A stretch of 58,867 nucleotides of DNA from a virus (Duplodnaviria > Caudoviricetes): positions 1-58,867 of IMG/VR virus record IMGVR_UViG_3300049203_000265, one strand, 5' to 3'. The translations under genes were made by a program, and so were the position numbers. A model generated the notes under the pieces. It had not been told where the DNA came from, did not search any database, and was given only the letters and a program-made list of their open reading frames with translations. The stretch's first letter is position 1. Every line of letters starts with the position of its first letter. Positions 1-58,867 of the stretch are shown here, in pieces.

Positions 1-129
1 GCCGGGGTCGGGCCCTGGGGGCCGGCCGGCTCCTCGCGGGAATCCGGGGCCGAGAGAGGCCGCCCGAGGGCGGCCTCCGCGATCACCTCCTGGTCTTCTT
101 GTGCAGGAGGACCACGAGCAGCAGGAGGA

Positions 130-414
130 TCATGACTGGTTGATCCTCTCGGCGAGGACCATCGCCCACTGGCGCCGGTGGATGTCGTTCGCGAACCGTC
201 CGAAGGCGACCTCGGCGACGCCTCGGTCGAACCCGTGGGCGACGAGCGTCTCGAAGAACTCCGTGCAATCCGGCAGCTCGGCCGGGTCGCCGTCGAACTC
301 GAGTTCGAAGGTCCCGTTCTCGTGCATCACCTGCTGGAGGCCCTTGATCCGCAGGGTGATGCGGCGCTTGGTCGGCTCTTTGCGCGGAGCCTTCGCGACC
401 CTGACGTCCTCCAC
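130..414 (-). CDS. hypothetical protein
   Basis: GTG-start ORF in the leftward cluster with phage-like codon usage. Confidence 0.6.
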   Translation of the reverse strand: MEDVRVAKAPRKEPTKRRITLRIKGLQQVMHENGTFELEFDGDPAELPDCTEFFETLVAHGFDRGVAEVAFGRFANDIHRRQWAMVLAERINQS

Positions 415-415
415 G

Positions 416-592
416 TCAGAACCCCGCCACCCAGCGGACGAAGTCCTCGAACACCCGGCGGGCGACGCTCGCGGGCGAGGGGCGGTAGAAGACCGGCCGG
501 CCGAGCCGGTAGCGGTCGTTGTTGCGGTGGACTGCGGCGACGGTCGTGCCGGACGCCAGGCGAAGGTTCGCCAGGAACTCGCTTCTTTCCAT
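416..592 (-). CDS. hypothetical protein (MERSEFLANLRL...)
   Basis: ATG at 592 with GGAGG upstream; abuts the next leftward gene. Confidence 0.6.
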   Translation of the reverse strand: MERSEFLANLRLASGTTVAAVHRNNDRYRLGRPVFYRPSPASVARRVFEDFVRWVAGF

Positions 593-667
593 GATACCCT
601 CCAAGGTAGGTGAGCACGGGATTGTGCGCACCTTATTGGAGGGGACCCTCGGGTCCCCCTGCCTAGG

Positions 668-982
668 TCACTTCGCCCAGGCGTTCTTGACTCCGGCGTC
701 CTTCATCTCCTTGTGGATGTTCTTGAAGGTGAACTCCAGCCGGCACGAGTAGACCTGCCCGTAGGACAGACCGAGGACCTTCGCCGCCTCGCGGTGCTTC
801 ATGTCCTTGAGGTCTCCGGACAGGATCCGACGAGCGTCGTCGTCGGTCATGTCACGGGTCGATTCGTCGGACTTCTTCGTGGACTCTTCGAGCGCCTTGA
901 CCCGACCTTCGAGCGCCTGCACGTAGGCGACGAGTTCCTTCAGGGTCGCCGGAACTTGGACTTGTTGGACTTGACCTTCCAT
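668..982 (-). CDS. coiled-coil + HTH-like DNA-binding protein, paralog of 53423..53860
   Basis: AGGAGA RBS before ATG 982; RDMTDDDA...HREAAKVLGLSYGQVYSCRLEFTFK resembles a helix-turn-helix. Confidence 0.75.
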   Translation of the reverse strand: MEGQVQQVQVPATLKELVAYVQALEGRVKALEESTKKSDESTRDMTDDDARRILSGDLKDMKHREAAKVLGLSYGQVYSCRLEFTFKNIHKEMKDAGVKNAWAK

Positions 983-1032
983 GATACTATCTCCTGGTTG
1001 TGTGCATCCCGGGATTGGGTTGCACAAGATAG

Positions 1033-1158
1033 ATTATACCGAGATAAACTAGCTTGTACAATCCATTTACACTTTATTACATCTTCACATTCCCCTCGAA
1101 ACCGCTCAACTTCATCAACTCACAAATTCATTATACATGTAACGATGCGCGATGTACA
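1033..1158 (-). promoter_or_regulatory. two tandem leftward sigma70-like promoters
   Basis: On the minus strand: TGTACA-N16-TATAAT (1060..1033) and TGTACA-N17-TATAAT (1158..1130). Confidence 0.6.
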
Positions 1159-1389
1159 ATGCTTTTACGAATTGTTACATCGTCTACATCTCATTACCTA
1201 TTCGCGAAACATATCGGGCGTCGCGCGGCGATAAGAAAAACGTATGGGGGCCCCAAACCGGCAGGGTGTGGGGTCCAGGGTGCCAGGCATTTCGAAAATT
1301 TGCAGCCTTTACAGTATTGAAGGCGTCACCGTGCGCGATGGGCGATGCGCATTGTCCTCCGAACGATGCACGTTGCGCGATGGACGATG

Positions 1390-1437
1390 ATTTTCGCACA
1401 ATTTTCGCGCTTTTCGCACAATTTTCGCGATTTTCCG
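1390..1437. repeat. phased TTTTC(GC) array upstream of putative terS
   Basis: attttcgcacaattttcgcgcttttcgcacaattttcgcgattttccg: five T4 tracts at ~10 bp spacing. Confidence 0.7.
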
Positions 1438-1539
1438 TCCCCGGGGCGTCGCCCGTCGCCCCCGAGTCGCCCGAAAATCCGAAAAGGGCGAGTTTTCGGC
1501 CCCCGGATCGTCGGACAGTGTTCCTTCGTGAATTCCCCG

Positions 1540-1580
1540 GACCAAAGGGGTGTACTTTTTGGTCCGGGCGCGGTAGAATA
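1540..1580 (+). promoter_or_regulatory. late-type promoter GACCAAAGGGG-TGTACT-N17-TAGAAT
   Basis: Shares the upstream box with the capsid promoter at 13779. Confidence 0.6.
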
Positions 1581-1602
1581 CTCGGCAGGAACGGATCCCG
1601 AA

Positions 1603-1962
1603 ATGTCCCACCAAGTCGCCCGCGTTCGCACCGCACAGGAGTCGGCACTCGCGCTCGTGCAGGCGGAGTTCCGCGACTACCACCCCCTTGTCGGCCTGGC
1701 AAGGCTGGCGCACCGCACCGAGGTGCAGGCCGACCCACGCCTCGAACTGGAGGTGCACAAGGCCATCCTGCCGTACGTCACGCCGAAGTTGGCGTCGATG
1801 GAGGTCAAGGAGGTGCCCTCGGACGACCGCCGGGTGATCGTGACGCTCTTCGAGGACGTGGAGGTCGTCGAGGAGACGGCCGAGGGCCGCCTGACGACGT
1901 CCGTGCCCGTGCAGATCCCGATGGTGGTCGAGGACGCCACCGAGCTCGTTCCGTTGGATTGA
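1603..1962 (+). CDS. putative terminase small subunit
   Basis: First gene of the late operon; helical protein with HKAILPYVTPKLASMEV, typical of TerS-like proteins. Confidence 0.55.
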   Translation: MSHQVARVRTAQESALALVQAEFRDYHPLVGLARLAHRTEVQADPRLELEVHKAILPYVTPKLASMEVKEVPSDDRRVIVTLFEDVEVVEETAEGRLTTSVPVQIPMVVEDATELVPLD

Positions 1963-1971
1963 GGAGTGACT

Positions 1972-2217
1972 ATGGCTTTCATGCGCATGAAACTGCAGGT
2001 CCTGTCGGTCGCCAACCACGGGGGCAACTACGAGCAGGTCGAGATGTCGGCCGTGGCCAAGAGCGACGGCTACCCGGCGGACGGGTCGGACGAGGACAAC
2101 ACCTTCGCCAGGTGGACGCCGTCGGCGACCCTGAAGTACACCGTGAACAACCCCAACCTGTTCGGCAAGCTGCGGCCGGGCATGAAGCTGTACGCCGATT
2201 TCGAAGTCGCGGAATGA
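1972..2217 (+). CDS. hypothetical protein
   Basis: GAGGAG RBS; EDNTFARWTPSATL..VNNP..FGK is a recurrent phage hypothetical pattern. Confidence 0.7.
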   Translation: MAFMRMKLQVLSVANHGGNYEQVEMSAVAKSDGYPADGSDEDNTFARWTPSATLKYTVNNPNLFGKLRPGMKLYADFEVAE

Positions 2218-2264
2218 TCCGCGGAGCGCGCCTCAGGCCCCTGGGGTAGACTGGAGAAAGTACC

Positions 2265-2735
2265 ATGCCGGTTCTCGCACGTAGTCTGGTCAACTACCCA
2301 CAAACCATCAGCGGTCAGACCATCCCAGCAATGGGGCAGCGCACCTACGGTGCACTGACGGCCGCTCTCACCACCGCCGTGAACAACGGGACGATCAAGG
2401 CCCAGGAGTACGTCGACCCGCAGGCGGCGTCGATCTACGCGGGGCAGAAGGTCCAGTACGCGACGCCGCTAACCGGCGAGACGCACACCGTGGACGACGA
2501 CGCCGACGTCGTGGTCATGCAGCCGGCCGGCACCATCGCCGCGCTGACGCTGAACATGCCCGCGTCGCCGTTCGACGGCCAGGAGGTGGCGTTCGCGTCG
2601 ACGCAGGTCATCACCGCTCTGACGATGAGCGGCAACGGCAAGACGCTGCTGGGGGCGCTCACCGCGGGCTCGGCCAACGGCTTCGCCAAGTGGCGCTACC
2701 GCGCGGCCACCACGACCTGGTACCGCGTCGGCTGA
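2265..2735 (+). CDS. putative virion structural/decoration protein
   Basis: GGAG RBS; Thr/Ala/Gly-rich beta protein ending TWYRVG. Confidence 0.6.
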   Translation: MPVLARSLVNYPQTISGQTIPAMGQRTYGALTAALTTAVNNGTIKAQEYVDPQAASIYAGQKVQYATPLTGETHTVDDDADVVVMQPAGTIAALTLNMPASPFDGQEVAFASTQVITALTMSGNGKTLLGALTAGSANGFAKWRYRAATTTWYRVG

Positions 2736-2812
2736 TCGGTCACTCGGGGCGGCCCCGGAAGTGAGGGGCCGCTTAAACGACCGTCAGGCGCCCGGCCAAC
2801 TTGGAGATTGAG

Positions 2813-3001
2813 ATGGAAGAGCCATTCGAGGTCGGCGCGACGGTGCGGCAGAGGCCCGCCGAGCCGGTCGAGGGCGAGGTCGTCGAGTCCCAGTGGGACG
2901 GCAAGGCCAAGTCCTTCAGGTACCTGGTGGAGACCGCCGAGGGCGGGCGCCACTGGTTCGAGCACGCTCAGGTCGAGCGGGTCGACGGGGAGGCGCAATG
3001 A
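2813..3001 (+). CDS. small SH3-like hypothetical protein
   Basis: FEVGATVR...GEVV...YLVE...HWF pattern; GGAG RBS. Confidence 0.6.
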   Translation: MEEPFEVGATVRQRPAEPVEGEVVESQWDGKAKSFRYLVETAEGGRHWFEHAQVERVDGEAQ

Positions 3002-3774
3002 ACCTGGTTCACAGTGAAAAGGCGAGAGCCCGGGCCGTCTTCGGCGCCGGTCTGCTCGCGGAGGCGGTCGTCGCGGAGCTCGCCGCCGCCACGAGCGTGT
3101 ACGGCTTCACGGCGACGGGCCCGGTCGAGGAGTACCGCGACCGGTACGTGCGGCTGCGCGACCGGGTGCTCGAGCTGGGCATCCAGGTGCGGCGCGAGCC
3201 CCACCGCCGCGAAGAGCTGCGCCGGGAGGCGGCGTTCCTGCGCGAGCGGCTGCGGGAGATCCCACAGGAGGTCAAGTGGGTCGACGAGATCCACAACGTC
3301 GTGTGCACGGAGGGGAAGAACGCCGCTCTGACGCACATGCTGAAGGGCAGCACGTACACGGCCGCCCAGGTCATGGGGCTGATCGAGGACGCCGGTTACG
3401 GGTTCGCGGGAGCGAACGGGTCCGGCGTCGCGGCGACCAACCTGATGGGCTCGGTCACCGCCGCGGCGGGGGCCTCCCCGGCCAACGGCTGGAACGAGGC
3501 GCAGTCCTCGTCGATGGCCACCCGCGGCACGCCGGCCTTCGGTACCGCGTCGGCCGGCGCGCTCGCCCTGTCGTCCGCACTGGTGTTCAACATGTTGGCG
3601 ACGGACACCATCAAGGGGGCGTTCCTCGGGATGAGGAGCGCGGCGGGTACGGCGCCGACCACGACGGTGGGCAACACGAGCGGCGCGTTCTGGTCCGCCG
3701 GGCTGTTCAGCGGCGGCGACAAGCCGGTCGGCAACGGAGACTCGCTCTCCGTGAGCTACAGCACGAGCCTGTGA
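2998..3774 (+). CDS. putative virion accessory (fibre/collar-type) protein
   Basis: ATGA overlap; NVVCTEGKN...FSGGDKPVGNGDSLSVSYS seen in fibre-associated proteins. Confidence 0.6.
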   Translation: MNLVHSEKARARAVFGAGLLAEAVVAELAAATSVYGFTATGPVEEYRDRYVRLRDRVLELGIQVRREPHRREELRREAAFLRERLREIPQEVKWVDEIHNVVCTEGKNAALTHMLKGSTYTAAQVMGLIEDAGYGFAGANGSGVAATNLMGSVTAAAGASPANGWNEAQSSSMATRGTPAFGTASAGALALSSALVFNMLATDTIKGAFLGMRSAAGTAPTTTVGNTSGAFWSAGLFSGGDKPVGNGDSLSVSYSTSL

Positions 3775-4127
3775 TGCAGCTCGATCCGGACGGCTTCGAC
3801 TGGCAGCGATGGGCGTTCCACCCGCTCGTCGCCTCGCTGTTCGGGGCCGCCATCCAAGTGGTGCACTCGGTCCCCGGCACCAGCCGGGGTATCCAGATCG
3901 CCAACGCGTTCACGGCCTTCGTCAGCGGCATCTTCCTGGGCGCCGTCGTGGTGGAGTGGCGCGAGATGTCCAGCCGGCCGCTCATCGGCCTCACTCACCT
4001 GCTCTTCGCGATCGGTGGACTGATCCTGATGGGCGGGTTCCTCAACTACCTCAAGGAGACGAAGTTCGCCGATCTGCCCTTCATAAGGGGGTTTCTCAAG
4101 GGAGTAGCCCCTAAGGAGGGCACATGA
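3774..4127 (+). CDS. holin-like membrane protein (3 TM)
   Basis: 117 aa, three hydrophobic segments, charged C-terminus. Confidence 0.55.
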   Translation: MQLDPDGFDWQRWAFHPLVASLFGAAIQVVHSVPGTSRGIQIANAFTAFVSGIFLGAVVVEWREMSSRPLIGLTHLLFAIGGLILMGGFLNYLKETKFADLPFIRGFLKGVAPKEGT

Positions 4128-4465
4128 TGTACGATGTGATGGCCTTTTGTTTCGTTCTCGCGTGTCTCGCGATCTGGAAGTACCCGCCGATCCACACCGG
4201 CACGTTCGGGTCCCTCGGACTGGTCGTCATGGCGATCGCGGCAGTCTTCAGCATGGACGACGGCCTGTACGGCAGCCCGGACAGCATCAAGTGGTGCTTC
4301 GTGACGCTCATGGGCGGAGCGGGGCTCGTGATGCTGCACGTGCTGTTCTCCGTGCAGAAGATGCTGCGCCACATGCCGAGGCACGCCTCCGAGGTGCCGC
4401 TGCGCCGGTCCACCGACTACGGTGACTTGGACGACGGGGACCGGTCGCACGGGATGCACGCGTGA
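4124..4465 (+). CDS. membrane protein (holin/antiholin-like, 3 TM)
   Basis: Three hydrophobic segments, hydrophilic tail with RRSTD; coupled to the previous gene. Confidence 0.55.
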   Translation: MMYDVMAFCFVLACLAIWKYPPIHTGTFGSLGLVVMAIAAVFSMDDGLYGSPDSIKWCFVTLMGGAGLVMLHVLFSVQKMLRHMPRHASEVPLRRSTDYGDLDDGDRSHGMHA

Positions 4466-4573
4466 CTCACGGCGTCAGGATCACGACCGTGCTCGCCCTA
4501 CTGCTGTGGTGGGCATTGGTCGTGATCGTGGGCCACGTCGTACTGACGCTCTCGTAACAACAAGGAATAACAG

Positions 4574-5290
4574 TTGCAGATCCTAAGAACAATCTTCGTG
4601 CTCGTATTGGCCGTCCTCGCATTCGTGGTCGGCGCGCTCCTGTCCAAGGCGAACGCCCAGGTGACGGACACCCCTGTGACCGCCAGGCCGGCGCTCAACA
4701 AACTGGTGGTCGAGATGGACTCCATGGGGCGCATGTGCGCCGTGTGGTGGGCGCGCGACTCGAACCGATACGGCGACTACCACCTCGCCGCGGCCGTGCT
4801 GGACCCGACCAAAGTGGCGGCGTCCGTGCGCGACGCACTGAAGGCCGCGATCGTGGCGCAGGACGTGGCCGCACTGACCAAGATGCGGACGCACGACGTG
4901 CGCGACCTGAGGGAGGCGCTCGAGCTGTGCGTGCCGTCGGACGAGCCCTCCGTCGACCCGGCCGTCGAGGCCAAGCGGCAGCGGATGCTGGACGCACTGT
5001 CGAGGGTGCTGCAGCCGGCGGCGTGGATCGTCTCCAAGTCGTCGAGCGCGGACGGCACCAACCCGGCCTACTGCCTGAAGGCCGACGGTACGCGGGACAC
5101 GACCAAGTCCTGCGGCCGCGCGGCCAGTCTCGTCCCGGGCACCACGAAGCCCATGTGGTGCGACTGCCTCGTGCGGTCCGTCGAGACCACACAGACCTCC
5201 TACTGTTCGTGGCCGTTCGCCAGGCAGACGTTCGACCCGAACGAGCCCCAGCGAGTAACTCGGTGCACGGAGAATGTGAGTGGTCTGTGA
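4574..5290 (+). CDS. exported Cys-rich protein
   Basis: TTG start after AAGGA; signal peptide ending ANA-Q; C-terminal domain with six Cys. Confidence 0.6.
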   Translation: MQILRTIFVLVLAVLAFVVGALLSKANAQVTDTPVTARPALNKLVVEMDSMGRMCAVWWARDSNRYGDYHLAAAVLDPTKVAASVRDALKAAIVAQDVAALTKMRTHDVRDLREALELCVPSDEPSVDPAVEAKRQRMLDALSRVLQPAAWIVSKSSSADGTNPAYCLKADGTRDTTKSCGRAASLVPGTTKPMWCDCLVRSVETTQTSYCSWPFARQTFDPNEPQRVTRCTENVSGL

Positions 5291-5490
5291 GCAGCCGAAC
5301 CCTGAACTTCGAGGAGCGCATCCGGGCACAGAAAGAGCGCAAGAAGCCTAAGCACCTCCTCAGGGCTCCGTACACCGACGAGGAGCTGTGCAAGGTCGAC
5401 CGCCACAATTCCCTGACGTTCGAGGAGCGCGTGCGCTGGGACCGCCTCCGCGGTGGCAAGCGCGCTCTGCCGAGGGCTCCGAAGTGCTAG
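5287..5490 (+). CDS. small basic hypothetical protein
   Basis: GTGA overlap; internal repeat LNFEERIR / LTFEERVR. Confidence 0.5.
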   Translation: MSSRTLNFEERIRAQKERKKPKHLLRAPYTDEELCKVDRHNSLTFEERVRWDRLRGGKRALPRAPKC

Positions 5491-6182
5491 GCCTGTTCCC
5501 GCCGGTGCGCGCCGGGATATTCAGGGCTCCGTCCGCGCGGCAGACCAACCAGCCGCGCGGCAACTTGCTCTTCGACTTCTCGACGGACGAGAACCCGCTC
5601 GCCGGTTGGCGGCACGGCCAGACCCACGGACTGGACTGGAACAACGTCCAGGCACTGGGCGGCGTGGCCTGCGGCGCTCACATCGCAGACGGCCCGTCCT
5701 ACGACGACCCGATCGCGACGCCGGACCTCGTGTTCCCGCGCAAACAGTTCGTCGAGGGCGAAGTGTACATAGCGCCCGGGTACGCCCCGGGCGCTGGCCA
5801 CGAGCTCGAGCTCCACCTGCACACGACCATCACCAACAACGGCACGGTCGGGTCGATCACCTCGTACGAGTTTCTGCACGACGTCATCAACGACACGTTC
5901 CAGGCTGTGCGATGGGATGGGCCGATCGGCACTTTCGATTTCGGCATATCGATCACGGTGTTTAATGGTGGGCCGACGGCCGCGGTGGACGGCACTGTGT
6001 TCCGGTTCCAGGACGACGGTGCGGGCAACTTCTCCGTCTACCAAGACGGCGTGCTGAAATGGACGTTCACTGACACGACGCACCAGGGCGGCGCTCCCGG
6101 CATCGCGTTCTTCTGGACGAACGCAGCCTGCGTCGCTGGCAGCGTCGGTTGGAAGTGGATTCGCATGGGAGTGAACCCGTGA
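5484..6182 (+). CDS. putative lectin-like beta-sandwich virion protein
   Basis: Aromatic/Gly-rich beta composition (FSVYQDGVLKWTFTDTTHQGGAPGIAF); start uncertain. Confidence 0.5.
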   Translation: MLGLFPPVRAGIFRAPSARQTNQPRGNLLFDFSTDENPLAGWRHGQTHGLDWNNVQALGGVACGAHIADGPSYDDPIATPDLVFPRKQFVEGEVYIAPGYAPGAGHELELHLHTTITNNGTVGSITSYEFLHDVINDTFQAVRWDGPIGTFDFGISITVFNGGPTAAVDGTVFRFQDDGAGNFSVYQDGVLKWTFTDTTHQGGAPGIAFFWTNAACVAGSVGWKWIRMGVNP

Positions 6183-8101
6183 CCATCGCGCGCGAGTCGC
6201 CGAGTCAGGCAACCGGCGTCATCGCGGACGCCGCGGCCAGTATCGGGCGCGCGTTCCTGAACAACGTTCAGACGGGATCGTTGGTCGTAATCGTCGTCGG
6301 CAGTGATTACGTCACCAACTTCGTCGCGGGAGACTGCACCAAGACCGCAGGCACCGCGACGCTGAGCGCGTTCACGCTCGATCGCATTCAGAACGACGGA
6401 GTCAATCAGCAGGTTGCGCACTGGTCGGCCATCGTGACGGCGGGCGGTTCGCTCACTGTCTCGGTCTCGACACCGGGCTCTCACTACTCGGTGATGGGCA
6501 TCAACGCCTACACCGGTAGCTGGGACTCGTCGCGTGTCGAGGCAGGCAATGGCGCCAACTTCACCACCAGCACCACGCCGTCGTCGGGCAATGCCACCAG
6601 TGCGGGCGAGGCCCTGTTCGTCGGCGGCTTGGCGGTGCACAACGGTGCTGTGGTCACGCTCACGCCGGGCAGCTCGTTCGCGTCGATCTTCAGCTCGCTC
6701 GACGGCACTGCCCACATCGTCGGCGACATCACCGACAAGATCGACGGTAGCGGCGCCACCGAGGCCGCGTCGTGGACCATCAGTGTCGCGCCGCTCACCA
6801 CTTCGGCGCAGGTCGTCGCGTACAAGGAGGCCGGCGTCAGTGCTACGGCCGACCAGGAGGGCGCGCGCTTCGGCAACGACGACGGGAGCGAGAGCGCCCA
6901 CACGTTCGCCGCCGCGCAGGATTCGAACGTCACCGCGCCGCTCGGGGCCAACCTCCTCGGGCGATTTCTGATCGACGGCACTCTCGACCTCCCGAACACG
7001 GCCTACACGCTTCGGTACCAGAAGAACGGCGCGGGCGGCTACGTCGCGGTACCAGTGGGCCCCACGTTCTCGACACCATCCACGTACTTCGGCGGCGCGA
7101 GCGGTGGCACGAACCCGACGACGAGCACGACGATCACCATCCCGGCGAGCCTGCCGGCGAACAGTGTATTGTCGCTCCACTTCACCAGCCGCGACCACAC
7201 GAGCGGCACGGGTCAGCCGATCGTCACCGACAACAACGGCGGTGCAGCGTGGACGCAGCGGCAGTTCTCAACCGACCGCAAGGCTCAGTGGTGGTACAAG
7301 CGCGTCGAGGCGAACCTGTCGGGCAAGACCATCACGATCAGCGGAGCGGTGGGTTCTCTGAGCGCGCGCCTGGTCGTGCTGCAGAACGTGTTCGCCACGG
7401 GCGACCCGTTCACGGACTTCGTCGAGGAGTCGAACGCTTCCGGCAACGAGACGCACGCGGCGATCACGCCGACGAACGCCGGCAGCGCTGTGGTGTTCGC
7501 CGTCTACAACTACGCGAACGACAACACGGTGACATCGGTGACTGCGGCGACCACAGGCGCGCCGGGCCAGTCGACGAGCCACGTGTCCACCGGCGGCCTC
7601 GACTCCGGGGTGCACGTGGCGGTGTGGGACAACCACCCTGCGTCGTCCTCCGGCGCGATCACCTGGGCGCAGACCGACGGCACTACTTACAGCCATGTGT
7701 ACGCGGTCAAACCGCTCGTCACCAACAACGAGATCTATGTCTCGCCGAGCAGCAACATCACCGCCGGCGGCGAGGCCACCACCGCGAGGCTGACCGCCCC
7801 GAGCGGCAAGACCACGTCGGACTTCGTGACCGGGCGTCGCTGGGACGACGAGAACGGGTCCGATTCCATCGACGTCACGGCCGACGACTACACCGAGCTC
7901 GAGTGGTGTCTGCAGGCACAGTCCCCGATGGTGAACGGTGACTACGTCGACCTACGCGTGTACGCTGGCGGAAGTGCTCTGGCCGGCTACGGCGTGACGC
8001 CTCGCTGGACTTTCGGCACGCCGACCACGTTCTCGACACCCATCGTACCGTTGCTGGTCCAACCGGCTCCGCGTCTTGCAGCCCTGCTGCGATCGTTCTA
8101 A
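6179..8101 (+). CDS. multidomain Thr/Ser/Gly-rich virion fibre-like protein
   Basis: 640 aa with several beta-sandwich modules; GTGA overlap. Confidence 0.6.
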   Translation: MTIARESPSQATGVIADAAASIGRAFLNNVQTGSLVVIVVGSDYVTNFVAGDCTKTAGTATLSAFTLDRIQNDGVNQQVAHWSAIVTAGGSLTVSVSTPGSHYSVMGINAYTGSWDSSRVEAGNGANFTTSTTPSSGNATSAGEALFVGGLAVHNGAVVTLTPGSSFASIFSSLDGTAHIVGDITDKIDGSGATEAASWTISVAPLTTSAQVVAYKEAGVSATADQEGARFGNDDGSESAHTFAAAQDSNVTAPLGANLLGRFLIDGTLDLPNTAYTLRYQKNGAGGYVAVPVGPTFSTPSTYFGGASGGTNPTTSTTITIPASLPANSVLSLHFTSRDHTSGTGQPIVTDNNGGAAWTQRQFSTDRKAQWWYKRVEANLSGKTITISGAVGSLSARLVVLQNVFATGDPFTDFVEESNASGNETHAAITPTNAGSAVVFAVYNYANDNTVTSVTAATTGAPGQSTSHVSTGGLDSGVHVAVWDNHPASSSGAITWAQTDGTTYSHVYAVKPLVTNNEIYVSPSSNITAGGEATTARLTAPSGKTTSDFVTGRRWDDENGSDSIDVTADDYTELEWCLQAQSPMVNGDYVDLRVYAGGSALAGYGVTPRWTFGTPTTFSTPIVPLLVQPAPRLAALLRSF

Positions 8102-8112
8102 CAGGAGGACTC

Positions 8113-8583
8113 ATGTCCGGCACGTTCCAAGTACCAATCCCGTTCACTTCGGTCTCGGCCGCGGTGGACCTCGCCGAAATCATCGGCCACGCGACCAAAC
8201 CGTACATCATCCTGGAGATCAACCTCTACCAGGTGACGGAGCTCGGCGACGCGGCCGAGGAGCAGCTCAAACTCGCCCTGAAGAGCGGCCAGACGACGTC
8301 CGGCTCCGGCGGCAACGCGGCCGTAGCGGCACCGTCCACCGACGCCGGCGCGGGCACGTCGGGCTTCACCTACGAGACAATGAACACCACGAAGGCGTCC
8401 GCAGGCACCATCACCACCCACAAAAACTTCGGATGGAACGTGCGCGGGCCGTTCGAGAAGGTGTTCACCGAGTATTCGCAGAACGTGATCCCGGCGGCCA
8501 CCAGGTCCACCCTCGAACTGGTGGACGCTCCGGCCGACGCGATCACCATCGGCGGTTACATGATCGTACAGGAAATCGGCTGA
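8113..8583 (+). CDS. putative virion protein
   Basis: Strong AGGAGG RBS; beta-rich. Confidence 0.65.
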   Translation: MSGTFQVPIPFTSVSAAVDLAEIIGHATKPYIILEINLYQVTELGDAAEEQLKLALKSGQTTSGSGGNAAVAAPSTDAGAGTSGFTYETMNTTKASAGTITTHKNFGWNVRGPFEKVFTEYSQNVIPAATRSTLELVDAPADAITIGGYMIVQEIG

Positions 8584-9923
8584 TGCGCACCAGGCTCTTC
8601 CAGAGGAGTCCGCGACCACAGCCGAAGGCTGTGATCCTGACCATTCTGCTCTCGAAGAGCACGATCACTTCTGCGTCCATCAGTGAGGCCGCCGCGGCCT
8701 CCGACTCGCTCTCGGCGACCGTGGTGCGAGTGGACGTGCTCTCGGAGTCCGCCTCGGGCACCGACACCGTCTCGTCGGTCCGCCAGTCGCCCGTCTCGCT
8801 CACGGAGCTCGGAGCGGGCTCCGAGACGGTCTCCGGGGCCAACCAGTCGCCCGTCTCGCTCGCCGAGGCCGGTTCGGGCTCCGATACGCTCTCGAGTGCT
8901 CTGCAGTCGCCCGTTTCGCTCTCCGAGGCCGGTTCGGGCTCGGAGACGGTGTCGGCGACACAGAGCACGACCGGGTCGGTCGCCGAGGCCGCATCCGGTT
9001 CGGACGCAATCTCGAGCGTCAGGGCGTCGCCCGTCTCGCTCACGGAAGCCGCGTCCGGCGGCGACACGACCGACGCGAGCACGTCGGGCAACCTCGTCAG
9101 CCTGGCGGAGCCGGCGAGCGCGGTGGACTCCGTCGGGACGACTCTACAGACCTCGGCGTCGGTCTCCGAGGCGGCTAGCGCGGCGGACGCGCCGTCCACC
9201 ACCCTGTCGACCGGGGCAAGCCTCGCCGAGGCGGCGTCGGCCGCGGAGGTCGTGTCGGCCGTCATGGCGGCGGTGGTGTCGATCGTCGAGGCAGCGGCCG
9301 CGGCGGACTCGCCCTCGGTCGTCAGACAGTCGAGCCACAGCCTGACGGAGCCGGCCTCGGCGGCCGACACGACCAACGCGTCCACCAGCAATCCGCTGTC
9401 CGACAGTCTGTCCGAGCCGGCGAGCGCGGCCGACACGGTGTCCACCACCGCCGCGATGGGCGTTGTGCTGAGCGAGCCGTCGCCGGCCTCGGACTCCGTG
9501 TCGGGGAGCAAGGCCACGTCGGCGGCCACCACCGAGGCCGCGGTCGCGGCGGACACGGTGTCGTCGGTCCGGACACTCGCCGTCGTGGTGCAGGAGTCGG
9601 CCAACAGCGGCGACACGTGGTCGACGATCGCGTCGATGGCGGTTCAGATCGGCGAGTTCGCCACCGGCCAGGACGTGGTGTCGACACTGTGGGCGACGCT
9701 CGCCCAGCTGACGGAGGTCGCGTCCGCACAGGACGTCATGAGCGCCAACACCCCGCAGGTGTCACTCGTCGAGGTCGCCGACGCCAAGGACTTCGTCGCT
9801 TGGATCAACTTCGACGGCGAAGAGCGACGGTACCGTGTGACGGCCGAGGCGCGCTCGTTCACGGTACCGGGCGAGGATCGCAGTATCGACGTAACCGACC
9901 AGGACAGGAGCTTCGGAGTATGA
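8583..9923 (+). CDS. repeat-containing fibre shaft-like protein
   Basis: About twenty ~19-aa repeats of S(L/V)xE(A/P)ASAxD(T/S)VS. Confidence 0.7.
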   Translation: MRTRLFQRSPRPQPKAVILTILLSKSTITSASISEAAAASDSLSATVVRVDVLSESASGTDTVSSVRQSPVSLTELGAGSETVSGANQSPVSLAEAGSGSDTLSSALQSPVSLSEAGSGSETVSATQSTTGSVAEAASGSDAISSVRASPVSLTEAASGGDTTDASTSGNLVSLAEPASAVDSVGTTLQTSASVSEAASAADAPSTTLSTGASLAEAASAAEVVSAVMAAVVSIVEAAAAADSPSVVRQSSHSLTEPASAADTTNASTSNPLSDSLSEPASAADTVSTTAAMGVVLSEPSPASDSVSGSKATSAATTEAAVAADTVSSVRTLAVVVQESANSGDTWSTIASMAVQIGEFATGQDVVSTLWATLAQLTEVASAQDVMSANTPQVSLVEVADAKDFVAWINFDGEERRYRVTAEARSFTVPGEDRSIDVTDQDRSFGV

Positions 9924-10246
9924 GCGAGACATTCGTCGTCGACAGCAAGACCGGCAAGGCGTCGATCGTCAAGGACCCCAACGCCGTGCTGGACTACACG
10001 TTCGATTGGACGACGTGGATGGACGCCATCCCGGAGACCACCATTTCCGCGGCGGACATCTCCGTGGTCGGGAGCGCGGTCGGCAGCACCGCAGCCCTAC
10101 AGTCGTACACCATTGCGGGCAAGACCGTGGTGGCGTGGATCTCCGGCGGCATCGTCGGGGAGAAGGTCACCGTGCGCTGCCGGATCACCACCGCGGGCGG
10201 GCGCATCGACGACCGCACCGTCTACCTCAAGATCAAAGAGCGCTGA
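9920..10246 (+). CDS. fibre-adaptor-like protein
   Basis: KDPNAVLDYTFDW...VAWISGG...CRITTAGGRIDDRT, a recognisable family next to phage fibre genes. Confidence 0.65.
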   Translation: MSETFVVDSKTGKASIVKDPNAVLDYTFDWTTWMDAIPETTISAADISVVGSAVGSTAALQSYTIAGKTVVAWISGGIVGEKVTVRCRITTAGGRIDDRTVYLKIKER

Positions 10247-11667
10247 TGGCCGTCGAGTTCAAGCTCTACGAGAAGCAACGCCGGGCGATCATGTCCCCGG
10301 CGGAGGAGATCCTGTACGGCGGCGCGGCCGGCGGCGGGAAGAGCTACATGATGCGCGTGCTCGCCATCATCCTGTGCATGGAGATCCCGAACCTCAAGGT
10401 CTTCCTCTTCCGGCGGATGTACAAGGAGCTGTACATCAACCACGTCTACTCGCCAGACGGATTCCTCGTCATGATGAAGCAGTTCATCGACAGTGGCGAC
10501 GTGGTGTTCAACAAGTCCGACGGGGTGTTCAACTTCACCTTCAACGGAGCACAGATCTACCTCTGTCACGCCCAGCACGAGACGGACATCCAGACCTACC
10601 TCGGCGCCGAGATCCATGTGCTCCTGGTGGACGAGGCCACACAGTTCACGGAGAAGATGGTCCGCTTCCTCCGCACCCGTGTCCGGCTCGGCGGCCTCAT
10701 CCTGCCGGCCAAGTGGGCGAAGCTGCTCCCGAAGATCATCTACGGGACCAACCCCGGCGGCATCAGCCACAGTTACTTCAAGAAGGGTTTCGTGTCCCAC
10801 GGCGAGAGGAGCGTGTTCAAGGCACCGGCCAACGACGGTGGAATGACCCGAGAGTTCATCCCGGCCCTGTCGACCGACAACATCATCATGCTGAAGAACG
10901 ACCCCCGGTACGGCGACCGCATTCGAGGCATCGGCGACGACCGGCTGGCGAACGCCTACCTGCACGGCAGCTGGGACCTCGACGAGGGCAACGCGTTCTC
11001 GGACCTGTGGGACCCGCACTTTCACATCGTGCAGAACCTCTCGCTTCCCAGACACTGGAAGATCGACCGCTGCCACGACTACGGGTACTCCGCGCCGGCC
11101 GCGATGCTGCACGCCGCGGAGAGCGACGGGACCAAGGTGGTCATCAACGACAAGGAGATGATCATCCCGCGCAAGAGCATCATCTTCATCTCGGAGCTCT
11201 ACCTCGCGGACAAGGAGGACAAGGGCCTCAAGCTCCTGCCGTACGAGCTCGGACTGCGGATGTACAACCACGAGGTCGGCCAGGGCTACCGGAATCTGGT
11301 ACAGGCCGGCCCGGCGGACAGCTCCATCTTCGACAAGGACAAGGGGATGGCGTCCATCCACGACTACTACGTCCAGAAGGGCGTGCGGTTCACCCGGGCG
11401 GACAAGCGGCCCGGCAGCCGTGAGCGCGGCTACGTGCTGTGGCGCCAGGGTCTGAAGGCCGCACTGGAGCGGAATGTGGAGCAGCCGTGGATTCTCGTGC
11501 ACCGGAGCTGCTCCAACCTGATCAGCCAGATTCCTGAGCTGCCGGTGGACCCTGAGAACCCGCAGGACGTGTACAGCTCCGCCAACGACCACCTCTACGA
11601 CGCCGGGCGCTACCGGCTGCTGAAGAGCGTGCTGACCGCCGAAATGAACGAAGTTTACGGAACGTGA
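10246..11667 (+). CDS. terL: terminase large subunit
   Basis: Walker A YGGAAGGGKS, Walker B LLVDEATQF, GTNPGG coupling motif, nuclease DYGYS and DHLYDAGRY. Confidence 0.95.
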   Translation: MAVEFKLYEKQRRAIMSPAEEILYGGAAGGGKSYMMRVLAIILCMEIPNLKVFLFRRMYKELYINHVYSPDGFLVMMKQFIDSGDVVFNKSDGVFNFTFNGAQIYLCHAQHETDIQTYLGAEIHVLLVDEATQFTEKMVRFLRTRVRLGGLILPAKWAKLLPKIIYGTNPGGISHSYFKKGFVSHGERSVFKAPANDGGMTREFIPALSTDNIIMLKNDPRYGDRIRGIGDDRLANAYLHGSWDLDEGNAFSDLWDPHFHIVQNLSLPRHWKIDRCHDYGYSAPAAMLHAAESDGTKVVINDKEMIIPRKSIIFISELYLADKEDKGLKLLPYELGLRMYNHEVGQGYRNLVQAGPADSSIFDKDKGMASIHDYYVQKGVRFTRADKRPGSRERGYVLWRQGLKAALERNVEQPWILVHRSCSNLISQIPELPVDPENPQDVYSSANDHLYDAGRYRLLKSVLTAEMNEVYGT

Positions 11668-11674
11668 GGATACT

Positions 11675-13027
11675 GTGGGCAAAGACATCAAAGAGTTCGC
11701 CAACCCGCAGTATCTCAAGATGCTGCCGGACTACCAGCTCATCCGCGACTGTTTCGACGGGTCGCGCGCCGTCAAGGAGGCCGGCGTCAAGTACCTGCCG
11801 AAGCTGAAGGGCCAGTCCCAGGACGATTACGACAACTACCTCACACGGGCGCTCTTCTTCCCCATCACCGGCAAGACCTGCACCACGATGGTGGGCATGG
11901 CCACGACCAAGCCGCCCAAGGCCGTTTACCCTGCGGAATTGGAGGACTACTTCGTCGACACCAACGCGAGCTACCAGTTCACGGAGTTCTACGTGCGCAC
12001 GCTCACCGAGGTCACCCTTATGGGCAGGTGGGGCGTGCTCATCGACGGCCCGGCGAATGCTTCGGGCGAGCCGCGGCTGTGCCCGTACAGTGCAGAGAAC
12101 ATCATGCGCTGGATCGTCGACCGTGACGGCAGGCCGATCGATCTCCTGTTGAGGGAGATGCACCTCGTTTCCGGCGAGCAGGAATTCGAGCTGAAGATGG
12201 TGACGATCTACCGCAGATGCGTCGTGGCCAACGGCGTGTACACGGTGATGGAATACGACGAGGACCTGAAGCCGAGCAAGCCGCCGGTCACCCCACTCTT
12301 CTCCGGCCGGACGATCGACTACGTGCCGTTCGTCTGCATGGGCTCGACCGGCGTCCACATGGAGCCGGACCGCCCGCCGATGCTCGACATCGCGACCATC
12401 AACCACTCGCACTACCTCACGAGCGCGGACCTCGAGTGGGGTCGCCACATCACAGGCCTTCCGACGCCGGTGGTGTCGGGCGTCGACTCCAGCACCAAGC
12501 TCTCCATCGGCGGCACTTCCGCCTGGGTGCTGCCGACGCCGGAGGCGAAGGCCTACTACATGGAGTTTCTCGGCCAGGGCCTGCAGTCGCTCGAGAAGGG
12601 CATGGCCGACAAGATCAGCCTGATGGCGTCCGTGTCGGCCCGCATGGTGGACACGTCCACCCGCGGTTCGGAGGCCGCCGAAACAGTCAAACTGCGCTAC
12701 ATGAGCGAGACGGCCAGCCTGGTACACATCATCAACTCCGTGGAGGGCGGGCTGACGATGCTGTACAACATGCTCGCCAAGCTGAAACTCTCGACGGGCG
12801 AGATCAAGCTGACGTTCTCCAAGGAGATCATCGGGGCCGGCATCACGTTCAAGGACCTGGCCGCGATGTTCGAGGCCTTCTACAAACGCATGATCAGCAA
12901 AGAGACGTTGATCTACAACCTGCGACGGGTCGACGCGATCGACCCCAACAGATCGGACGAGGATGAGATGGCGGCCATCCCGGACCCTCCTGAACCCAAG
13001 CCGCCGACAATACCGACAGGAGCCTGA
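11675..13027 (+). CDS. portal protein (DUF4055-like)
   Basis: Follows terL; YLPK...YDNYLTRALF, PPMLDIATINHSHYLTSADLE. Confidence 0.85.
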   Translation: MGKDIKEFANPQYLKMLPDYQLIRDCFDGSRAVKEAGVKYLPKLKGQSQDDYDNYLTRALFFPITGKTCTTMVGMATTKPPKAVYPAELEDYFVDTNASYQFTEFYVRTLTEVTLMGRWGVLIDGPANASGEPRLCPYSAENIMRWIVDRDGRPIDLLLREMHLVSGEQEFELKMVTIYRRCVVANGVYTVMEYDEDLKPSKPPVTPLFSGRTIDYVPFVCMGSTGVHMEPDRPPMLDIATINHSHYLTSADLEWGRHITGLPTPVVSGVDSSTKLSIGGTSAWVLPTPEAKAYYMEFLGQGLQSLEKGMADKISLMASVSARMVDTSTRGSEAAETVKLRYMSETASLVHIINSVEGGLTMLYNMLAKLKLSTGEIKLTFSKEIIGAGITFKDLAAMFEAFYKRMISKETLIYNLRRVDAIDPNRSDEDEMAAIPDPPEPKPPTIPTGA

Positions 13028-13030
13028 CAC

Positions 13031-13762
13031 ATGGTTATGAAGTACAAGATCGCCGCGCTCACGGACGTGCCCGAGGCACTCCGCTCCGAGTACAAGCCGG
13101 ACCCCGCAGGCGGGTTCGTCCTGGACGCTGAGGGCGTGGTGCCCAAGGAGCGCCTGGACGAGTTCCGCAACAACAACATCGCTCTCCAGCAGCAGATCGA
13201 CAAGTACAAGGACGTCGACCCCGTCAAGTACAAAGAGCTGATGCAGATTCAGCGCCGCATTCAGGAGAAGGAACTGATCGATAAGGGCGACGTCGACAAA
13301 CTGGTCGAACTGCGCGTGGCCACCATGCGCGATGAGTTGACCGGCCAGGTCAACACGCTCAACACCAGTCTGGCCACGGCCACGCAAACTCTGTCCGTCC
13401 TGATGATCGACAACAAGGTCAAGGACGCGGCAGTGAAGCTCGGCGTGACCCCGACGGCGATGGACGACGTGGTGCTCCGCGCGCACACCACCTACAAGGT
13501 GGACAACGGTCAGGCGGTTCCGAAGGACGGCAAGGGCCAGGTCATCTACGGCAAGGACGGCAAGAGCCCGATGGACATCGAGGAGTGGATGACCGGCCTG
13601 AAGAAAACCGCGCCCCACCTGTTCCTCGGGACGACGGGATCCGGTGCCGCGGGCGGCCACCTCGGCACCGCGGGCTTCGACATCACGAAGGCCAGCCCAC
13701 TCGACAAGATCAACGAGGGTCTCAGGGCCGGCGGGCTGCTGGCCAACCTGCCGGGGGCCTGA
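13031..13762 (+). CDS. head scaffolding protein
   Basis: Coiled-coil protein between portal and capsid; APHLF...GSGAAGG tail. Confidence 0.7.
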   Translation: MVMKYKIAALTDVPEALRSEYKPDPAGGFVLDAEGVVPKERLDEFRNNNIALQQQIDKYKDVDPVKYKELMQIQRRIQEKELIDKGDVDKLVELRVATMRDELTGQVNTLNTSLATATQTLSVLMIDNKVKDAAVKLGVTPTAMDDVVLRAHTTYKVDNGQAVPKDGKGQVIYGKDGKSPMDIEEWMTGLKKTAPHLFLGTTGSGAAGGHLGTAGFDITKASPLDKINEGLRAGGLLANLPGA

Positions 13763-13778
13763 GCCCCTGAAGTCCTAC

Positions 13779-13818
13779 GACCAAAGGGGTTTACAAACAG
13801 AGAAAATCGCCGTATAAT
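13779..13818 (+). promoter_or_regulatory. capsid promoter GACCAAAGGGG-TTTACA-N17-TATAAT
   Basis: Near-consensus sigma70 boxes with 17 bp spacer. Confidence 0.75.
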
Positions 13819-13966
13819 GTCACCCAAGCGCGAGAACCGGGGTCCGGGTGCTCGCAGTAGTGCTCGCCATCTCGAGATGCCTGGTAGGCATCTCGAAATG
13901 CGCAGGACCCTCCGGTGGAGGGGATGTTGACGCAGATCTTCATCAACTCTTCCGGAGAATTCCGAA

Positions 13967-14899
13967 ATGGCATCGCTCACCCTGACCGAAGCCGCCAAGA
14001 TCCAGCAGAATCCGCTGATCGCCGGCGTCATCGAGTCGATCGTCACGGTCAACCAGTTTTACCGCGTCCTGCCGTTCGACCAGATTGTCGGCAACGCTCT
14101 GCTGTACTCGCGCGAGAACGCCCTGGGCGGCGTGGCTCCGATCGGCATCGGCGGCGGGTCCAACGCCATCCCGGCGGCCGCGAAGCTCCCGGCGACCTTC
14201 ACGCCGGTCACGACCCCGCTCAAGGCCCTGATCGGCGACGCCGAGGTCGACCACTTCATCAACGTCACGATGGGTACCCAGAACAGCCAGACCGGCGTTC
14301 AGGTGATGTCGAAGGCCAAGAACCTCGGCCGCGAGTACCAGCGCCAGTTCATCCTCGGCGACTCGGCGGTCGATCCGCTGGAGTTCGACGGCCTCCAAAA
14401 GCTGACGCCCACGGCGCAGACCAAGGACTATGCGTCGGCGGCCTACACCCTGGACATGCTCGACGAGCTGATCAGCATGGTGAAGGCCAAGGACGGCGCG
14501 GTGGACTTCATCATGATGCCCGACGAAGGCCTGCGCAAGCACATGTCGGTGCTCCGCGGCCTGGGCGGCGCGAGCCTGACCGAAGTCGTGAACCTGCCCG
14601 GCGGCGGACAGCAGATGTTCTACCGCGGCATCCCGATGTTCCGCAACGACTACATCCCGGTGTCCGGCGGCGGCTCGCCCCGCAACGGCGACATCTACGT
14701 CGGGACGGTGGACGACGGCTCTCGCAAGGTCGGCATCGCCGGCCTGACTAGCCAAGTGCAGGCCGGCATCTTCGTGTCGGCGGTCGGCGAGGCCGAGCAG
14801 ACCAACGACATCATCACCCGCCTTCGCTTCTACGCGAGCATGGCGGTGTTCACGGAGCTGGGGGTCGCCCGCGGCAAAGACGTGAAGATGGTCGGCTGA
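13967..14899 (+). CDS. major capsid protein (HK97 fold)
   Basis: LTLTEAAK...LPF...GDAEVDHFI...FILGD...EFDGL; position; GGAG RBS. Confidence 0.9.
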   Translation: MASLTLTEAAKIQQNPLIAGVIESIVTVNQFYRVLPFDQIVGNALLYSRENALGGVAPIGIGGGSNAIPAAAKLPATFTPVTTPLKALIGDAEVDHFINVTMGTQNSQTGVQVMSKAKNLGREYQRQFILGDSAVDPLEFDGLQKLTPTAQTKDYASAAYTLDMLDELISMVKAKDGAVDFIMMPDEGLRKHMSVLRGLGGASLTEVVNLPGGGQQMFYRGIPMFRNDYIPVSGGGSPRNGDIYVGTVDDGSRKVGIAGLTSQVQAGIFVSAVGEAEQTNDIITRLRFYASMAVFTELGVARGKDVKMVG

Positions 14900-14905
14900 T
14901 CCGCC

Positions 14906-15454
14906 GTGAGCCTGACAGTCGACAGCGGGCCCCTCACCCAGACTTGCAACTCGTACGCAAGTCTGGGAGAGATGACGACCTACGTCACCGACATGGTGGC
15001 CGACGAGACCGTGGCCGATCAGTGGTCGGACCTCGACGCCAACGTCAAGGCTGCTTACCTGGTGAACGCCAGCAAGCGCCTGGACCAGCTGTTCGACTGG
15101 ATCGGAGAGAGGTACTCCGAGGCTCAGGGCATGAAGTGGCCGCGCTACAACGCGTGCGTGGACGGGTACCTGCTGACATCCACGGTCATCCCGCCGGCCG
15201 TGCGCGACGCGGCCTGCGAGATGGCGGTGTGGATGATGCAGAATGACGGGGTGATCTCCGTCGGCCAGTCACAGGCCTACAGCAAGATCGAGGTCGGCCC
15301 CATCCAGATCGACTTCAACCAGAACCTCGCCACTGCGGACCGCAAGTACGCGCCCGATAACGTGCCGATGATGCTGCGCGACTACGGCAGTATGAAGAAC
15401 CCTGACTTGCCGGGCGCCAAGAGCATCAGAGTCGTGAGGTTGGTCCGTGCTTAA
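14906..15454 (+). CDS. head-tail adaptor (DnaT-like family)
   Basis: NSYASL...QGMKWPR...IPPAVRDAACEMA. Confidence 0.75.
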   Translation: MSLTVDSGPLTQTCNSYASLGEMTTYVTDMVADETVADQWSDLDANVKAAYLVNASKRLDQLFDWIGERYSEAQGMKWPRYNACVDGYLLTSTVIPPAVRDAACEMAVWMMQNDGVISVGQSQAYSKIEVGPIQIDFNQNLATADRKYAPDNVPMMLRDYGSMKNPDLPGAKSIRVVRLVRA

Positions 15455-15806
15455 GGACACCGTCGCCGACGCGGTCGTCCAGGCCCGAGAGGCTCTGGAG
15501 GACCTCCTGGTCGAGGTGCCGGTGACCAGCCGAACGCCCAACGATCACGTGCCCGGGCAAGTGCAAACGTACGTCCCGACCGTCAAGACCATGAAGATGG
15601 CGGTACTGAACTACACCGACAAGGAGATCGACGGCAACCAGGTCAAATCCGTGGACCTGAAAGCAGTCCTGTTCCCCATCGACGGTTCGGTCGAGACCAA
15701 CGACCTGATCCTCCACGGCGGCGTCACCTACCGCATCCACCGAAACGATCCAACGATGATCGGAACCACCGTACTGATAAACACCCTGCAGCTGAGACCC
15801 ACGTGA
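15447..15806 (+). CDS. head closure protein
   Basis: Size, position, beta-barrel pattern ending LQLR. Confidence 0.6.
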   Translation: MLKDTVADAVVQAREALEDLLVEVPVTSRTPNDHVPGQVQTYVPTVKTMKMAVLNYTDKEIDGNQVKSVDLKAVLFPIDGSVETNDLILHGGVTYRIHRNDPTMIGTTVLINTLQLRPT

Positions 15807-16180
15807 TTCAGTACTCGATCAATTCCTCTGGGTGGCCTACCAAGGAGGACCTAGAGGAATTGGCCGAAGAGAGCGTCAAGCAGTACATCGGAGAAATCTT
15901 CCGATCCGCTGTTAAGCTTTCGCCTGTCTACTCGGGAGCGTTCCGAGCCAGCTGGCGCGTGAGCTACAACGAAGTGCGGACGGACGTGACCCCAGGGCGG
16001 GGTCCAGACGACCCGGTGCGCGGCGCGGCGTTCAGGTGGCCGCCAGGATTCAAGCTGGGATATACCGTGTACGTGTCCAATGCGCAGCCGTACGCCGAGC
16101 TCATCGAGTACGGCGGATGGTCCAACCAGGCGCCCTTCGGGGTGCTGCGGCTGGCCATCGCTGGGGCGAACCTGCGATGA
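15803..16180 (+). CDS. neck/tail completion protein (HK97 gp10-like)
   Basis: SPVYSGAFRASW...NAQPYAELIEYG..SNQAPFG. Confidence 0.8.
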   Translation: MIQYSINSSGWPTKEDLEELAEESVKQYIGEIFRSAVKLSPVYSGAFRASWRVSYNEVRTDVTPGRGPDDPVRGAAFRWPPGFKLGYTVYVSNAQPYAELIEYGGWSNQAPFGVLRLAIAGANLR

Positions 16181-16596
16181 AGTACAACAACGTCCAGACG
16201 CTCGTCGAGCAGTACGCGAAGGACACCTTCGCGTCACTGAACATCCAGCTCGCCTACGAGAACGCGGAGTTCAACCCCACCCTCTACACGAAGTACGTGC
16301 AGATGACGGTCCGGTTCGGCGACTCATTCCAGCGGGCCGTGGAGAACTGCTACCGAGTCGTCGGGATACTCCTGCTTGACATCAAGACCAGACCCGGTAC
16401 GGGCAAAGTCGAGTCGCTGACATTGGCAGACCAGTTGGCACCGTTCTTCGTCAAGAAGATTCTGGTGGCGACGCCGCCTCTCACGGCACCGGTGGTGCAA
16501 TTCATGGTACCCGAACTGGTCAAGGGGGCCAACGAGTCCAACGGCTGGATGGTCGACCATTACAGCTGCCCCTTCTACTTCAACGTGGAGTTCTGA
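16177..16596 (+). CDS. tail terminator protein
   Basis: AYENAEFNP...GILLLDI..PGTG...LADQL; directly before the tail tube. Confidence 0.7.
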   Translation: MKYNNVQTLVEQYAKDTFASLNIQLAYENAEFNPTLYTKYVQMTVRFGDSFQRAVENCYRVVGILLLDIKTRPGTGKVESLTLADQLAPFFVKKILVATPPLTAPVVQFMVPELVKGANESNGWMVDHYSCPFYFNVEF

Positions 16597-16597
16597 C

Positions 16598-17896
16598 ATG
16601 GCATCAGCCGACCTACTGGTTGTTCGATACATCAAAGAAGTGACGATGGGCGTCACGCCGGACAGCGGCGCGAAGGCCACCGGCACGCTCACCGGTTCGG
16701 GCCAACCGGCCAACAGTGACACCGTCACCATCAACGGCGTCACGTACACCTTCAAGACCGCGCTCACACCGGCGGCGTACGAGGTCAAGATCGGCGCGTC
16801 CTTGCAGGCGACACTCCTGAACCTGTACAACGCCATCAACCGCGCGGGCGGCGTGCCCGACACGGACTATGGCAAGGCGACGCCGGAGCACGGCACCGTC
16901 GAGGCGACGAGCGCCTCAGCCACCACTGTGGTCGTGCGCTCGAAGCGCGGCGGCACCGCCGGCAACGCGTACGCCACGACGGATGGTTCGGTCAACTTGT
17001 CGTGGGGCGGAGCCACTCTGGCCGGCGGCACCAACTCGGGATCCACAGCTCTCAAGCAGTTGCGCTACATCACCGAGTCGCTCGTCCACAACATCGAGAC
17101 CACCCAGTCCACGGAGGTCACGCCGGACCGCGCCGAGACCGATACCATCCCCGTGTCGGTGCAGGGCTCGGGCGGCGCCAACTTCGAACTGTCGTACGCG
17201 TCGTTCGACGACTTCCTCGAAGCCGTGATGTGCGGCGCCTACTCCGGCCTGAACCTGGACAACGGCACGACTCTCTCGACCTTCATGATCCAGAAGGAGT
17301 TCGGTGGCATGGCGCCGACCCAGTTCCACGACTTCAACGGCGTGGCCGTGGACGGCATGGACCTCAACATGGACGTGGGCAAGATCGTCACCGGCGCGCT
17401 CAGCTTCCTGGCGTTCGGCGCCACGGTGTTCGAAGCACAGATCGGCGGCGCGACCTTCCCGGCCGTCTCGACCACCACGCCGATGTCCGCGGTGGCGAAT
17501 TTGCAGAACATCAGCATCGACGGCGTGCCGTACACCGGCTGCGTGATGTCGATGAAGCTGCGGATCAAGAACAACATCCGCGCCATCCGCTGTGTGGGCC
17601 AGCCGAAGCCCCGCGACATGAAGGTCGGCAAGTTCCAGGTGACCGGCGACCTCCAATTCTACTTCAACGAGGGGTCGAACTATTCCAAGTTCACCAAGAA
17701 CACGGAGTTCAGCTTCAGCTTCGAGCTGCAGGACGCGGTTAGCAACAAGTACACCTTCACCTTCCCCCGCTGCAAGTTCGAGACCGGCGAGGTCGCGGGC
17801 GGCGGCATCAACACGGACGTCATGTTCAACGCGTCGTTCCGTGCGTTGAAGGACACGGTCACCGGTCGAGTCCTTCGCATCACCAAGACGTCCTGA
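16598..17896 (+). CDS. major tail tube protein with inserted surface domain
   Basis: YIKEVTMGVTP...LRYITESL...ELSYASFDDFLEA...VTGDLQFYF. Confidence 0.85.
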   Translation: MASADLLVVRYIKEVTMGVTPDSGAKATGTLTGSGQPANSDTVTINGVTYTFKTALTPAAYEVKIGASLQATLLNLYNAINRAGGVPDTDYGKATPEHGTVEATSASATTVVVRSKRGGTAGNAYATTDGSVNLSWGGATLAGGTNSGSTALKQLRYITESLVHNIETTQSTEVTPDRAETDTIPVSVQGSGGANFELSYASFDDFLEAVMCGAYSGLNLDNGTTLSTFMIQKEFGGMAPTQFHDFNGVAVDGMDLNMDVGKIVTGALSFLAFGATVFEAQIGGATFPAVSTTTPMSAVANLQNISIDGVPYTGCVMSMKLRIKNNIRAIRCVGQPKPRDMKVGKFQVTGDLQFYFNEGSNYSKFTKNTEFSFSFELQDAVSNKYTFTFPRCKFETGEVAGGGINTDVMFNASFRALKDTVTGRVLRITKTS

Positions 17897-17920
17897 TAAG
17901 GACTAGAAAGAGAGCATTCA

Positions 17921-18307
17921 ATGTTCCAATTCGACGCTGACGTGCCGTCCATCGACGGCGGAACCTGGACCCAGTACCGACAGTCCAGGTTCAAGATCGC
18001 ACACGTGTCCAACATGAAGTTTCAGCGAACGCTCGCACGGCTCCAGCAGCCGCACCGCCGCAAGATCGAGCGCGGCGAGCTGGACCCCGCGCTCGGCAAG
18101 GACATGTTTTGTCGGGCGATGTCCGAGGGCATCCTACTGGACTGGGAGAACGTGACCGACAAGAGCGGCGAGAAGGTGCCGTACTCGGCGGAGAAGGGCT
18201 ACGTGGCCCTGACGAAGGACCCGGAATTCCGTGATTTCGTGAGCGACTTCGCCGTCAGCATCGCCAACTTCAGGCAAGAGGAGATCGAGGCCGCGGGAAA
18301 CGACTGA
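17921..18307 (+). CDS. tail assembly chaperone (short form)
   Basis: Between tube and tape measure; ILLDWENV...PYS motif. Confidence 0.85.
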   Translation: MFQFDADVPSIDGGTWTQYRQSRFKIAHVSNMKFQRTLARLQQPHRRKIERGELDPALGKDMFCRAMSEGILLDWENVTDKSGEKVPYSAEKGYVALTKDPEFRDFVSDFAVSIANFRQEEIEAAGND

Positions 18308-18615
18308 AGGCGTGGCGGTCGTGGTACCGCCAGTGGGGTAAGGCTGAGGAGGGACTCTGGGGACTGTACGAGAACACTGGTGTTCTCGCCCAGGCCCTCC
18401 AAGACAAGCCTACACTGGATCCGGTGCTCGAAGAGTTCGTGCACGCCTACATGATTCTCGACAGACACCGCACTTGGGGGATGGAGAAGAATCCAATTCA
18501 GTTGTCCGAGATCGTCGCCTACTGCAGACTGTTCGGTCCGCCGGCGATGGACATGCAGATGTTTGAACAGCTCGTGGCCGTGATGGAAGAGCTCGATCGC
18601 GAGCAGAAAGAGTAG
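18295..18615 (+). CDS. tail assembly chaperone -1 frameshift extension
   Basis: Slippery G GGA AAC at 18295-18301; -1 frame open to TAG 18615 (NPIQLSEIVAYCRLFG). Confidence 0.8.
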   Translation, partial: GKRLKAWRSWYRQWGKAEEGLWGLYENTGVLAQALQDKPTLDPVLEEFVHAYMILDRHRTWGMEKNPIQLSEIVAYCRLFGPPAMDMQMFEQLVAVMEELDREQKE

Positions 18616-18617
18616 CA

Positions 18618-21305
18618 GTGGCAACAGCCATCAATGTCGGCGCAAACACCGCCCCCGCAGTAGGGGCGTTCGATGCACTGACGCGCTCGATCCTCGGTTC
18701 CAGAAACGGACTCGCGGCTCTCGACCGTGAGATGCAGCGGAACACCGCCACGTCCGACCGGCTGACACAGTCGATCGGCGGCGGGATGACCGGGGCGTTC
18801 AACCGCCTGCAGAGCATGATCAGTACCACGTTCTCGTGGATGACCCGCTTCGCCGGCGGCATCGAACTGGTCTTCAACTCCATCCTGAAGGAGGCCGACA
18901 AGCTGCAGGGCTTCAACGCCATCATGTCGGTCACGGCCGGCAGCTCCACGAAGGCCCGGCAGGAATTCGAATTTCTGCGAAAGACCGCGGACCAGCTGGG
19001 TCTGCAGTTCGACGCGCTCACGAGCAACTACGCGAAGCTCGTGGCGGCACTGCCCGAGGGCAACAACCGTCTGGAGACGGCGCGCACGCTCTTCCTCGGC
19101 ATCTCGATGGCGGCGCGCACCCTCCACGCGTCGAACCAGGACACCCAGCTGATGTTCTACGCGGTCACACAGATCGCGTCCAAGGGCGTGGTGTCGATGG
19201 AGGAGCTCCGCCGGCAACTCGGCGAGAAACTGCCGGGAGCCCTACAGATCGCGGCCCGCGCGCTGAACACCACCGCCGGCGAGCTCGAGGCGGCCATCCG
19301 CAAGGGCGTGGTGGATTCGGCCAAGTTCTTGGCGGCGTTCGGCCCGGAGCTCATCCGCACCTTCGCCGACCCGGCGGCGATCGCTTCGGGTAGCATCTCG
19401 GCGGCGGTCAACCGGCTGACCAACGTGTGGGTGGACTTCGTCAAGTCCATCCTCGACTCCGGCGCCGGCCAGGCGATCATCAACGTCTTCGACGCCCTGC
19501 GCGAGAAGCTGAGCGACCCGTACGCGATGTCCCAGTTCGCGGGAACCATCGAATACATCGCCACCAAGATCGCCGATTTCGTCAAGGCTCTGACCAAGGA
19601 CGACATCCGCAACGGCTTCGACACGTTCCGCCGCGGCGTGGAGTTCATTACCACCGCGGTGACCGGCCTGGTGTCGGCTTTCACGTGGATCATCAACAAT
19701 GCCGGGATCGTCGGCACCATCGTCGGCGCGCTCGTCGGCGGCGCCAAGGGGTTCGCGGCCGGCGGAGCCATCGGATCGGTGATCCCCGGCGTCGGCACCG
19801 CGGCGGGCGCTCTGGTCGGGCTCGGAATCGGCGCGGTCGGCGGCGCCGCGGGCGGCAGCTATCTCGGCAACAAGCTCAGTTCGAGCCCGGACGAGGTCGC
19901 GGTCCGGGCCCAACTGGACGACGCCGCCCGCAAGGCCGAGATCGAGGCGACCAAGCAGCGCGAGTTCATCGTCACGCAGTACATCAAGCCACTGCTGCAG
20001 CTGTACAACCTCAACTCCGTCGACGTGTCCCAACTGGTGCAGTCGGACCGGGCCAACATGGAGACGGTCAACGTCCTGCTGAGCACGCTCCAGGACAAGC
20101 GATTCAAGAACGACGCCGAGCGCCAGTCGGCGATCAAGATGTACGCCCGCACCGGGTACCTCATCCCCGAAAAGAGCACGACCACTCTGGAGGACGTGCT
20201 CAACGGCAAGGGCAAGGTCGACAAGACTCAGGCCCGACAGGACGAGACCACCCTGTTGGAGAGCATGGGATACCGTGGTGACTTCCTGAAAGATTGGAAC
20301 TCGCTCATCCGCCTGCAGGAGCGCGGCGTGATCACCGCCGACGAGCTCGACAAGGCTCAGGACAAGCTCCTCAGCCGCCAACCCCTCTTCATCGCGTACG
20401 CCAAGCAGGAGAAAGACGCCCAAGAGGCGTCCAACGCTGCGATGAACAAGAACATCGACTCGGCCGTGGCGTTCCTGAAGGTGAAGGAGGACCTCCACCT
20501 CAAGACGCAAGAATATACCGAGCAGGTGGAGCGCGAGCGCTACCTGCTCACGGCGAGTGCCCGTCAGCGGTTCGTCAACTCAGGTCTGGAGGACTTCGAC
20601 CGCGAGGCAGACCGCGCCCGCCTGAAGGCCAACAACCCGTACGAACTCGGCATCCTGAATGCACAGATCGACGCCGACCGGATCAAGCGCGCCCAGGAGC
20701 TGAACCAGCTGTACTCCGAACAGACGTCGGCGATCACTGGTTTGACTCAAGCCAACCAGAACTTCTTCGATTACTTCGAAGATCGGGCTTCTCGAGTGAA
20801 GGAGACGTTCGGTTCGTTCATGCAGGGTATGCAGTCGATGTGGGAGAAGTTCATCACCACCGGCAAGATCACACTGACGGACTTCGTCAACCTCATCCAG
20901 ATGGAGCTCGCCAAGGTCGTCTGGAACAAGTACATCGGTTCGGCGGCCACCGGCCTGGCCAGTTACCTGACCGGCGCTCTGTGGGGGTTCTCCGGCGGCG
21001 GCATCATGACCAGCCAGGGCCCACTGCCGATCAAGGAGTACGCCGGCGGCGGAATCGCCGACACGCCGCAGGTCTCGGTGTGGGGCGAGGGCCGCATGCC
21101 CGAAGCCAACGTGCCGCTCCCTGACGGGCGCACGATCCCCGTCACCATCAAGGGCAAGTCGGGCGGCGACCACATTACCATTCACCAAACTCTCTACGTC
21201 GGCAGCGGAGTGACCAGGTCCGAAGTGGCCGCGGCGATGGTCATGACGAAGAATGCCACGATCAGCGAAATCCTCAACGCCCGCAACCGCCGAAGGAGCG
21301 GCTGA
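18618..21305 (+). CDS. tape measure protein
   Basis: 895 aa, Ala-rich helical; QIASKGVVSMEELRRQLGEKLPGA; C-terminal YAGGGI...WGEGRMPEA. Confidence 0.92.
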   Translation: MATAINVGANTAPAVGAFDALTRSILGSRNGLAALDREMQRNTATSDRLTQSIGGGMTGAFNRLQSMISTTFSWMTRFAGGIELVFNSILKEADKLQGFNAIMSVTAGSSTKARQEFEFLRKTADQLGLQFDALTSNYAKLVAALPEGNNRLETARTLFLGISMAARTLHASNQDTQLMFYAVTQIASKGVVSMEELRRQLGEKLPGALQIAARALNTTAGELEAAIRKGVVDSAKFLAAFGPELIRTFADPAAIASGSISAAVNRLTNVWVDFVKSILDSGAGQAIINVFDALREKLSDPYAMSQFAGTIEYIATKIADFVKALTKDDIRNGFDTFRRGVEFITTAVTGLVSAFTWIINNAGIVGTIVGALVGGAKGFAAGGAIGSVIPGVGTAAGALVGLGIGAVGGAAGGSYLGNKLSSSPDEVAVRAQLDDAARKAEIEATKQREFIVTQYIKPLLQLYNLNSVDVSQLVQSDRANMETVNVLLSTLQDKRFKNDAERQSAIKMYARTGYLIPEKSTTTLEDVLNGKGKVDKTQARQDETTLLESMGYRGDFLKDWNSLIRLQERGVITADELDKAQDKLLSRQPLFIAYAKQEKDAQEASNAAMNKNIDSAVAFLKVKEDLHLKTQEYTEQVERERYLLTASARQRFVNSGLEDFDREADRARLKANNPYELGILNAQIDADRIKRAQELNQLYSEQTSAITGLTQANQNFFDYFEDRASRVKETFGSFMQGMQSMWEKFITTGKITLTDFVNLIQMELAKVVWNKYIGSAATGLASYLTGALWGFSGGGIMTSQGPLPIKEYAGGGIADTPQVSVWGEGRMPEANVPLPDGRTIPVTIKGKSGGDHITIHQTLYVGSGVTRSEVAAAMVMTKNATISEILNARNRRRSG

Positions 21306-21913
21306 TGACGATCTACGCCTACGAAACCACCGGCGTCTTCATCCCGAGCAAACAGAACCTCCTGATCAACGGCAACCAAATCGTGACCGAGAGCTTTCTC
21401 TCAGGCTACGTGCAGGTCGCGACCCGACCCGGCGCCAAGTGGGGTTGGGACATCACCCTCGGCGACTGCACGCCGGAGGAGTTGGCGGTGGTCGAGGCCT
21501 TCATCACCCGCCTCGACGGTCGAGAACACTGGACGACCATCTACGACTTTCTCCGGCCAAAACCGCGCGGCACGATCAACCTGTCCGGGGTCACCAACAA
21601 CGGCGTGATCGCACAGTTCGCCACTACCTGCAACCTCGCGGGTTGCGGCAACACGAAAACTCTGCTGCGCGGCGACTGGCTCAAACTGGGCACCCAACTG
21701 GTCATGAACGTGACGGACGCCACGTCCGACGCCGGCGGCAACATGGCCATCGAGTTCCGCCACAGGATGCGCGCGCAGGTATCGAGCGGCCAGCCGGTCA
21801 CACTGGACGGACCGACGAGCAACTACATCCTCGAGTCGTCCAACTTCGAGTCGATCCGCCAGGAGGGGTACGCACAGAGCGGACCTACTTTCAGACTTGG
21901 GGAGATCTTCTGA
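21305..21913 (+). CDS. distal tail protein
   Basis: Directly after TMP; typical size and sequence. Confidence 0.65.
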   Translation: MTIYAYETTGVFIPSKQNLLINGNQIVTESFLSGYVQVATRPGAKWGWDITLGDCTPEELAVVEAFITRLDGREHWTTIYDFLRPKPRGTINLSGVTNNGVIAQFATTCNLAGCGNTKTLLRGDWLKLGTQLVMNVTDATSDAGGNMAIEFRHRMRAQVSSGQPVTLDGPTSNYILESSNFESIRQEGYAQSGPTFRLGEIF

Positions 21914-22482
21914 TGCCTGACCGTGGCGTAAACGCGACAGCACTGACCAACCTCACCTCGCAGGTCGTCACCGATTTTCCGCTGATCGAGATGCAGCTGG
22001 CGAGCGGTATCCTGCGGATCGCCGCGCTCAACCACTCCGTCGACTGGAACGGGTTCACTTGGCTACCGGACCGGGGCCTCGGACGGATCGAGGCGATCAA
22101 GGAGTCCGGCGCGGAGATGGCCGGACTCTCGTTCGAGCTGAGCGCGGTTCCGACGGCGTTGATCAGCGCGGCCCTCTCGGAGAACGTGCGGGGCCGCCCG
22201 ATCATCGTGCGCAACGCCACTCTAAACGGCACGGTCGTGAGCGTCGACGACAACGTGTGGACCGGGCAACTGGACACGATGACGATCGAGGACGGCAAGG
22301 ACTCCGCGGTGATCCGCGTGACCGCCGAGCACCGGATGGTCTTCTGGCAGTCGCCCCACCCGGTGGACTTCTCGCACGCCGCCCAGCAGCTCGTGGACCC
22401 GACCGATACGTTCTACAGCCGCATGGCCGACATCGCCAACAAGACTCTCGTGTGGCCGAGCGCGGCCTTCTTCAAGAAATGA
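21913..22482 (+). CDS. tail tip/hub protein
   Basis: WNGFTW..GLG.IE.I.E...WTGQLD...Q....PTDTF..WP pattern. Confidence 0.65.
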   Translation: MPDRGVNATALTNLTSQVVTDFPLIEMQLASGILRIAALNHSVDWNGFTWLPDRGLGRIEAIKESGAEMAGLSFELSAVPTALISAALSENVRGRPIIVRNATLNGTVVSVDDNVWTGQLDTMTIEDGKDSAVIRVTAEHRMVFWQSPHPVDFSHAAQQLVDPTDTFYSRMADIANKTLVWPSAAFFKK

Positions 22483-22898
22483 GACTGCAAAACTGGGAAT
22501 CTCTCCTGTACGAATTCGTGCAGGATCCGGCCAACCACGAGTTCAAGTGGGGCGCGAACGACTGCGTCATGTTCTGCGGGCGGTGCATCGCGTTCATCAC
22601 CGACGAGGACCCGCTCGCCAAGGTGCTCGACGTGTGGACCGACGAGGCCTCCGCCGAGCAGGTGATCGAGCAGTACGGGTCGCTCCACGGTGCGGTGTGC
22701 TCAGTGATGGGCCAACCGCTCGAGAACCCTCTGATGGCCAAGCGCGGCGACCTGGCCCTCGTGCAGCTCGGCGAGATGGACTTCCTCGCCATGCACCTCG
22801 GTGACTGCCTCGTGGCGCCTTCCAGAGCGGGCGGACTCGTGAGGGTGCACACGCACCACGCCGACGTCGTGTGGCCGGTGGGTCGAGTCCATGGTTGA
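22479..22898 (+). CDS. NlpC/P60-like tail tip protein
   Basis: FKWGANDCVMF with catalytic Cys; AKRGDLA. Confidence 0.75.
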   Translation: MRLQNWESLLYEFVQDPANHEFKWGANDCVMFCGRCIAFITDEDPLAKVLDVWTDEASAEQVIEQYGSLHGAVCSVMGQPLENPLMAKRGDLALVQLGEMDFLAMHLGDCLVAPSRAGGLVRVHTHHADVVWPVGRVHG

Positions 22899-25800
22899 GC
22901 CGTTCACCGCATTCTTCGCGTGGCTAGGCACCGCCATCGGCGGCACCACGGGCGCGTTCCTGATCATGAACGCCACCGCCCTGGCCTACACGGCCCTGGT
23001 GGCGGCGTCGATCGCGTACGGCAACGCTCAGCAGCGCAAGGCCGAGCGGCGCGCGATCAACGCGTACAACGACACCCTCCGCGACCGGCACATCATGATC
23101 CGGACGGCCTCGTCGCCGTCTCCGTGGGCGCTCGGCCTGTCGAAGCTCAGCGGCCCGGTGGTGTTCGCCCACACCACCAGCTCGTCTCCCGGCTGGAACG
23201 ACATCCTACACCTGGTGATCCCGCTCGCCCGCCACGAGTGCGACGCGATCGAAGCGATCTACTTCAACGAGATCGAGCTGGACCCGGAGAACCCCGTCAC
23301 CGGCGCGGTGGAGACCGGGCCGTTCTCCCTCACGCGCAAAGAACTCTTCATCGAGGACTACACGTCCAACGGTTCGGGCGTGATCACGTTGGTCCGCAAC
23401 ACTGCCGAGGCTCCGTCGGTTTCGAACGGCATCAATAGTGGAAACCCGCTCGATAACCCCTCGATCCCAGTCGGGTACACGCACACCGTCGGCACGAACA
23501 CGATCAGCGGGCTCGCGGCCAGTACCCTGTACACCGTCACCTACTACGGCACGAACATCAATTCGTTCGTGAAGATCCGCAAGCACCTCGGTGCGCCGGG
23601 CCAGGTCGCCGACGCGGACCTCGTCGCCGACTCCGGCGGCGCGTGGACGTCGAGTGACAAGGGCACCAACACCTGCTACATCTACGTCCGACTGATCTAC
23701 AACCAGGACGTGTTCGGACAGATCGGTATCCCGAACATCTCGGCGCGCGTGCGCGGCAAGAAACTCTTCGACCCGCGGACCGGCCTCACGGTGTACAGCA
23801 CGAACGCCGCGCTCGCGGCCGCGGCCTACCTGAAGGACCAGACGTTCGGCATCCGTAGTGCGTCGGGCGAGGTGCCGGACGCGGAGCTCATCACCGCCGC
23901 CAACATCGCCGACGAGGACGTCACGATGTTCAACACCGGCACGGTGCAGGTGCAGAACGGCTCGCCCTCGATCACTTTCAGCGACACGACCAACGCCAAG
24001 AAGCGCGTGCGCAAGGGCATGACGCTCGTCGTCGGCGCCAACCGCGTCAAGCTCAAGACGTTCAACAACGGCCCGGGCGCGGCGACCGGGGTGCTGGAAT
24101 CCAACTACCCCGGAACGACCAACCTCACCGCGCCCTTCGCGGTGGTCCAGACCCGCTACACCGTCAACGGCGCGCTCAGCTCGGCCAACACTCCGTGGGA
24201 CAACCTGGAGGAGATCTGCAAGTCGATGGCCGGCTCGTCGGTGTGGTGCCAGGGCCGGTGGCTGGTGCGGGCCGGCGCGTACGAGGCACCGTCCCTCACG
24301 CTCAACGAGGACTACTTCGCGAACGCGTCGGTACAGATTCTTCCGCGAAAGGGCCGGCGCGACCTCTTCAACGGCGTTCAGGGCCGGTACGTCAACGTCA
24401 ACCTGAACCTCGCCGAGGACACCTACCCCTCGTACACCAGCTCGGCGTACGAGACGGAGGACGGCGAGCAGATCCTGATCCCATACAACTTCGACCTGGT
24501 CATCGACGGCACGGCGTGCCAGCGGCTGGCGAAGATCCTGGTGCTGCAGGGGCGGCAGGCCCTGACAGTCAAGATCACGACCAACCTGCGGGCGTACAAC
24601 CTCACGCCGATGGGTTCGGTAACTCTGAACGTCGCGCGCTACGGGTGGTCGAGCAAAGTGTTCGTGGTGCTGAGCCGCGAGTACAACATCGTCGAGAAGA
24701 AGATCGAGTACCTCTTGCAGGAGACGTCCCCGACGGTGTGGGACTGGCTCTACGCGGAGCAGGCCGGCATCGACCCCGCGCCGAACACCACCCTGCCGAG
24801 CCCGAACACTCCGCCCGCCAGGCTCACGTCGTTCGCGGCCGTGGCCGGTACGAGCGAGTTGGCCCGCCTGTCCGACGGCACCATCGTCAGTCGCGCCAAG
24901 GTCACGTGGGACATGCACCCGGAACTGTTCGTGCGGGAGGGCGGCCGCATCGAACTGCGCTGGAGGTACGCCAACGCGACGACGTCCGGATCCATTTCGT
25001 CCGCGCCGGGCGACTCCACCTCGGCGTACCTGGACAACATGCCCGAAGGCCGCTACGTCATGATCGACGGGCGTGCCGTCACCGCCAACAGCAAAGAGAG
25101 CGACTGGACCACGTACGGCCCGCTCCTGATCACCGGCAAATCGGCGCCCCCCGCGAACGTGTCCGGCCTGACGTACGACCAGATGCCGGACGGCATTCGC
25201 GTGAGGTGGACGCCCAATACGGAACTCGACTACCTCGAGACAGAGCTCCGCGTCGGCGCGTCGTGGGTCGCGGGCACGTTCCTCTTCAAGGGCGCGACCA
25301 GCCAGTACCCGTGGATCAATCCACTCTACGGCAGCTACACGGTGTGGGCGGCTCACCGCGACACGTCGCTCAACTACAGTGCGACTCCGCAGAGCATCTC
25401 GATCGTGGTGCTCAACAAGTCGGACACGACGTTCGTGGCCCACGGCTCCGGCGTCATGGACCTAGTCGGCCAGACGGCTCTCAAGTCCTCGGGCTCGTCG
25501 GCGTGGGACACCGGCGTGTACAGCCAGAACGGCATCCAGGGCGCATGCTCCGCATCGGCGAGGGTGTACGGCACCACGACGCTCCGCATGTTCGGTCTGA
25601 ACACGGATCCGACGACGGATGCGAGCTACTCGTCACTCGATCACGCGATCTATGTGGACACTACCGTGGTACGGATTTACGAGAGCGGCTCGCTCATCGT
25701 GGACCTCGGAGCTATTCACGCATCTGGGTATCAGTACGAGGTGCTCTACGACGGCTCATCCGTCAAATACTACCAGAACGGAGGCCTGCTGTTCCAGCGC

Positions 25801-27657
25801 GGCGTGGCTCCGAACCAGACGTTCTACTTCGACTCGTCGTTCTACTCGGTCGGCGCAGACCTGACCAACATGCTGTTCCGGCCGATGAGCGCCGGGCAGC
25901 GCGGCAACCTGCTCGACGCGAGCACGTGGACCGCCGGCAGCAGTGACAAGGGCGTCGCCGGCGGCAGTCGCTGGGTGCGTGCAGCCACTCCGACCTCCGA
26001 AGATACAGTGGTCTTCGAGCCCGGGCCGGACGGCCTCGTCGTACCTCTGTGGAAATCGACGTCGTCGGATAACGAACCTACGAACTCCGCAGACGGCGGA
26101 TACGTGACAGATTGGGTACCGATCGATCACCTGAAGGCATACCGCCAGGCCGTGTTCGTCATGTGCAACGCGTCCGGCGCGCTCGACGGCACTGTGTACC
26201 TCGGCATCGCAAACAACACTGTGCGGTCGATTCCCGGTACACTCGACGGCAACCCGTACACGAACGTCGTAAGTCGGTCGAATCTGGCGAAGCTTCGCTG
26301 GTATCTCGTGGTGGGCTACGTACTTCCGAGCAACTTCGGCACTACGGTCCCGAACCCTGTGATCGGAGCCGTGTACGACTGTTCGACCGGACAGCGAGTT
26401 CGAGAGGCGGACAACGATTACAAGTGGGAAGTCGGCATCGGACAGACCTATTTGCGCGCGTACCAGTTCTATGCGTCCAGTGGTCAGGTGCAGTACTTCT
26501 GGAACCCGCGCTTCGAGATGATCGACGGGTCCGAGCCGACCGTCGACCAGCTCCTCGCGCTCGCCAAACCGTCGCTCAGCCGACCGCTCACCAACGACTT
26601 CGAAGCGCTCTACGACCTGAACGGGCAGTTCCACAAGTGGCCGCTCGGAGCTTCGGCGCCGTCCGGGTGGATAGCGAATGGTTCGCCGACCATACGGAAC
26701 GAGACGACAGTTTTTCGGACCGGGCCGAACGCGGTGTACCTGTCGTCGGGGAGCGACGGTCACGGTCTGCGCCGAGAGCTATACTGGACTTCGCAACCGT
26801 ACGAGGCCGGCACGTTCATCGAGGGTACAGTCGACGCGTATCTCGTGGTGCACACGAGCGGCGGATACCCCGGTATACTGTTGCGGGTGTACGTCGACGC
26901 CGCGCTCACGACGTACCGTGACAACATATATCAGCTGCCGAACACCGCGACCGGCGCTTGGCAGACCATCGCGTTCAAGGCGTCCGTGCTGCCCGGCGAG
27001 CGGATTTACGGTGTCATCATCTATTTGCTGTGTAGTTGGGTCAGTTTGCCGAGCGGCGTCGGCAACAACGACGTGATCTTCGACTCCGTCACGGCCCGAG
27101 CCGTCCGTCCGTCGGACACACTTCAACTGCGGGAGAGCTCCGTCACTTCGAAATCTGTCGCCGCGGCGGGCGGGTCGTCGGTGTCGTGGACGAACGCGGC
27201 GTCGGACTTCGACGCATGGACCGGATCGAACAACGGTCCGACCGGCTCGGTGCTCTTCACCCACGAGTCGTCGCGGAACGAGTACCTCATCGACATGCAC
27301 TCTCAGATTCAGCTGGCCGCCGGCAGCAACCTCGTGGAATCGGTCTCCGGATTCGCGAAGCTCGTCCTCAGAGACATAACCGCGAACACCGCCGGCGTCG
27401 TCCACACCTTACTGAAGTTCGTGCACCGGACGTACGTGGACCCGCTCAACGTGACCGGGCGCAACGGCAACGCGAACGTCACACTCAGCTACGCCATTAC
27501 CACTTCGGCCGGCCTGACCGTCGGAAACCAGTACCGGGCCACAATGTACGTAACGGGCATAAGAGCGATCAACTCCGCCGGATCACAGATCGCGCCGGGA
27601 GCCTCGTCCTCTGTTTCTGCAGAATTGAACACTCGAGTGATGATAACCAAAGCATAG
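22891..27657 (+). CDS. central tail fibre / host-specificity protein (TipJ-like)
   Basis: 1588 aa; IPNISARVRGKKLFDPRTG, FN3-like GKSAPPANV; C-terminal lectin/CBM-like modules. Confidence 0.88.
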   Translation: MVEPFTAFFAWLGTAIGGTTGAFLIMNATALAYTALVAASIAYGNAQQRKAERRAINAYNDTLRDRHIMIRTASSPSPWALGLSKLSGPVVFAHTTSSSPGWNDILHLVIPLARHECDAIEAIYFNEIELDPENPVTGAVETGPFSLTRKELFIEDYTSNGSGVITLVRNTAEAPSVSNGINSGNPLDNPSIPVGYTHTVGTNTISGLAASTLYTVTYYGTNINSFVKIRKHLGAPGQVADADLVADSGGAWTSSDKGTNTCYIYVRLIYNQDVFGQIGIPNISARVRGKKLFDPRTGLTVYSTNAALAAAAYLKDQTFGIRSASGEVPDAELITAANIADEDVTMFNTGTVQVQNGSPSITFSDTTNAKKRVRKGMTLVVGANRVKLKTFNNGPGAATGVLESNYPGTTNLTAPFAVVQTRYTVNGALSSANTPWDNLEEICKSMAGSSVWCQGRWLVRAGAYEAPSLTLNEDYFANASVQILPRKGRRDLFNGVQGRYVNVNLNLAEDTYPSYTSSAYETEDGEQILIPYNFDLVIDGTACQRLAKILVLQGRQALTVKITTNLRAYNLTPMGSVTLNVARYGWSSKVFVVLSREYNIVEKKIEYLLQETSPTVWDWLYAEQAGIDPAPNTTLPSPNTPPARLTSFAAVAGTSELARLSDGTIVSRAKVTWDMHPELFVREGGRIELRWRYANATTSGSISSAPGDSTSAYLDNMPEGRYVMIDGRAVTANSKESDWTTYGPLLITGKSAPPANVSGLTYDQMPDGIRVRWTPNTELDYLETELRVGASWVAGTFLFKGATSQYPWINPLYGSYTVWAAHRDTSLNYSATPQSISIVVLNKSDTTFVAHGSGVMDLVGQTALKSSGSSAWDTGVYSQNGIQGACSASARVYGTTTLRMFGLNTDPTTDASYSSLDHAIYVDTTVVRIYESGSLIVDLGAIHASGYQYEVLYDGSSVKYYQNGGLLFQRGVAPNQTFYFDSSFYSVGADLTNMLFRPMSAGQRGNLLDASTWTAGSSDKGVAGGSRWVRAATPTSEDTVVFEPGPDGLVVPLWKSTSSDNEPTNSADGGYVTDWVPIDHLKAYRQAVFVMCNASGALDGTVYLGIANNTVRSIPGTLDGNPYTNVVSRSNLAKLRWYLVVGYVLPSNFGTTVPNPVIGAVYDCSTGQRVREADNDYKWEVGIGQTYLRAYQFYASSGQVQYFWNPRFEMIDGSEPTVDQLLALAKPSLSRPLTNDFEALYDLNGQFHKWPLGASAPSGWIANGSPTIRNETTVFRTGPNAVYLSSGSDGHGLRRELYWTSQPYEAGTFIEGTVDAYLVVHTSGGYPGILLRVYVDAALTTYRDNIYQLPNTATGAWQTIAFKASVLPGERIYGVIIYLLCSWVSLPSGVGNNDVIFDSVTARAVRPSDTLQLRESSVTSKSVAAAGGSSVSWTNAASDFDAWTGSNNGPTGSVLFTHESSRNEYLIDMHSQIQLAAGSNLVESVSGFAKLVLRDITANTAGVVHTLLKFVHRTYVDPLNVTGRNGNANVTLSYAITTSAGLTVGNQYRATMYVTGIRAINSAGSQIAPGASSSVSAELNTRVMITKA

Positions 27658-27666
27658 GGGAAAACC

Positions 27667-28089
27667 GTGAAACTTCACCTCGATCGGCTGCAATTCGGCC
27701 ACACCTTCACCATCGGCGATCTGCGGGTCGACGACGAGTGGCAGTGCTGGACTCTCGAAGACCGACGACGAGATCCCGGCGTCAAGGTGGCCCACGAGAC
27801 GTGCATCCAGGCCGGCGAGTACGAGGTCGTGGTGAACTTCAGTCAGCGGTTCCAGAAACTGATGCCGCTCCTCGTCGACGTGCCGATGTTCTCCGGCGTA
27901 CGCATCCACCCCGGTAACACGTCGGAGGACACCGAGGGCTGCATCCTCGTCGGCGACGTGCGACTCGCGTCGTCGATCGCCGGCAGCCGTGACGCCTACA
28001 GTTCGCTCATGGCCAAGATCAACGAGGCCTGGGGCAAGAACGAGCGGATCGTCATTTCCATCACCGAGAGCGGGCTGGGCGCATCATGA
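27667..28089 (+). CDS. putative endolysin (DUF5675-like)
   Basis: TIG.L...CWTLED...ETCIQAGEY...GVRIHPGNT..DTEGCILVG; precedes spanins. Confidence 0.75.
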   Translation: MKLHLDRLQFGHTFTIGDLRVDDEWQCWTLEDRRRDPGVKVAHETCIQAGEYEVVVNFSQRFQKLMPLLVDVPMFSGVRIHPGNTSEDTEGCILVGDVRLASSIAGSRDAYSSLMAKINEAWGKNERIVISITESGLGAS

Positions 28090-28607
28090 ACCTCACCACT
28101 CTTCTGATGGGCCTGCTCGGCGTGGCCATGGCCTTCGGCCTCGGTCACTGGCGCGGCGACTCGGTCGGCTACGACCGCGGCGTCCAGGAGAAGCAGCTTG
28201 AGATCAACGGGATGGTGATCGACCACCAGAACGCCCTCATCCTGAAGAACGGACAGATCAACGACCTCTCTACGAGGCTACAGGAGCAGAAAGATGAAGC
28301 CGACGCTGACCGCGTTGCACTGCACGACAAGAACCGTGTTATCAGTGCTGAGTTCGACCGCGTTCGCTCTGAGCGCAACGGGTTGCGCGGCACCCTCGAC
28401 GCCGCGCTCGCTACCCGTATCGACGCAGCAGGAGCTGAGGCTGCCCTCCAAGCCTGTCGTGAGCACGGAGAGTCTCTCAACCGACAGCTGGACCTTGGTG
28501 TGCAGCTACTTGCAAAACTTGCAAACAGAGCTCAGGGTTGCGCTATCGACCTCCGAGCTGTGCTCCAAGCTTGGCCCGCCTCCGGCTCCGAGTTCAGCTC
28601 CGAGTAA
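28086..28607 (+). CDS. i-spanin (Rz-like)
   Basis: N-terminal TM plus coiled coil, after the endolysin. Confidence 0.8.
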   Translation: MNLTTLLMGLLGVAMAFGLGHWRGDSVGYDRGVQEKQLEINGMVIDHQNALILKNGQINDLSTRLQEQKDEADADRVALHDKNRVISAEFDRVRSERNGLRGTLDAALATRIDAAGAEAALQACREHGESLNRQLDLGVQLLAKLANRAQGCAIDLRAVLQAWPASGSEFSSE

Positions 28608-28611
28608 GTAG
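28294..28611 (+). CDS. o-spanin (Rz1-like lipoprotein), nested in +1 frame
   Basis: Lipobox-like ALSATG-C, Pro-rich; host frame loses GC3 bias here; GGAG upstream. Confidence 0.75.
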   Translation: MKPTLTALHCTTRTVLSVLSSTAFALSATGCAAPSTPRSLPVSTQQELRLPSKPVVSTESLSTDSWTLVCSYLQNLQTELRVALSTSELCSKLGPPPAPSSAPSK

Positions 28612-28659
28612 CCGACCGCGGTTTGGGTGTGTCAGCGTCGCCGTCTAGCCCAGCGGCTT

Positions 28660-28689
28660 GGGACGGGTGCTGGAGCCCGTCCCCTTTTT
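28660..28689 (+). terminator. rho-independent terminator of the late operon
   Basis: GGGACGGG-N8-CCCGTCCC-C-TTTTT. Confidence 0.8.
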
Positions 28690-28718
28690 AACTCCGGCGC
28701 CCGGCGCCGCACAATTAC

Positions 28719-28800
28719 CGCTCTCCGGGACGTTTTGGTGCGTATCCGGGAATCCCGGACGCTCTCTTCGTAGTTATACAAAGGTGCCGGCTCCCGGACG
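28719..28800 (+). repeat. dispersed ~82 bp TCCNGGA element, copy 1
   Basis: Aligns with 48971-49053 and the reverse complement of 56495-56575. Confidence 0.85.
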
Positions 28801-28820
28801 AATGGGCACAAAACGTTTAT

Positions 28821-28860
28821 AATCAAAGTAGTTTACACATCGCGCGTCAGGTGGTATAAT
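28821..28860 (+). promoter_or_regulatory. promoter AATCAAA-N4-TTTACA-N17-TATAAT
   Basis: Member of the repeated promoter family; upstream of primase. Confidence 0.8.
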
Positions 28861-28922
28861 AGTTGAGTCGTTCGGACGGCGTATCACCTCCGCGGGCTTC
28901 GTAATCCCGCCACAACCATCGT

Positions 28923-31331
28923 ATGTCAGAAGATCTCCAGACGGATCTGATCAGCGAGTTTTTCTCCGCAGGGTGGCGCGTCGCCCCCTTCATCAAGACC
29001 TCCGACGGGTATCTCGGGGTCAAGGCCTGGCCGAAGCGGGCGGCCAAGAACCACGCCGAACTGACCGAGCTGCTCGCCGAGCAGGCGGCGAAGTCCAGCA
29101 AAGTGCCGCTGATGGGCATCGTACCGGCGGCCGGAAGGTTCGTGGTCGACATCGACCTGAAGAACAACATCGGGGCACTCGACCTGTGGCGGAGCAAGGT
29201 CCACGAGATGACGGGCGACCTGTCACTCGCCACTCCGAACATGATCGTCAAGACCAAGTCGGGCGGGTACCACCTGTACTACTCCGATGGGTCCGACAGG
29301 CAGATCCACTCGCCGATCAGTGTGTTCGGCAAGGACTCGGGCATCGACGTGCGGGGCTTCACCGGGATGGTGATAGCCCCGACTTCCATCGGGACCGCCA
29401 ACGAGTGGCAGCCCGGCGAGTACACCATCATCAAGGGCCGGCCGTCCGACAAGCTGACCGTCCTGCAGATCGGCAAGGTGCTCGGGGACTCGTACGACGA
29501 GGTCGACCACTTCGTCCGCAACCTACTGGCCACCGTCAACGAGTGTCTGCGGAACGACTCCGTCGGCGAGCTGCACCGGCACAAACTGATCCCCGACTCG
29601 CTCGTCATACCGTCGTCCAGCCGCGACAACACCCTGTACCGGTGCGCGAGGCTCTGCCGGCTGTCCGGCATCTCGCAGGACGCCGCGCTCCAGTTCATGC
29701 ACGTGCTCGCCGCCAGGTGCGAGGCCACGCCCGAGGAACCGCTCGAACACTGGATAGCCCTCGCCTCCGACAAGGTGCGGCGCGTGTACGCCGACGAGAA
29801 GGAGATGCGGCTCAAGACCGTGTCGGCGCTCTACGAGGAGCTCGACAACGCCGGCACGGTGCTGCTGCGCGAGGTCGGTCGGGCCTTTTACTACTTCAGG
29901 CACGGCTCGAAACTGCTGAGGATCGAACCGAGGTCGATGTTCTCCACCGAGAACATCGGCAACGTGCTCCAGGGAATACAGATCGTCGGCGAGGAGGAGA
30001 CCGTCCCGGCCAAGAAAGTCGTCGGCTCGTACGCGCCGAAGGACGTGGCGGCCAACGCGGCGTTCTACCCCAAGAAGGACATGCCGTACTTCGAGTTCGA
30101 GGGCAAGCGCTTTGTCAACACCTACCACGACCCCTTCGCCACCTTCGAGCCCAACCGGGACTACTTCGAGCAGGCTCAGCCGTACGTCGAGCGGTTCACC
30201 CAGCTCGTGCGCCACATCACCGGCCACGAGGACAACGACGATGTGCGATTGCTTGACAAGCTCGCGTGGATCGTGCAGCGCCCCTACCGCAAGCTGCCCA
30301 CTGGTACGATCATCTACTCGCACACGCGGGGTTCGGGCAAGGACGTGTTTATGTCTGTCGTTCGGGAGCTGATCGGCCGGCAGTACTACATGCCCATCAG
30401 CCTCAGCTCCATCGAGTCCAAGCACGCCATCTTCCACGAGCGGATCATGTGCGTGGCGTCGGAGGTCCAGCTGCAGACGAGCGCCCGCGGCAATATCGCG
30501 GCCGCCAGCTTCATGGGCAAGATCAAGGACCTCGTGACGGCGAAGAACGTGCAGGTCGAGCCGAAATTCCAGCAGCCGTACAACGCTCCCTTCTTCGCCA
30601 ATTTCACCATCCTGTCCAACTTCGAGCTGTCCTCGATCATCGAATCCGGCGACCGGCGGTGGGACATCTACCACGCCACCGAGGAGAAGCTCGACCAGAA
30701 GCTCTTCGGCGAGCTGGCCGACGTGGGCAACGACGGCGTGTGGCTCGACAAGCCCGCCAAGATGCAGGAGCTGCGGCGCCACATCGTCTACGTCATCCGG
30801 CAGTCACTCATCGAGCGGCACATCGACCCGCACTTCGACCGCACCGAGGCGGTGATGAACGAGGTGAAGGCCACTCTGATGGAGCACCACAACCCGCCGG
30901 CGATGGACTGGATGTTCAACTCACTGCCGCCCTACTTCACCGAGGACGTGGCACAGGTCGCCTGCCTGTTCTGCCCGATGCGGGCGCACCCCGAGTACAT
31001 CATGAAGCAGTTGCGGGAACACTTCGGCCCGAAGATGCAGCCGGTCTACCGCTCCGGCCGGCAGGCGTTCAGGCTGAACGGTGCTCCGAAGCTGGAGCTT
31101 AGGACGGACGGCACCCACAACGTGCCGGTGCTGAACTTCGACGTGAAGACGAACGACTCGTCCTGCCGCAAGCCGGTGTACACGTTCGGCAAGCTGCGGG
31201 ACGCCGTGCCGAGCGACGCACAGGTCCGCCACATCCTGATGGACTGGTACCGTGCGATGCGGGAACGGTACCTCGGCGCCACGACCAACCTGCCCAGCCA
31301 GAAGCCCGTTGCAGGGCCCGAATTGATTTGA
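28923..31331 (+). CDS. bifunctional primase-polymerase (Prim-Pol) fused to SF3-like helicase
   Basis: VVDIDLK, TKSGGYHLYY, GIDVRG; SRDNTLYR; P-loop HTRGSGKD; motif C ILSN. Confidence 0.88.
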   Translation: MSEDLQTDLISEFFSAGWRVAPFIKTSDGYLGVKAWPKRAAKNHAELTELLAEQAAKSSKVPLMGIVPAAGRFVVDIDLKNNIGALDLWRSKVHEMTGDLSLATPNMIVKTKSGGYHLYYSDGSDRQIHSPISVFGKDSGIDVRGFTGMVIAPTSIGTANEWQPGEYTIIKGRPSDKLTVLQIGKVLGDSYDEVDHFVRNLLATVNECLRNDSVGELHRHKLIPDSLVIPSSSRDNTLYRCARLCRLSGISQDAALQFMHVLAARCEATPEEPLEHWIALASDKVRRVYADEKEMRLKTVSALYEELDNAGTVLLREVGRAFYYFRHGSKLLRIEPRSMFSTENIGNVLQGIQIVGEEETVPAKKVVGSYAPKDVAANAAFYPKKDMPYFEFEGKRFVNTYHDPFATFEPNRDYFEQAQPYVERFTQLVRHITGHEDNDDVRLLDKLAWIVQRPYRKLPTGTIIYSHTRGSGKDVFMSVVRELIGRQYYMPISLSSIESKHAIFHERIMCVASEVQLQTSARGNIAAASFMGKIKDLVTAKNVQVEPKFQQPYNAPFFANFTILSNFELSSIIESGDRRWDIYHATEEKLDQKLFGELADVGNDGVWLDKPAKMQELRRHIVYVIRQSLIERHIDPHFDRTEAVMNEVKATLMEHHNPPAMDWMFNSLPPYFTEDVAQVACLFCPMRAHPEYIMKQLREHFGPKMQPVYRSGRQAFRLNGAPKLELRTDGTHNVPVLNFDVKTNDSSCRKPVYTFGKLRDAVPSDAQVRHILMDWYRAMRERYLGATTNLPSQKPVAGPELI

Positions 31332-31369
31332 TCAAAGCGGTGTACATTCCGGAAAGAACGAGGTATAAT
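31330..31369 (+). promoter_or_regulatory. promoter GATCAAA-N4-TGTACA-N17-TATAAT
   Basis: Repeated motif; ATG only 7 nt after the -10 box, so possibly leaderless. Confidence 0.8.
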
Positions 31370-31376
31370 AGCTGAC

Positions 31377-33221
31377 ATGCACGCACTGGACTTGGAGACG
31401 GCGCCCAACACCGGCGACCTGTCCAACGGTTGGGCCCTCGAGCCGTGGCGCGCCCGGCAGGGCAAGGCCCGCATCACGAGCGTCGCCGTGTACGGCGACA
31501 AGGTCCGCAAACAGATCCTCGAGCCGAAGCGCGAGCAGCTGATCGAGCTGCTCGAGGAGCTGGCCGGCGAGGAGGTGTACGCGCACTGGGCACTGTTCGA
31601 CATCGCGTGGCTGATCGCCTCGGTCGAGCCGAACCGGATGGCCCGCCTGCACGAGGCGGTCAAGCGTGTGAGGTGGCGCGACACGGCCCTCCTCGCCAAG
31701 TGGTGCATCAACGGCCGCAAGGCCGACGACATGTACTTCAGCTACGCACTGCTGAACCTCATCAACGTCTTCAAGGGCAAGATGGGATACGAGGGCGCGG
31801 ACGAATTCATCCGCATGAAGCAGGCCGAGGCGCTCGAACAGACCGACGAGTACTGGCAGAAGCGCGGCGAGCAGGACGTGCTGTGGACCTACCGCCTGGC
31901 CAAGTTCCTCGAGTCGCAGCTGCCGGCGCCGTGCCGCCGCGGCTTCGTCATCGAACAGAGGTCCCTACCCCAAATCGCCAACAGCTGGCTGATAGGCATG
32001 TATGTCGACCAGGATGCGTTCAAGAAAGCGGAGGCTCAGATCGAGAGCGACATCGCCGCGGGGTGCCGGGAGCTCGGACTTTCTGAGGCAGTTGTCGGAT
32101 CTCCAGCTCAGCTTGGCCGCGTTGTCTTTGGCGAGTGGGGATTTCAGCCTATCGCTACGACTCCTACGGGACAGCCTAAGGCCGACGCGGATACGTGGAT
32201 TGTTCTGGCGTACCAGTTTGGCGACCCGAGACTTAAGACTCTTCTCAAAACTCGGCAAGCACTTACCCTTCGATCCAAATACATCCGCACCGTTTACGAT
32301 GCTCTCGCTCACACCGGCGACGGGTACATGTACGGGAAGCCCCAGCTGTTCGGGACCACCTCCGGTCGGCTGACGATGACGAGCGAGACCGTCAAGGGCA
32401 TGAAGGTCTCCATGGCGATGCACCAGATACCGCGCAAGGACAAGATCATCCGCGCGTTCATGTCGCCCCCGCCGGGCTACAAGATCTTCGAGACCGACGC
32501 CGCGGCGCAGGAGTCGCGCATCATGGGCATCTGGTCTGGTGACGAGGAGATCACCCGCATCTTCAACGAGGGGATCAACTTCCACTCGAGCATGGCGTGC
32601 GAGATCTACCACATCCCGTACGAGACGTTCCAGGCCGAGCTGAAGAGGGAGAATCCGCAGTACATCGAGTTCCGGCAGATGGGCAAGCTGACCAACCTGT
32701 CGTGCAACTTCCGCATCGGCGGCAAGAAGCTGGCGATGAAGTCCCTGACGGAGTACGACAGCTACATGACCGAGATGGACGGCCGCAAACTGGTCCGGAC
32801 CTTCCAGCGCAAGTATCCGATGGTGCCGGCCTACTGGAACGCCATCATCGAGTTCGCTAAGCAGAACGGCTACAGCTACACGCTAGCCCAGCGCAGGTGG
32901 AAGGTGCCGACCGAGATGCTGAACTCCGGCGACGCGTGGAAAGTCGAAGGTACGGTCATCAGCCACCCGATCCAGGGCACCGGCGGCGAGATGTTTTTGG
33001 CAGCCCTTAGCCAGGTGCCGGAGGCGAGGATGCAGACCAGCCTACACGACGGCATCTTCTGGATGGTGGAGGACTCTCCGTACGGTCAGCAGGAGGCCGA
33101 CGAGATCCTGCACCGCATGAACAGCACCCCGTACGCCAAGCTGTGGGACATGGCCGAGCTGCCGATCCCGCTGCTGTACGAGGGCACGCGACTCGGGAGC
33201 TCGTATGCCGACGTCAAGTGA
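31377..33221 (+). CDS. polA: DNA polymerase family A with 3'-5' exonuclease
   Basis: ALDLET (ExoI), TTSGRL, motif A DAAAQESR, motif B RQMGKLTNLSCNFR, IQGTG, motif C LHDG. Confidence 0.92.
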   Translation: MHALDLETAPNTGDLSNGWALEPWRARQGKARITSVAVYGDKVRKQILEPKREQLIELLEELAGEEVYAHWALFDIAWLIASVEPNRMARLHEAVKRVRWRDTALLAKWCINGRKADDMYFSYALLNLINVFKGKMGYEGADEFIRMKQAEALEQTDEYWQKRGEQDVLWTYRLAKFLESQLPAPCRRGFVIEQRSLPQIANSWLIGMYVDQDAFKKAEAQIESDIAAGCRELGLSEAVVGSPAQLGRVVFGEWGFQPIATTPTGQPKADADTWIVLAYQFGDPRLKTLLKTRQALTLRSKYIRTVYDALAHTGDGYMYGKPQLFGTTSGRLTMTSETVKGMKVSMAMHQIPRKDKIIRAFMSPPPGYKIFETDAAAQESRIMGIWSGDEEITRIFNEGINFHSSMACEIYHIPYETFQAELKRENPQYIEFRQMGKLTNLSCNFRIGGKKLAMKSLTEYDSYMTEMDGRKLVRTFQRKYPMVPAYWNAIIEFAKQNGYSYTLAQRRWKVPTEMLNSGDAWKVEGTVISHPIQGTGGEMFLAALSQVPEARMQTSLHDGIFWMVEDSPYGQQEADEILHRMNSTPYAKLWDMAELPIPLLYEGTRLGSSYADVK

Positions 33222-33387
33222 GGGTCGCCTGCACGTACACCCGCTGAACGACTTGCGAGAGCACGTCGTCGACCCCGACGTCGAATGTTGGTGCAATCCG
33301 ACGTACGACGAAGAGTACGATCTCGTGATTCACAACTCGCTAGACGGCCGGGAACTGTACGAGACCGGCGAGAGGCTGCCGCAATGA
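33205..33387 (+). CDS. small His/Cys hypothetical protein
   Basis: HVHPLNDLREH...CWCNP...VIHNSLDGRE. Confidence 0.65.
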   Translation: MPTSSEGRLHVHPLNDLREHVVDPDVECWCNPTYDEEYDLVIHNSLDGRELYETGERLPQ

Positions 33388-33620
33388 ACTGGGACGTCGA
33401 GCGGCGAGAGCCGTATACGGTCGTCGGTATCCGCCGGCTGGCGTGCATCAGGTGCGGTGGAGCCGCCGAGGAGCAGTGGCAGATCTGTGCGGACCGGAAC
33501 CGGTTCAGGCCGATATGTCTGCCGTGCGACGTCGCGCTCAACCGCCTCGTCCTCGAATTCATGAGGCACCCGAACGTCGAAGACGTGATGCAACGGTACA
33601 CGAAGGAGAAACTGGTTTGA
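33384..33620 (+). CDS. zinc-finger hypothetical protein
   Basis: CIRC...C...CLPC; ATGA overlap. Confidence 0.65.
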   Translation: MNWDVERREPYTVVGIRRLACIRCGGAAEEQWQICADRNRFRPICLPCDVALNRLVLEFMRHPNVEDVMQRYTKEKLV

Positions 33621-34300
33621 TCGCACTATCCTGGTCGCGCCTCTCGGACTACATGCAGTGTCCGAAGAAGTTCCACCTCAAATACATCTCGAAGTCGTTC
33701 CCGAAGGAGGACGAGAACAACGTCCACTTTGTGAAGGGCCGGTCCATCCACAAGCAGCTGGAGGACTACGTGATCGCCAAGAACGGGCAGGGCGAGATGC
33801 CGTTGGGCTTCACGCCCGAGGTCAAGCAGGCCCTGCCGTACGTGGACAAGCTCTATGCCAAATTCTCCCAGGTCCACCCCGAAGCACAGATCGCCACCGA
33901 CGTCAACTGGAAGCCGACCGACTGGTTCGCACCCAACACGGCTTGGCGGGCTATTTGGGACGTTGTCGGACTCGCACCTGCTACGTGTTACGTCGGTGAC
34001 TACAAGTCCGGCAAGGTCTATCCGTACGGTAGTTCATACGGCCAGCTGCACCTATCAGCTGTCATTGCGCTCAATCGATTTCCCGAAGTGCCGGAAGTCA
34101 ATTCTGCCTACATCTACGTCGAGCACAAGCAGATCATGCCGGTGAAGGTGACGCGCGCCGACCTGCCGCAGGTGCAGGCCCACTTCGAGGCCAAGTTCCA
34201 GGAGGTACAGCACGAGACGGCGTGGGAGCCCAAGCAGAACGAGAACTGTAAGTGGTGCCCCGCCACCAAGGGACAGTGCAAGTATTCGAGGAAGCTTTGA
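33617..34300 (+). CDS. PD-(D/E)XK Cas4/RecB-like exonuclease
   Basis: SWSRLSDYMQCP, G..IH..LE, DYKSGK, QL.L, CKWCP....C. Confidence 0.85.
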   Translation: MIALSWSRLSDYMQCPKKFHLKYISKSFPKEDENNVHFVKGRSIHKQLEDYVIAKNGQGEMPLGFTPEVKQALPYVDKLYAKFSQVHPEAQIATDVNWKPTDWFAPNTAWRAIWDVVGLAPATCYVGDYKSGKVYPYGSSYGQLHLSAVIALNRFPEVPEVNSAYIYVEHKQIMPVKVTRADLPQVQAHFEAKFQEVQHETAWEPKQNENCKWCPATKGQCKYSRKL

Positions 34301-34671
34301 CGCCCGAGGGCAAGGTAAAGGAGTGGATCAAGCGTTGGCTCGACAAGCACGAGCCGACACACTGGCGCGTCATGCCGCGGGGAGGCCCGTTCGGCAAGGG
34401 CGGAACGCCTGACTTCATCCTCTGCTGGAGGGGCATCTTCGTCGCCATCGAGGCCAAGGCCGAGGACGGCACAGTGTCACCGCTGCAGATGAATCAGCTG
34501 AGGAACATACAGGCGGCCGGGGGTGTGGCCGCTGTGGTCCGAGGCAAGGACGAGACGCGCATGCGCGCCATCATGTACGAGGTGCACAGAAGATGTCATT
34601 CAGTATTGACCAGTACGCCTGGCCAGCTTTCCAGGGCCGAAAGCCCTTCAGCCACCAGCGCAGTACAGTAG
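34297..34671 (+). CDS. VRR-NUC nuclease / resolvase
   Basis: TPEGKVK...GTPDFI...AIEAKA...SPLQ. Confidence 0.85.
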   Translation: MTPEGKVKEWIKRWLDKHEPTHWRVMPRGGPFGKGGTPDFILCWRGIFVAIEAKAEDGTVSPLQMNQLRNIQAAGGVAAVVRGKDETRMRAIMYEVHRRCHSVLTSTPGQLSRAESPSATSAVQ

Positions 34672-35981
34672 CTTTCCTCCTCCGCAACAAGCGGGCGTTC
34701 GTGCTCAACGACATGGGCACGGGCAAGACGCTCTCCGCCGTCTGGGCGGCCGACATACTGCTGGAGGCCCAGAAGATCAGGCGCGTGCTCGTGGTCGGAC
34801 CGCTGTCCACCATGAAGTCGGTGTGGGGCAACGAGCTGTACCTGAACGTGCCCCACCGCAAGTTCGCCATCCTCCACGGCACCAGGCAGCAGCGCCTGGA
34901 GCGGCTGCACTCCGGCGCGGAGTTCTTCATCATCAACCACGACGGCATCAAGTCGATCGAGGACGAGCTGATAGCCTTCGGCTTCGACGTGCTGATCATC
35001 GACGAGCTGACGGCTTTCAAGTCGCACAGCTCCGACCGGTCCAAGACGATGAAGCGGATCGCGGACACGTGCCGCGCGGTGTGGGGCATGACCGGCGACC
35101 TGACGCCGAACTCTCCGCTCGAGGCCTACATGCCGGTCAAGATCGTGAACCCGGCCAGCCACTACCTGCCGAGGTACTTCGGCGTGTACCGCGACGCGTG
35201 CATGATACAGGTCAACGAGCAGTACTGGGTGCCGAAGCCCGAGGCCCCTCAGATCGTGTCGATGTGCGTTCAGCCGGCGATCCGCTACACGCGAGAGCAG
35301 TGCCTCGACCTGCCCGACACCACCTACCAGGTGCTCGAGATCCCGATGACCGCCGAGCAGCGGAAGTTCTACGACGCGATGAAGAAGCAGGCCCTCATCG
35401 ATACGGAGAACGGGACGATCACCGCGGCCAACGCGGCGGTCGTGCTGAACAAGCTCCTGCAGATCTCGGCCGGCGCGGTGAAGAACGACGACGGTGGGGT
35501 GGTCGAGATCGGCTGCCAGGACCGGATGGAGGCGCTCCTCCAGCTGTACGACGAGACGCCGCAGAAGAAGCTCGTGATATTCGCGACGTACCGTGCTACG
35601 ATCGACATGCTCGTGCGGGAGTTCACCAAACACAAGATTTCGGTGGCGAAGATCGACGGCGACGTGCCGCAGAACCTACGCGCGTCGCACATCGACCGCT
35701 TTCAGCGCGGCGACCTGAGCGTGCTCGTGCTGCAGCCGCAGTCGTCGGCGCACGGCATCACACTGACCGCGTCGTCCACCGTCGTGTGGTTCAGCCTCGT
35801 GCCGAGCAACGAGCTCTTCCAGCAAGGCAACGCGCGCATCGTGCGCGCGGGCCAGAACTTGAAGACCTTCATCTATCTGATGGTGGGTAGCAAGGCCGAG
35901 AAGCACGTGGCCCGCATCCTGCAGCGCAAGGACAACTTGTCTCGGGAGATTCTGGATCTGTTCCGGGCCGGGGATCTCTAA
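34593..35981 (+). CDS. SNF2-like SF2 helicase
   Basis: DMGTGKT, IIDELT, MTG, HGITLT, QGNARIVRAGQ. Confidence 0.9.
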   Translation: MSFSIDQYAWPAFQGRKPFSHQRSTVAFLLRNKRAFVLNDMGTGKTLSAVWAADILLEAQKIRRVLVVGPLSTMKSVWGNELYLNVPHRKFAILHGTRQQRLERLHSGAEFFIINHDGIKSIEDELIAFGFDVLIIDELTAFKSHSSDRSKTMKRIADTCRAVWGMTGDLTPNSPLEAYMPVKIVNPASHYLPRYFGVYRDACMIQVNEQYWVPKPEAPQIVSMCVQPAIRYTREQCLDLPDTTYQVLEIPMTAEQRKFYDAMKKQALIDTENGTITAANAAVVLNKLLQISAGAVKNDDGGVVEIGCQDRMEALLQLYDETPQKKLVIFATYRATIDMLVREFTKHKISVAKIDGDVPQNLRASHIDRFQRGDLSVLVLQPQSSAHGITLTASSTVVWFSLVPSNELFQQGNARIVRAGQNLKTFIYLMVGSKAEKHVARILQRKDNLSREILDLFRAGDL

Positions 35982-36019
35982 TCAAAACGGTGTACACATA
36001 CGATCAACCGTGTTATAAT
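35980..36019 (+). promoter_or_regulatory. promoter AATCAAA-N4-TGTACA-N17-TATAAT
   Basis: Repeated motif. Confidence 0.8.
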
Positions 36020-36031
36020 AGGTGAACGACG

Positions 36032-36577
36032 ATGAGCAACATCCCTGATTTCGAGGACAGTGATCTCGACCCGGAGTGGGGCGAGGTGGACTTCGACGAT
36101 ACCAGCAAGAGCCCGAAGTTCTTCCCGATGCCGGCGCACGCGGTCGAGGATCCCGAAGTGTTCAAGACGATGCTCGAGAGCAAGGTCGACGGGCTGATCC
36201 TGATGTACCGTGAGATCCGTGACCAGCTCGGGACCGACCGCCATGGCTGGAAGGCCCGAGACGAGCTCATGAAGCGGCGCATGCTGCTCATCAGTTCGGA
36301 GCTCATGCGCCGTGGCGAGGCGCTCGGCGTGGACTCCTTCCGCACCGACCAGGGTACTGCCTACAAGCACACTAAGGAGAAGTTCAAGATCGAGAACTGG
36401 GACGAGGTGCGCGAGTACCTCGACGAGACCCACAACTACCACATCCTGCAGAAGCGCGTGTCGCCCGACGCGGTGCGTGGCATCCGCACGGAGGACGGCT
36501 CGCTCCCGAAGGGCGTGGGCGTCTTCGAAGAAGTCGAATTTGCGGTTCGCACGCCGACCGTCCGCAAATTCAAATAG
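36032..36577 (+). CDS. conserved replication-module hypothetical protein
   Basis: Coiled coil then SFRTDQGT...NWD...LQKRVS...LPKGV. Confidence 0.7.
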   Translation: MSNIPDFEDSDLDPEWGEVDFDDTSKSPKFFPMPAHAVEDPEVFKTMLESKVDGLILMYREIRDQLGTDRHGWKARDELMKRRMLLISSELMRRGEALGVDSFRTDQGTAYKHTKEKFKIENWDEVREYLDETHNYHILQKRVSPDAVRGIRTEDGSLPKGVGVFEEVEFAVRTPTVRKFK

Positions 36578-36595
36578 TCGGCTGGAGTAATAGAC

Positions 36596-37492
36596 ATGAG
36601 CATGGAAGTTCCGGAGTATCTGCGATCGGGCCCCGGCGCCGACGCTGCCAAGAAGGCCCTGGCGGACGCGGCGTCGATGGCCGCCTCGTCCAACAGTGTG
36701 CCCCGCATCAGCCTTCGAGGCCGCGAATTCCGCGTCATCGAAAACGGCGAGGAGATCAAGAAGTACCGCGACGAGATGCAGTTCGTCATCGTCGGCGTCG
36801 AGCCGGACGCGGGCTTCATGATCAAGACGTTCTACTCCAAGGGTTACCAGTCCGGCGCGAAGGAGCCGCCGTCCTGCAGCTCGGAGGACGGCATCGCGCC
36901 CGCGCCGTGGGTGCAGGAGAAGCAGGCTCCGACCTGCCGTCAGTGCCCGAAGAACGTGTTCGGTTCGGCCATCAGCCCGAGCGGCAAGCAGACCAAGGCC
37001 TGCCGTGACAGCAAGCGGGCGTGGATCGTGCTGGCCGACGACCCGAGGCCGGTGCACGAGCGCACTCTCTACGGCCTGAACGTGACGGTCGCCTCGCTGA
37101 AGGCGTTCTCGGACCACGGCCGCAAGCTGCACGCGGCCGGCGTGGCGCCGTTCATGGCGATCACGCGCGCCAAGATGATGGACGCGGAGTTCCCGCAGCT
37201 CGACTTCGAGTTGGCGGGGTGGGTCAGCCAGTCGGACCTGCCGCAAGTGACGAAGCTGAACATGGACAAGCCGTGGAAGATCCAGTTCGCCGGTGCGGGC
37301 CTCGCACTGGCAATGAGCGGCGGTGCGGACGCGTCTACGGCGCGGGCCACCCTGCCCACCAGCCTGCCGGGCCAAACGGAGCGAGCGGCGCAAGCTCCAG
37401 TGATGCAGGCGCCTGCATCGCAGCCCGTGCAGGACGCGGTGGTCCGCTCGCCCATCCCCGACGTCGGCAACACGGACGTCGACAGCTGGTAA
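36596..37492 (+). CDS. putative ssDNA-binding/annealing protein
   Basis: PSCSSEDG, CRQCPKNVFGS, KACR; low-complexity linker and acidic aromatic end (DVDSW). Confidence 0.6.
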   Translation: MSMEVPEYLRSGPGADAAKKALADAASMAASSNSVPRISLRGREFRVIENGEEIKKYRDEMQFVIVGVEPDAGFMIKTFYSKGYQSGAKEPPSCSSEDGIAPAPWVQEKQAPTCRQCPKNVFGSAISPSGKQTKACRDSKRAWIVLADDPRPVHERTLYGLNVTVASLKAFSDHGRKLHAAGVAPFMAITRAKMMDAEFPQLDFELAGWVSQSDLPQVTKLNMDKPWKIQFAGAGLALAMSGGADASTARATLPTSLPGQTERAAQAPVMQAPASQPVQDAVVRSPIPDVGNTDVDSW

Positions 37493-37493
37493 C

Positions 37494-37602
37494 ACCGGAG
37501 ACCGAATGGCGGGGTGCCGAGGCAGGTAGCCCGTCGCTCAGCGTATGAGCAGAATTAGGTCGTAGTTCCGGTCGAGCTGGGCATCTCTCGAAACTGCCCA
37601 CC
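37494..37602 (+). ncRNA. candidate structured leader of the modification operon
   Basis: Nested stems ACCGGAG/TTCCGGT, GGCGGG/CCCGTC, GCTCA/TGAGC, then a TGGGCA/TGCCCA hairpin. Confidence 0.45.
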
Positions 37603-37616
37603 AATTCGGAGGAATC

Positions 37617-39242
37617 GTGAAGAGTTTGCTGCTGACCCTCGGCCACAACAGCTCGGCCGTCCTGATGGACGACAACCGTGTGGCTTGGGGCTACGAGACC
37701 GAGCGGATTTCCGGGGCGAAGTCCGACAGCAATTTCCCGGCCCGAGTGCTCGAGCGCCGCCTGTGGTCGAGCGTGGACATGGTCTACGTCACTCACTGGG
37801 CGCCGACCGGCCAGCTGATCGACATGTCGCACAAACACTGGCGGCCGGAGTTCTTCGACGGCATACCCGTGCGGTCGCTCTCTCCGTCGTGCTCGCACCA
37901 CGACACCCACATCGCGGGCGCGATGTGTTACGCCGGCCCGCGCTTCCCCTACGGGCGGAAGACCATCGGCGTGGTGGTCGACGGGTTCGGCATCCTCGGC
38001 GAACACTTCAGCGTGTACCAGCTCGAGGCTCACCAGAAGCCGAGGCTCCTGCGCCGCGTGCACGGCTACGGCACCAGCCTCGGGCTGTGGTATCAGTACG
38101 CCACCGCCTTCATGGGTATGAAGATGCACGAGGACGAGTACAAGCTGCTCGGCTACGAGGCGCATATCCGGGAGGAGGACGCAGAAGACCTCGACCGCCT
38201 GTCCAAGAGCGCCTCGGAGAAGTGGCTCGAGTGGATGGGGCAATCCGTCTACGGGTCCGAGTTCGACCCAGTCTACAACCTCGCCGCGCTCGAGGAGGTC
38301 AAGAAGAAGGTGTTCGGCCAGCTTCTGGCCGTGTGCAAGTACTTCGGCCTCGCCGACCCGTCAGCCGACCTCTCGCGCCGCATCCTGTCGTACTACGTGC
38401 AGAGGGTGCTCGAGCGCGTGGTGGTCGGCCTGATCGACCTCAGCGCGGGCGACTACACCAACATGATCTGCTCGGGCGGTGTGTTCTACAACGTCAAGCT
38501 CAACAAGATCCTTCTCGACCAGGTGGCCGAGCGCGGCGGCCAGATGTGCGTGTACCCTCTGGCGGGCGACCAGGGCTGCGCTCTAGGCCTCTACGCCATC
38601 GACCACCCGGCACTGGAGTTTCCGAAGGACCTGAACTGGGGCGTGCGCGAGCTCTACGACGTCGGCGAGGTCAAGGGCCTCATCGTGTTCGAGAACGAGC
38701 TCGAGGCCGTCGACTACTCGATCCACCGCCTCCGTACCAAGGGCGTGGTGAACCTCGTGCGGGGCGCGATGGAATTCGGGCCTCGCGCCATGTGCAACAC
38801 GTCGACCATCGCCTTGCCCAACCGCAAGGTGGTGCGCAAGATCAACACGGCCAACGAGCGGAACACCGTCATGCCGATGGCTCCGGTCATGAGCGAGACG
38901 CAGTACACGTCGCTCCTCGAGAAGACCCCGCACGTGTGGCGCTCGCACCGCCACATGATAATGGCGATGGAGATGAAGGAGCACCCGTTGGACAACATGC
39001 TGGGCTGCACGCACGAGTACCATCGCCCGACGAAGCACCACACGTGCCGCCCGCAGGTGGTGGGCCCGAGCGACGGAGTCATGACCAAGATGCTGTCGGC
39101 CTTCGGGCACCCGCTCATCAACACCTCTTTCAACTATCACGGCATGCCCATCGCGTTCGACATGCCGTCGATCATACAAAACCACAACATGCAGCACCAG
39201 CGCGACAACGACTTTCACACAGTGGTGATCCAAAATGTCTAA
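37617..39242 (+). CDS. NodU/CmcH-family O-carbamoyltransferase
   Basis: GHNSSA, ER....K, HHDTH, VVDGFG, SGGVFYNVKLN, GDQG, EFGPRA, INTSFNYHGMPI. Confidence 0.92.
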   Translation: MKSLLLTLGHNSSAVLMDDNRVAWGYETERISGAKSDSNFPARVLERRLWSSVDMVYVTHWAPTGQLIDMSHKHWRPEFFDGIPVRSLSPSCSHHDTHIAGAMCYAGPRFPYGRKTIGVVVDGFGILGEHFSVYQLEAHQKPRLLRRVHGYGTSLGLWYQYATAFMGMKMHEDEYKLLGYEAHIREEDAEDLDRLSKSASEKWLEWMGQSVYGSEFDPVYNLAALEEVKKKVFGQLLAVCKYFGLADPSADLSRRILSYYVQRVLERVVVGLIDLSAGDYTNMICSGGVFYNVKLNKILLDQVAERGGQMCVYPLAGDQGCALGLYAIDHPALEFPKDLNWGVRELYDVGEVKGLIVFENELEAVDYSIHRLRTKGVVNLVRGAMEFGPRAMCNTSTIALPNRKVVRKINTANERNTVMPMAPVMSETQYTSLLEKTPHVWRSHRHMIMAMEMKEHPLDNMLGCTHEYHRPTKHHTCRPQVVGPSDGVMTKMLSAFGHPLINTSFNYHGMPIAFDMPSIIQNHNMQHQRDNDFHTVVIQNV

Positions 39243-39696
39243 CATCTCAGCAGAGATCGTCGAGCCAGTCCATTCGACGGACCCCGTCTTCGACGCGATC
39301 TACGACTTCAACGAGATGGTCGTCGGCGTGGCCGTCGACCTGAAGATCAACGGCCTGACCGACGACCAGCGCAAGTGGATGTCGAAGGCTCTCCGCGAGG
39401 AAGCGAAGGAGTTCGACGATGCCGAGGCCGTCATGAGTCATAGCTTCGAAGATTTCGTGGTGGCTCAGGTCGACGCGCTCCTCGACTCCATCTACTTCGC
39501 GGTGGGCGGGCTCAAAAAGATGGGTCTCACCCGTGCCCAGGCCTACGAGTGCATGATGGCAGTGCACCGTGCCAACATGAACAAGAAGCGCGGCGGCAAG
39601 GCCAGCCGTGGCAACTTCGCGGAGGACGCCGTCCGGACGGAGGAATTCGTGCCGCCCGAAGCCGCCATCAAGCGCATCATCTTCGGAGGCATCTGA
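39235..39696 (+). CDS. MazG-like nucleotide pyrophosphohydrolase (putative dCTPase)
   Basis: EEAKEF...VDALLDSIYFAVG...VHRANMNK. Confidence 0.8.
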   Translation: MSNISAEIVEPVHSTDPVFDAIYDFNEMVVGVAVDLKINGLTDDQRKWMSKALREEAKEFDDAEAVMSHSFEDFVVAQVDALLDSIYFAVGGLKKMGLTRAQAYECMMAVHRANMNKKRGGKASRGNFAEDAVRTEEFVPPEAAIKRIIFGGI

Positions 39697-40263
39697 ATGG
39701 CGATCGTACTCGAGGGGCCCGACAACGCCGGCAAGACGACGCTCGCTCAGGCCCTGCAATCCGCCATCCCGTGCCACTACGTGCACGCGGGTGGGCCGCC
39801 CGCGAGTTCCCAGGTCGAGCTCGATTGCCTCGCCAAGCAGCAGGCCCTCTTTCTCGAGCCGGACGCGGTGCTGGACCGCGTCACGTGCGTGAGTCAGTCG
39901 GTGTACAACCCGTCGGAGAGCATGGATCCCATCCGGCGCCACGCCCGCGCCCACATGGTGCACCAGGGCGTGCTGCTCGTGTTCTGCCGGCCGAGCACGG
40001 ACCGACTCATGCGGACCAACGACTTCACCTGGCGGGTGGACGAGCCCGACGAGCTGAAGCAGAAAATCGTGCACAACCAACAGACGTTCGTTATGCGGTA
40101 CGACCACGTCATGGCCGTCACGCCGCACGTGCACTACAACTTCGAAGAGCCGGGCATCGCCACACAGATCGCCGAGATGCTGGTGGACGTGCTGAAGGGG
40201 GACCTCGGAGCCTACAACGCACTGCACCGCATGATGCACATGCGAGGGGGAATCGTCGGATGA
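39697..40263 (+). CDS. dNMP kinase (thymidylate-kinase fold; putative hm-dCMP kinase)
   Basis: IVLEGPDNAGKTT P-loop; LDR...SQSVY. Confidence 0.8.
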   Translation: MAIVLEGPDNAGKTTLAQALQSAIPCHYVHAGGPPASSQVELDCLAKQQALFLEPDAVLDRVTCVSQSVYNPSESMDPIRRHARAHMVHQGVLLVFCRPSTDRLMRTNDFTWRVDEPDELKQKIVHNQQTFVMRYDHVMAVTPHVHYNFEEPGIATQIAEMLVDVLKGDLGAYNALHRMMHMRGGIVG

Positions 40264-41081
40264 AGGTCCTCAATTCCGGCCACAACGCCGTCTCGATGCT
40301 GGCCATGTACCGCATGGCCCTGTCCGGCGTCGAGATCCACGCCCGAGGCACGACGAGCCGCAACGTGCGCAACCTGTGCATCGTGCTGAACCCGCAGGAC
40401 TCGTGCCTCACCTCGTTCGACGCCCGCAAGCTGAACCTCGACTACTGCAAGAAAGAGTGGCTGTGGTATCTGCGGGCGGACAAGTACGACGACTCGATCG
40501 AGAAGCACGCCAGCATGTGGGCCAAGATCAAGCAGCCGGACGGGTCCTACTACAGCAACTACGGCCAGTACCTCTTCGCCCCCGGGCCGGTCGAGAGCGG
40601 CGCCTCGCAGTTCGAGTACTGCGTGCACACGCTGCGGAAGGACCCTGACTCGCGGCGGGCCTCCATTGTTCTGCTCCAGCGGAACCACCTCTTTCCCGAC
40701 AACGCCGACGTGGTGTGCACGTACGCCATCCACTTCTGCATCGAGCTCGGGCGCCTGCACATGACGGTCCACATGCGGAGCAACGACGTGGTGTTCGGCT
40801 TCACCAACGACTCGTTCTGCTTCTGGCAGCTGTACCGCTTCATGTTCGTACTGCTGAAGCTGAAGTACCCCGACCTCAAGTTCGGCACGTACACCCACAC
40901 GGCCAACTCCATGCACGTGTACGACCGGCACTACGAGATGCTGACCAAGATCGACTCGGCCGGCCTGGCTGGCCACACCGACGTCGACGTGCCGATGCCG
41001 ACGGCCAACGAGGTCGCCATCCTGATCAGGTCGAGGGGCGAGGACGGCGAAGGAGCGTACAGTGACTGGCTCAAGGCTTGA
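40260..41081 (+). CDS. thymidylate-synthase-family dCMP hydroxymethylase
   Basis: SNYG, DSRRA, catalytic DVVCT, MRSNDVVFGFTND (Asp at the TS Asn specificity site, as in T4 gp42), SMHVYDRH. Confidence 0.85.
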   Translation: MKVLNSGHNAVSMLAMYRMALSGVEIHARGTTSRNVRNLCIVLNPQDSCLTSFDARKLNLDYCKKEWLWYLRADKYDDSIEKHASMWAKIKQPDGSYYSNYGQYLFAPGPVESGASQFEYCVHTLRKDPDSRRASIVLLQRNHLFPDNADVVCTYAIHFCIELGRLHMTVHMRSNDVVFGFTNDSFCFWQLYRFMFVLLKLKYPDLKFGTYTHTANSMHVYDRHYEMLTKIDSAGLAGHTDVDVPMPTANEVAILIRSRGEDGEGAYSDWLKA

Positions 41082-41634
41082 CGTCGATGAGTATTTCCTC
41101 CTTATGGCGGAGCTTGTGGCACGACGCTCCACGTGCTCGCGCCGAAGCGTTGGCTGCGTACTCGTCAGCGCTAGCAACCACGTTCTCGCCACCGGATACA
41201 ACGGCGTTCACAAGGGCGCTGATCACTGCACTGAGGTACCGTGCGCAGGTGCATCGCTCCCGTCCGGCACGGGTCTCGACAAGTGCGAGGCTGTCCACGC
41301 GGAGCAGAACGCGATCATTCAGTGCCATGACACCGAGGCTATCCACACGGCTTACGTCACGGCTCGGCCCTGCGTGTTCTGCATGCGGATGCTCGCGAAC
41401 ACGAGTGTTCGACGAATCGTCTACCTAGAGGAGTACCCCCATGTCGAGACAGAACGGATCGCCCGAGTCCGAGAAATCGAGCTCGCCCACCGCCCTCGGA
41501 CCGGTGGCCCAGACGTTCCAGCACTGTGTGGACCAGTACGGGCTGATCGGGACGGCGCAGTGCAAATTGGTGTGGTACCACGCGAGTCTCCAGATGTACA
41601 ACCTGATGGTCGACGTGCTGCGGACGAACCCTGA
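41062..41634 (+). CDS. dCMP deaminase
   Basis: RSTC.RR.VG, TGYNG, HAEQNA, PCVFC zinc motifs. Confidence 0.9.
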   Translation: MTGSRLDVDEYFLLMAELVARRSTCSRRSVGCVLVSASNHVLATGYNGVHKGADHCTEVPCAGASLPSGTGLDKCEAVHAEQNAIIQCHDTEAIHTAYVTARPCVFCMRMLANTSVRRIVYLEEYPHVETERIARVREIELAHRPRTGGPDVPALCGPVRADRDGAVQIGVVPRESPDVQPDGRRAADEP

Positions 41635-41698
41635 GGTCATCGCGGCCGTCACGGCCGCGGTCAAGCACGACATCGACAAGTACTTCGAGGACCAGTAA
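41441..41698 (+). CDS. hypothetical protein overlapping the deaminase 3' end
   Basis: GAGGAG RBS; phage-typical codon usage in this frame. Confidence 0.6.
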   Translation: MSRQNGSPESEKSSSPTALGPVAQTFQHCVDQYGLIGTAQCKLVWYHASLQMYNLMVDVLRTNPEVIAAVTAAVKHDIDKYFEDQ

Positions 41699-41708
41699 GT
41701 CCGCCACT

Positions 41709-41749
41709 GATCAAATACGTTTACAAGGGGCGCCGGGACGGCGTACAAT
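41709..41749 (+). promoter_or_regulatory. promoter GATCAAA-N4-TTTACA-N18-TACAAT
   Basis: Repeated motif; ligase ATG 6 nt downstream. Confidence 0.75.
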
Positions 41750-41755
41750 AGACAT

Positions 41756-42835
41756 ATGGACGAGATCCGACTATTCCGGAAGAACCAGCTGGGCATCGGG
41801 ACCTGGCGCATCTGGGCCGAGGACGTGCGGCCCGACCAGGCTCACCTCTGCTACGCGCACGCCGTCACCGAGGGCGGGACCGAGGTACCGCACCGTGACA
41901 CGATCGTCATGAACGGGTCGGGGCGGAACATCGAGGAGCAGCTCAGGCTCGAGCGGGACTCGCGCGTGCGCCGCATGATGGATAAGGGGTATAAGCCCAC
42001 CCGCGACGAAGCCCTGCTCGGCGCCACCAACCAGCTCGGGCTGCTGAACCCGATGCTGGCCCAGACCATCGAGAAGGTGGCGTCGTTCGAGTTCGAGGGC
42101 GTCTTCGTGCAGCCAAAGCTGGACGGTCACCGCTGCATGATCACCAACCAGGGCGGTAACATCTTCGCGTACACGCGCAAGGGCCGGCCCATCGAGACGA
42201 TCCCCCACGTGCTGAACCAGTTCGGCTGGCTGCTCGAGGGCAAGACCGTGGACGGCGAACTGTACATCCACGGCGAGAAGCTGCAGACCATCAGCAGCCT
42301 CATCAAGCGGGCCCAGCCGAGGAGCTCCGAACTGCGCTTTCACTGGTACGACTGGATCTCGCCGCGCCCGTTCATCGCGAGGTGGGCCGAGATGAAGCAG
42401 GCCTATGCCACGAAGAAACCGGAATTCGTGGACCTCGTGCCGACGGTCGAGGTGTACAGTATGGAGGACGTGTACAGCCACTTCAAGGTGCACCGCGCAT
42501 CGGGCTACGAGGGTACCATGGTGCGGAGGTCGGTCGCGGGCTACGAGGCCAATTACCGCTCGCCCCAACTGTTGAAGGTCAAGGAGCGGCACGACTGCGA
42601 GGTCACCGTACTCGGCGGCAGGCCGTCGCGCGAGGGCTGGGCCATCCTGCAGGTGCGGATGGACAGTGGTAAGACGTTCGACGTGAGCGCGCCGGGGTCG
42701 GTCATCGAGAAGACGAAGGTCCTCGCCGAGATTCCGAAGTACGTCGGGCGGCGCCTGACGATCGAGTACGCCCACCTGACCAACGACGGCATCCCGTTCC
42801 ACGCCGTCGCGCTCCGGTGGAGGGAGGATCTGTGA
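41756..42835 (+). CDS. lig: ATP-dependent DNA ligase
   Basis: QPKLDGHRC, DGELY, YEGTMVR, LLKVK, GIPFH. Confidence 0.92.
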   Translation: MDEIRLFRKNQLGIGTWRIWAEDVRPDQAHLCYAHAVTEGGTEVPHRDTIVMNGSGRNIEEQLRLERDSRVRRMMDKGYKPTRDEALLGATNQLGLLNPMLAQTIEKVASFEFEGVFVQPKLDGHRCMITNQGGNIFAYTRKGRPIETIPHVLNQFGWLLEGKTVDGELYIHGEKLQTISSLIKRAQPRSSELRFHWYDWISPRPFIARWAEMKQAYATKKPEFVDLVPTVEVYSMEDVYSHFKVHRASGYEGTMVRRSVAGYEANYRSPQLLKVKERHDCEVTVLGGRPSREGWAILQVRMDSGKTFDVSAPGSVIEKTKVLAEIPKYVGRRLTIEYAHLTNDGIPFHAVALRWREDL

Positions 42836-43062
42836 GCCCCATCGAGCACTCATCGAACAACATCGTCATGAAGGCGCCGGAGGACATGCCCGACTGCATC
42901 GACCTTCTAGCCACCCGGTTGGAGGTCGACGGCTACCACGTCATCCAATCGTACTGGCAACCGTCCGAGCACGAGCTCAAACTGCTCGCGGCCGGCAAGC
43001 CGGTCATGCTGAGCATCTTCGGTCGCTCGATGTCCCCTGTCTGGATCACCGTTCCCGAATAG
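42832..43062 (+). CDS. hypothetical protein
   Basis: S.W.PS..E...L..G..V.L pattern; GGAGG RBS. Confidence 0.65.
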   Translation: MSPIEHSSNNIVMKAPEDMPDCIDLLATRLEVDGYHVIQSYWQPSEHELKLLAAGKPVMLSIFGRSMSPVWITVPE

Positions 43063-43108
43063 CCCCGGGGAGAGGGTAGGATCAAAATTTGTAACACCGC
43101 GTAACACA

Positions 43109-43339
43109 ATGACCTACGAATCCGACGAGATGGTCGGGCGCGCGTTCGGCCGCCTCACCGCGGTGGCTCGCGTCGGGAGCGACAAGTGGAAATCTGCCCT
43201 GTGGCTGTGCAGGTGCAGGTGCGGAAGAGAGACCACAGCCTCCGCGAGCAAGTTGGTTCGGGGCGAGCGGAAGTCGTGCGGGTGTCTAAAACTCGAATCA
43301 ATCGCGTACATCAACGCAGACCGAAGGGGGTCGACATGA
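43109..43339 (+). CDS. truncated homing-endonuclease-associated Cys domain
   Basis: G..FGRLT...WLCRCRCG...L..G..KSCGC with no nuclease domain following. Confidence 0.65.
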   Translation: MTYESDEMVGRAFGRLTAVARVGSDKWKSALWLCRCRCGRETTASASKLVRGERKSCGCLKLESIAYINADRRGST

Positions 43340-43755
43340 AAGCGTACGTACTGGGGTTCGCCTTCGACGACGTGGGCCGGGTGGTGCTCATGCGCAAGAA
43401 CCGTCCCGACTGGCAGAAGGGCCGTTGGAACGGCGTGGGTGGGCTCATCGAGGGCGGTGAGACACCGCAGGTGGCCATGGCCCGCGAGTTCAAGGAGGAG
43501 ACCGGCGTAGACGTGCACCCGGCCCACTGGACGAAGATCGGCAACATGGTCGGCACCGTGGGATGGTTCGTGCACGTGTATACCACGAAGGGCGTTGCCG
43601 TGCGGGACTGCCACACGTGCACCGACGAAGAGGTGAGCCACTTCGTGCCCTGGAAGCTCCCGGAAGGCATGATTCCGAACCTGCCGGCGATGATCAGCAT
43701 CGCGCAGATCGCCGAGGGCGACGAGCGGCCAGAGTTCGTGTTCAGTTACCGTTGA
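43336..43755 (+). CDS. Nudix hydrolase
   Basis: Nudix box GGLIEGGETPQVAMAREFKEETG. Confidence 0.9.
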   Translation: MKAYVLGFAFDDVGRVVLMRKNRPDWQKGRWNGVGGLIEGGETPQVAMAREFKEETGVDVHPAHWTKIGNMVGTVGWFVHVYTTKGVAVRDCHTCTDEEVSHFVPWKLPEGMIPNLPAMISIAQIAEGDERPEFVFSYR

Positions 43756-43793
43756 TCAAACTGGTGTACTTCCGAGCTCGGACGTGTTATAGT
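43754..43793 (+). promoter_or_regulatory. promoter GATCAAA-N4-TGTACT-N17-TATAGT
   Basis: Repeated motif. Confidence 0.7.
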
Positions 43794-43801
43794 AGCTACA
43801 A

Positions 43802-43999
43802 ATGACTAAAGCGCGCACCTCCGACCGTGACGGGGCAGCGGTACTCCGGGCGCCCCGCGCGCCTCTTGATACAAGGCGCCCGGAGCCCCAACAGATCTGT
43901 AAGGACCTCGACGGAGACTGCGACGAGGTCGCCGACAAAGTCAAGTGCTGGCTGTACATGCCGTGCCGCGGTATGTGCCCGTACCTGCGAAGCCGCTGA
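43802..43999 (+). CDS. small Cys-rich protein
   Basis: Directly after a promoter; five Cys. Confidence 0.55.
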   Translation: MTKARTSDRDGAAVLRAPRAPLDTRRPEPQQICKDLDGDCDEVADKVKCWLYMPCRGMCPYLRSR

Positions 44000-44490
44000 T
44001 GGACAGCTACATAAAAGCGTACGTGCGAGTGCACGTGCACATCGACGCCGGCGCCAGGGTCTGGTGCAAGGGCGAGCAGCTCAAGGTCCACACCTCCGGG
44101 GACGGCACTCTCAAGGTGGTGCTGCCGATCTCGAAGATCCTCTTCAGCTTCGACGACCTGAAGCGCATGGGAGCCCGGTGCGATGTCCAGACGCTCAAAA
44201 CACTCGCGATGGCCGGCGCCGACGCGCGATGGTCTGACGAGCAGGTGGCGCGGCGCGAGAACGGACTTCCGAAGAACGTCTATGTCGCGAATGCACGGAC
44301 CATCCAGCTGGCCATCGCGGCCGGCAAACCTGCCCCGCCCGCGCGCTTCCTGGCGCGCAAGCGAGACCGCATGACGGACGTGTACGCCACCGCCGACGAG
44401 GCCGTTCTGGCCATGCACGAGGAGCGGTGGCGCACGAAGTTCAGCAAGGGACAGTTCGCCAAGACGGGCTACGTGGAGAAAAAGCGATGA
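43999..44490 (+). CDS. hypothetical protein
   Basis: TGATG coupling; codon usage. Confidence 0.65.
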   Translation: MDSYIKAYVRVHVHIDAGARVWCKGEQLKVHTSGDGTLKVVLPISKILFSFDDLKRMGARCDVQTLKTLAMAGADARWSDEQVARRENGLPKNVYVANARTIQLAIAAGKPAPPARFLARKRDRMTDVYATADEAVLAMHEERWRTKFSKGQFAKTGYVEKKR

Positions 44491-44705
44491 GGATCCCCCG
44501 AGCGGTCGCGCACCCGGTCAGGAGCGCGAAGCTACTGTTCAGGCACCTGTACGTGGCGTGGAACTACGCCATGGACCTGCAGCACTTCCGCGCCCTCAGG
44601 CAGCAGAACATGCTGACCGAGCGCGAGCGCAGGTGCTGGGTCGGCCGGCTCGAGACGTGGGAGACCTCGCTCGAGGCCGTCCGCTTCGAGTGGAGGCACC
44701 TGTGA
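44487..44705 (+). CDS. hypothetical protein
   Basis: ATGA overlap; GGAG RBS. Confidence 0.6.
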   Translation: MRIPRAVAHPVRSAKLLFRHLYVAWNYAMDLQHFRALRQQNMLTERERRCWVGRLETWETSLEAVRFEWRHL

Positions 44706-45148
44706 CGGAGTACCTCGTCCTGCACAAACTCGGCAACATGTCGGGTATCTCGGTCGAGCCGGCCGGCGGCACGTACGAGCACCCCACGGAGTGCTGGGCC
44801 CTCGACACCGGCAAGAAGGTGATGTACGCGCGGCGCCGCATCGTGGGCGACCTCGCGACGTTCCACCTCGGCGGCACGTTCGAGTCCAGGGCCCGGTACG
44901 TGATGCCGTACGACGAGCTGTACGCGGTGCTCACGGAGCGCATGGGGCCCTGCGACCGCGTCAAGTACCTTCTGGTCAGGGAGCGCGCGGCACAGACGCC
45001 GTACGTCGGCCTCCGGTCGAGGGGCGAGTTCGCCAGCCGGTCCGCGGACCTGCTACTGTTCACGGTCGGCAAGGCCCTGAAGTTCCTGACGATCGTGCTG
45101 CTCTTCCCCTTCCTGATCATGTGGTTCAACAAGAGGACGCGCCGTTGA
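44702..45148 (+). CDS. hypothetical protein with C-terminal membrane anchor
   Basis: GGAGG RBS; FLTIVLLFPFLIMWF followed by KRTRR. Confidence 0.6.
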   Translation: MTEYLVLHKLGNMSGISVEPAGGTYEHPTECWALDTGKKVMYARRRIVGDLATFHLGGTFESRARYVMPYDELYAVLTERMGPCDRVKYLLVRERAAQTPYVGLRSRGEFASRSADLLLFTVGKALKFLTIVLLFPFLIMWFNKRTRR

Positions 45149-45156
45149 ACGACCTC

Positions 45157-45197
45157 GATCGAAACGTTGTACATCCGGGGCAGGGGCGGTGTACAAT
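45157..45197 (+). promoter_or_regulatory. promoter GATCGAA-N4-TGTACA-N18-TACAAT
   Basis: Repeated motif; would drive the HTH gene and the ncRNA. Confidence 0.75.
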
Positions 45198-45280
45198 ATG
45201 AACTGCAAATCGCTAATGAGGCGTCGCCCACAGCCGCTTTAGCGATCCTCCAGCAAGTGGGCATTTTCCAGGAGAAAGAA

Positions 45281-45784
45281 ATGACCGAAGCAACCCAAAC
45301 CGCCGACGCCGCGGGCGAGGCCCGCAAGCGCGCGGCCGCATCGAACTTCCTCGCCATCGTGCGCGGCCGCCTGCCGCTGATCTTCGTGCACGCCATCCGC
45401 TTCGACGAGGTGGTTTCGAAGATGGGCAACAAGGACGCCGCCGCCAAGTTCGGCACGTCCGTCGGCAAGGTGTTCGACATCCGCAAGGGCCGCAACTTCT
45501 CGTACGTCGACCAGGGCTTCAAGCCGAACGCCGACGACGTGGCCCAGGCCAAGTCGTGGGCCGAGCAGGTCGGCGCGCAGAACGCCAAGGGGCTGACTGC
45601 CAGCGGCGACAAGGACCTGATGCTGAAGATCGTGGGCGAGTACGAGGCGCGCGGCCTCGGGACCGGTGCACAGCGCCCGGCCCGCACGCCCGGCGAGAAA
45701 CAGCCCGCAGCGGCGGCCGCGGGTGCCGGTGGTGAACAGACGCAGGCGGCGGGTGCCAACACCGCCGACGCGCTCCTGAGCTGA
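45281..45784 (+). CDS. HTH-like nucleic-acid-binding protein
   Basis: AGGAGA RBS; NKDAAAKFGTSVGKVFDIRKGRNF; very biased codon usage. Confidence 0.7.
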   Translation: MTEATQTADAAGEARKRAAASNFLAIVRGRLPLIFVHAIRFDEVVSKMGNKDAAAKFGTSVGKVFDIRKGRNFSYVDQGFKPNADDVAQAKSWAEQVGAQNAKGLTASGDKDLMLKIVGEYEARGLGTGAQRPARTPGEKQPAAAAAGAGGEQTQAAGANTADALLS

Positions 45785-45789
45785 ACACG

Positions 45790-46537
45790 CAGGCAGCAAG
45801 AGTAGCCTCCCACTCTTTGTTCGGGGCCGGTCCGTACGGACACCATCCGGGCGCTAAACGAAGGCCGTTGACGAGACGTAAACTCGCCTAGACCTGGGCA
45901 TGTCGACAAAACTGCCCACTTATCTGTTTCGGCCGGAGAGGGGGAGGCGATGGCCCCCGTAAAGGTAAATCGAGGTGTTGCTGCGGCTTGCTGCATTTGT
46001 CGCACCGAACAGGCGCTCGGGCCGAAACAGATAAGTTGCAAGGCCAGTTAAGGTCGCGTTCGTTCCATGTCGCGGCAGTGACGCAGGCCCCAATCGGCGG
46101 CAGATCGTGATGAGAGTTGTCCCGGGCGCATCTCCAATGTGCCGCCAGCCCGGACGGACGTTTGTAGTTGGCTTCAGGCATCAAGTCTCGACAAAGCGGC
46201 AATTCGGCGGAATTAATGCCGTGAAAACGAGAGCCCCCGCCGGGGAAGCATAGGGCGATTTGAGGACGAGCCGGGTTTACTGGTCAACTCTTAAAGTTCC
46301 GAAGAGGGCGGCAGCCCCTGGCGCCTGAGGTTAACTACAAGGGTCCGGAGCGACGGCCGACCGCGGGATGTGAAGCCCTCGCGGAGAGCCGCCGGGCTCT
46401 TGACGAGTTCTGTGGGCCGCTCTAGCTCAGAAAGCTCAGCCGAATTCTAGACAAGGCCGAGTGCGGTAGAGCCCCGGGCTAATAACCCGGTACGTGCGGA
46501 GAGATGGGCCTCCTCCGGAGCGGCCCACAGAGCTTAT
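45790..46537 (+). ncRNA. large structured non-coding RNA (unassigned family)
   Basis: ~760 nt gap in a gene-dense region; three 17-18 bp helices, two with G-U pairs valid only on the + strand. Confidence 0.7.
46414..46527 (+). ncRNA. aberrant tRNA-like cloverleaf, anticodon AAU
   Basis: TAGCTCAG...GGTAGAGC D arm; CCGGG-CTAATAA-CCCGG anticodon arm; no TTC loop. Confidence 0.55.
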
Positions 46538-46549
46538 CGGAGGTCTGTC

Positions 46550-46981
46550 ATGATCAGTCGCAGAGGCCTGCTGGCCGGGTTCGCCGCGAGCGCGGCTGGC
46601 GTTCTGGTGCCGCAAGCGCCGGCCATCGTGCGCAGCACATCGCTCATGCCGGTGCGGCCGCTCGAGGACTTTCTCGTGTACTCCGTCAGCTACCGACATG
46701 TTGGAGTGTTCGGAGACACGTTCGTCGCCCGGGCCTGGTGGCATGCGGCCACCAAACGGTGGTACCAGCCCGTCGCCGAACACGAGTACGACCGTGACAG
46801 ACCCAGCGGGATGTGGATGCGCCGGAACGGCACGTACTTCGCCAGTGACGTCGACGGCTCCGGCGATGGCTGGGAACAGCGCCGCGTCGAAGTGCCGGTG
46901 CTTCGCACCATGGAGCTCTGTGAAGTGAAATTCGGGTCCAGAGGATCCATCGAGATGGTGACAAAGGAGATAGATTTGTGA
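46550..46981 (+). CDS. hypothetical protein with twin-arginine-like N-terminus
   Basis: MISRRGLLAGFAA; GGAGG RBS. Confidence 0.6.
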   Translation: MISRRGLLAGFAASAAGVLVPQAPAIVRSTSLMPVRPLEDFLVYSVSYRHVGVFGDTFVARAWWHAATKRWYQPVAEHEYDRDRPSGMWMRRNGTYFASDVDGSGDGWEQRRVEVPVLRTMELCEVKFGSRGSIEMVTKEIDL

Positions 46982-47505
46982 GAGATCTGATGCTGGACCT
47001 GGAGACGATGGGCGTCCGCCCGACGTCGGCCATCGTGTCGATCGGGGCCGTCATGTTCGACGAGAACGGCCTCGGCTCGGAGTTTTACACCCCGGTCAGT
47101 CTGCAGTCGTGCGTGCGCTTCGGGCTCACCACCGACGCGGACACCGTGAAGTGGTGGGAGACGCAGCCGGAGCTCGTGCGCAACGCGTGGGCGGACGAGC
47201 ACGCTCCCCTCATGGACGTCGCGCTCAAGGCCTTCAACGACTGGTGCGTCAAGAACGGCGTGCAGCGGGTCTGGGGCAACGGCGCCGACTTCGACCCGCC
47301 GATCATCGTCAACGCCTTTCGCGCTCTCGACGCCGAGGCGCCGTGGCCGTGGCACGGGCACCGCTGCTACCGCACGGTGAGGAACATGTTCGACGACCCG
47401 CAGACGCCGCGGACAGGCACGCTCCACCACGCCCTGGACGATGCCAAGTACCAGGCACAGAACCTGCTGGCCATCATGTCGATGAACCGGCTGCACCTCG
47501 GCTAA
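46978..47505 (+). CDS. DEDDh 3'-5' exonuclease/exoribonuclease
   Basis: MLDLETMG, WGNGADFD, H.ALDDAKYQA. Confidence 0.88.
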   Translation: MRDLMLDLETMGVRPTSAIVSIGAVMFDENGLGSEFYTPVSLQSCVRFGLTTDADTVKWWETQPELVRNAWADEHAPLMDVALKAFNDWCVKNGVQRVWGNGADFDPPIIVNAFRALDAEAPWPWHGHRCYRTVRNMFDDPQTPRTGTLHHALDDAKYQAQNLLAIMSMNRLHLG

Positions 47506-47514
47506 GGAGTCCGT

Positions 47515-47736
47515 ATGGCAAAGTTCGCGATGTACCTGGTGAACCTCGGAGAGGGCACTGTCCACGGCTGCAACGACACGGAGCGCATCGGAGCCGTCAT
47601 CGAGGCGGACGAGGACTACGATTCCGACAACTTCCTGATCATCCACGCCACCAACGGCCAGGTACAGCAGTGGCACCTGCCCGCCAACGAGATCGCCGAA
47701 TTGCCGGACCCCGACGAGGCCGCCGACTCCGAATAG
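47515..47736 (+). CDS. small acidic protein
   Basis: AAGGAG RBS; Asp/Glu-rich. Confidence 0.65.
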   Translation: MAKFAMYLVNLGEGTVHGCNDTERIGAVIEADEDYDSDNFLIIHATNGQVQQWHLPANEIAELPDPDEAADSE

Positions 47737-47766
47737 CCCGCCGAGAACGAGGACGATGATTGATTT

Positions 47767-47807
47767 GATCGAAACGGTGTACAGGGAGCACCGGGACGGC
47801 GTACAAT
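47767..47807 (+). promoter_or_regulatory. promoter GATCGAA-N4-TGTACA-N18-TACAAT
   Basis: Repeated motif. Confidence 0.75.
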
Positions 47808-47814
47808 AGTCGAC

Positions 47815-48021
47815 ATGCACATACAGCTAAAGCACGCGGTCAACGTGCGCAGCTCCACGGGGCGGCTCCACATCGTCCTGCGGGGCAAGCAGGTCAACTA
47901 CTCCCGCAAGCGGCTGGACGAGCACCACGTCGAGCACAGATTCAGCGTGGCGCTCCCGAACGGGCAGTTCCTCGAGCACAAGCAGGTGAGCGTGAAGGGC
48001 GCGGTGCCGTCGTGGCTGTGA
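47815..48021 (+). CDS. small basic hypothetical protein
   Basis: Directly after a promoter. Confidence 0.6.
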   Translation: MHIQLKHAVNVRSSTGRLHIVLRGKQVNYSRKRLDEHHVEHRFSVALPNGQFLEHKQVSVKGAVPSWL

Positions 48022-48359
48022 TCCGGAGCGACTATCTGCGGAACGCGATGGCCGCGCCGGCCGCCAACCACCTGGCTGTGTTCGGCCTCCAGTCGATACT
48101 CCGGTTCCACTGGCGGCGGATGGAGGATGACCTCGCTGCACTGGAGCACGCGGGGCACAGGTTCACTGTCCGACCGATGGCCCGCCTGGTGTTCGCCGAG
48201 GGTGGGATGCTGTGGTTCGCCGTGGCGAGCCACGTGAGGGACATCTACAAGTTCCAGGGCATCGAACTTGCCGATTTCTGGATAGACGTGTCCGTGCCTT
48301 ACCCTGTGCACGGTCCGCTAAAGTCGGTTCTACAGGGTCGAATCCGTCATCAGATATGA
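48018..48359 (+). CDS. hypothetical protein
   Basis: GTGA overlap. Confidence 0.5.
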   Translation: MIRSDYLRNAMAAPAANHLAVFGLQSILRFHWRRMEDDLAALEHAGHRFTVRPMARLVFAEGGMLWFAVASHVRDIYKFQGIELADFWIDVSVPYPVHGPLKSVLQGRIRHQI

Positions 48360-48955
48360 GCGAGGAAACCATGAGCAATCCGTTCGCGGCGTACGTGGGA
48401 AATTACTGGCCGAGGCGCCTGGAGTCGGACTACGACCACGACCGCCGTCAGCGGCAGAAGCTGTTCAACCACGTGGTCACGCGCGGAGGGGCCGACCGCC
48501 TCGACCCCGCGCTCTTCGTCCACCGCTACGGCAGCAGCCCCGCGCTCTACCCGAAGCCCAACGGCGGCAAGCGCACGCTCCCGTCCGTGTACGTGCAATT
48601 GCGGGCCGGTACGTGGCTCAACGCCGTCGGCGAGTACCTCGACGTGGTGGGGATGAACCCTGGCCACATCGAAAACTGCTGCAAGCTCCTGAACGAGTCG
48701 CACGGCAACGTGGTGGCCAAGTGCACCGAGCTGCTCGGCCGGATGGCCAACCACTTCGCGAACCAACCCGACATCGTCGAGCGATTGGAGGCCGTCTGCC
48801 GCCGGATGCAGGAGGTGGACGTGTCGGAGATGTACCCGATCATGGAGGACCTCCGCGCCGAGCTGCACGACCGGCCGGCGTCGCCGAGGACGACGGTGGA
48901 CCCGGAGAACCTCCGGGACACGCTCGATCTCTGGAACGACGACGAACCGTACTAA
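48356..48955 (+). CDS. hypothetical protein
   Basis: ATGA overlap (alternative start 48371); codon usage. Confidence 0.65.
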   Translation: MSEETMSNPFAAYVGNYWPRRLESDYDHDRRQRQKLFNHVVTRGGADRLDPALFVHRYGSSPALYPKPNGGKRTLPSVYVQLRAGTWLNAVGEYLDVVGMNPGHIENCCKLLNESHGNVVAKCTELLGRMANHFANQPDIVERLEAVCRRMQEVDVSEMYPIMEDLRAELHDRPASPRTTVDPENLRDTLDLWNDDEPY

Positions 48956-48970
48956 AGTAGCACACTGGAG

Positions 48971-49053
48971 GCGCTCTCCGGGACGATACGGGGTATATCC
49001 GGGACTCCCGGACGCCGTTCTAGTAGTTATACATAGGAGCCGGCTCCCGGACG
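48971..49053 (+). repeat. dispersed ~82 bp TCCNGGA element, copy 2
   Basis: Aligns with 28719-28800. Confidence 0.85.
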
Positions 49054-49059
49054 ACGAAC

Positions 49060-49296
49060 ATGTACAAGGTGTTTTGTGACATTTGTGGAACAGAGATTAC
49101 CGGCTACAGCCGCATGACCCGTTCTGGCAACGGTCGGTTGATGGTCGAGAGGCAGGCGGCGCACGGGTCCGGCCACAACTACTTCCGGTTCGAGGTGATG
49201 GTCGGTACGGACGGAGTCGCCAACCAGGGCGACTTCTGCAAATACTGCATCATCGATTCGATCAACTGCGCCGACGACCGTGCTAGGGCAGCATGA
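49060..49296 (+). CDS. zinc-ribbon protein
   Basis: CDIC...DFCKYC. Confidence 0.65.
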   Translation: MYKVFCDICGTEITGYSRMTRSGNGRLMVERQAAHGSGHNYFRFEVMVGTDGVANQGDFCKYCIIDSINCADDRARAA

Positions 49297-49613
49297 GCAA
49301 GCTCGTGAACCTCTTCGAACCATTCACGCCGGTGCAGGAGATTTCGACCGGCACGGTGTTCCTCGGAGCGGCCAACCGCCCGTGGCAAGAGCCGCCGAAC
49401 TTCGACCCGCAGAGCCAGCCCGACCCTGTGGCCGGCGACCTGTGCTGGTACTTCCTGAAGGACAGCGACTCTCCGTGGCCGCGCCTCGCGCACCGCCCGG
49501 TGAGGGTGTACGACGTCAGGCCGGATTGGGTACTGGAGGCGTACGAGGGCAACACCCCGGACGCAACGAAGATGGCCACGTTCAAGCGGCTCTACCGGAG
49601 GGTTACGTCATGA
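49293..49613 (+). CDS. hypothetical protein
   Basis: ATGA overlaps at both ends. Confidence 0.6.
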   Translation: MSKLVNLFEPFTPVQEISTGTVFLGAANRPWQEPPNFDPQSQPDPVAGDLCWYFLKDSDSPWPRLAHRPVRVYDVRPDWVLEAYEGNTPDATKMATFKRLYRRVTS

Positions 49614-50023
49614 GCCCGTACCAGCTCTGTCAGGAGCTCGCCGTTCAGCACGAGCCCAAACTGTGGCGACTGATCACGGCCTGCGCACTGCTCAACAAGA
49701 CGAGCGGCAATCAGGTCCGCCCGATGATCGAGCGGTTCTGGGAGCTGTGCGGCGAGCCGGCGAAGTGCATCCACAACGTGCGCACCGCGGAGGTAGCGAC
49801 CCTGCTACAGCCTCTTGGCCTGTACACGCGACGGGCATCGCTCCTCGCGCGGATGGCGGACGACTACCTGTCCGGAATACCACTCGAGCGCACCGCCGGC
49901 GTGGGCAAGTACGCCCTCGACTCGGTGAAGGTCTTTATCGAGGGTCACTCCGACGTGGTCACCGACGACCCGTGGATCAGCAAGTATTTGGAGTGGCGCA
50001 GGTCGCCGGAGTGCACGGAGTGA
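49610..50023 (+). CDS. MBD4-like HhH-GPD DNA glycosylase
   Basis: W.LI.AC.LLNKTSG, LLQPLGLYTRRA, GVGKYALDS..F, TDD..ISKYLEW match the MBD4 glycosylase domain. Confidence 0.8.
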   Translation: MSPYQLCQELAVQHEPKLWRLITACALLNKTSGNQVRPMIERFWELCGEPAKCIHNVRTAEVATLLQPLGLYTRRASLLARMADDYLSGIPLERTAGVGKYALDSVKVFIEGHSDVVTDDPWISKYLEWRRSPECTE

Positions 50024-50241
50024 ACACATTCTTCGTCAAGATCAAGGGCCGCAAGGAGTACGTCCGTGACGACGAGGTCCGCCACGACTGGGAAGCCGGC
50101 GTGGAGTTCAAGTCGCACCTCACCGACGAGCCGGTCACAGTGAAGGACGAGCTGCGCATGCGCATGGCCGGCTTCACGGAGCTGTGGATCGTGTGGTGGG
50201 ACGGCGAGCGGGTCCGCCACGTCAAGAAGGAACTGAAATGA
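50020..50241 (+). CDS. hypothetical protein
   Basis: GTGA overlap; codon usage. Confidence 0.6.
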   Translation: MNTFFVKIKGRKEYVRDDEVRHDWEAGVEFKSHLTDEPVTVKDELRMRMAGFTELWIVWWDGERVRHVKKELK

Positions 50242-50459
50242 GCGATCCCGCGATCGACTGGGAACCTCTCCAGAAGTATAAGAAGGACACGGTCGAGTGT
50301 CACTGCGGCACCGTCTACATGTCCCACAGCAAGGGCGTGATCCACGAAAAACAGTTCGCGGTCTACACGCAAGAGCCCTGCCCCAAGTGCGGCAGTTACA
50401 TCAACCCACGACGGGTCTCCAGCCTCGTAGAGCCATGGGACATTCCAGCAAAGAGATGA
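50238..50459 (+). CDS. zinc-ribbon protein
   Basis: CHCG...CPKCG. Confidence 0.65.
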   Translation: MSDPAIDWEPLQKYKKDTVECHCGTVYMSHSKGVIHEKQFAVYTQEPCPKCGSYINPRRVSSLVEPWDIPAKR

Positions 50460-50659
50460 GCACCTACGGCGACGACTTCGTGTCGTCCATGAAGCACGCG
50501 GCCAACGAGCGCCACGCCCGAGCCATCTACGGCCGCCTCATGATGAGGATCTGGTCAGTGGCCCACATCGGGTGGCCCAAACTCCTGTCGTCGTGGAACG
50601 ACGACGTCGAGCGGGTCGAGCGCGTGGCGAAGGAGCGGGGATTCGACCTGTCCAGGTGA
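50456..50659 (+). CDS. hypothetical protein
   Basis: ATGA overlap. Confidence 0.55.
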   Translation: MSTYGDDFVSSMKHAANERHARAIYGRLMMRIWSVAHIGWPKLLSSWNDDVERVERVAKERGFDLSR

Positions 50660-50841
50660 CCGATGCCGCATCCCGATCCGAAGTGTGCGGGGTGCGGCCG
50701 GCGCCCCAGCACGTGCACCTGTCTCGGCGGGCCGTCGTACAGCATATCCGGCTACGTGTGGACCTGCCGGAGTGACCCTCGCATCAGGGCCTGGGTCGCG
50801 ACCGATCCCCCGGGCCTCCGACAGCGGGTTAGATTATCCGC

Positions 50842-50882
50842 GATCAAACTGTTGTACAAGGAGAGCATGGGCGGCGTAAGAT
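50842..50882 (+). promoter_or_regulatory. promoter GATCAAA-N4-TGTACA-N18-TAAGAT
   Basis: Repeated motif. Confidence 0.7.
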
Positions 50883-50920
50883 ACTACTATCGCGATAACA
50901 CTTGATCGGAGGTAACCGCG

Positions 50921-51217
50921 ATGAAAGTAGCCAACCGGACCGTCGTGATCCCACCCCAACTGGACGGCGACGGAAGGGCCGCCGTGCCCGTCACCCTCGA
51001 ACGGGAGTGCGTGCTCTACGGCACGCGCCCCGTGCCCAACCTGCGGTACGGGCACGTGAGAAACTGCATCGAGCGCTTCGTCGAGACGCGCCGCTCAGTC
51101 CACAGTCAACTCGGCGGCATGCTGTGGATCGTGCTGTGGTTCTGCCAGCTCAACAAGCTGCGCTACACCATGATGGCGGACCCGAACCACGGGTACGTCG
51201 TGGAGCTGCTGCCGTGA
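50921..51217 (+). CDS. hypothetical protein
   Basis: GGAGGT RBS after a promoter. Confidence 0.7.
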   Translation: MKVANRTVVIPPQLDGDGRAAVPVTLERECVLYGTRPVPNLRYGHVRNCIERFVETRRSVHSQLGGMLWIVLWFCQLNKLRYTMMADPNHGYVVELLP

Positions 51218-51495
51218 GGGCCCGCCGCAAGTCGGCTCCCGTCACGGCGGAGCGCCCCTTCGAGACCGACTACGCCGGAGCCTGGCACGGCCGGTGCAAG
51301 TCGCGCGAGTCCGCCGTGAACGCGGCATCCAAGCACATCCAGAGCGACGGCTACGCGAAGTGCACGGTCACCGACCTGCGCACGAACTACATCGTCGCCG
51401 AGGTGTTCCGCGAAGGTCAGTACGGGTTCCGCGTCAAGTTGTACGGGACGCCGCTCATGCCAGTCCGCCGCCCGAACCTGCGGAGAGTCAAGTGA
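51214..51495 (+). CDS. hypothetical protein
   Basis: GTGA overlap. Confidence 0.6.
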   Translation: MRARRKSAPVTAERPFETDYAGAWHGRCKSRESAVNAASKHIQSDGYAKCTVTDLRTNYIVAEVFREGQYGFRVKLYGTPLMPVRRPNLRRVK

Positions 51496-51659
51496 GAGCC
51501 GCTCTCATCGTCGCCCTCCTCCTGGCCGCCTGCGGCGGAGGAGATCCCTGCGCCGACGGGTACGAGTGGGCCGAGTCGCTCGGGCAGTGCGTGCGCTGCC
51601 CGCCCGGGTTTCACTGGAACGATCGCGCTGGCAAGTGCCAGGGAGGTGCGGTGTCATGA
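51492..51659 (+). CDS. small Cys-rich lipoprotein
   Basis: MRAALIVALLLAA-C lipobox; two C..G..W.....C units. Confidence 0.65.
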   Translation: MRAALIVALLLAACGGGDPCADGYEWAESLGQCVRCPPGFHWNDRAGKCQGGAVS

Positions 51660-51919
51660 GCTTCTTCTGGGTCCAATTCTCCGGACCGTCCGACGTCGCG
51701 TCCAGAATCCACGACGGCTGCACCGTCCGGGCCAAGGACAAGGACGAAGCCGTGGTGGTCGCCACGCAGGAGACCGGCAAAGTCGTCGTGAGGGCCGACT
51801 TTCTGCCGTACCCGGCGCACCCCTACATCAGGAGCGACGGCCACCCGACGTTCTGCCACGACCCGGAGCGGTGCCGCGGCCGGACCAGTTGCCCGAAGTC
51901 GTACGCCTGCTCGGAGTAG
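51656..51919 (+). CDS. hypothetical protein, Cys-rich C-terminus
   Basis: GGAGG RBS; LPYPA...FC..P..C.GR.SCP..C. Confidence 0.65.
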   Translation: MSFFWVQFSGPSDVASRIHDGCTVRAKDKDEAVVVATQETGKVVVRADFLPYPAHPYIRSDGHPTFCHDPERCRGRTSCPKSYACSE

Positions 51920-51923
51920 CGAA

Positions 51924-52529
51924 GTGAAAGTCATCGAGGCCATCCAGAACATCGCCGCCGTCAAGGGCGTGCGCTACGCCCGCAACTGTGCGGTCGTGGC
52001 GAGCGCCCTCGACCTCATCCTCCAGATGGAGACGGCCCTCAGACAGGGGCAGAAGCTCGAGCCGGACACGCCCGCCGAGACGAACCTCATCCTGTCCCGT
52101 AACATGACGACGGTCAACCTTCTGAAGGCGCTCGGCGTCGACCTCGCCGACGTGAACACGATCATACAGATCGCCGAGGCTGACGGCTCGGAGGTCAACC
52201 GGGCCATGTCGGAGGACGGCCTCGTCGGCCTCGGCCGCGTGCTGACCAAGTGGTCGCGCGAGATGAACCGCCCTGAGACCGAGGTCCAGCCCGACCTCAT
52301 GGGGTTCAGCGCCGAGGGCCGGGTCATGCGCCTCGTCCGCCGCGGAGTGCTCCTCAAGATGCACGACGTGGTCAGCACGGCGGACGGTACTCGAGAGGTG
52401 GTGGGCGGTTCCCCCGGGACAGACTCCGTCCTGCTGTACCGACCGGGCGGCGTGACCACCGAGCATCGCACATCGCACATCGAGGCCCAGTGGCTCGAGG
52501 TGCAACCCGACAACAACCCGTCTTTCTGA
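51924..52529 (+). CDS. hypothetical protein
   Basis: GGAG RBS; codon usage. Confidence 0.65.
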   Translation: MKVIEAIQNIAAVKGVRYARNCAVVASALDLILQMETALRQGQKLEPDTPAETNLILSRNMTTVNLLKALGVDLADVNTIIQIAEADGSEVNRAMSEDGLVGLGRVLTKWSREMNRPETEVQPDLMGFSAEGRVMRLVRRGVLLKMHDVVSTADGTREVVGGSPGTDSVLLYRPGGVTTEHRTSHIEAQWLEVQPDNNPSF

Positions 52530-52542
52530 CAAGGAGCTTCAC

Positions 52543-53169
52543 ATGGGAACCGACATTCACGCAGTATTTCAGGCCCGCACGCCGACCGGGTGGAAGGACG
52601 TGCCCTCCAAGTACCGAGAGGAGCGGCACTACCAGCTCTTCGCGGTGTTGGCCGACGTGCGCAACGGCCGCGGCTTCGCCGGCATCCCGACGGGCGAGGT
52701 TGTGACCCCGATCGCCGAGCCGAGGGGGCTCCCCGACGACTTCGAGATGTCGGCCGACTGCCACCCCGTGGCGACGCTCGAGTTGCTCGGCCGCCGAGCC
52801 GAGTGGCACGAGCCGAACGAGCCTCTCGAGGTATGGATGGGCGACCACTCGTACAGCTGGCTCACGGCCGACGAGATTCTCGCATGGTCACCGCCCCGGG
52901 TGCTGAAGACAGGTATCATCGACCGCAAGGACTACGAGACGTGGGACCACAAGACGCCGCCGTCCAGTTACTGCGGTGGGATCAGCGGACCCAACGTCGT
53001 CGTAGTCAGGGACAACAAGCGAGAGCTCGAGACCAATCCGAAGTGGACGCACGTCCGCGTCGAGTGGGAGGCTGACCTCAGGGAAGAGCTTTCGTACTTC
53101 ATCGAAGAGATAGCGAGGCTGCGGGCCGAGCACGGCGACGTGCGGATGGTCTTCGGGTTCGACAGCTGA
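52543..53169 (+). CDS. conserved phage hypothetical protein
   Basis: MGTDIH...LFAVLADVRNG...PRGLP...DHSYSWLT..E...VRMVFGFDS. Confidence 0.75.
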   Translation: MGTDIHAVFQARTPTGWKDVPSKYREERHYQLFAVLADVRNGRGFAGIPTGEVVTPIAEPRGLPDDFEMSADCHPVATLELLGRRAEWHEPNEPLEVWMGDHSYSWLTADEILAWSPPRVLKTGIIDRKDYETWDHKTPPSSYCGGISGPNVVVVRDNKRELETNPKWTHVRVEWEADLREELSYFIEEIARLRAEHGDVRMVFGFDS

Positions 53170-53422
53170 CGTGGCCGACGACTGGTACAAGCCCGTGGCG
53201 TGCGTGGCAGCCGGAGTTGCCGCCGGCGCGCTCGCGTGGCTGCTCGGGGCGGACGCCGTTACGTCCGTCGTGCTGGGAACGGTCGTCTTCGCGGGCTTTG
53301 CAATATTTTCCTCCTAAAAGGAGTAACAAAGTTACACCTCGTCACGGATCCTATTCGGAATCAGGTGGCAGGGGTGGCCAGGGGGCAGTACAATATCGTT
53401 ACGATCAACTCGGAGTTAGCAC

Positions 53423-53860
53423 ATGACGGGGACACCTGAACTGACGGGACTGGCCAAACTGGAGCAGATGGAGGCTCCGGAGCGGGTCCGGAAGGCCGCG
53501 ATCAAGTCGGCCGAGGCGATGGCCGCGGCGCTCGACCTGGGCAACCGGGTCGCCGAGATGGAGGCGAGGTTCGAAAAGTTCGTCCTGGAGGAGCACCTGC
53601 CGCTACTCGACCGCCTCGACGCCATCGAGCGGCGCCTGATGGCCCGCAACAAGTCCAGCTCCACCAAGCGGGACATGACGGACGACGACGCCAAGGAGGT
53701 GCTGATCGGCGCCTACAAGGACATGTCGCACAAGACGGCCGAGGGCGCGTCGAACCTCACCTACGCGCAGGTCTACTCGTGTCGGCTGGAGTACACCTTC
53801 AAGCACGTACACAAGGAACTGAGACAGGCCGGCTGGAAGAACCCGTGGGCTAAGAAATAG
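53423..53860 (+). CDS. coiled-coil + HTH-like protein, paralog of 668..982
   Basis: RDMTDDDA...TYAQVYSCRLEYTFKHVHKE...KNPWAK. Confidence 0.75.
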   Translation: MTGTPELTGLAKLEQMEAPERVRKAAIKSAEAMAAALDLGNRVAEMEARFEKFVLEEHLPLLDRLDAIERRLMARNKSSSTKRDMTDDDAKEVLIGAYKDMSHKTAEGASNLTYAQVYSCRLEYTFKHVHKELRQAGWKNPWAKK

Positions 53861-53869
53861 ATAGTCCTC

Positions 53870-53909
53870 GATCAAATGTGTGTACATCCGCGTCCGGGAG
53901 CAGTACAAT
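53870..53909 (+). promoter_or_regulatory. promoter GATCAAA-N4-TGTACA-N17-TACAAT
   Basis: Repeated motif. Confidence 0.75.
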
Positions 53910-53957
53910 AGCTCTAGGCGCGCGGATGTCGCGCGTCGCACATCGGAGTGCGAACCA

Positions 53958-54269
53958 ATGAAAGTCTTCATCCCCCATCCGGACGTTCCACAGTGGAACG
54001 CTCACAGCATCCACGTGATGCGGATGCTCGGCCTCCGACCGGGCGGGCACCTCCCCGCCGAGGGCATGCCCGTCCGGGTGATCCAGGGCATCAAGGTCTG
54101 GGTGACTCCGTACGTGGCGCGCACGTACGTCGAGCCCTGGTCTGGCATGGCGAGGCGCGTGAAATCGTCCAAGCACCGCGTAATGGCCGAGTGCCCGCAC
54201 TGCGGCAAGCACCTGTCCGCGGGGCGCCTGCACCAGCACAAGTGCAAGACGCCGGGAGAGCGCACGTGA
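53958..54269 (+). CDS. zinc-finger protein
   Basis: CPHCGK.LSAGRL.QH.C. Confidence 0.65.
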   Translation: MKVFIPHPDVPQWNAHSIHVMRMLGLRPGGHLPAEGMPVRVIQGIKVWVTPYVARTYVEPWSGMARRVKSSKHRVMAECPHCGKHLSAGRLHQHKCKTPGERT

Positions 54270-54385
54270 AGTGCGCGAAGTGCGGCGCGAAGCGGTGGGC
54301 GCCGTGCCTGGGAGTCCGCGGAAAGCCGAGGTCGTCGGTCCACATCGAGCGGTGGTCGAGGCTCCTGAATCGGAGACAGAAATGA
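54266..54385 (+). CDS. tiny zinc-finger protein
   Basis: CAKCGA....PC.........H..R; overlaps both neighbours by 4 nt. Confidence 0.5.
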   Translation: MKCAKCGAKRWAPCLGVRGKPRSSVHIERWSRLLNRRQK

Positions 54386-54636
54386 AGAACTACACTGTGG
54401 TCCTCCTCGTGCCAGAGTACATGTGCGTCGAGGCGGCGTACGGTCAGGAGATCTACGTCTCGCTCACCCGAGGCGACAGCACCGTCGAGGCGATAGACCG
54501 TGCCAAGGACGAGGCGTACGCGGCCCACATGAGCGACCGTCCCGAGGTAATGCCCGAGAGCCCCAAGGATTACAAGCTTTGCGTGATGTTCGAGGGCCAC
54601 CACGACGTCGCGCTCTTCGGATGGCAGGCCCACTGA
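54382..54636 (+). CDS. hypothetical protein
   Basis: GGAG RBS; YTVVLL.PEY. Confidence 0.65.
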   Translation: MKNYTVVLLVPEYMCVEAAYGQEIYVSLTRGDSTVEAIDRAKDEAYAAHMSDRPEVMPESPKDYKLCVMFEGHHDVALFGWQAH

Positions 54637-54740
54637 CATGATCGGAGCGGTGAAATGATGTACTTCATGTTCTTCTCGGGCATGACCGCCGGCATGATGC
54701 TTGGCGCGGCGATTACCATGTGGTGCTATAGGCAACGCAA

Positions 54741-55040
54741 ATGACCAAAGTCGTCCCCACCCCCGACGAGTACTTCCGGGCCCACCCGCTCAAGACCTGC
54801 GAGCGGTGCGAGGTCGAGAAGCCCAACAACTTCGAGAACTTCCCGAAGCGGCTGTACAAGACCCGCTTCTGGTTCATCACGGCCAACGTGTGCTTCGCGT
54901 GCCGCACCGCCAAGTCGGCGGCGACCCGCAGCATGAACCGCAAGGCCGGCCTCCCCGACGCCGACCTGGCGATAACGGCCATCGCCGACGCGGTGGCGTC
55001 CCGACCCATCTCCCCCGACGAGTGGGAACAGAACCTCTGA
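54741..55040 (+). CDS. zinc-ribbon protein
   Basis: KTCERC..EK....F...CFAC. Confidence 0.6.
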   Translation: MTKVVPTPDEYFRAHPLKTCERCEVEKPNNFENFPKRLYKTRFWFITANVCFACRTAKSAATRSMNRKAGLPDADLAITAIADAVASRPISPDEWEQNL

Positions 55041-55050
55041 GAGGAACGCA

Positions 55051-55440
55051 GTGAACAGATTTATCCTCGTGACCGTCAAGGTCAAGCTCCCGGTCACCGA
55101 CCTCGCGAACTGGGACGACCCGGACTCCGGCCCCGCGACCGACGTGCGGACCGCGGCCCTCTACCAGCAGAAGTGGTACGAGGACGGCAGTGTCGACCTG
55201 ATCGAGACGATTGCCATGGCCGACAAGGAGAACATCGAGGTCTCCTGCCACGGCTTCGACCTGCCGGTCGTGCCCGAAGTGCCGACCCCGGCCCAGCGCG
55301 CGATGCTCGCGGCCAACGCTCCGGGCAAAGCGCCAGGCCGCCCGGTCGACGGCCTCGGTCCGGCCATACCCGCCGAGCCGCCGGGAGCAGTGCCGGCCCC
55401 TCCGCCCGAGGCGGACGGCTCCCCCGGGAGGCAGCCGTGA
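55051..55440 (+). CDS. hypothetical protein with Pro-rich tail
   Basis: GAGGA RBS. Confidence 0.6.
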   Translation: MNRFILVTVKVKLPVTDLANWDDPDSGPATDVRTAALYQQKWYEDGSVDLIETIAMADKENIEVSCHGFDLPVVPEVPTPAQRAMLAANAPGKAPGRPVDGLGPAIPAEPPGAVPAPPPEADGSPGRQP

Positions 55441-56486
55441 ACGAGCTGAACGTCAGAGCGTTCGCCAAGTGCGACGGCACGGACGAGACCGCCGCGCTGA
55501 AGCGCGCGATCGACGTGGCCAGGTACCACAAAGTCGAGCTCCTCGTGCCGGCCAACACGGCCGTGCACTACTCCGAGGTCCTGACCCTCGACGGGGTGTC
55601 CGTCCGGGGCTTCGACGACACCTCGCAGCTCATCGCCCTCAACGAGGCCAAAGCCGCGATCGTCGTGCGCGGCAAGGGGCCGTCTCTGCGGAACCTCAGG
55701 CTCGGCATGGTGCCGAACCCGACCGCCCGCAAGGCGCCCTTCGAGTTCAGCCGCGTGGCGGTGCTGTGGGCCCAGGACTGGCACCTGGCCGACCTGCTCA
55801 TCGAGCGGGCCGCCGGCTGCGGCATCATCTCGTCCCGCGGCAGCTGCAACGGGTGGATCGAGAGCGTGACCGTGCGCGGCACCCTCGCCGACGCGGTCCA
55901 CATGACGGACGGCACGTCTCACGTGACCGTCTTCGACTGCGACGCCGAGGGCTGCGGCGACGACGGGATCGCCGTGGTCAGCAAGCGGGAACAGGCCGCG
56001 ATCTGCTCCAACATCCGCGCCTACCACAACCGCGTGCGCAACAGCCGGGGCGGCCGGGGGCTCACCGTGGTGGGCGGTCAGGACGTGGCCTACACCGACA
56101 ACTTCGTCGAGAACGTCCTCTCCGGCGCCGGCATCCTGGTGGCGCAGGAGGACGCGTACACGACCCGCGGCTGCAAGAACGTCACGGTAGCCAACAACAC
56201 GGTCCGCAACTGCGGGAACGTGGCGAACGGGCACACCATGGTCATGGTCCACTCGTCTGGTACGGAGCCGAACGAGGGCGTGCTCGTGTCGCGCAACCTC
56301 GCCGAGCAGACCACGACCGACGGATGGGCGACGCCCACGCCCTACGGCTACCGCGCGACGGGACCGGGGTCGAACATCGAGCTCAGCGGAAACGTCTACG
56401 TCGGGCCGCCCGACCGGGCGCGCGGGAACGTCTCCTCGGCGCTCTGGACGCCGTACACCGGCGGCCCGGTCGGGGTGATGTCGTGA
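55437..56486 (+). CDS. right-handed parallel beta-helix (pectate-lyase-like) protein
   Basis: AKCDGTDETAALKRAI N-cap, ADAVH, GDDGIAV, repeated I.AYHN.V.N / V.VANN.VRN rungs. Confidence 0.8.
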   Translation: MNELNVRAFAKCDGTDETAALKRAIDVARYHKVELLVPANTAVHYSEVLTLDGVSVRGFDDTSQLIALNEAKAAIVVRGKGPSLRNLRLGMVPNPTARKAPFEFSRVAVLWAQDWHLADLLIERAAGCGIISSRGSCNGWIESVTVRGTLADAVHMTDGTSHVTVFDCDAEGCGDDGIAVVSKREQAAICSNIRAYHNRVRNSRGGRGLTVVGGQDVAYTDNFVENVLSGAGILVAQEDAYTTRGCKNVTVANNTVRNCGNVANGHTMVMVHSSGTEPNEGVLVSRNLAEQTTTDGWATPTPYGYRATGPGSNIELSGNVYVGPPDRARGNVSSALWTPYTGGPVGVMS

Positions 56487-56494
56487 GCGGAGTC

Positions 56495-56575
56495 TCCGGG
56501 AGCCGGCACCTTGGTATACTTACGGGAGAGCGCTCCGGGAGTCCCGGAACCGCCCCGTATCGTCCCGGAGAGCGC
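56495..56575 (-). repeat. dispersed ~82 bp TCCNGGA element, copy 3 (inverted)
   Basis: Reverse complement aligns with 48971-49053. Confidence 0.85.
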
Positions 56576-56617
56576 TAGTTGCGTTCAACTAACGTTCGTA
56601 CGAACTAGGAGGACAGT

Positions 56618-56812
56618 GTGTTCGAGATGCCGTTTCAGTGCGTACGGATCATGTGGTTCAGCCACCCTCAGTCCGGACAGGTCCGGTACCCCGTCTACGG
56701 AGTACCGGAGGCCGCGGCCCGCGACGTGATCGCAGTCATGAAGACTTACGACTTCAAGTTCGAGCCGGAGGCGTCGTCGAGCCTCGCGCACTGCGGAAAG
56801 GGGAGACTGTGA
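56618..56812 (+). CDS. hypothetical protein
   Basis: AGGAGG RBS. Confidence 0.6.
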   Translation: MFEMPFQCVRIMWFSHPQSGQVRYPVYGVPEAAARDVIAVMKTYDFKFEPEASSSLAHCGKGRL

Positions 56813-57048
56813 TGCCGATCACACAGGGAACGGGTCACATGTTCGCCTACGGCGACACGGTGGTCCACTTGACTGACGGTGGCAAGTACGTCGTCACGGG
56901 CACGCCGCCGCTCGTGAAACTGAAGAGCCCCACGACCGGGCTGTGGCACAACGCCTACCAGTACGTCCCGTGCGACGGCCGCCCCGCGACGACGTACGTC
57001 CGCGAAGCGATCGCGTTCGAGGCCAAATTCGGGAGGATACCTCAATGA
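56809..57048 (+). CDS. small SH3-like (DUF1653-type) protein
   Basis: VVH..GGKY.V...Y.Y......YVR....F..KF. Confidence 0.55.
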   Translation: MMPITQGTGHMFAYGDTVVHLTDGGKYVVTGTPPLVKLKSPTTGLWHNAYQYVPCDGRPATTYVREAIAFEAKFGRIPQ

Positions 57049-57275
57049 CCATCGACGAGCTCATATCCGTCCTCTACCGGGCGGGCGAGCAGTTCGGGAC
57101 CGGCGCCGAGGTGGTGCTGTGGGACCTGGACAGCTCGGGATACTTCGTGCTGCGGCCCGAGCACGTGGAGGGCCAGACCGGCCCGGACGGCGTGTCCCGC
57201 GTGTCGATCGGCCTCAACGCCTGGACCGACGAGTCGGCCGGGCAGCCACTGGCGAGGCCGACGTGGCGGCCGTGA
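57045..57275 (+). CDS. hypothetical protein
   Basis: GGAGG RBS; MTIDELI..L. Confidence 0.6.
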   Translation: MTIDELISVLYRAGEQFGTGAEVVLWDLDSSGYFVLRPEHVEGQTGPDGVSRVSIGLNAWTDESAGQPLARPTWRP

Positions 57276-57484
57276 CGATTCCCCGCTGCTGGGTGTGCGG
57301 CAAGGAGCTCGGCCCGGCCTACGGCAGGTTCGACGCCCGCGGCCGGCTGCGCCGCTTCACCTACTCCCTCGTGACCGACGCGACTGGCATCGCGCACCGC
57401 ACGCACCACAGGTGCGCCCCGGACGGCGACGGCCGCGTGACCGGCCGGGGATTGGCCGACTGCCTTCTGGGGGACCGACTGTGA
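57272..57484 (+). CDS. small zinc-binding protein
   Basis: CWVCGK...H..C; GTGA overlap. Confidence 0.5.
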   Translation: MTIPRCWVCGKELGPAYGRFDARGRLRRFTYSLVTDATGIAHRTHHRCAPDGDGRVTGRGLADCLLGDRL

Positions 57485-57765
57485 CGCTCCCGCGCCTGAC
57501 GGGCGAGGCTCCGGTGAACCACCGCCGCCTCAGCCGAACCAAGCCGCACATCTGGCGGCAGTACGACGCGCACCCTCCGGTCGGAGAGCCGGGCTGGACG
57601 TGGATGGCGGCGTACGGAGCGCACCGCGCGTCGGCCCCGACCCCGGCGGCCGCGTACAAGATCGTGACCTTCCTGCAGAAGATGCACGAACAGGCGATGG
57701 ACCGCGCCTTCGGGCGCCGCCGCGGCCTGCGCTCGTACTCCGACCCGGGCCTCTGGCAGACGTGA
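57481..57765 (+). CDS. hypothetical protein
   Basis: GTGA overlap. Confidence 0.5.
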   Translation: MTLPRLTGEAPVNHRRLSRTKPHIWRQYDAHPPVGEPGWTWMAAYGAHRASAPTPAAAYKIVTFLQKMHEQAMDRAFGRRRGLRSYSDPGLWQT

Positions 57766-57989
57766 CGTACGCCTACATCGCGCAGGAGGGCTGGCTCAAC
57801 CGGCTCCCAGCCGAGCCGGGCAGCACGTGGGTCTCGCTCCCGGAGGCCGCGCTCCCGCAGGTGCTCAGATCGACGCGGCGGTCAGTCGCGTGGCTCAACG
57901 CGGGCGACGGCCGGTGGTCCGGTCCGTTCGTCGAGGCCGACGACCGCGACCCGCCGGACGCCCTCGAGCGCAGCGTCAGAGGACTGTAA
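57762..57989 (+). CDS. hypothetical protein
   Basis: GTGA overlap; last rightward ORF. Confidence 0.45.
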   Translation: MTYAYIAQEGWLNRLPAEPGSTWVSLPEAALPQVLRSTRRSVAWLNAGDGRWSGPFVEADDRDPPDALERSVRGL

Positions 57990-58169
57990 CAGGAGGTGCC
58001 CGCCCACCGGCGGCATGATCGGGCGGCGCCGCGAGCGCGGGGCATGGATCCATAGGCCGGCTCCCGGAAACGGGGATCAGCCCGGGCCGTAACAGGTGAG
58101 CATCAGCCGCCCGGCGGGGGCAGGGGCCGCGATCAGGGGGACGGGCCGTACCGTAAGTTATCGGCACAA

Positions 58170-58645
58170 AAAACTTATGGTAAACGTTTACGGTAAAACG
58201 AAAAGTTCAATCCGGATAATAACTTAAGTGCGAAACTGCGCCGTGGCGTGCTCTGAGCGGCTCCCGGAGTAGGCAGGGGCGTGTGCAGGGGACCGTGCGA
58301 GTTGTGCATCGCACATCGCACGCGGTGGACGGAAACGTTACCGTAACGTACCGTAACTGCGTGACGGACGGGCTCGGTTTCAGCCAGTTTCTACCCGCGG
58401 CGTCGGCCGAAGCCCGTACACTTAAGTTATTAATTTTGTTGAACTTTAGTATTTACCATATATTTACCATAAATATAATAAAAGTATATAAATGAATATA
58501 TTCCATGATTAGGTCCTATTCAATTGTAATATACAATTTATACTTAAAACCATATATATTCTATTATATAATTAAGTTTTGAAAAGTTATGGTAAACGTA
58601 TGGTAAACCCTAAATATCGTTATAAATTAATAACTTAAGTGCGCG
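58170..58645. repeat. AT-rich region with direct and inverted repeat units (candidate origin/terminal control region)
   Basis: TATGGTAAA...TAATAACTTAAGTG unit at 58175-58232 and 58587-58643, inverted at 58419-58471. Confidence 0.7.
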
Positions 58646-58867
58646 GATTCTAGCCGAGCGCCCGGGTAGCACAACTTGTCCCGGACGTCGCACGAGGCAC
58701 AAAAGGTCCCGGAGAGCACTCCGGCGACGCAGGTTGGCCCACTGGGGCGATGGCCGACGCGCGAAGTCCGACGAGCGTGGGCGAAGCCCGTCGCACATCG
58801 CTCCCGGAGGCCCCTGGAACGATTCCTAGATCCGGGGGCGCAGGCTCGTCGGGCGGGCGGCCGGGCG

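Follow-up and report, generated by a model that had tools for sequence, protein, structure and literature searches.

The very-short-patch endonuclease Vsr, which operates alongside Dcm, is dedicated to the repair of T:G mismatches that arise from deaminated 5mC, and the same element writes the 5mC. MIG (PDB 1kea), a thymine-DNA glycosylase that is thermostable, excises both T and U where they face G. In the DNA of phage Xp12, >99% of the cytosine is 5mC. Full replacement of cytosine by 5mC in this phage is described in the literature (PMC7653180; bioRxiv 10.1101/2024.12.05.627091), and phage deaminases encoded beside Asp-type thymidylate synthase (TS) genes have been found to deaminate 5mdCTP as well as 5mC and 5hmC in single-stranded DNA (bioRxiv 10.1101/2024.12.05.627091). 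For 5-carbamoyloxymethylcytosine (5cmdC), the MetaGPA study (eLife 2021, PMC8670742) describes a domain set consisting of Carbam_trans_N/_C, Thymidylat_synt with Asp177, PRA-PH and dCMP_cyt_deam_1/MafB19; the main text of that paper makes no mention of a glycosylase, an HhH domain or MBD4, and the supplementary lists of associated Pfam domains and gene neighbourhoods in that study and in the bioRxiv preprint may include HhH-GPD.

In mouse MBD4, the D534N and Y514F mutants of the glycosylase domain lose activity, and roles have been described for Asp534, Gln423, Asn441 and Tyr514 (PMC3458566). Recognition of the orphan guanine is through main-chain carbonyls, supplied by the finger and by the PLGL loop, and a Gln together with a pattern of backbone amides selects T or U and rejects cytosines (PMC3458566).

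When a phage uses 5mC, 5hmC or a larger derivative in place of cytosine, uracil glycosylase no longer protects its DNA, since deamination of the modified base leaves one that resembles thymine. How the stability of such genomes is kept up is not addressed in the literature that we searched. Here we analyse a stretch of 58,867 nucleotides from an uncultured phage (Caudoviricetes; IMG/VR record IMGVR_UViG_3300049203_000265, positions 1 to 58,867), referred to as the window, which encodes a 137-residue protein, P0001, that resembles the MBD4 glycosylase domain. We favour, with moderate confidence, the reading that P0001 is a monofunctional G:T, G:U and G:5-substituted-U glycosylase that repairs deaminated modified cytosines.

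A phage protein of the MBD4 glycosylase domain family

A phmmer comparison of P0001 with all PDB chains returned 15 distinct sequences at E ≤ 1, and all 15 were MBD4 glycosylase domains, the best of them (E 1e-15) aligning with residues 2–130. The sole Pfam domain is HhH-GPD (PF00730; E 5.3e-6), which scored 27.2 bits against a cut-off of 26.2 bits, a margin of 1 bit; PHROGs and NCBIfam hold no family for the protein. We also found that the AlphaFold2 model, which is all-helical (pLDDT 96.5, pTM 0.90), had 16 Foldseek matches in the PDB at E ≤ 0.001, all of them to MBD4 and occupying ranks 1–16 (TMq 0.76–0.82, rmsd 2.0–2.8 Å); MutY, MIG and EndoIII came next, with TMq ≤ 0.64. In the ESM Atlas, viral HhH-GPD and 'MBD4' clusters lay closest, ahead of eukaryotic MBD4. 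The resemblance thus goes well past what chance would give. The phmmer and Foldseek results bear out an earlier note on this DNA, which had proposed a stand-alone MBD4-like glycosylase and had named an AlphaFold comparison with MBD4 as a check; the conserved residues described below show that the active site is intact. The motifs on which that proposal was built are all present (LNKTSG at residues 28–33, LLQPLGL at 65–71, GVGKYALDS at 97–105 and DDPWISKYLEW at 119–129).

We compared P0001 with the MBD4 structures 1ngn, 3iho, 4evv, 4ew0, 4e9e-h, 4dk9 and 6vjw. It is similar to the glycosylase domain of mammalian MBD4 (MED1) over its full length (~31% identity, TMq ~0.8, rmsd 2.0–2.4 Å). The two have in common a catalytic Asp, a Gln and a Tyr for reading flipped T, U and 5hmU, an LN(K/R)T finger segment and a PLGL wedge loop; neither has an Fe–S cluster, and in both a Tyr replaces the catalytic Lys. 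By contrast with MBD4, P0001 is phage-encoded and stands alone, without the methyl-CpG-binding domain of the full-length protein or a linker, and it has Lys in place of the Arg finger and Trp in place of K536, the lid lysine that touches the hydroxyl of 5hmU. MIG, Endonuclease III and MutY share the HhH-GPD superfamily with P0001 but match its fold far more weakly (TMq 0.52–0.64). They also have a C-terminal 4Fe-4S loop, whereas the five cysteines of P0001 (residues 7, 25, 47, 53 and 135) form no 4Fe-4S cluster motif and the protein ends at residue 137, 17 residues past the catalytic Asp.

The P0001 reading frame is stop-free and has the third-position composition of a coding sequence (GC3 of 0.86, compared with 0.47 for the +1 frame that overlaps it). 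A ribosome-binding site, GGAGGG, lies 8 nt 5' of the start, and the ATG overlaps the TGA with which the upstream ORF ends (ATGA), suggesting that the translation of that ORF and of P0001 is coupled; the P0001 stop in turn overlaps the GTG start of the downstream ORF (GTGA). Since the ribosome-binding site and the overlap with the preceding gene fix the start, no methyl-CpG-binding domain precedes it and HhH-GPD is the only domain, we class P0001, from its sequence, as a member of the MBD4 domain family and not as an orthologue of full-length animal MBD4.

A cytosine-modification cassette in the same genome

The earlier note had taken the phage to be one that modifies its cytosine, and the cassette that this presupposes is present (Table 1). 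The window holds the gene set published for 5cmdC (PMC8670742), namely a carbamoyltransferase, a MazG-like protein, a kinase, a TS homologue with Asp at the Asn177 position and a deaminase; relative to the system described there, it has the same domain set plus a DNA ligase, and the glycosylase repair gene is its own addition. The start codon of the TS homologue, at 40260, overlaps the stop of the preceding gene, and its best PDB matches are the CMP hydroxymethylase MilA (4e-20) and T4 dCMP hydroxymethylase (2e-18). Because of these matches and the carbamoyltransferase partner, we read the enzyme as a probable hydroxymethylase and not a methylase, and the neighbouring P-loop protein would be the kinase for modified dCMP. 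The phage is thus predicted to be a modified-cytosine phage, seemingly one that builds its DNA with carbamoylated hydroxymethyl-cytosine. The gene order of the cassette recurs in three other contigs (L103–L105).

Table 1. Features of the window that bear on the proposed repair function
Feature	Position	Strand	Remarks
Family A DNA polymerase (PolA)	31377..33221	+	could fill a repair gap
Carbamoyltransferase, N- and C-terminal domains	37617..39242	+	predicted 5hmC carbamoyltransferase (writer)
MazG/PRA-PH-like nucleotide pyrophosphohydrolase	39235..39696	+	
P-loop kinase-like protein	39697..40263	+	weak dTMP-kinase and CPT matches
Thymidylate-synthase-family enzyme	40260..41081	+	predicted dCMP hydroxymethylase; Asp at E. 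coli Asn177 position, motif GFTND
dCMP/dCTP-deaminase-family protein	41062..41634	+	35% identical to Xp12 deaminase over 117 aligned residues
ATP-dependent DNA ligase	41756..42835	+	could seal a repair nick
NUDIX hydrolase	43186..43755	+	
Upstream ORF	49293..49613	+	106 aa; no family match
P0001, stand-alone MBD4-type HhH-GPD DNA glycosylase	49610..50023	+	137 aa; sequence and fold matches
Downstream ORF	50020..50241	+	73 aa; no family match

The P0001 gene lies 8.5 kb from this cassette and is surrounded by small genes that have no assigned function. Its position is kept in two related contigs of ~58 kb (L094 and L101); a homologue of the 73-residue downstream ORF sits just upstream of the glycosylase in L094, and L101 begins with a deaminase gene and then a ligase gene, which matches the order in the window. 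A search of the window ORFs found no AP endonuclease, Nei or lyase. The idea, also from the earlier note, of a repair arm that includes the phage ligase and PolA holds in so far as both genes are present, and their products might serve this repair.

Relatives of P0001 and their association with modification genes

Three tblastn queries of a cultured-phage collection (INPHARED, 50,697 records) matched 11 distinct viruses: eight Xp12-like phages, the cyanophage S-TIM54 and two with weaker E values, namely an Aeropyrum virus and a fecal phage. Clear relatives in this collection were thus limited to the Xp12 group, which carries 5mC, and S-TIM54; the three queries returned no T4-like or Pseudomonas phages, and no DNA near-identical to the window was found in cultured phages. 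A word-indexed protein search yielded three relatives, and an exhaustive search gave the fuller set that is used here. Ten longer homologues have N-terminal extensions, in which no further Pfam domain was found.

The Xp12-like homologues are stand-alone members of the same family as P0001 (34% identity, E 5e-19, pairwise). They are annotated as 'hypothetical protein' (Xp12, QNN97216.1), 'ENDO3c domain-containing protein' (AXL_1) and 'endonuclease III' (Donnerlittchen). In Xp12 and Donnerlittchen, the glycosylase gene sits one gene ahead of the TS homologue, within a run of hydrolase, TS homologue, deaminase and DHFR. In Xp12-like phages the gene belongs to the dCMP-methylase operon or directly adjoins it, whereas in the window it is separated from the cassette. 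The expected lesion would also differ, being plain thymine in the Xp12-like phages and 5hmU or carbamoyloxymethyl-U in the window phage.

Across 28 lineages that carry the glycosylase, we found an Asp177-type TS homologue in 12, a raw, uncorrected count over few lineages. One lineage (L081–L085) had only a canonical, Asn-type ThyA near the glycosylase, and no TS gene was seen in the other 15, of which 13 are fragments (14–68% complete, or short contigs) and two were examined in their flanks only. All glycosylase-bearing records that are complete or at least 87% complete have the Asp177-type TS (G001, G006, G009, the Xp12 group and S-TIM54), and where a TS gene lay no more than 10 kb from the glycosylase, which was so in eight lineages, it was of the Asp type in seven and of the Asn type in one. 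The co-occurrence with cytosine-modification genes that the earlier note had anticipated is thus positive wherever genome completeness allows a judgement. The glycosylase does not go with carbamoylation alone, as the carbamoyltransferase (PF16861) was found in none of three large glycosylase-bearing phage records. The glycosylase was also absent from all three of the other contigs with a carbamoyltransferase cassette (35–51% complete), and it is not obligatory in modified-cytosine phages. Together with the 8.5 kb between gene and cassette in the window, these absences leave the dedicated role that the earlier note proposed less certain.

One alternative explanation is that the enzyme is a general-purpose G:U and G:T mismatch glycosylase, which would guard a GC-rich phage genome against cytosine deamination and replication errors and have no link to base modification. 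Its active site is of the generic MBD4 type, which also removes U and T, and the gene lies outside the modification cassette. Its neighbours are often general repair genes, with Fpg/Nei-family genes within 3.5 kb in 7 of the 28 loci that represent the lineages and at least two with UvdE, a repair neighbourhood that agrees with the favoured reading as well. The 15 lineages without a visible TS homologue and the one with ThyA only would also fit. However, this explanation leaves unaccounted for the Asp177-type TS in every near-complete or complete genome, the place of the gene in the dCMP-methylase operon of Xp12-like phages and its near-confinement to one 5mC lineage among the cultured-phage records; in addition, G:U is already covered by host UDG. 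We therefore consider it unlikely.

Active site and base recognition

We scored residue conservation across 41 stand-alone homologues. D120, Q8, G70 and G99 were invariant, and N29, Y101 and D104 were conserved in at least 90%; the glycines of the helix–hairpin–helix and Gly-rich loop, G97 and G99, were conserved along with D120, which follows about 20 residues further on. These positions align with those of mouse MBD4 (D120 with Asp534, Q8 with Gln423, N29 with Asn441 and Y101 with Tyr514). D120 is the predicted catalytic Asp, and Q8 and Y101 are predicted to read the flipped base. P0001 is also predicted to be monofunctional, because a Tyr occupies the site of the Lys found in bifunctional enzymes.

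The wedge leucines L69 and L71 (mouse Leu480 and Leu482) are conserved. The Arg finger (mouse Arg442) corresponds to K30 in P0001 and to R, K, Q or L among its relatives, many of which have Gln or Leu. Lys may be enough at this position, since the orphan guanine is read in MBD4 by main-chain atoms. The lid lysine of MBD4 (mouse K536) is Trp in the P0001 clade (W122). The residues that face the C5 substituent, at positions 33 (mouse Gly445) and 122 (mouse Lys536), are G33 and W122 in P0001, and W33 and K122 in the Xp12 homologue.

The altered lid and finger residues would also fit an enzyme that sanitizes errors from the nucleotide pool in the manner of SMUG1, removing 5hmU or 5-carbamoyloxymethyl-U, incorporated after deamination of modified dCTP, opposite any base. 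Related phage deaminases turn 5hmdCTP into 5hmdUTP in vitro and give rise to 5hmdU in DNA in vivo (bioRxiv 10.1101/2024.12.05.627091), and the deaminase gene of the window is directly 3' of the hydroxymethylase gene. Against this, the PLGL loop that reads the orphan guanine in MBD4 (PMC3458566) is kept in P0001 as L69-G70-L71, and an enzyme that excised a thymine substitute from opposite each A would break the genome into fragments. We regard this possibility as quite improbable.

A role in conflict, in which the glycosylase would excise bases from the DNA of the host or of competing phages or would undo the damage done by a host DNA deaminase, seems very unlikely to us. Attack on host DNA was raised in the earlier note, and glycosylases do serve in phage–host conflict, as with the host enzyme Brig3, which excises 5hmC (PMC13160076). 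We rejected Brig-type defence glycosylases as relatives of P0001, as Brig3 is described as a member of the UDG superfamily and not of HhH-GPD (PMC13160076). The residues for reading the hydrogen-bond pattern of T and U and for rejecting cytosine are conserved, and Q8 and the backbone amide pattern, which in MBD4 select T or U (PMC3458566), disfavour attack on host DNA; moreover, normal host base pairs are not substrates of MBD4-type enzymes, and no defence-type genes were seen among the neighbours at representative loci. It is extremely unlikely that P0001 is a remnant that has lost catalysis or does no more than bind DNA. The only weak points are the marginal Pfam score and the substitutions at the finger and lid; against them stand a catalytic Asp, Gln and Tyr and HhH glycines that vary little or not at all in the 41 homologues, a very confident AlphaFold2 model and a GC3 typical of coding sequence.

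Proposed mechanism

Returning to the favoured reading of P0001 as a glycosylase for deaminated modified cytosines, we infer its activity, substrate range, lesion source and downstream steps as follows. The enzyme, which would work without an Fe–S cluster, would bend duplex DNA, with L71 wedging into the helix and K30 entering the gap, and a 2,4-dioxo-pyrimidine opposite guanine would be flipped into an open pocket. Q8 and Y101 would then read O2 and N3 of the flipped base, and D120 would break the glycosidic bond. The natural substrates would be 5-hydroxymethyl-U and probably 5-carbamoyloxymethyl-U, in addition to T and U. They would arise by deamination of the C5-modified cytosines of the phage itself, and the 5-substituted products would escape the host uracil glycosylase. 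This deamination could be spontaneous, or it may be a side effect of the deaminase-family enzyme of the phage; self-inflicted deamination is possible because relatives of that enzyme act on single-stranded DNA at 5mC and 5hmC. Cutting of the abasic site would presumably fall to a host AP endonuclease, which we invoke because none was found in the phage, and the gap would then be filled and sealed by the phage PolA and ATP-dependent ligase or by host enzymes.

A possible pairing of cytosine modification with its repair

A broader reading, which we put forward tentatively, is that wholesale replacement of cytosine depends on a 'write and repair' pair, in which the phage MBD4-type glycosylases do the repair. 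The catalytic core is fixed across the phage family, and positions 33 and 122 vary by clade; these C5-facing positions might tune each clade to its own deaminated modification. P0001 would then be the first glycosylase specialized for a deaminated hypermodified base, and it could also buffer self-editing by the 5mC- and 5hmC-active deaminase of the phage. Vsr and Dcm offer a functional analogy for such a pairing of a phage glycosylase with cytosine modification. Vsr differs in that its fold and chemistry are unrelated, it is an endonuclease and not a glycosylase, its action depends on sequence context, and it is cellular and not phage-wide.

In the literature that we searched, we found no published phage MBD4-type glycosylase linked to cytosine modification; one match to 'MBD4' in a phage paper was merely an accession number and was rejected. 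The expectation in the earlier note that such a system would be new is therefore upheld in that nothing was found in print, but homologues are already present, unannotated, in Xp12-like phages. If the proposal is true, a phage glycosylase for G:T and G:5-substituted-U that is tied to modification genes would be the missing maintenance step of these genomes, and Xp12 is a cultured system in which the link is directly testable. The glycosylase would also be a marker gene that predicts cytosine-modified phage DNA in metagenomes, and the phage family would offer small mismatch glycosylases, with C5 pockets of different shapes, to the chemistry used in sequencing 5mC and 5hmC.

The phage family could also hint at the origin of the catalytic domain of eukaryotic MBD4. 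Searches of 185,579 species genomes with two family alignments (A2 and A3) found no relative, although each search used one peptide pattern and gives weak evidence of absence from cellular prokaryotes. The MBD4-type family seems to be restricted to eukaryotes and tailed phages, so the eukaryotic catalytic domain and the phage enzymes may share an origin by transfer in either direction. In a midpoint-rooted FastTree, which has no outgroup and does not give the direction of transfer, a eukaryote-like clade of 79 sequences (SH-like support 0.94) groups with one viral clade (support 0.93).

An MBD4-type glycosylase in a tailed phage

An earlier note had described P0001 as an MBD4-like glycosylase; the observation is real, the enzyme was correctly identified and every motif quoted for it was found in the translated ORF. 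In a phmmer search of P0001 against every PDB chain, the 15 distinct sequences matched at E ≤ 1 were without exception MBD4 glycosylase domains, the best with E 1e-15 over residues 2–130. The Pfam HhH-GPD score was marginally above the cut-off (27.2 versus 26.2 bits), and PHROGs and NCBIfam searches found no family. We also built an AlphaFold2 model with 41 homologues as input (pLDDT 96.5, pTM 0.90). Foldseek comparison of this model with the PDB placed MBD4 chains at ranks 1–16 (TMq 0.76–0.82, rmsd 2.0–2.8 Å, about 31% identity), followed by MutY, MIG and endonuclease III at TMq ≤ 0.64.

We then mapped P0001 onto mouse MBD4–DNA structures, using the residue roles described in the available text of PMC3458566.

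Mouse MBD4 residues, their roles and the corresponding residues of P0001
Mouse MBD4	Role	P0001
Asp534	catalytic	D120
Tyr514	H-bonds O2; Y514F almost inactive	Y101
Gln423	recognises O2 and N3, excluding cytosine	Q8
Asn441	minor-groove contact	N29
Leu480 / Leu482	contacts orphan G; wedge	L69 / L71
Gly445	adjoins C5 methyl	G33
Arg442	finger	K30
Lys536	stacks on base, touches 5hmU hydroxyl	W122

Q8, W19, G70, G99 and D120 were invariant in 41 stand-alone homologues, and N29, Y101 and D104 were conserved in at least 90% of them. No Fe–S motif was found among the five cysteines of P0001, and its chain ends 17 residues past D120. On the basis of the sequence and structure matches and the conserved mapped residues, P0001 belongs to the family of MBD4 catalytic domains and is predicted to be active and monofunctional. 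Although it shares this family with mammalian MBD4, no methyl-CpG-binding domain was found in P0001, and orthology to full-length MBD4 was rejected for that reason.

The ORF looks like a genuine gene by its GC3 (0.86, versus 0.47 in the overlapping frame), by a GGAGGG site 8 nt 5' of the ATG and by its overlaps with both neighbours: the start shares ATGA with the stop of the upstream ORF, and the stop shares GTGA with the GTG at which the downstream ORF begins. Window GC is 64%, and credible genes are all on the + strand.

Features of the window
Feature	Positions	Strand	Remark
Carbamoyltransferase	37617-39242	+	
MazG/PRA-PH-like hydrolase	39235-39696	+	
P-loop kinase-like protein	39697-40263	+	
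Thymidylate-synthase-family enzyme	40260-41081	+	Asp at E. coli ThyA Asn177 position
dCMP-deaminase-family enzyme	41062-41634	+	
ATP ligase	41756-42835	+	
NUDIX hydrolase	43186-43755	+	
Rv2179c-like 3'-5' exoribonuclease	46978-47505		E 1e-46
Upstream coupled ORF	49293-49613	+	
MBD4-type glycosylase P0001	49610-50023	+	uninterrupted ORF, 137 aa
Downstream coupled ORF	50020-50241	+	
Beta-helix protein	55173-56486		437 aa; right-handed beta-helix and alpha-1,3-glucanase-like domains

A predicted cytosine-modification cassette

Because the window, an entire virus record of 58,867 bases, contains tail tube, tape-measure and terminase genes, we assign it to a tailed, siphovirus-like phage. It also encodes a family A polymerase, a Prim-Pol primase and PD-(D/E)XK, VRR-NUC and SNF2 proteins. 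The closest matches of its thymidylate synthase (TS) homologue were the CMP hydroxymethylase MilA (4e-20) and T4 dCMP hydroxymethylase (2e-18), ahead of every true thymidylate synthase, and Asp replaces the Asn177 of E. coli ThyA, a substitution treated as a marker of dCMP specificity in the text of the MetaGPA study (PMC8670742). That study links the same domain set, found on cytosine-modified contigs, to 5-carbamoyloxymethylcytosine; in the window, the set recurs at 37.6–43.8 kb. The five genes from carbamoyltransferase to deaminase kept their order on three further IMG/VR contigs. By homology, then, the premise of a modified-cytosine phage is well founded.

Association with Asp177-type TS genes

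Of 301 IMG/VR pattern matches, 281 encoded relatives of the glycosylase. The best 80 of these, 2 loci from an earlier scan, the window and three GenBank loci formed 28 clusters at 70% identity, and TS genes were sought with a TS-family HMM in fetched flanks and with PF00303 in whole records. A TS gene lay inside the flanks in 8 clusters, with Asp177 in seven and Asn in one (L081-L085). The whole-record searches added Asp177-type genes in cyanophage S-TIM54 and in virus records G001 and G006 (369 kb), both 100% complete, G009 (87%) and G011 (12%). Asp177-type homologues were thus present in 12 of the 28 clusters, a count made among glycosylase-bearing clusters, for which the sole citable phage baseline is a set of published deaminase–TS figures. 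According to the text of that source (bioRxiv 10.1101/2024.12.05.627091), such pairs occur on 104 of 149 modified versus 17 of 277 unmodified contigs, and the TS genes in the modified-contig pairs are predicted to be cytosine-specific in 85.1% of cases. One cluster had an Asn-type gene alone, and no TS gene was found in 15, where the search covered whole records 14–68% complete (8 clusters), contigs of 9–17 kb lying nearly all within the flanks (5) or the fetched flanks (2). Every lineage at least 87% complete or with a complete genome (G001, G006, G009, the Xp12 group and S-TIM54) carried an Asp177-type gene, which bears out the expected co-occurrence with cytosine-modification genes.

In the complete 271-kb jumbo phage G001 (loci L086-L089 and L088), canonical ThyA (Asn177) and a divergent Asp177-type TS lie about 150 kb apart, and the glycosylase is encoded as well. 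A counter-example is the lineage of L081-L085 and L102 (record G013, 20% complete): its glycosylase and a canonical ThyA with Asn177 are about 2–3 kb apart, and the searches detected no Asp-type homologue.

Among 50,697 cultured-phage records, tblastn with three different family members as queries matched 14, 17 and 16 records, comprising eight distinct Xp12-like phages (hosts Xanthomonas, Stenotrophomonas and Janthinobacterium) and S-TIM54, with weaker matches (E down to 5e-11 and 4e-4) to an Aeropyrum virus and one fecal phage. We inspected gene context in three of these phages. In Xp12 and Donnerlittchen, the glycosylase is one gene upstream of an Asp177-type TS homologue, within a run of hydrolase, TS homologue, dCMP deaminase and DHFR. 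In the DNA of Xp12, 5mC replaces C, as described in PMC7653180 and bioRxiv 10.1101/2024.12.05.627091. GenBank labels the Xp12-group glycosylase genes hypothetical, ENDO3c or endonuclease III. S-TIM54 is a candidate cytosine-modified cyanophage, since its MBD4-type glycosylase gene is accompanied, about 29 kb away, by an Asp177-type TS homologue. Its two genes (glycosylase, L002:4277-4663; TS, L091, OP053362.1 about 145421-146233, motif GVPLD) are annotated as hypothetical or generic.

In the reverse direction, from modification genes to glycosylase, the association is weaker. None of the three other cassette contigs (35–51% complete) encoded the glycosylase, none of three large glycosylase-bearing records encoded a carbamoyltransferase, and the tblastn matches included no T4-like or Pseudomonas phages. 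The glycosylase therefore accompanies cytosine replacement generally, rather than carbamoylation specifically, and is optional.

Proposed function

We consider repair of deaminated modified cytosines, as proposed in the earlier note, a plausible function for P0001, with the balance of probability in its favour. Opposite G, the enzyme would remove U, T and 5hmU, and probably 5-carbamoyloxymethyl-U as well. No AP endonuclease was found among the window ORFs, so cutting of the abasic site would fall to a host enzyme, and phage PolA and ligase, or host enzymes, would complete the repair. According to the text of bioRxiv 10.1101/2024.12.05.627091, phage deaminases adjoining Asp-type TS genes convert 5mdCTP to dTTP and act on single-stranded DNA too, deaminating its 5mC and 5hmC. 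The window and Xp12 deaminases share 35% identity over 117 aligned residues. Taken together, these points suggest that the glycosylase may mend both self-inflicted and spontaneous deamination.

Among 24 loci compared, N29, L69, Y101 and D120 were kept in all, and Q8 and D104 in 22 each. The positions that face C5 in MBD4, 33 and 122, differed clade by clade: G33 and W122 in the window and all six metagenomic relatives, W33 and K122 in Xp12 and Donnerlittchen, and Y/E, R/V, I/E and others elsewhere, with matching clade-wise variation across 153 sequences. This variation may reflect tuning to different deaminated bases. General G:U or G:T repair with no tie to base modification seems unlikely. 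With an orphan-guanine contact among the residues kept throughout, removal of misincorporated 5hmU-type bases whatever the partner base is a slimmer prospect.

Neighbours were scanned as 274 ORFs within 3.5 kb of the glycosylase at 28 representative loci (L050, L068, L010 and L060 among them), which stand for 25 clusters from IMG/VR and 3 groups from metagenomes, with counts drawn from the top 25 Pfam families per batch rather than assigned locus by locus. The commonest families among those listed were Fapy_DNA_glyco with H2TH (Fpg/Nei; 7), ribonucleotide reductase (6) and ThyX (5), followed by dUTPase_2 (4), TS (3) and UvdE (at least 2). The surroundings are therefore those of repair and nucleotide metabolism. 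A role as a weapon or in counter-defence appears improbable, and an inactive remnant, with the catalytic residues so conserved, hardly credible. A monofunctional glycosylase would be logically complemented by a Nei-type AP lyase, and the presence of an Fpg/Nei-family gene beside the MBD4-type gene (7 of 28), together with UvdE, suggests a portable phage base-excision-repair pair.

Our literature search found no description of a phage MBD4-type glycosylase (one apparent match was an accession number) and no thymine DNA glycosylase of phages whose DNA is hypermodified, the one relevant paper concerning the host glycosylase Brig3. The MetaGPA main text (PMC8670742) contains neither glycosylase, HhH nor MBD4, although its supplements might list HhH-GPD among associated domains, and the sole such enzyme in the available text of the Xp12 genome paper (PMC7653180) is mammalian TDG. 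The window is new in that its glycosylase is paired with a carbamoyltransferase pathway, belongs to a clade with G33 and W122 and can be linked to a deaminase side activity: a known kind of enzyme in an unreported biological setting, with a readily testable proposed function.

Extent and evolution of the family

An exhaustive search of 1.84 billion cluster representatives returned 1049 proteins at E ≤ 0.001, of which 220 reached E ≤ 1e-10. P0001, three proteins from a word-indexed search and the best 150 of the exhaustive search gave a 154-protein set, in which 72 were at most 210 aa and 82 longer; named long members come from a jellyfish and a plant, and a short member of the same clade from a fungus. 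The closest clusters in the ESM Atlas (126, 89 and 58 members) were 96–100% viral among taxon-known members, with eukaryotic MBD4 clusters next. Among 185,579 prokaryote species genomes, two pattern-limited scans detected no relative. In a tree of 153 domain sequences, the eukaryote-like sequences formed one clade (n = 79, SH-like support 0.94) that grouped with one viral clade (0.93), apart from the others; as the tree is in effect unrooted, it is compatible with transfer in either direction.

Eight metagenome loci carried relatives of the window glycosylase at 32–40% identity. Two of them lie on contigs (L094 and L101; 57.8 and 57.5 kb) that keep the window's order of exonuclease, 48353 gene and glycosylase; L101 also has the deaminase and ligase. 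The glycosylase is thus a stable but fast-evolving component of this phage group. Between the window and L094, the glycosylases (49610-50023 and L094:10001-10429) are 36% identical, whereas the terminases are 75% identical, so either the repair gene has diverged far more quickly than the structural core, or an exchange has taken place.

Window positions 43800-58867 hold a long series of small + strand ORFs, the two glycosylase-coupled ones included, in almost none of which, among those scanned, was a Pfam family found. The exceptions were the glycosylase, the Rv2179c-like exonuclease, which four related loci (L094, L097, L100 and L101) also keep a few kb 5' of their glycosylase, and the beta-helix protein, a likely tail-spike or depolymerase that may hint at a host surface polysaccharide.
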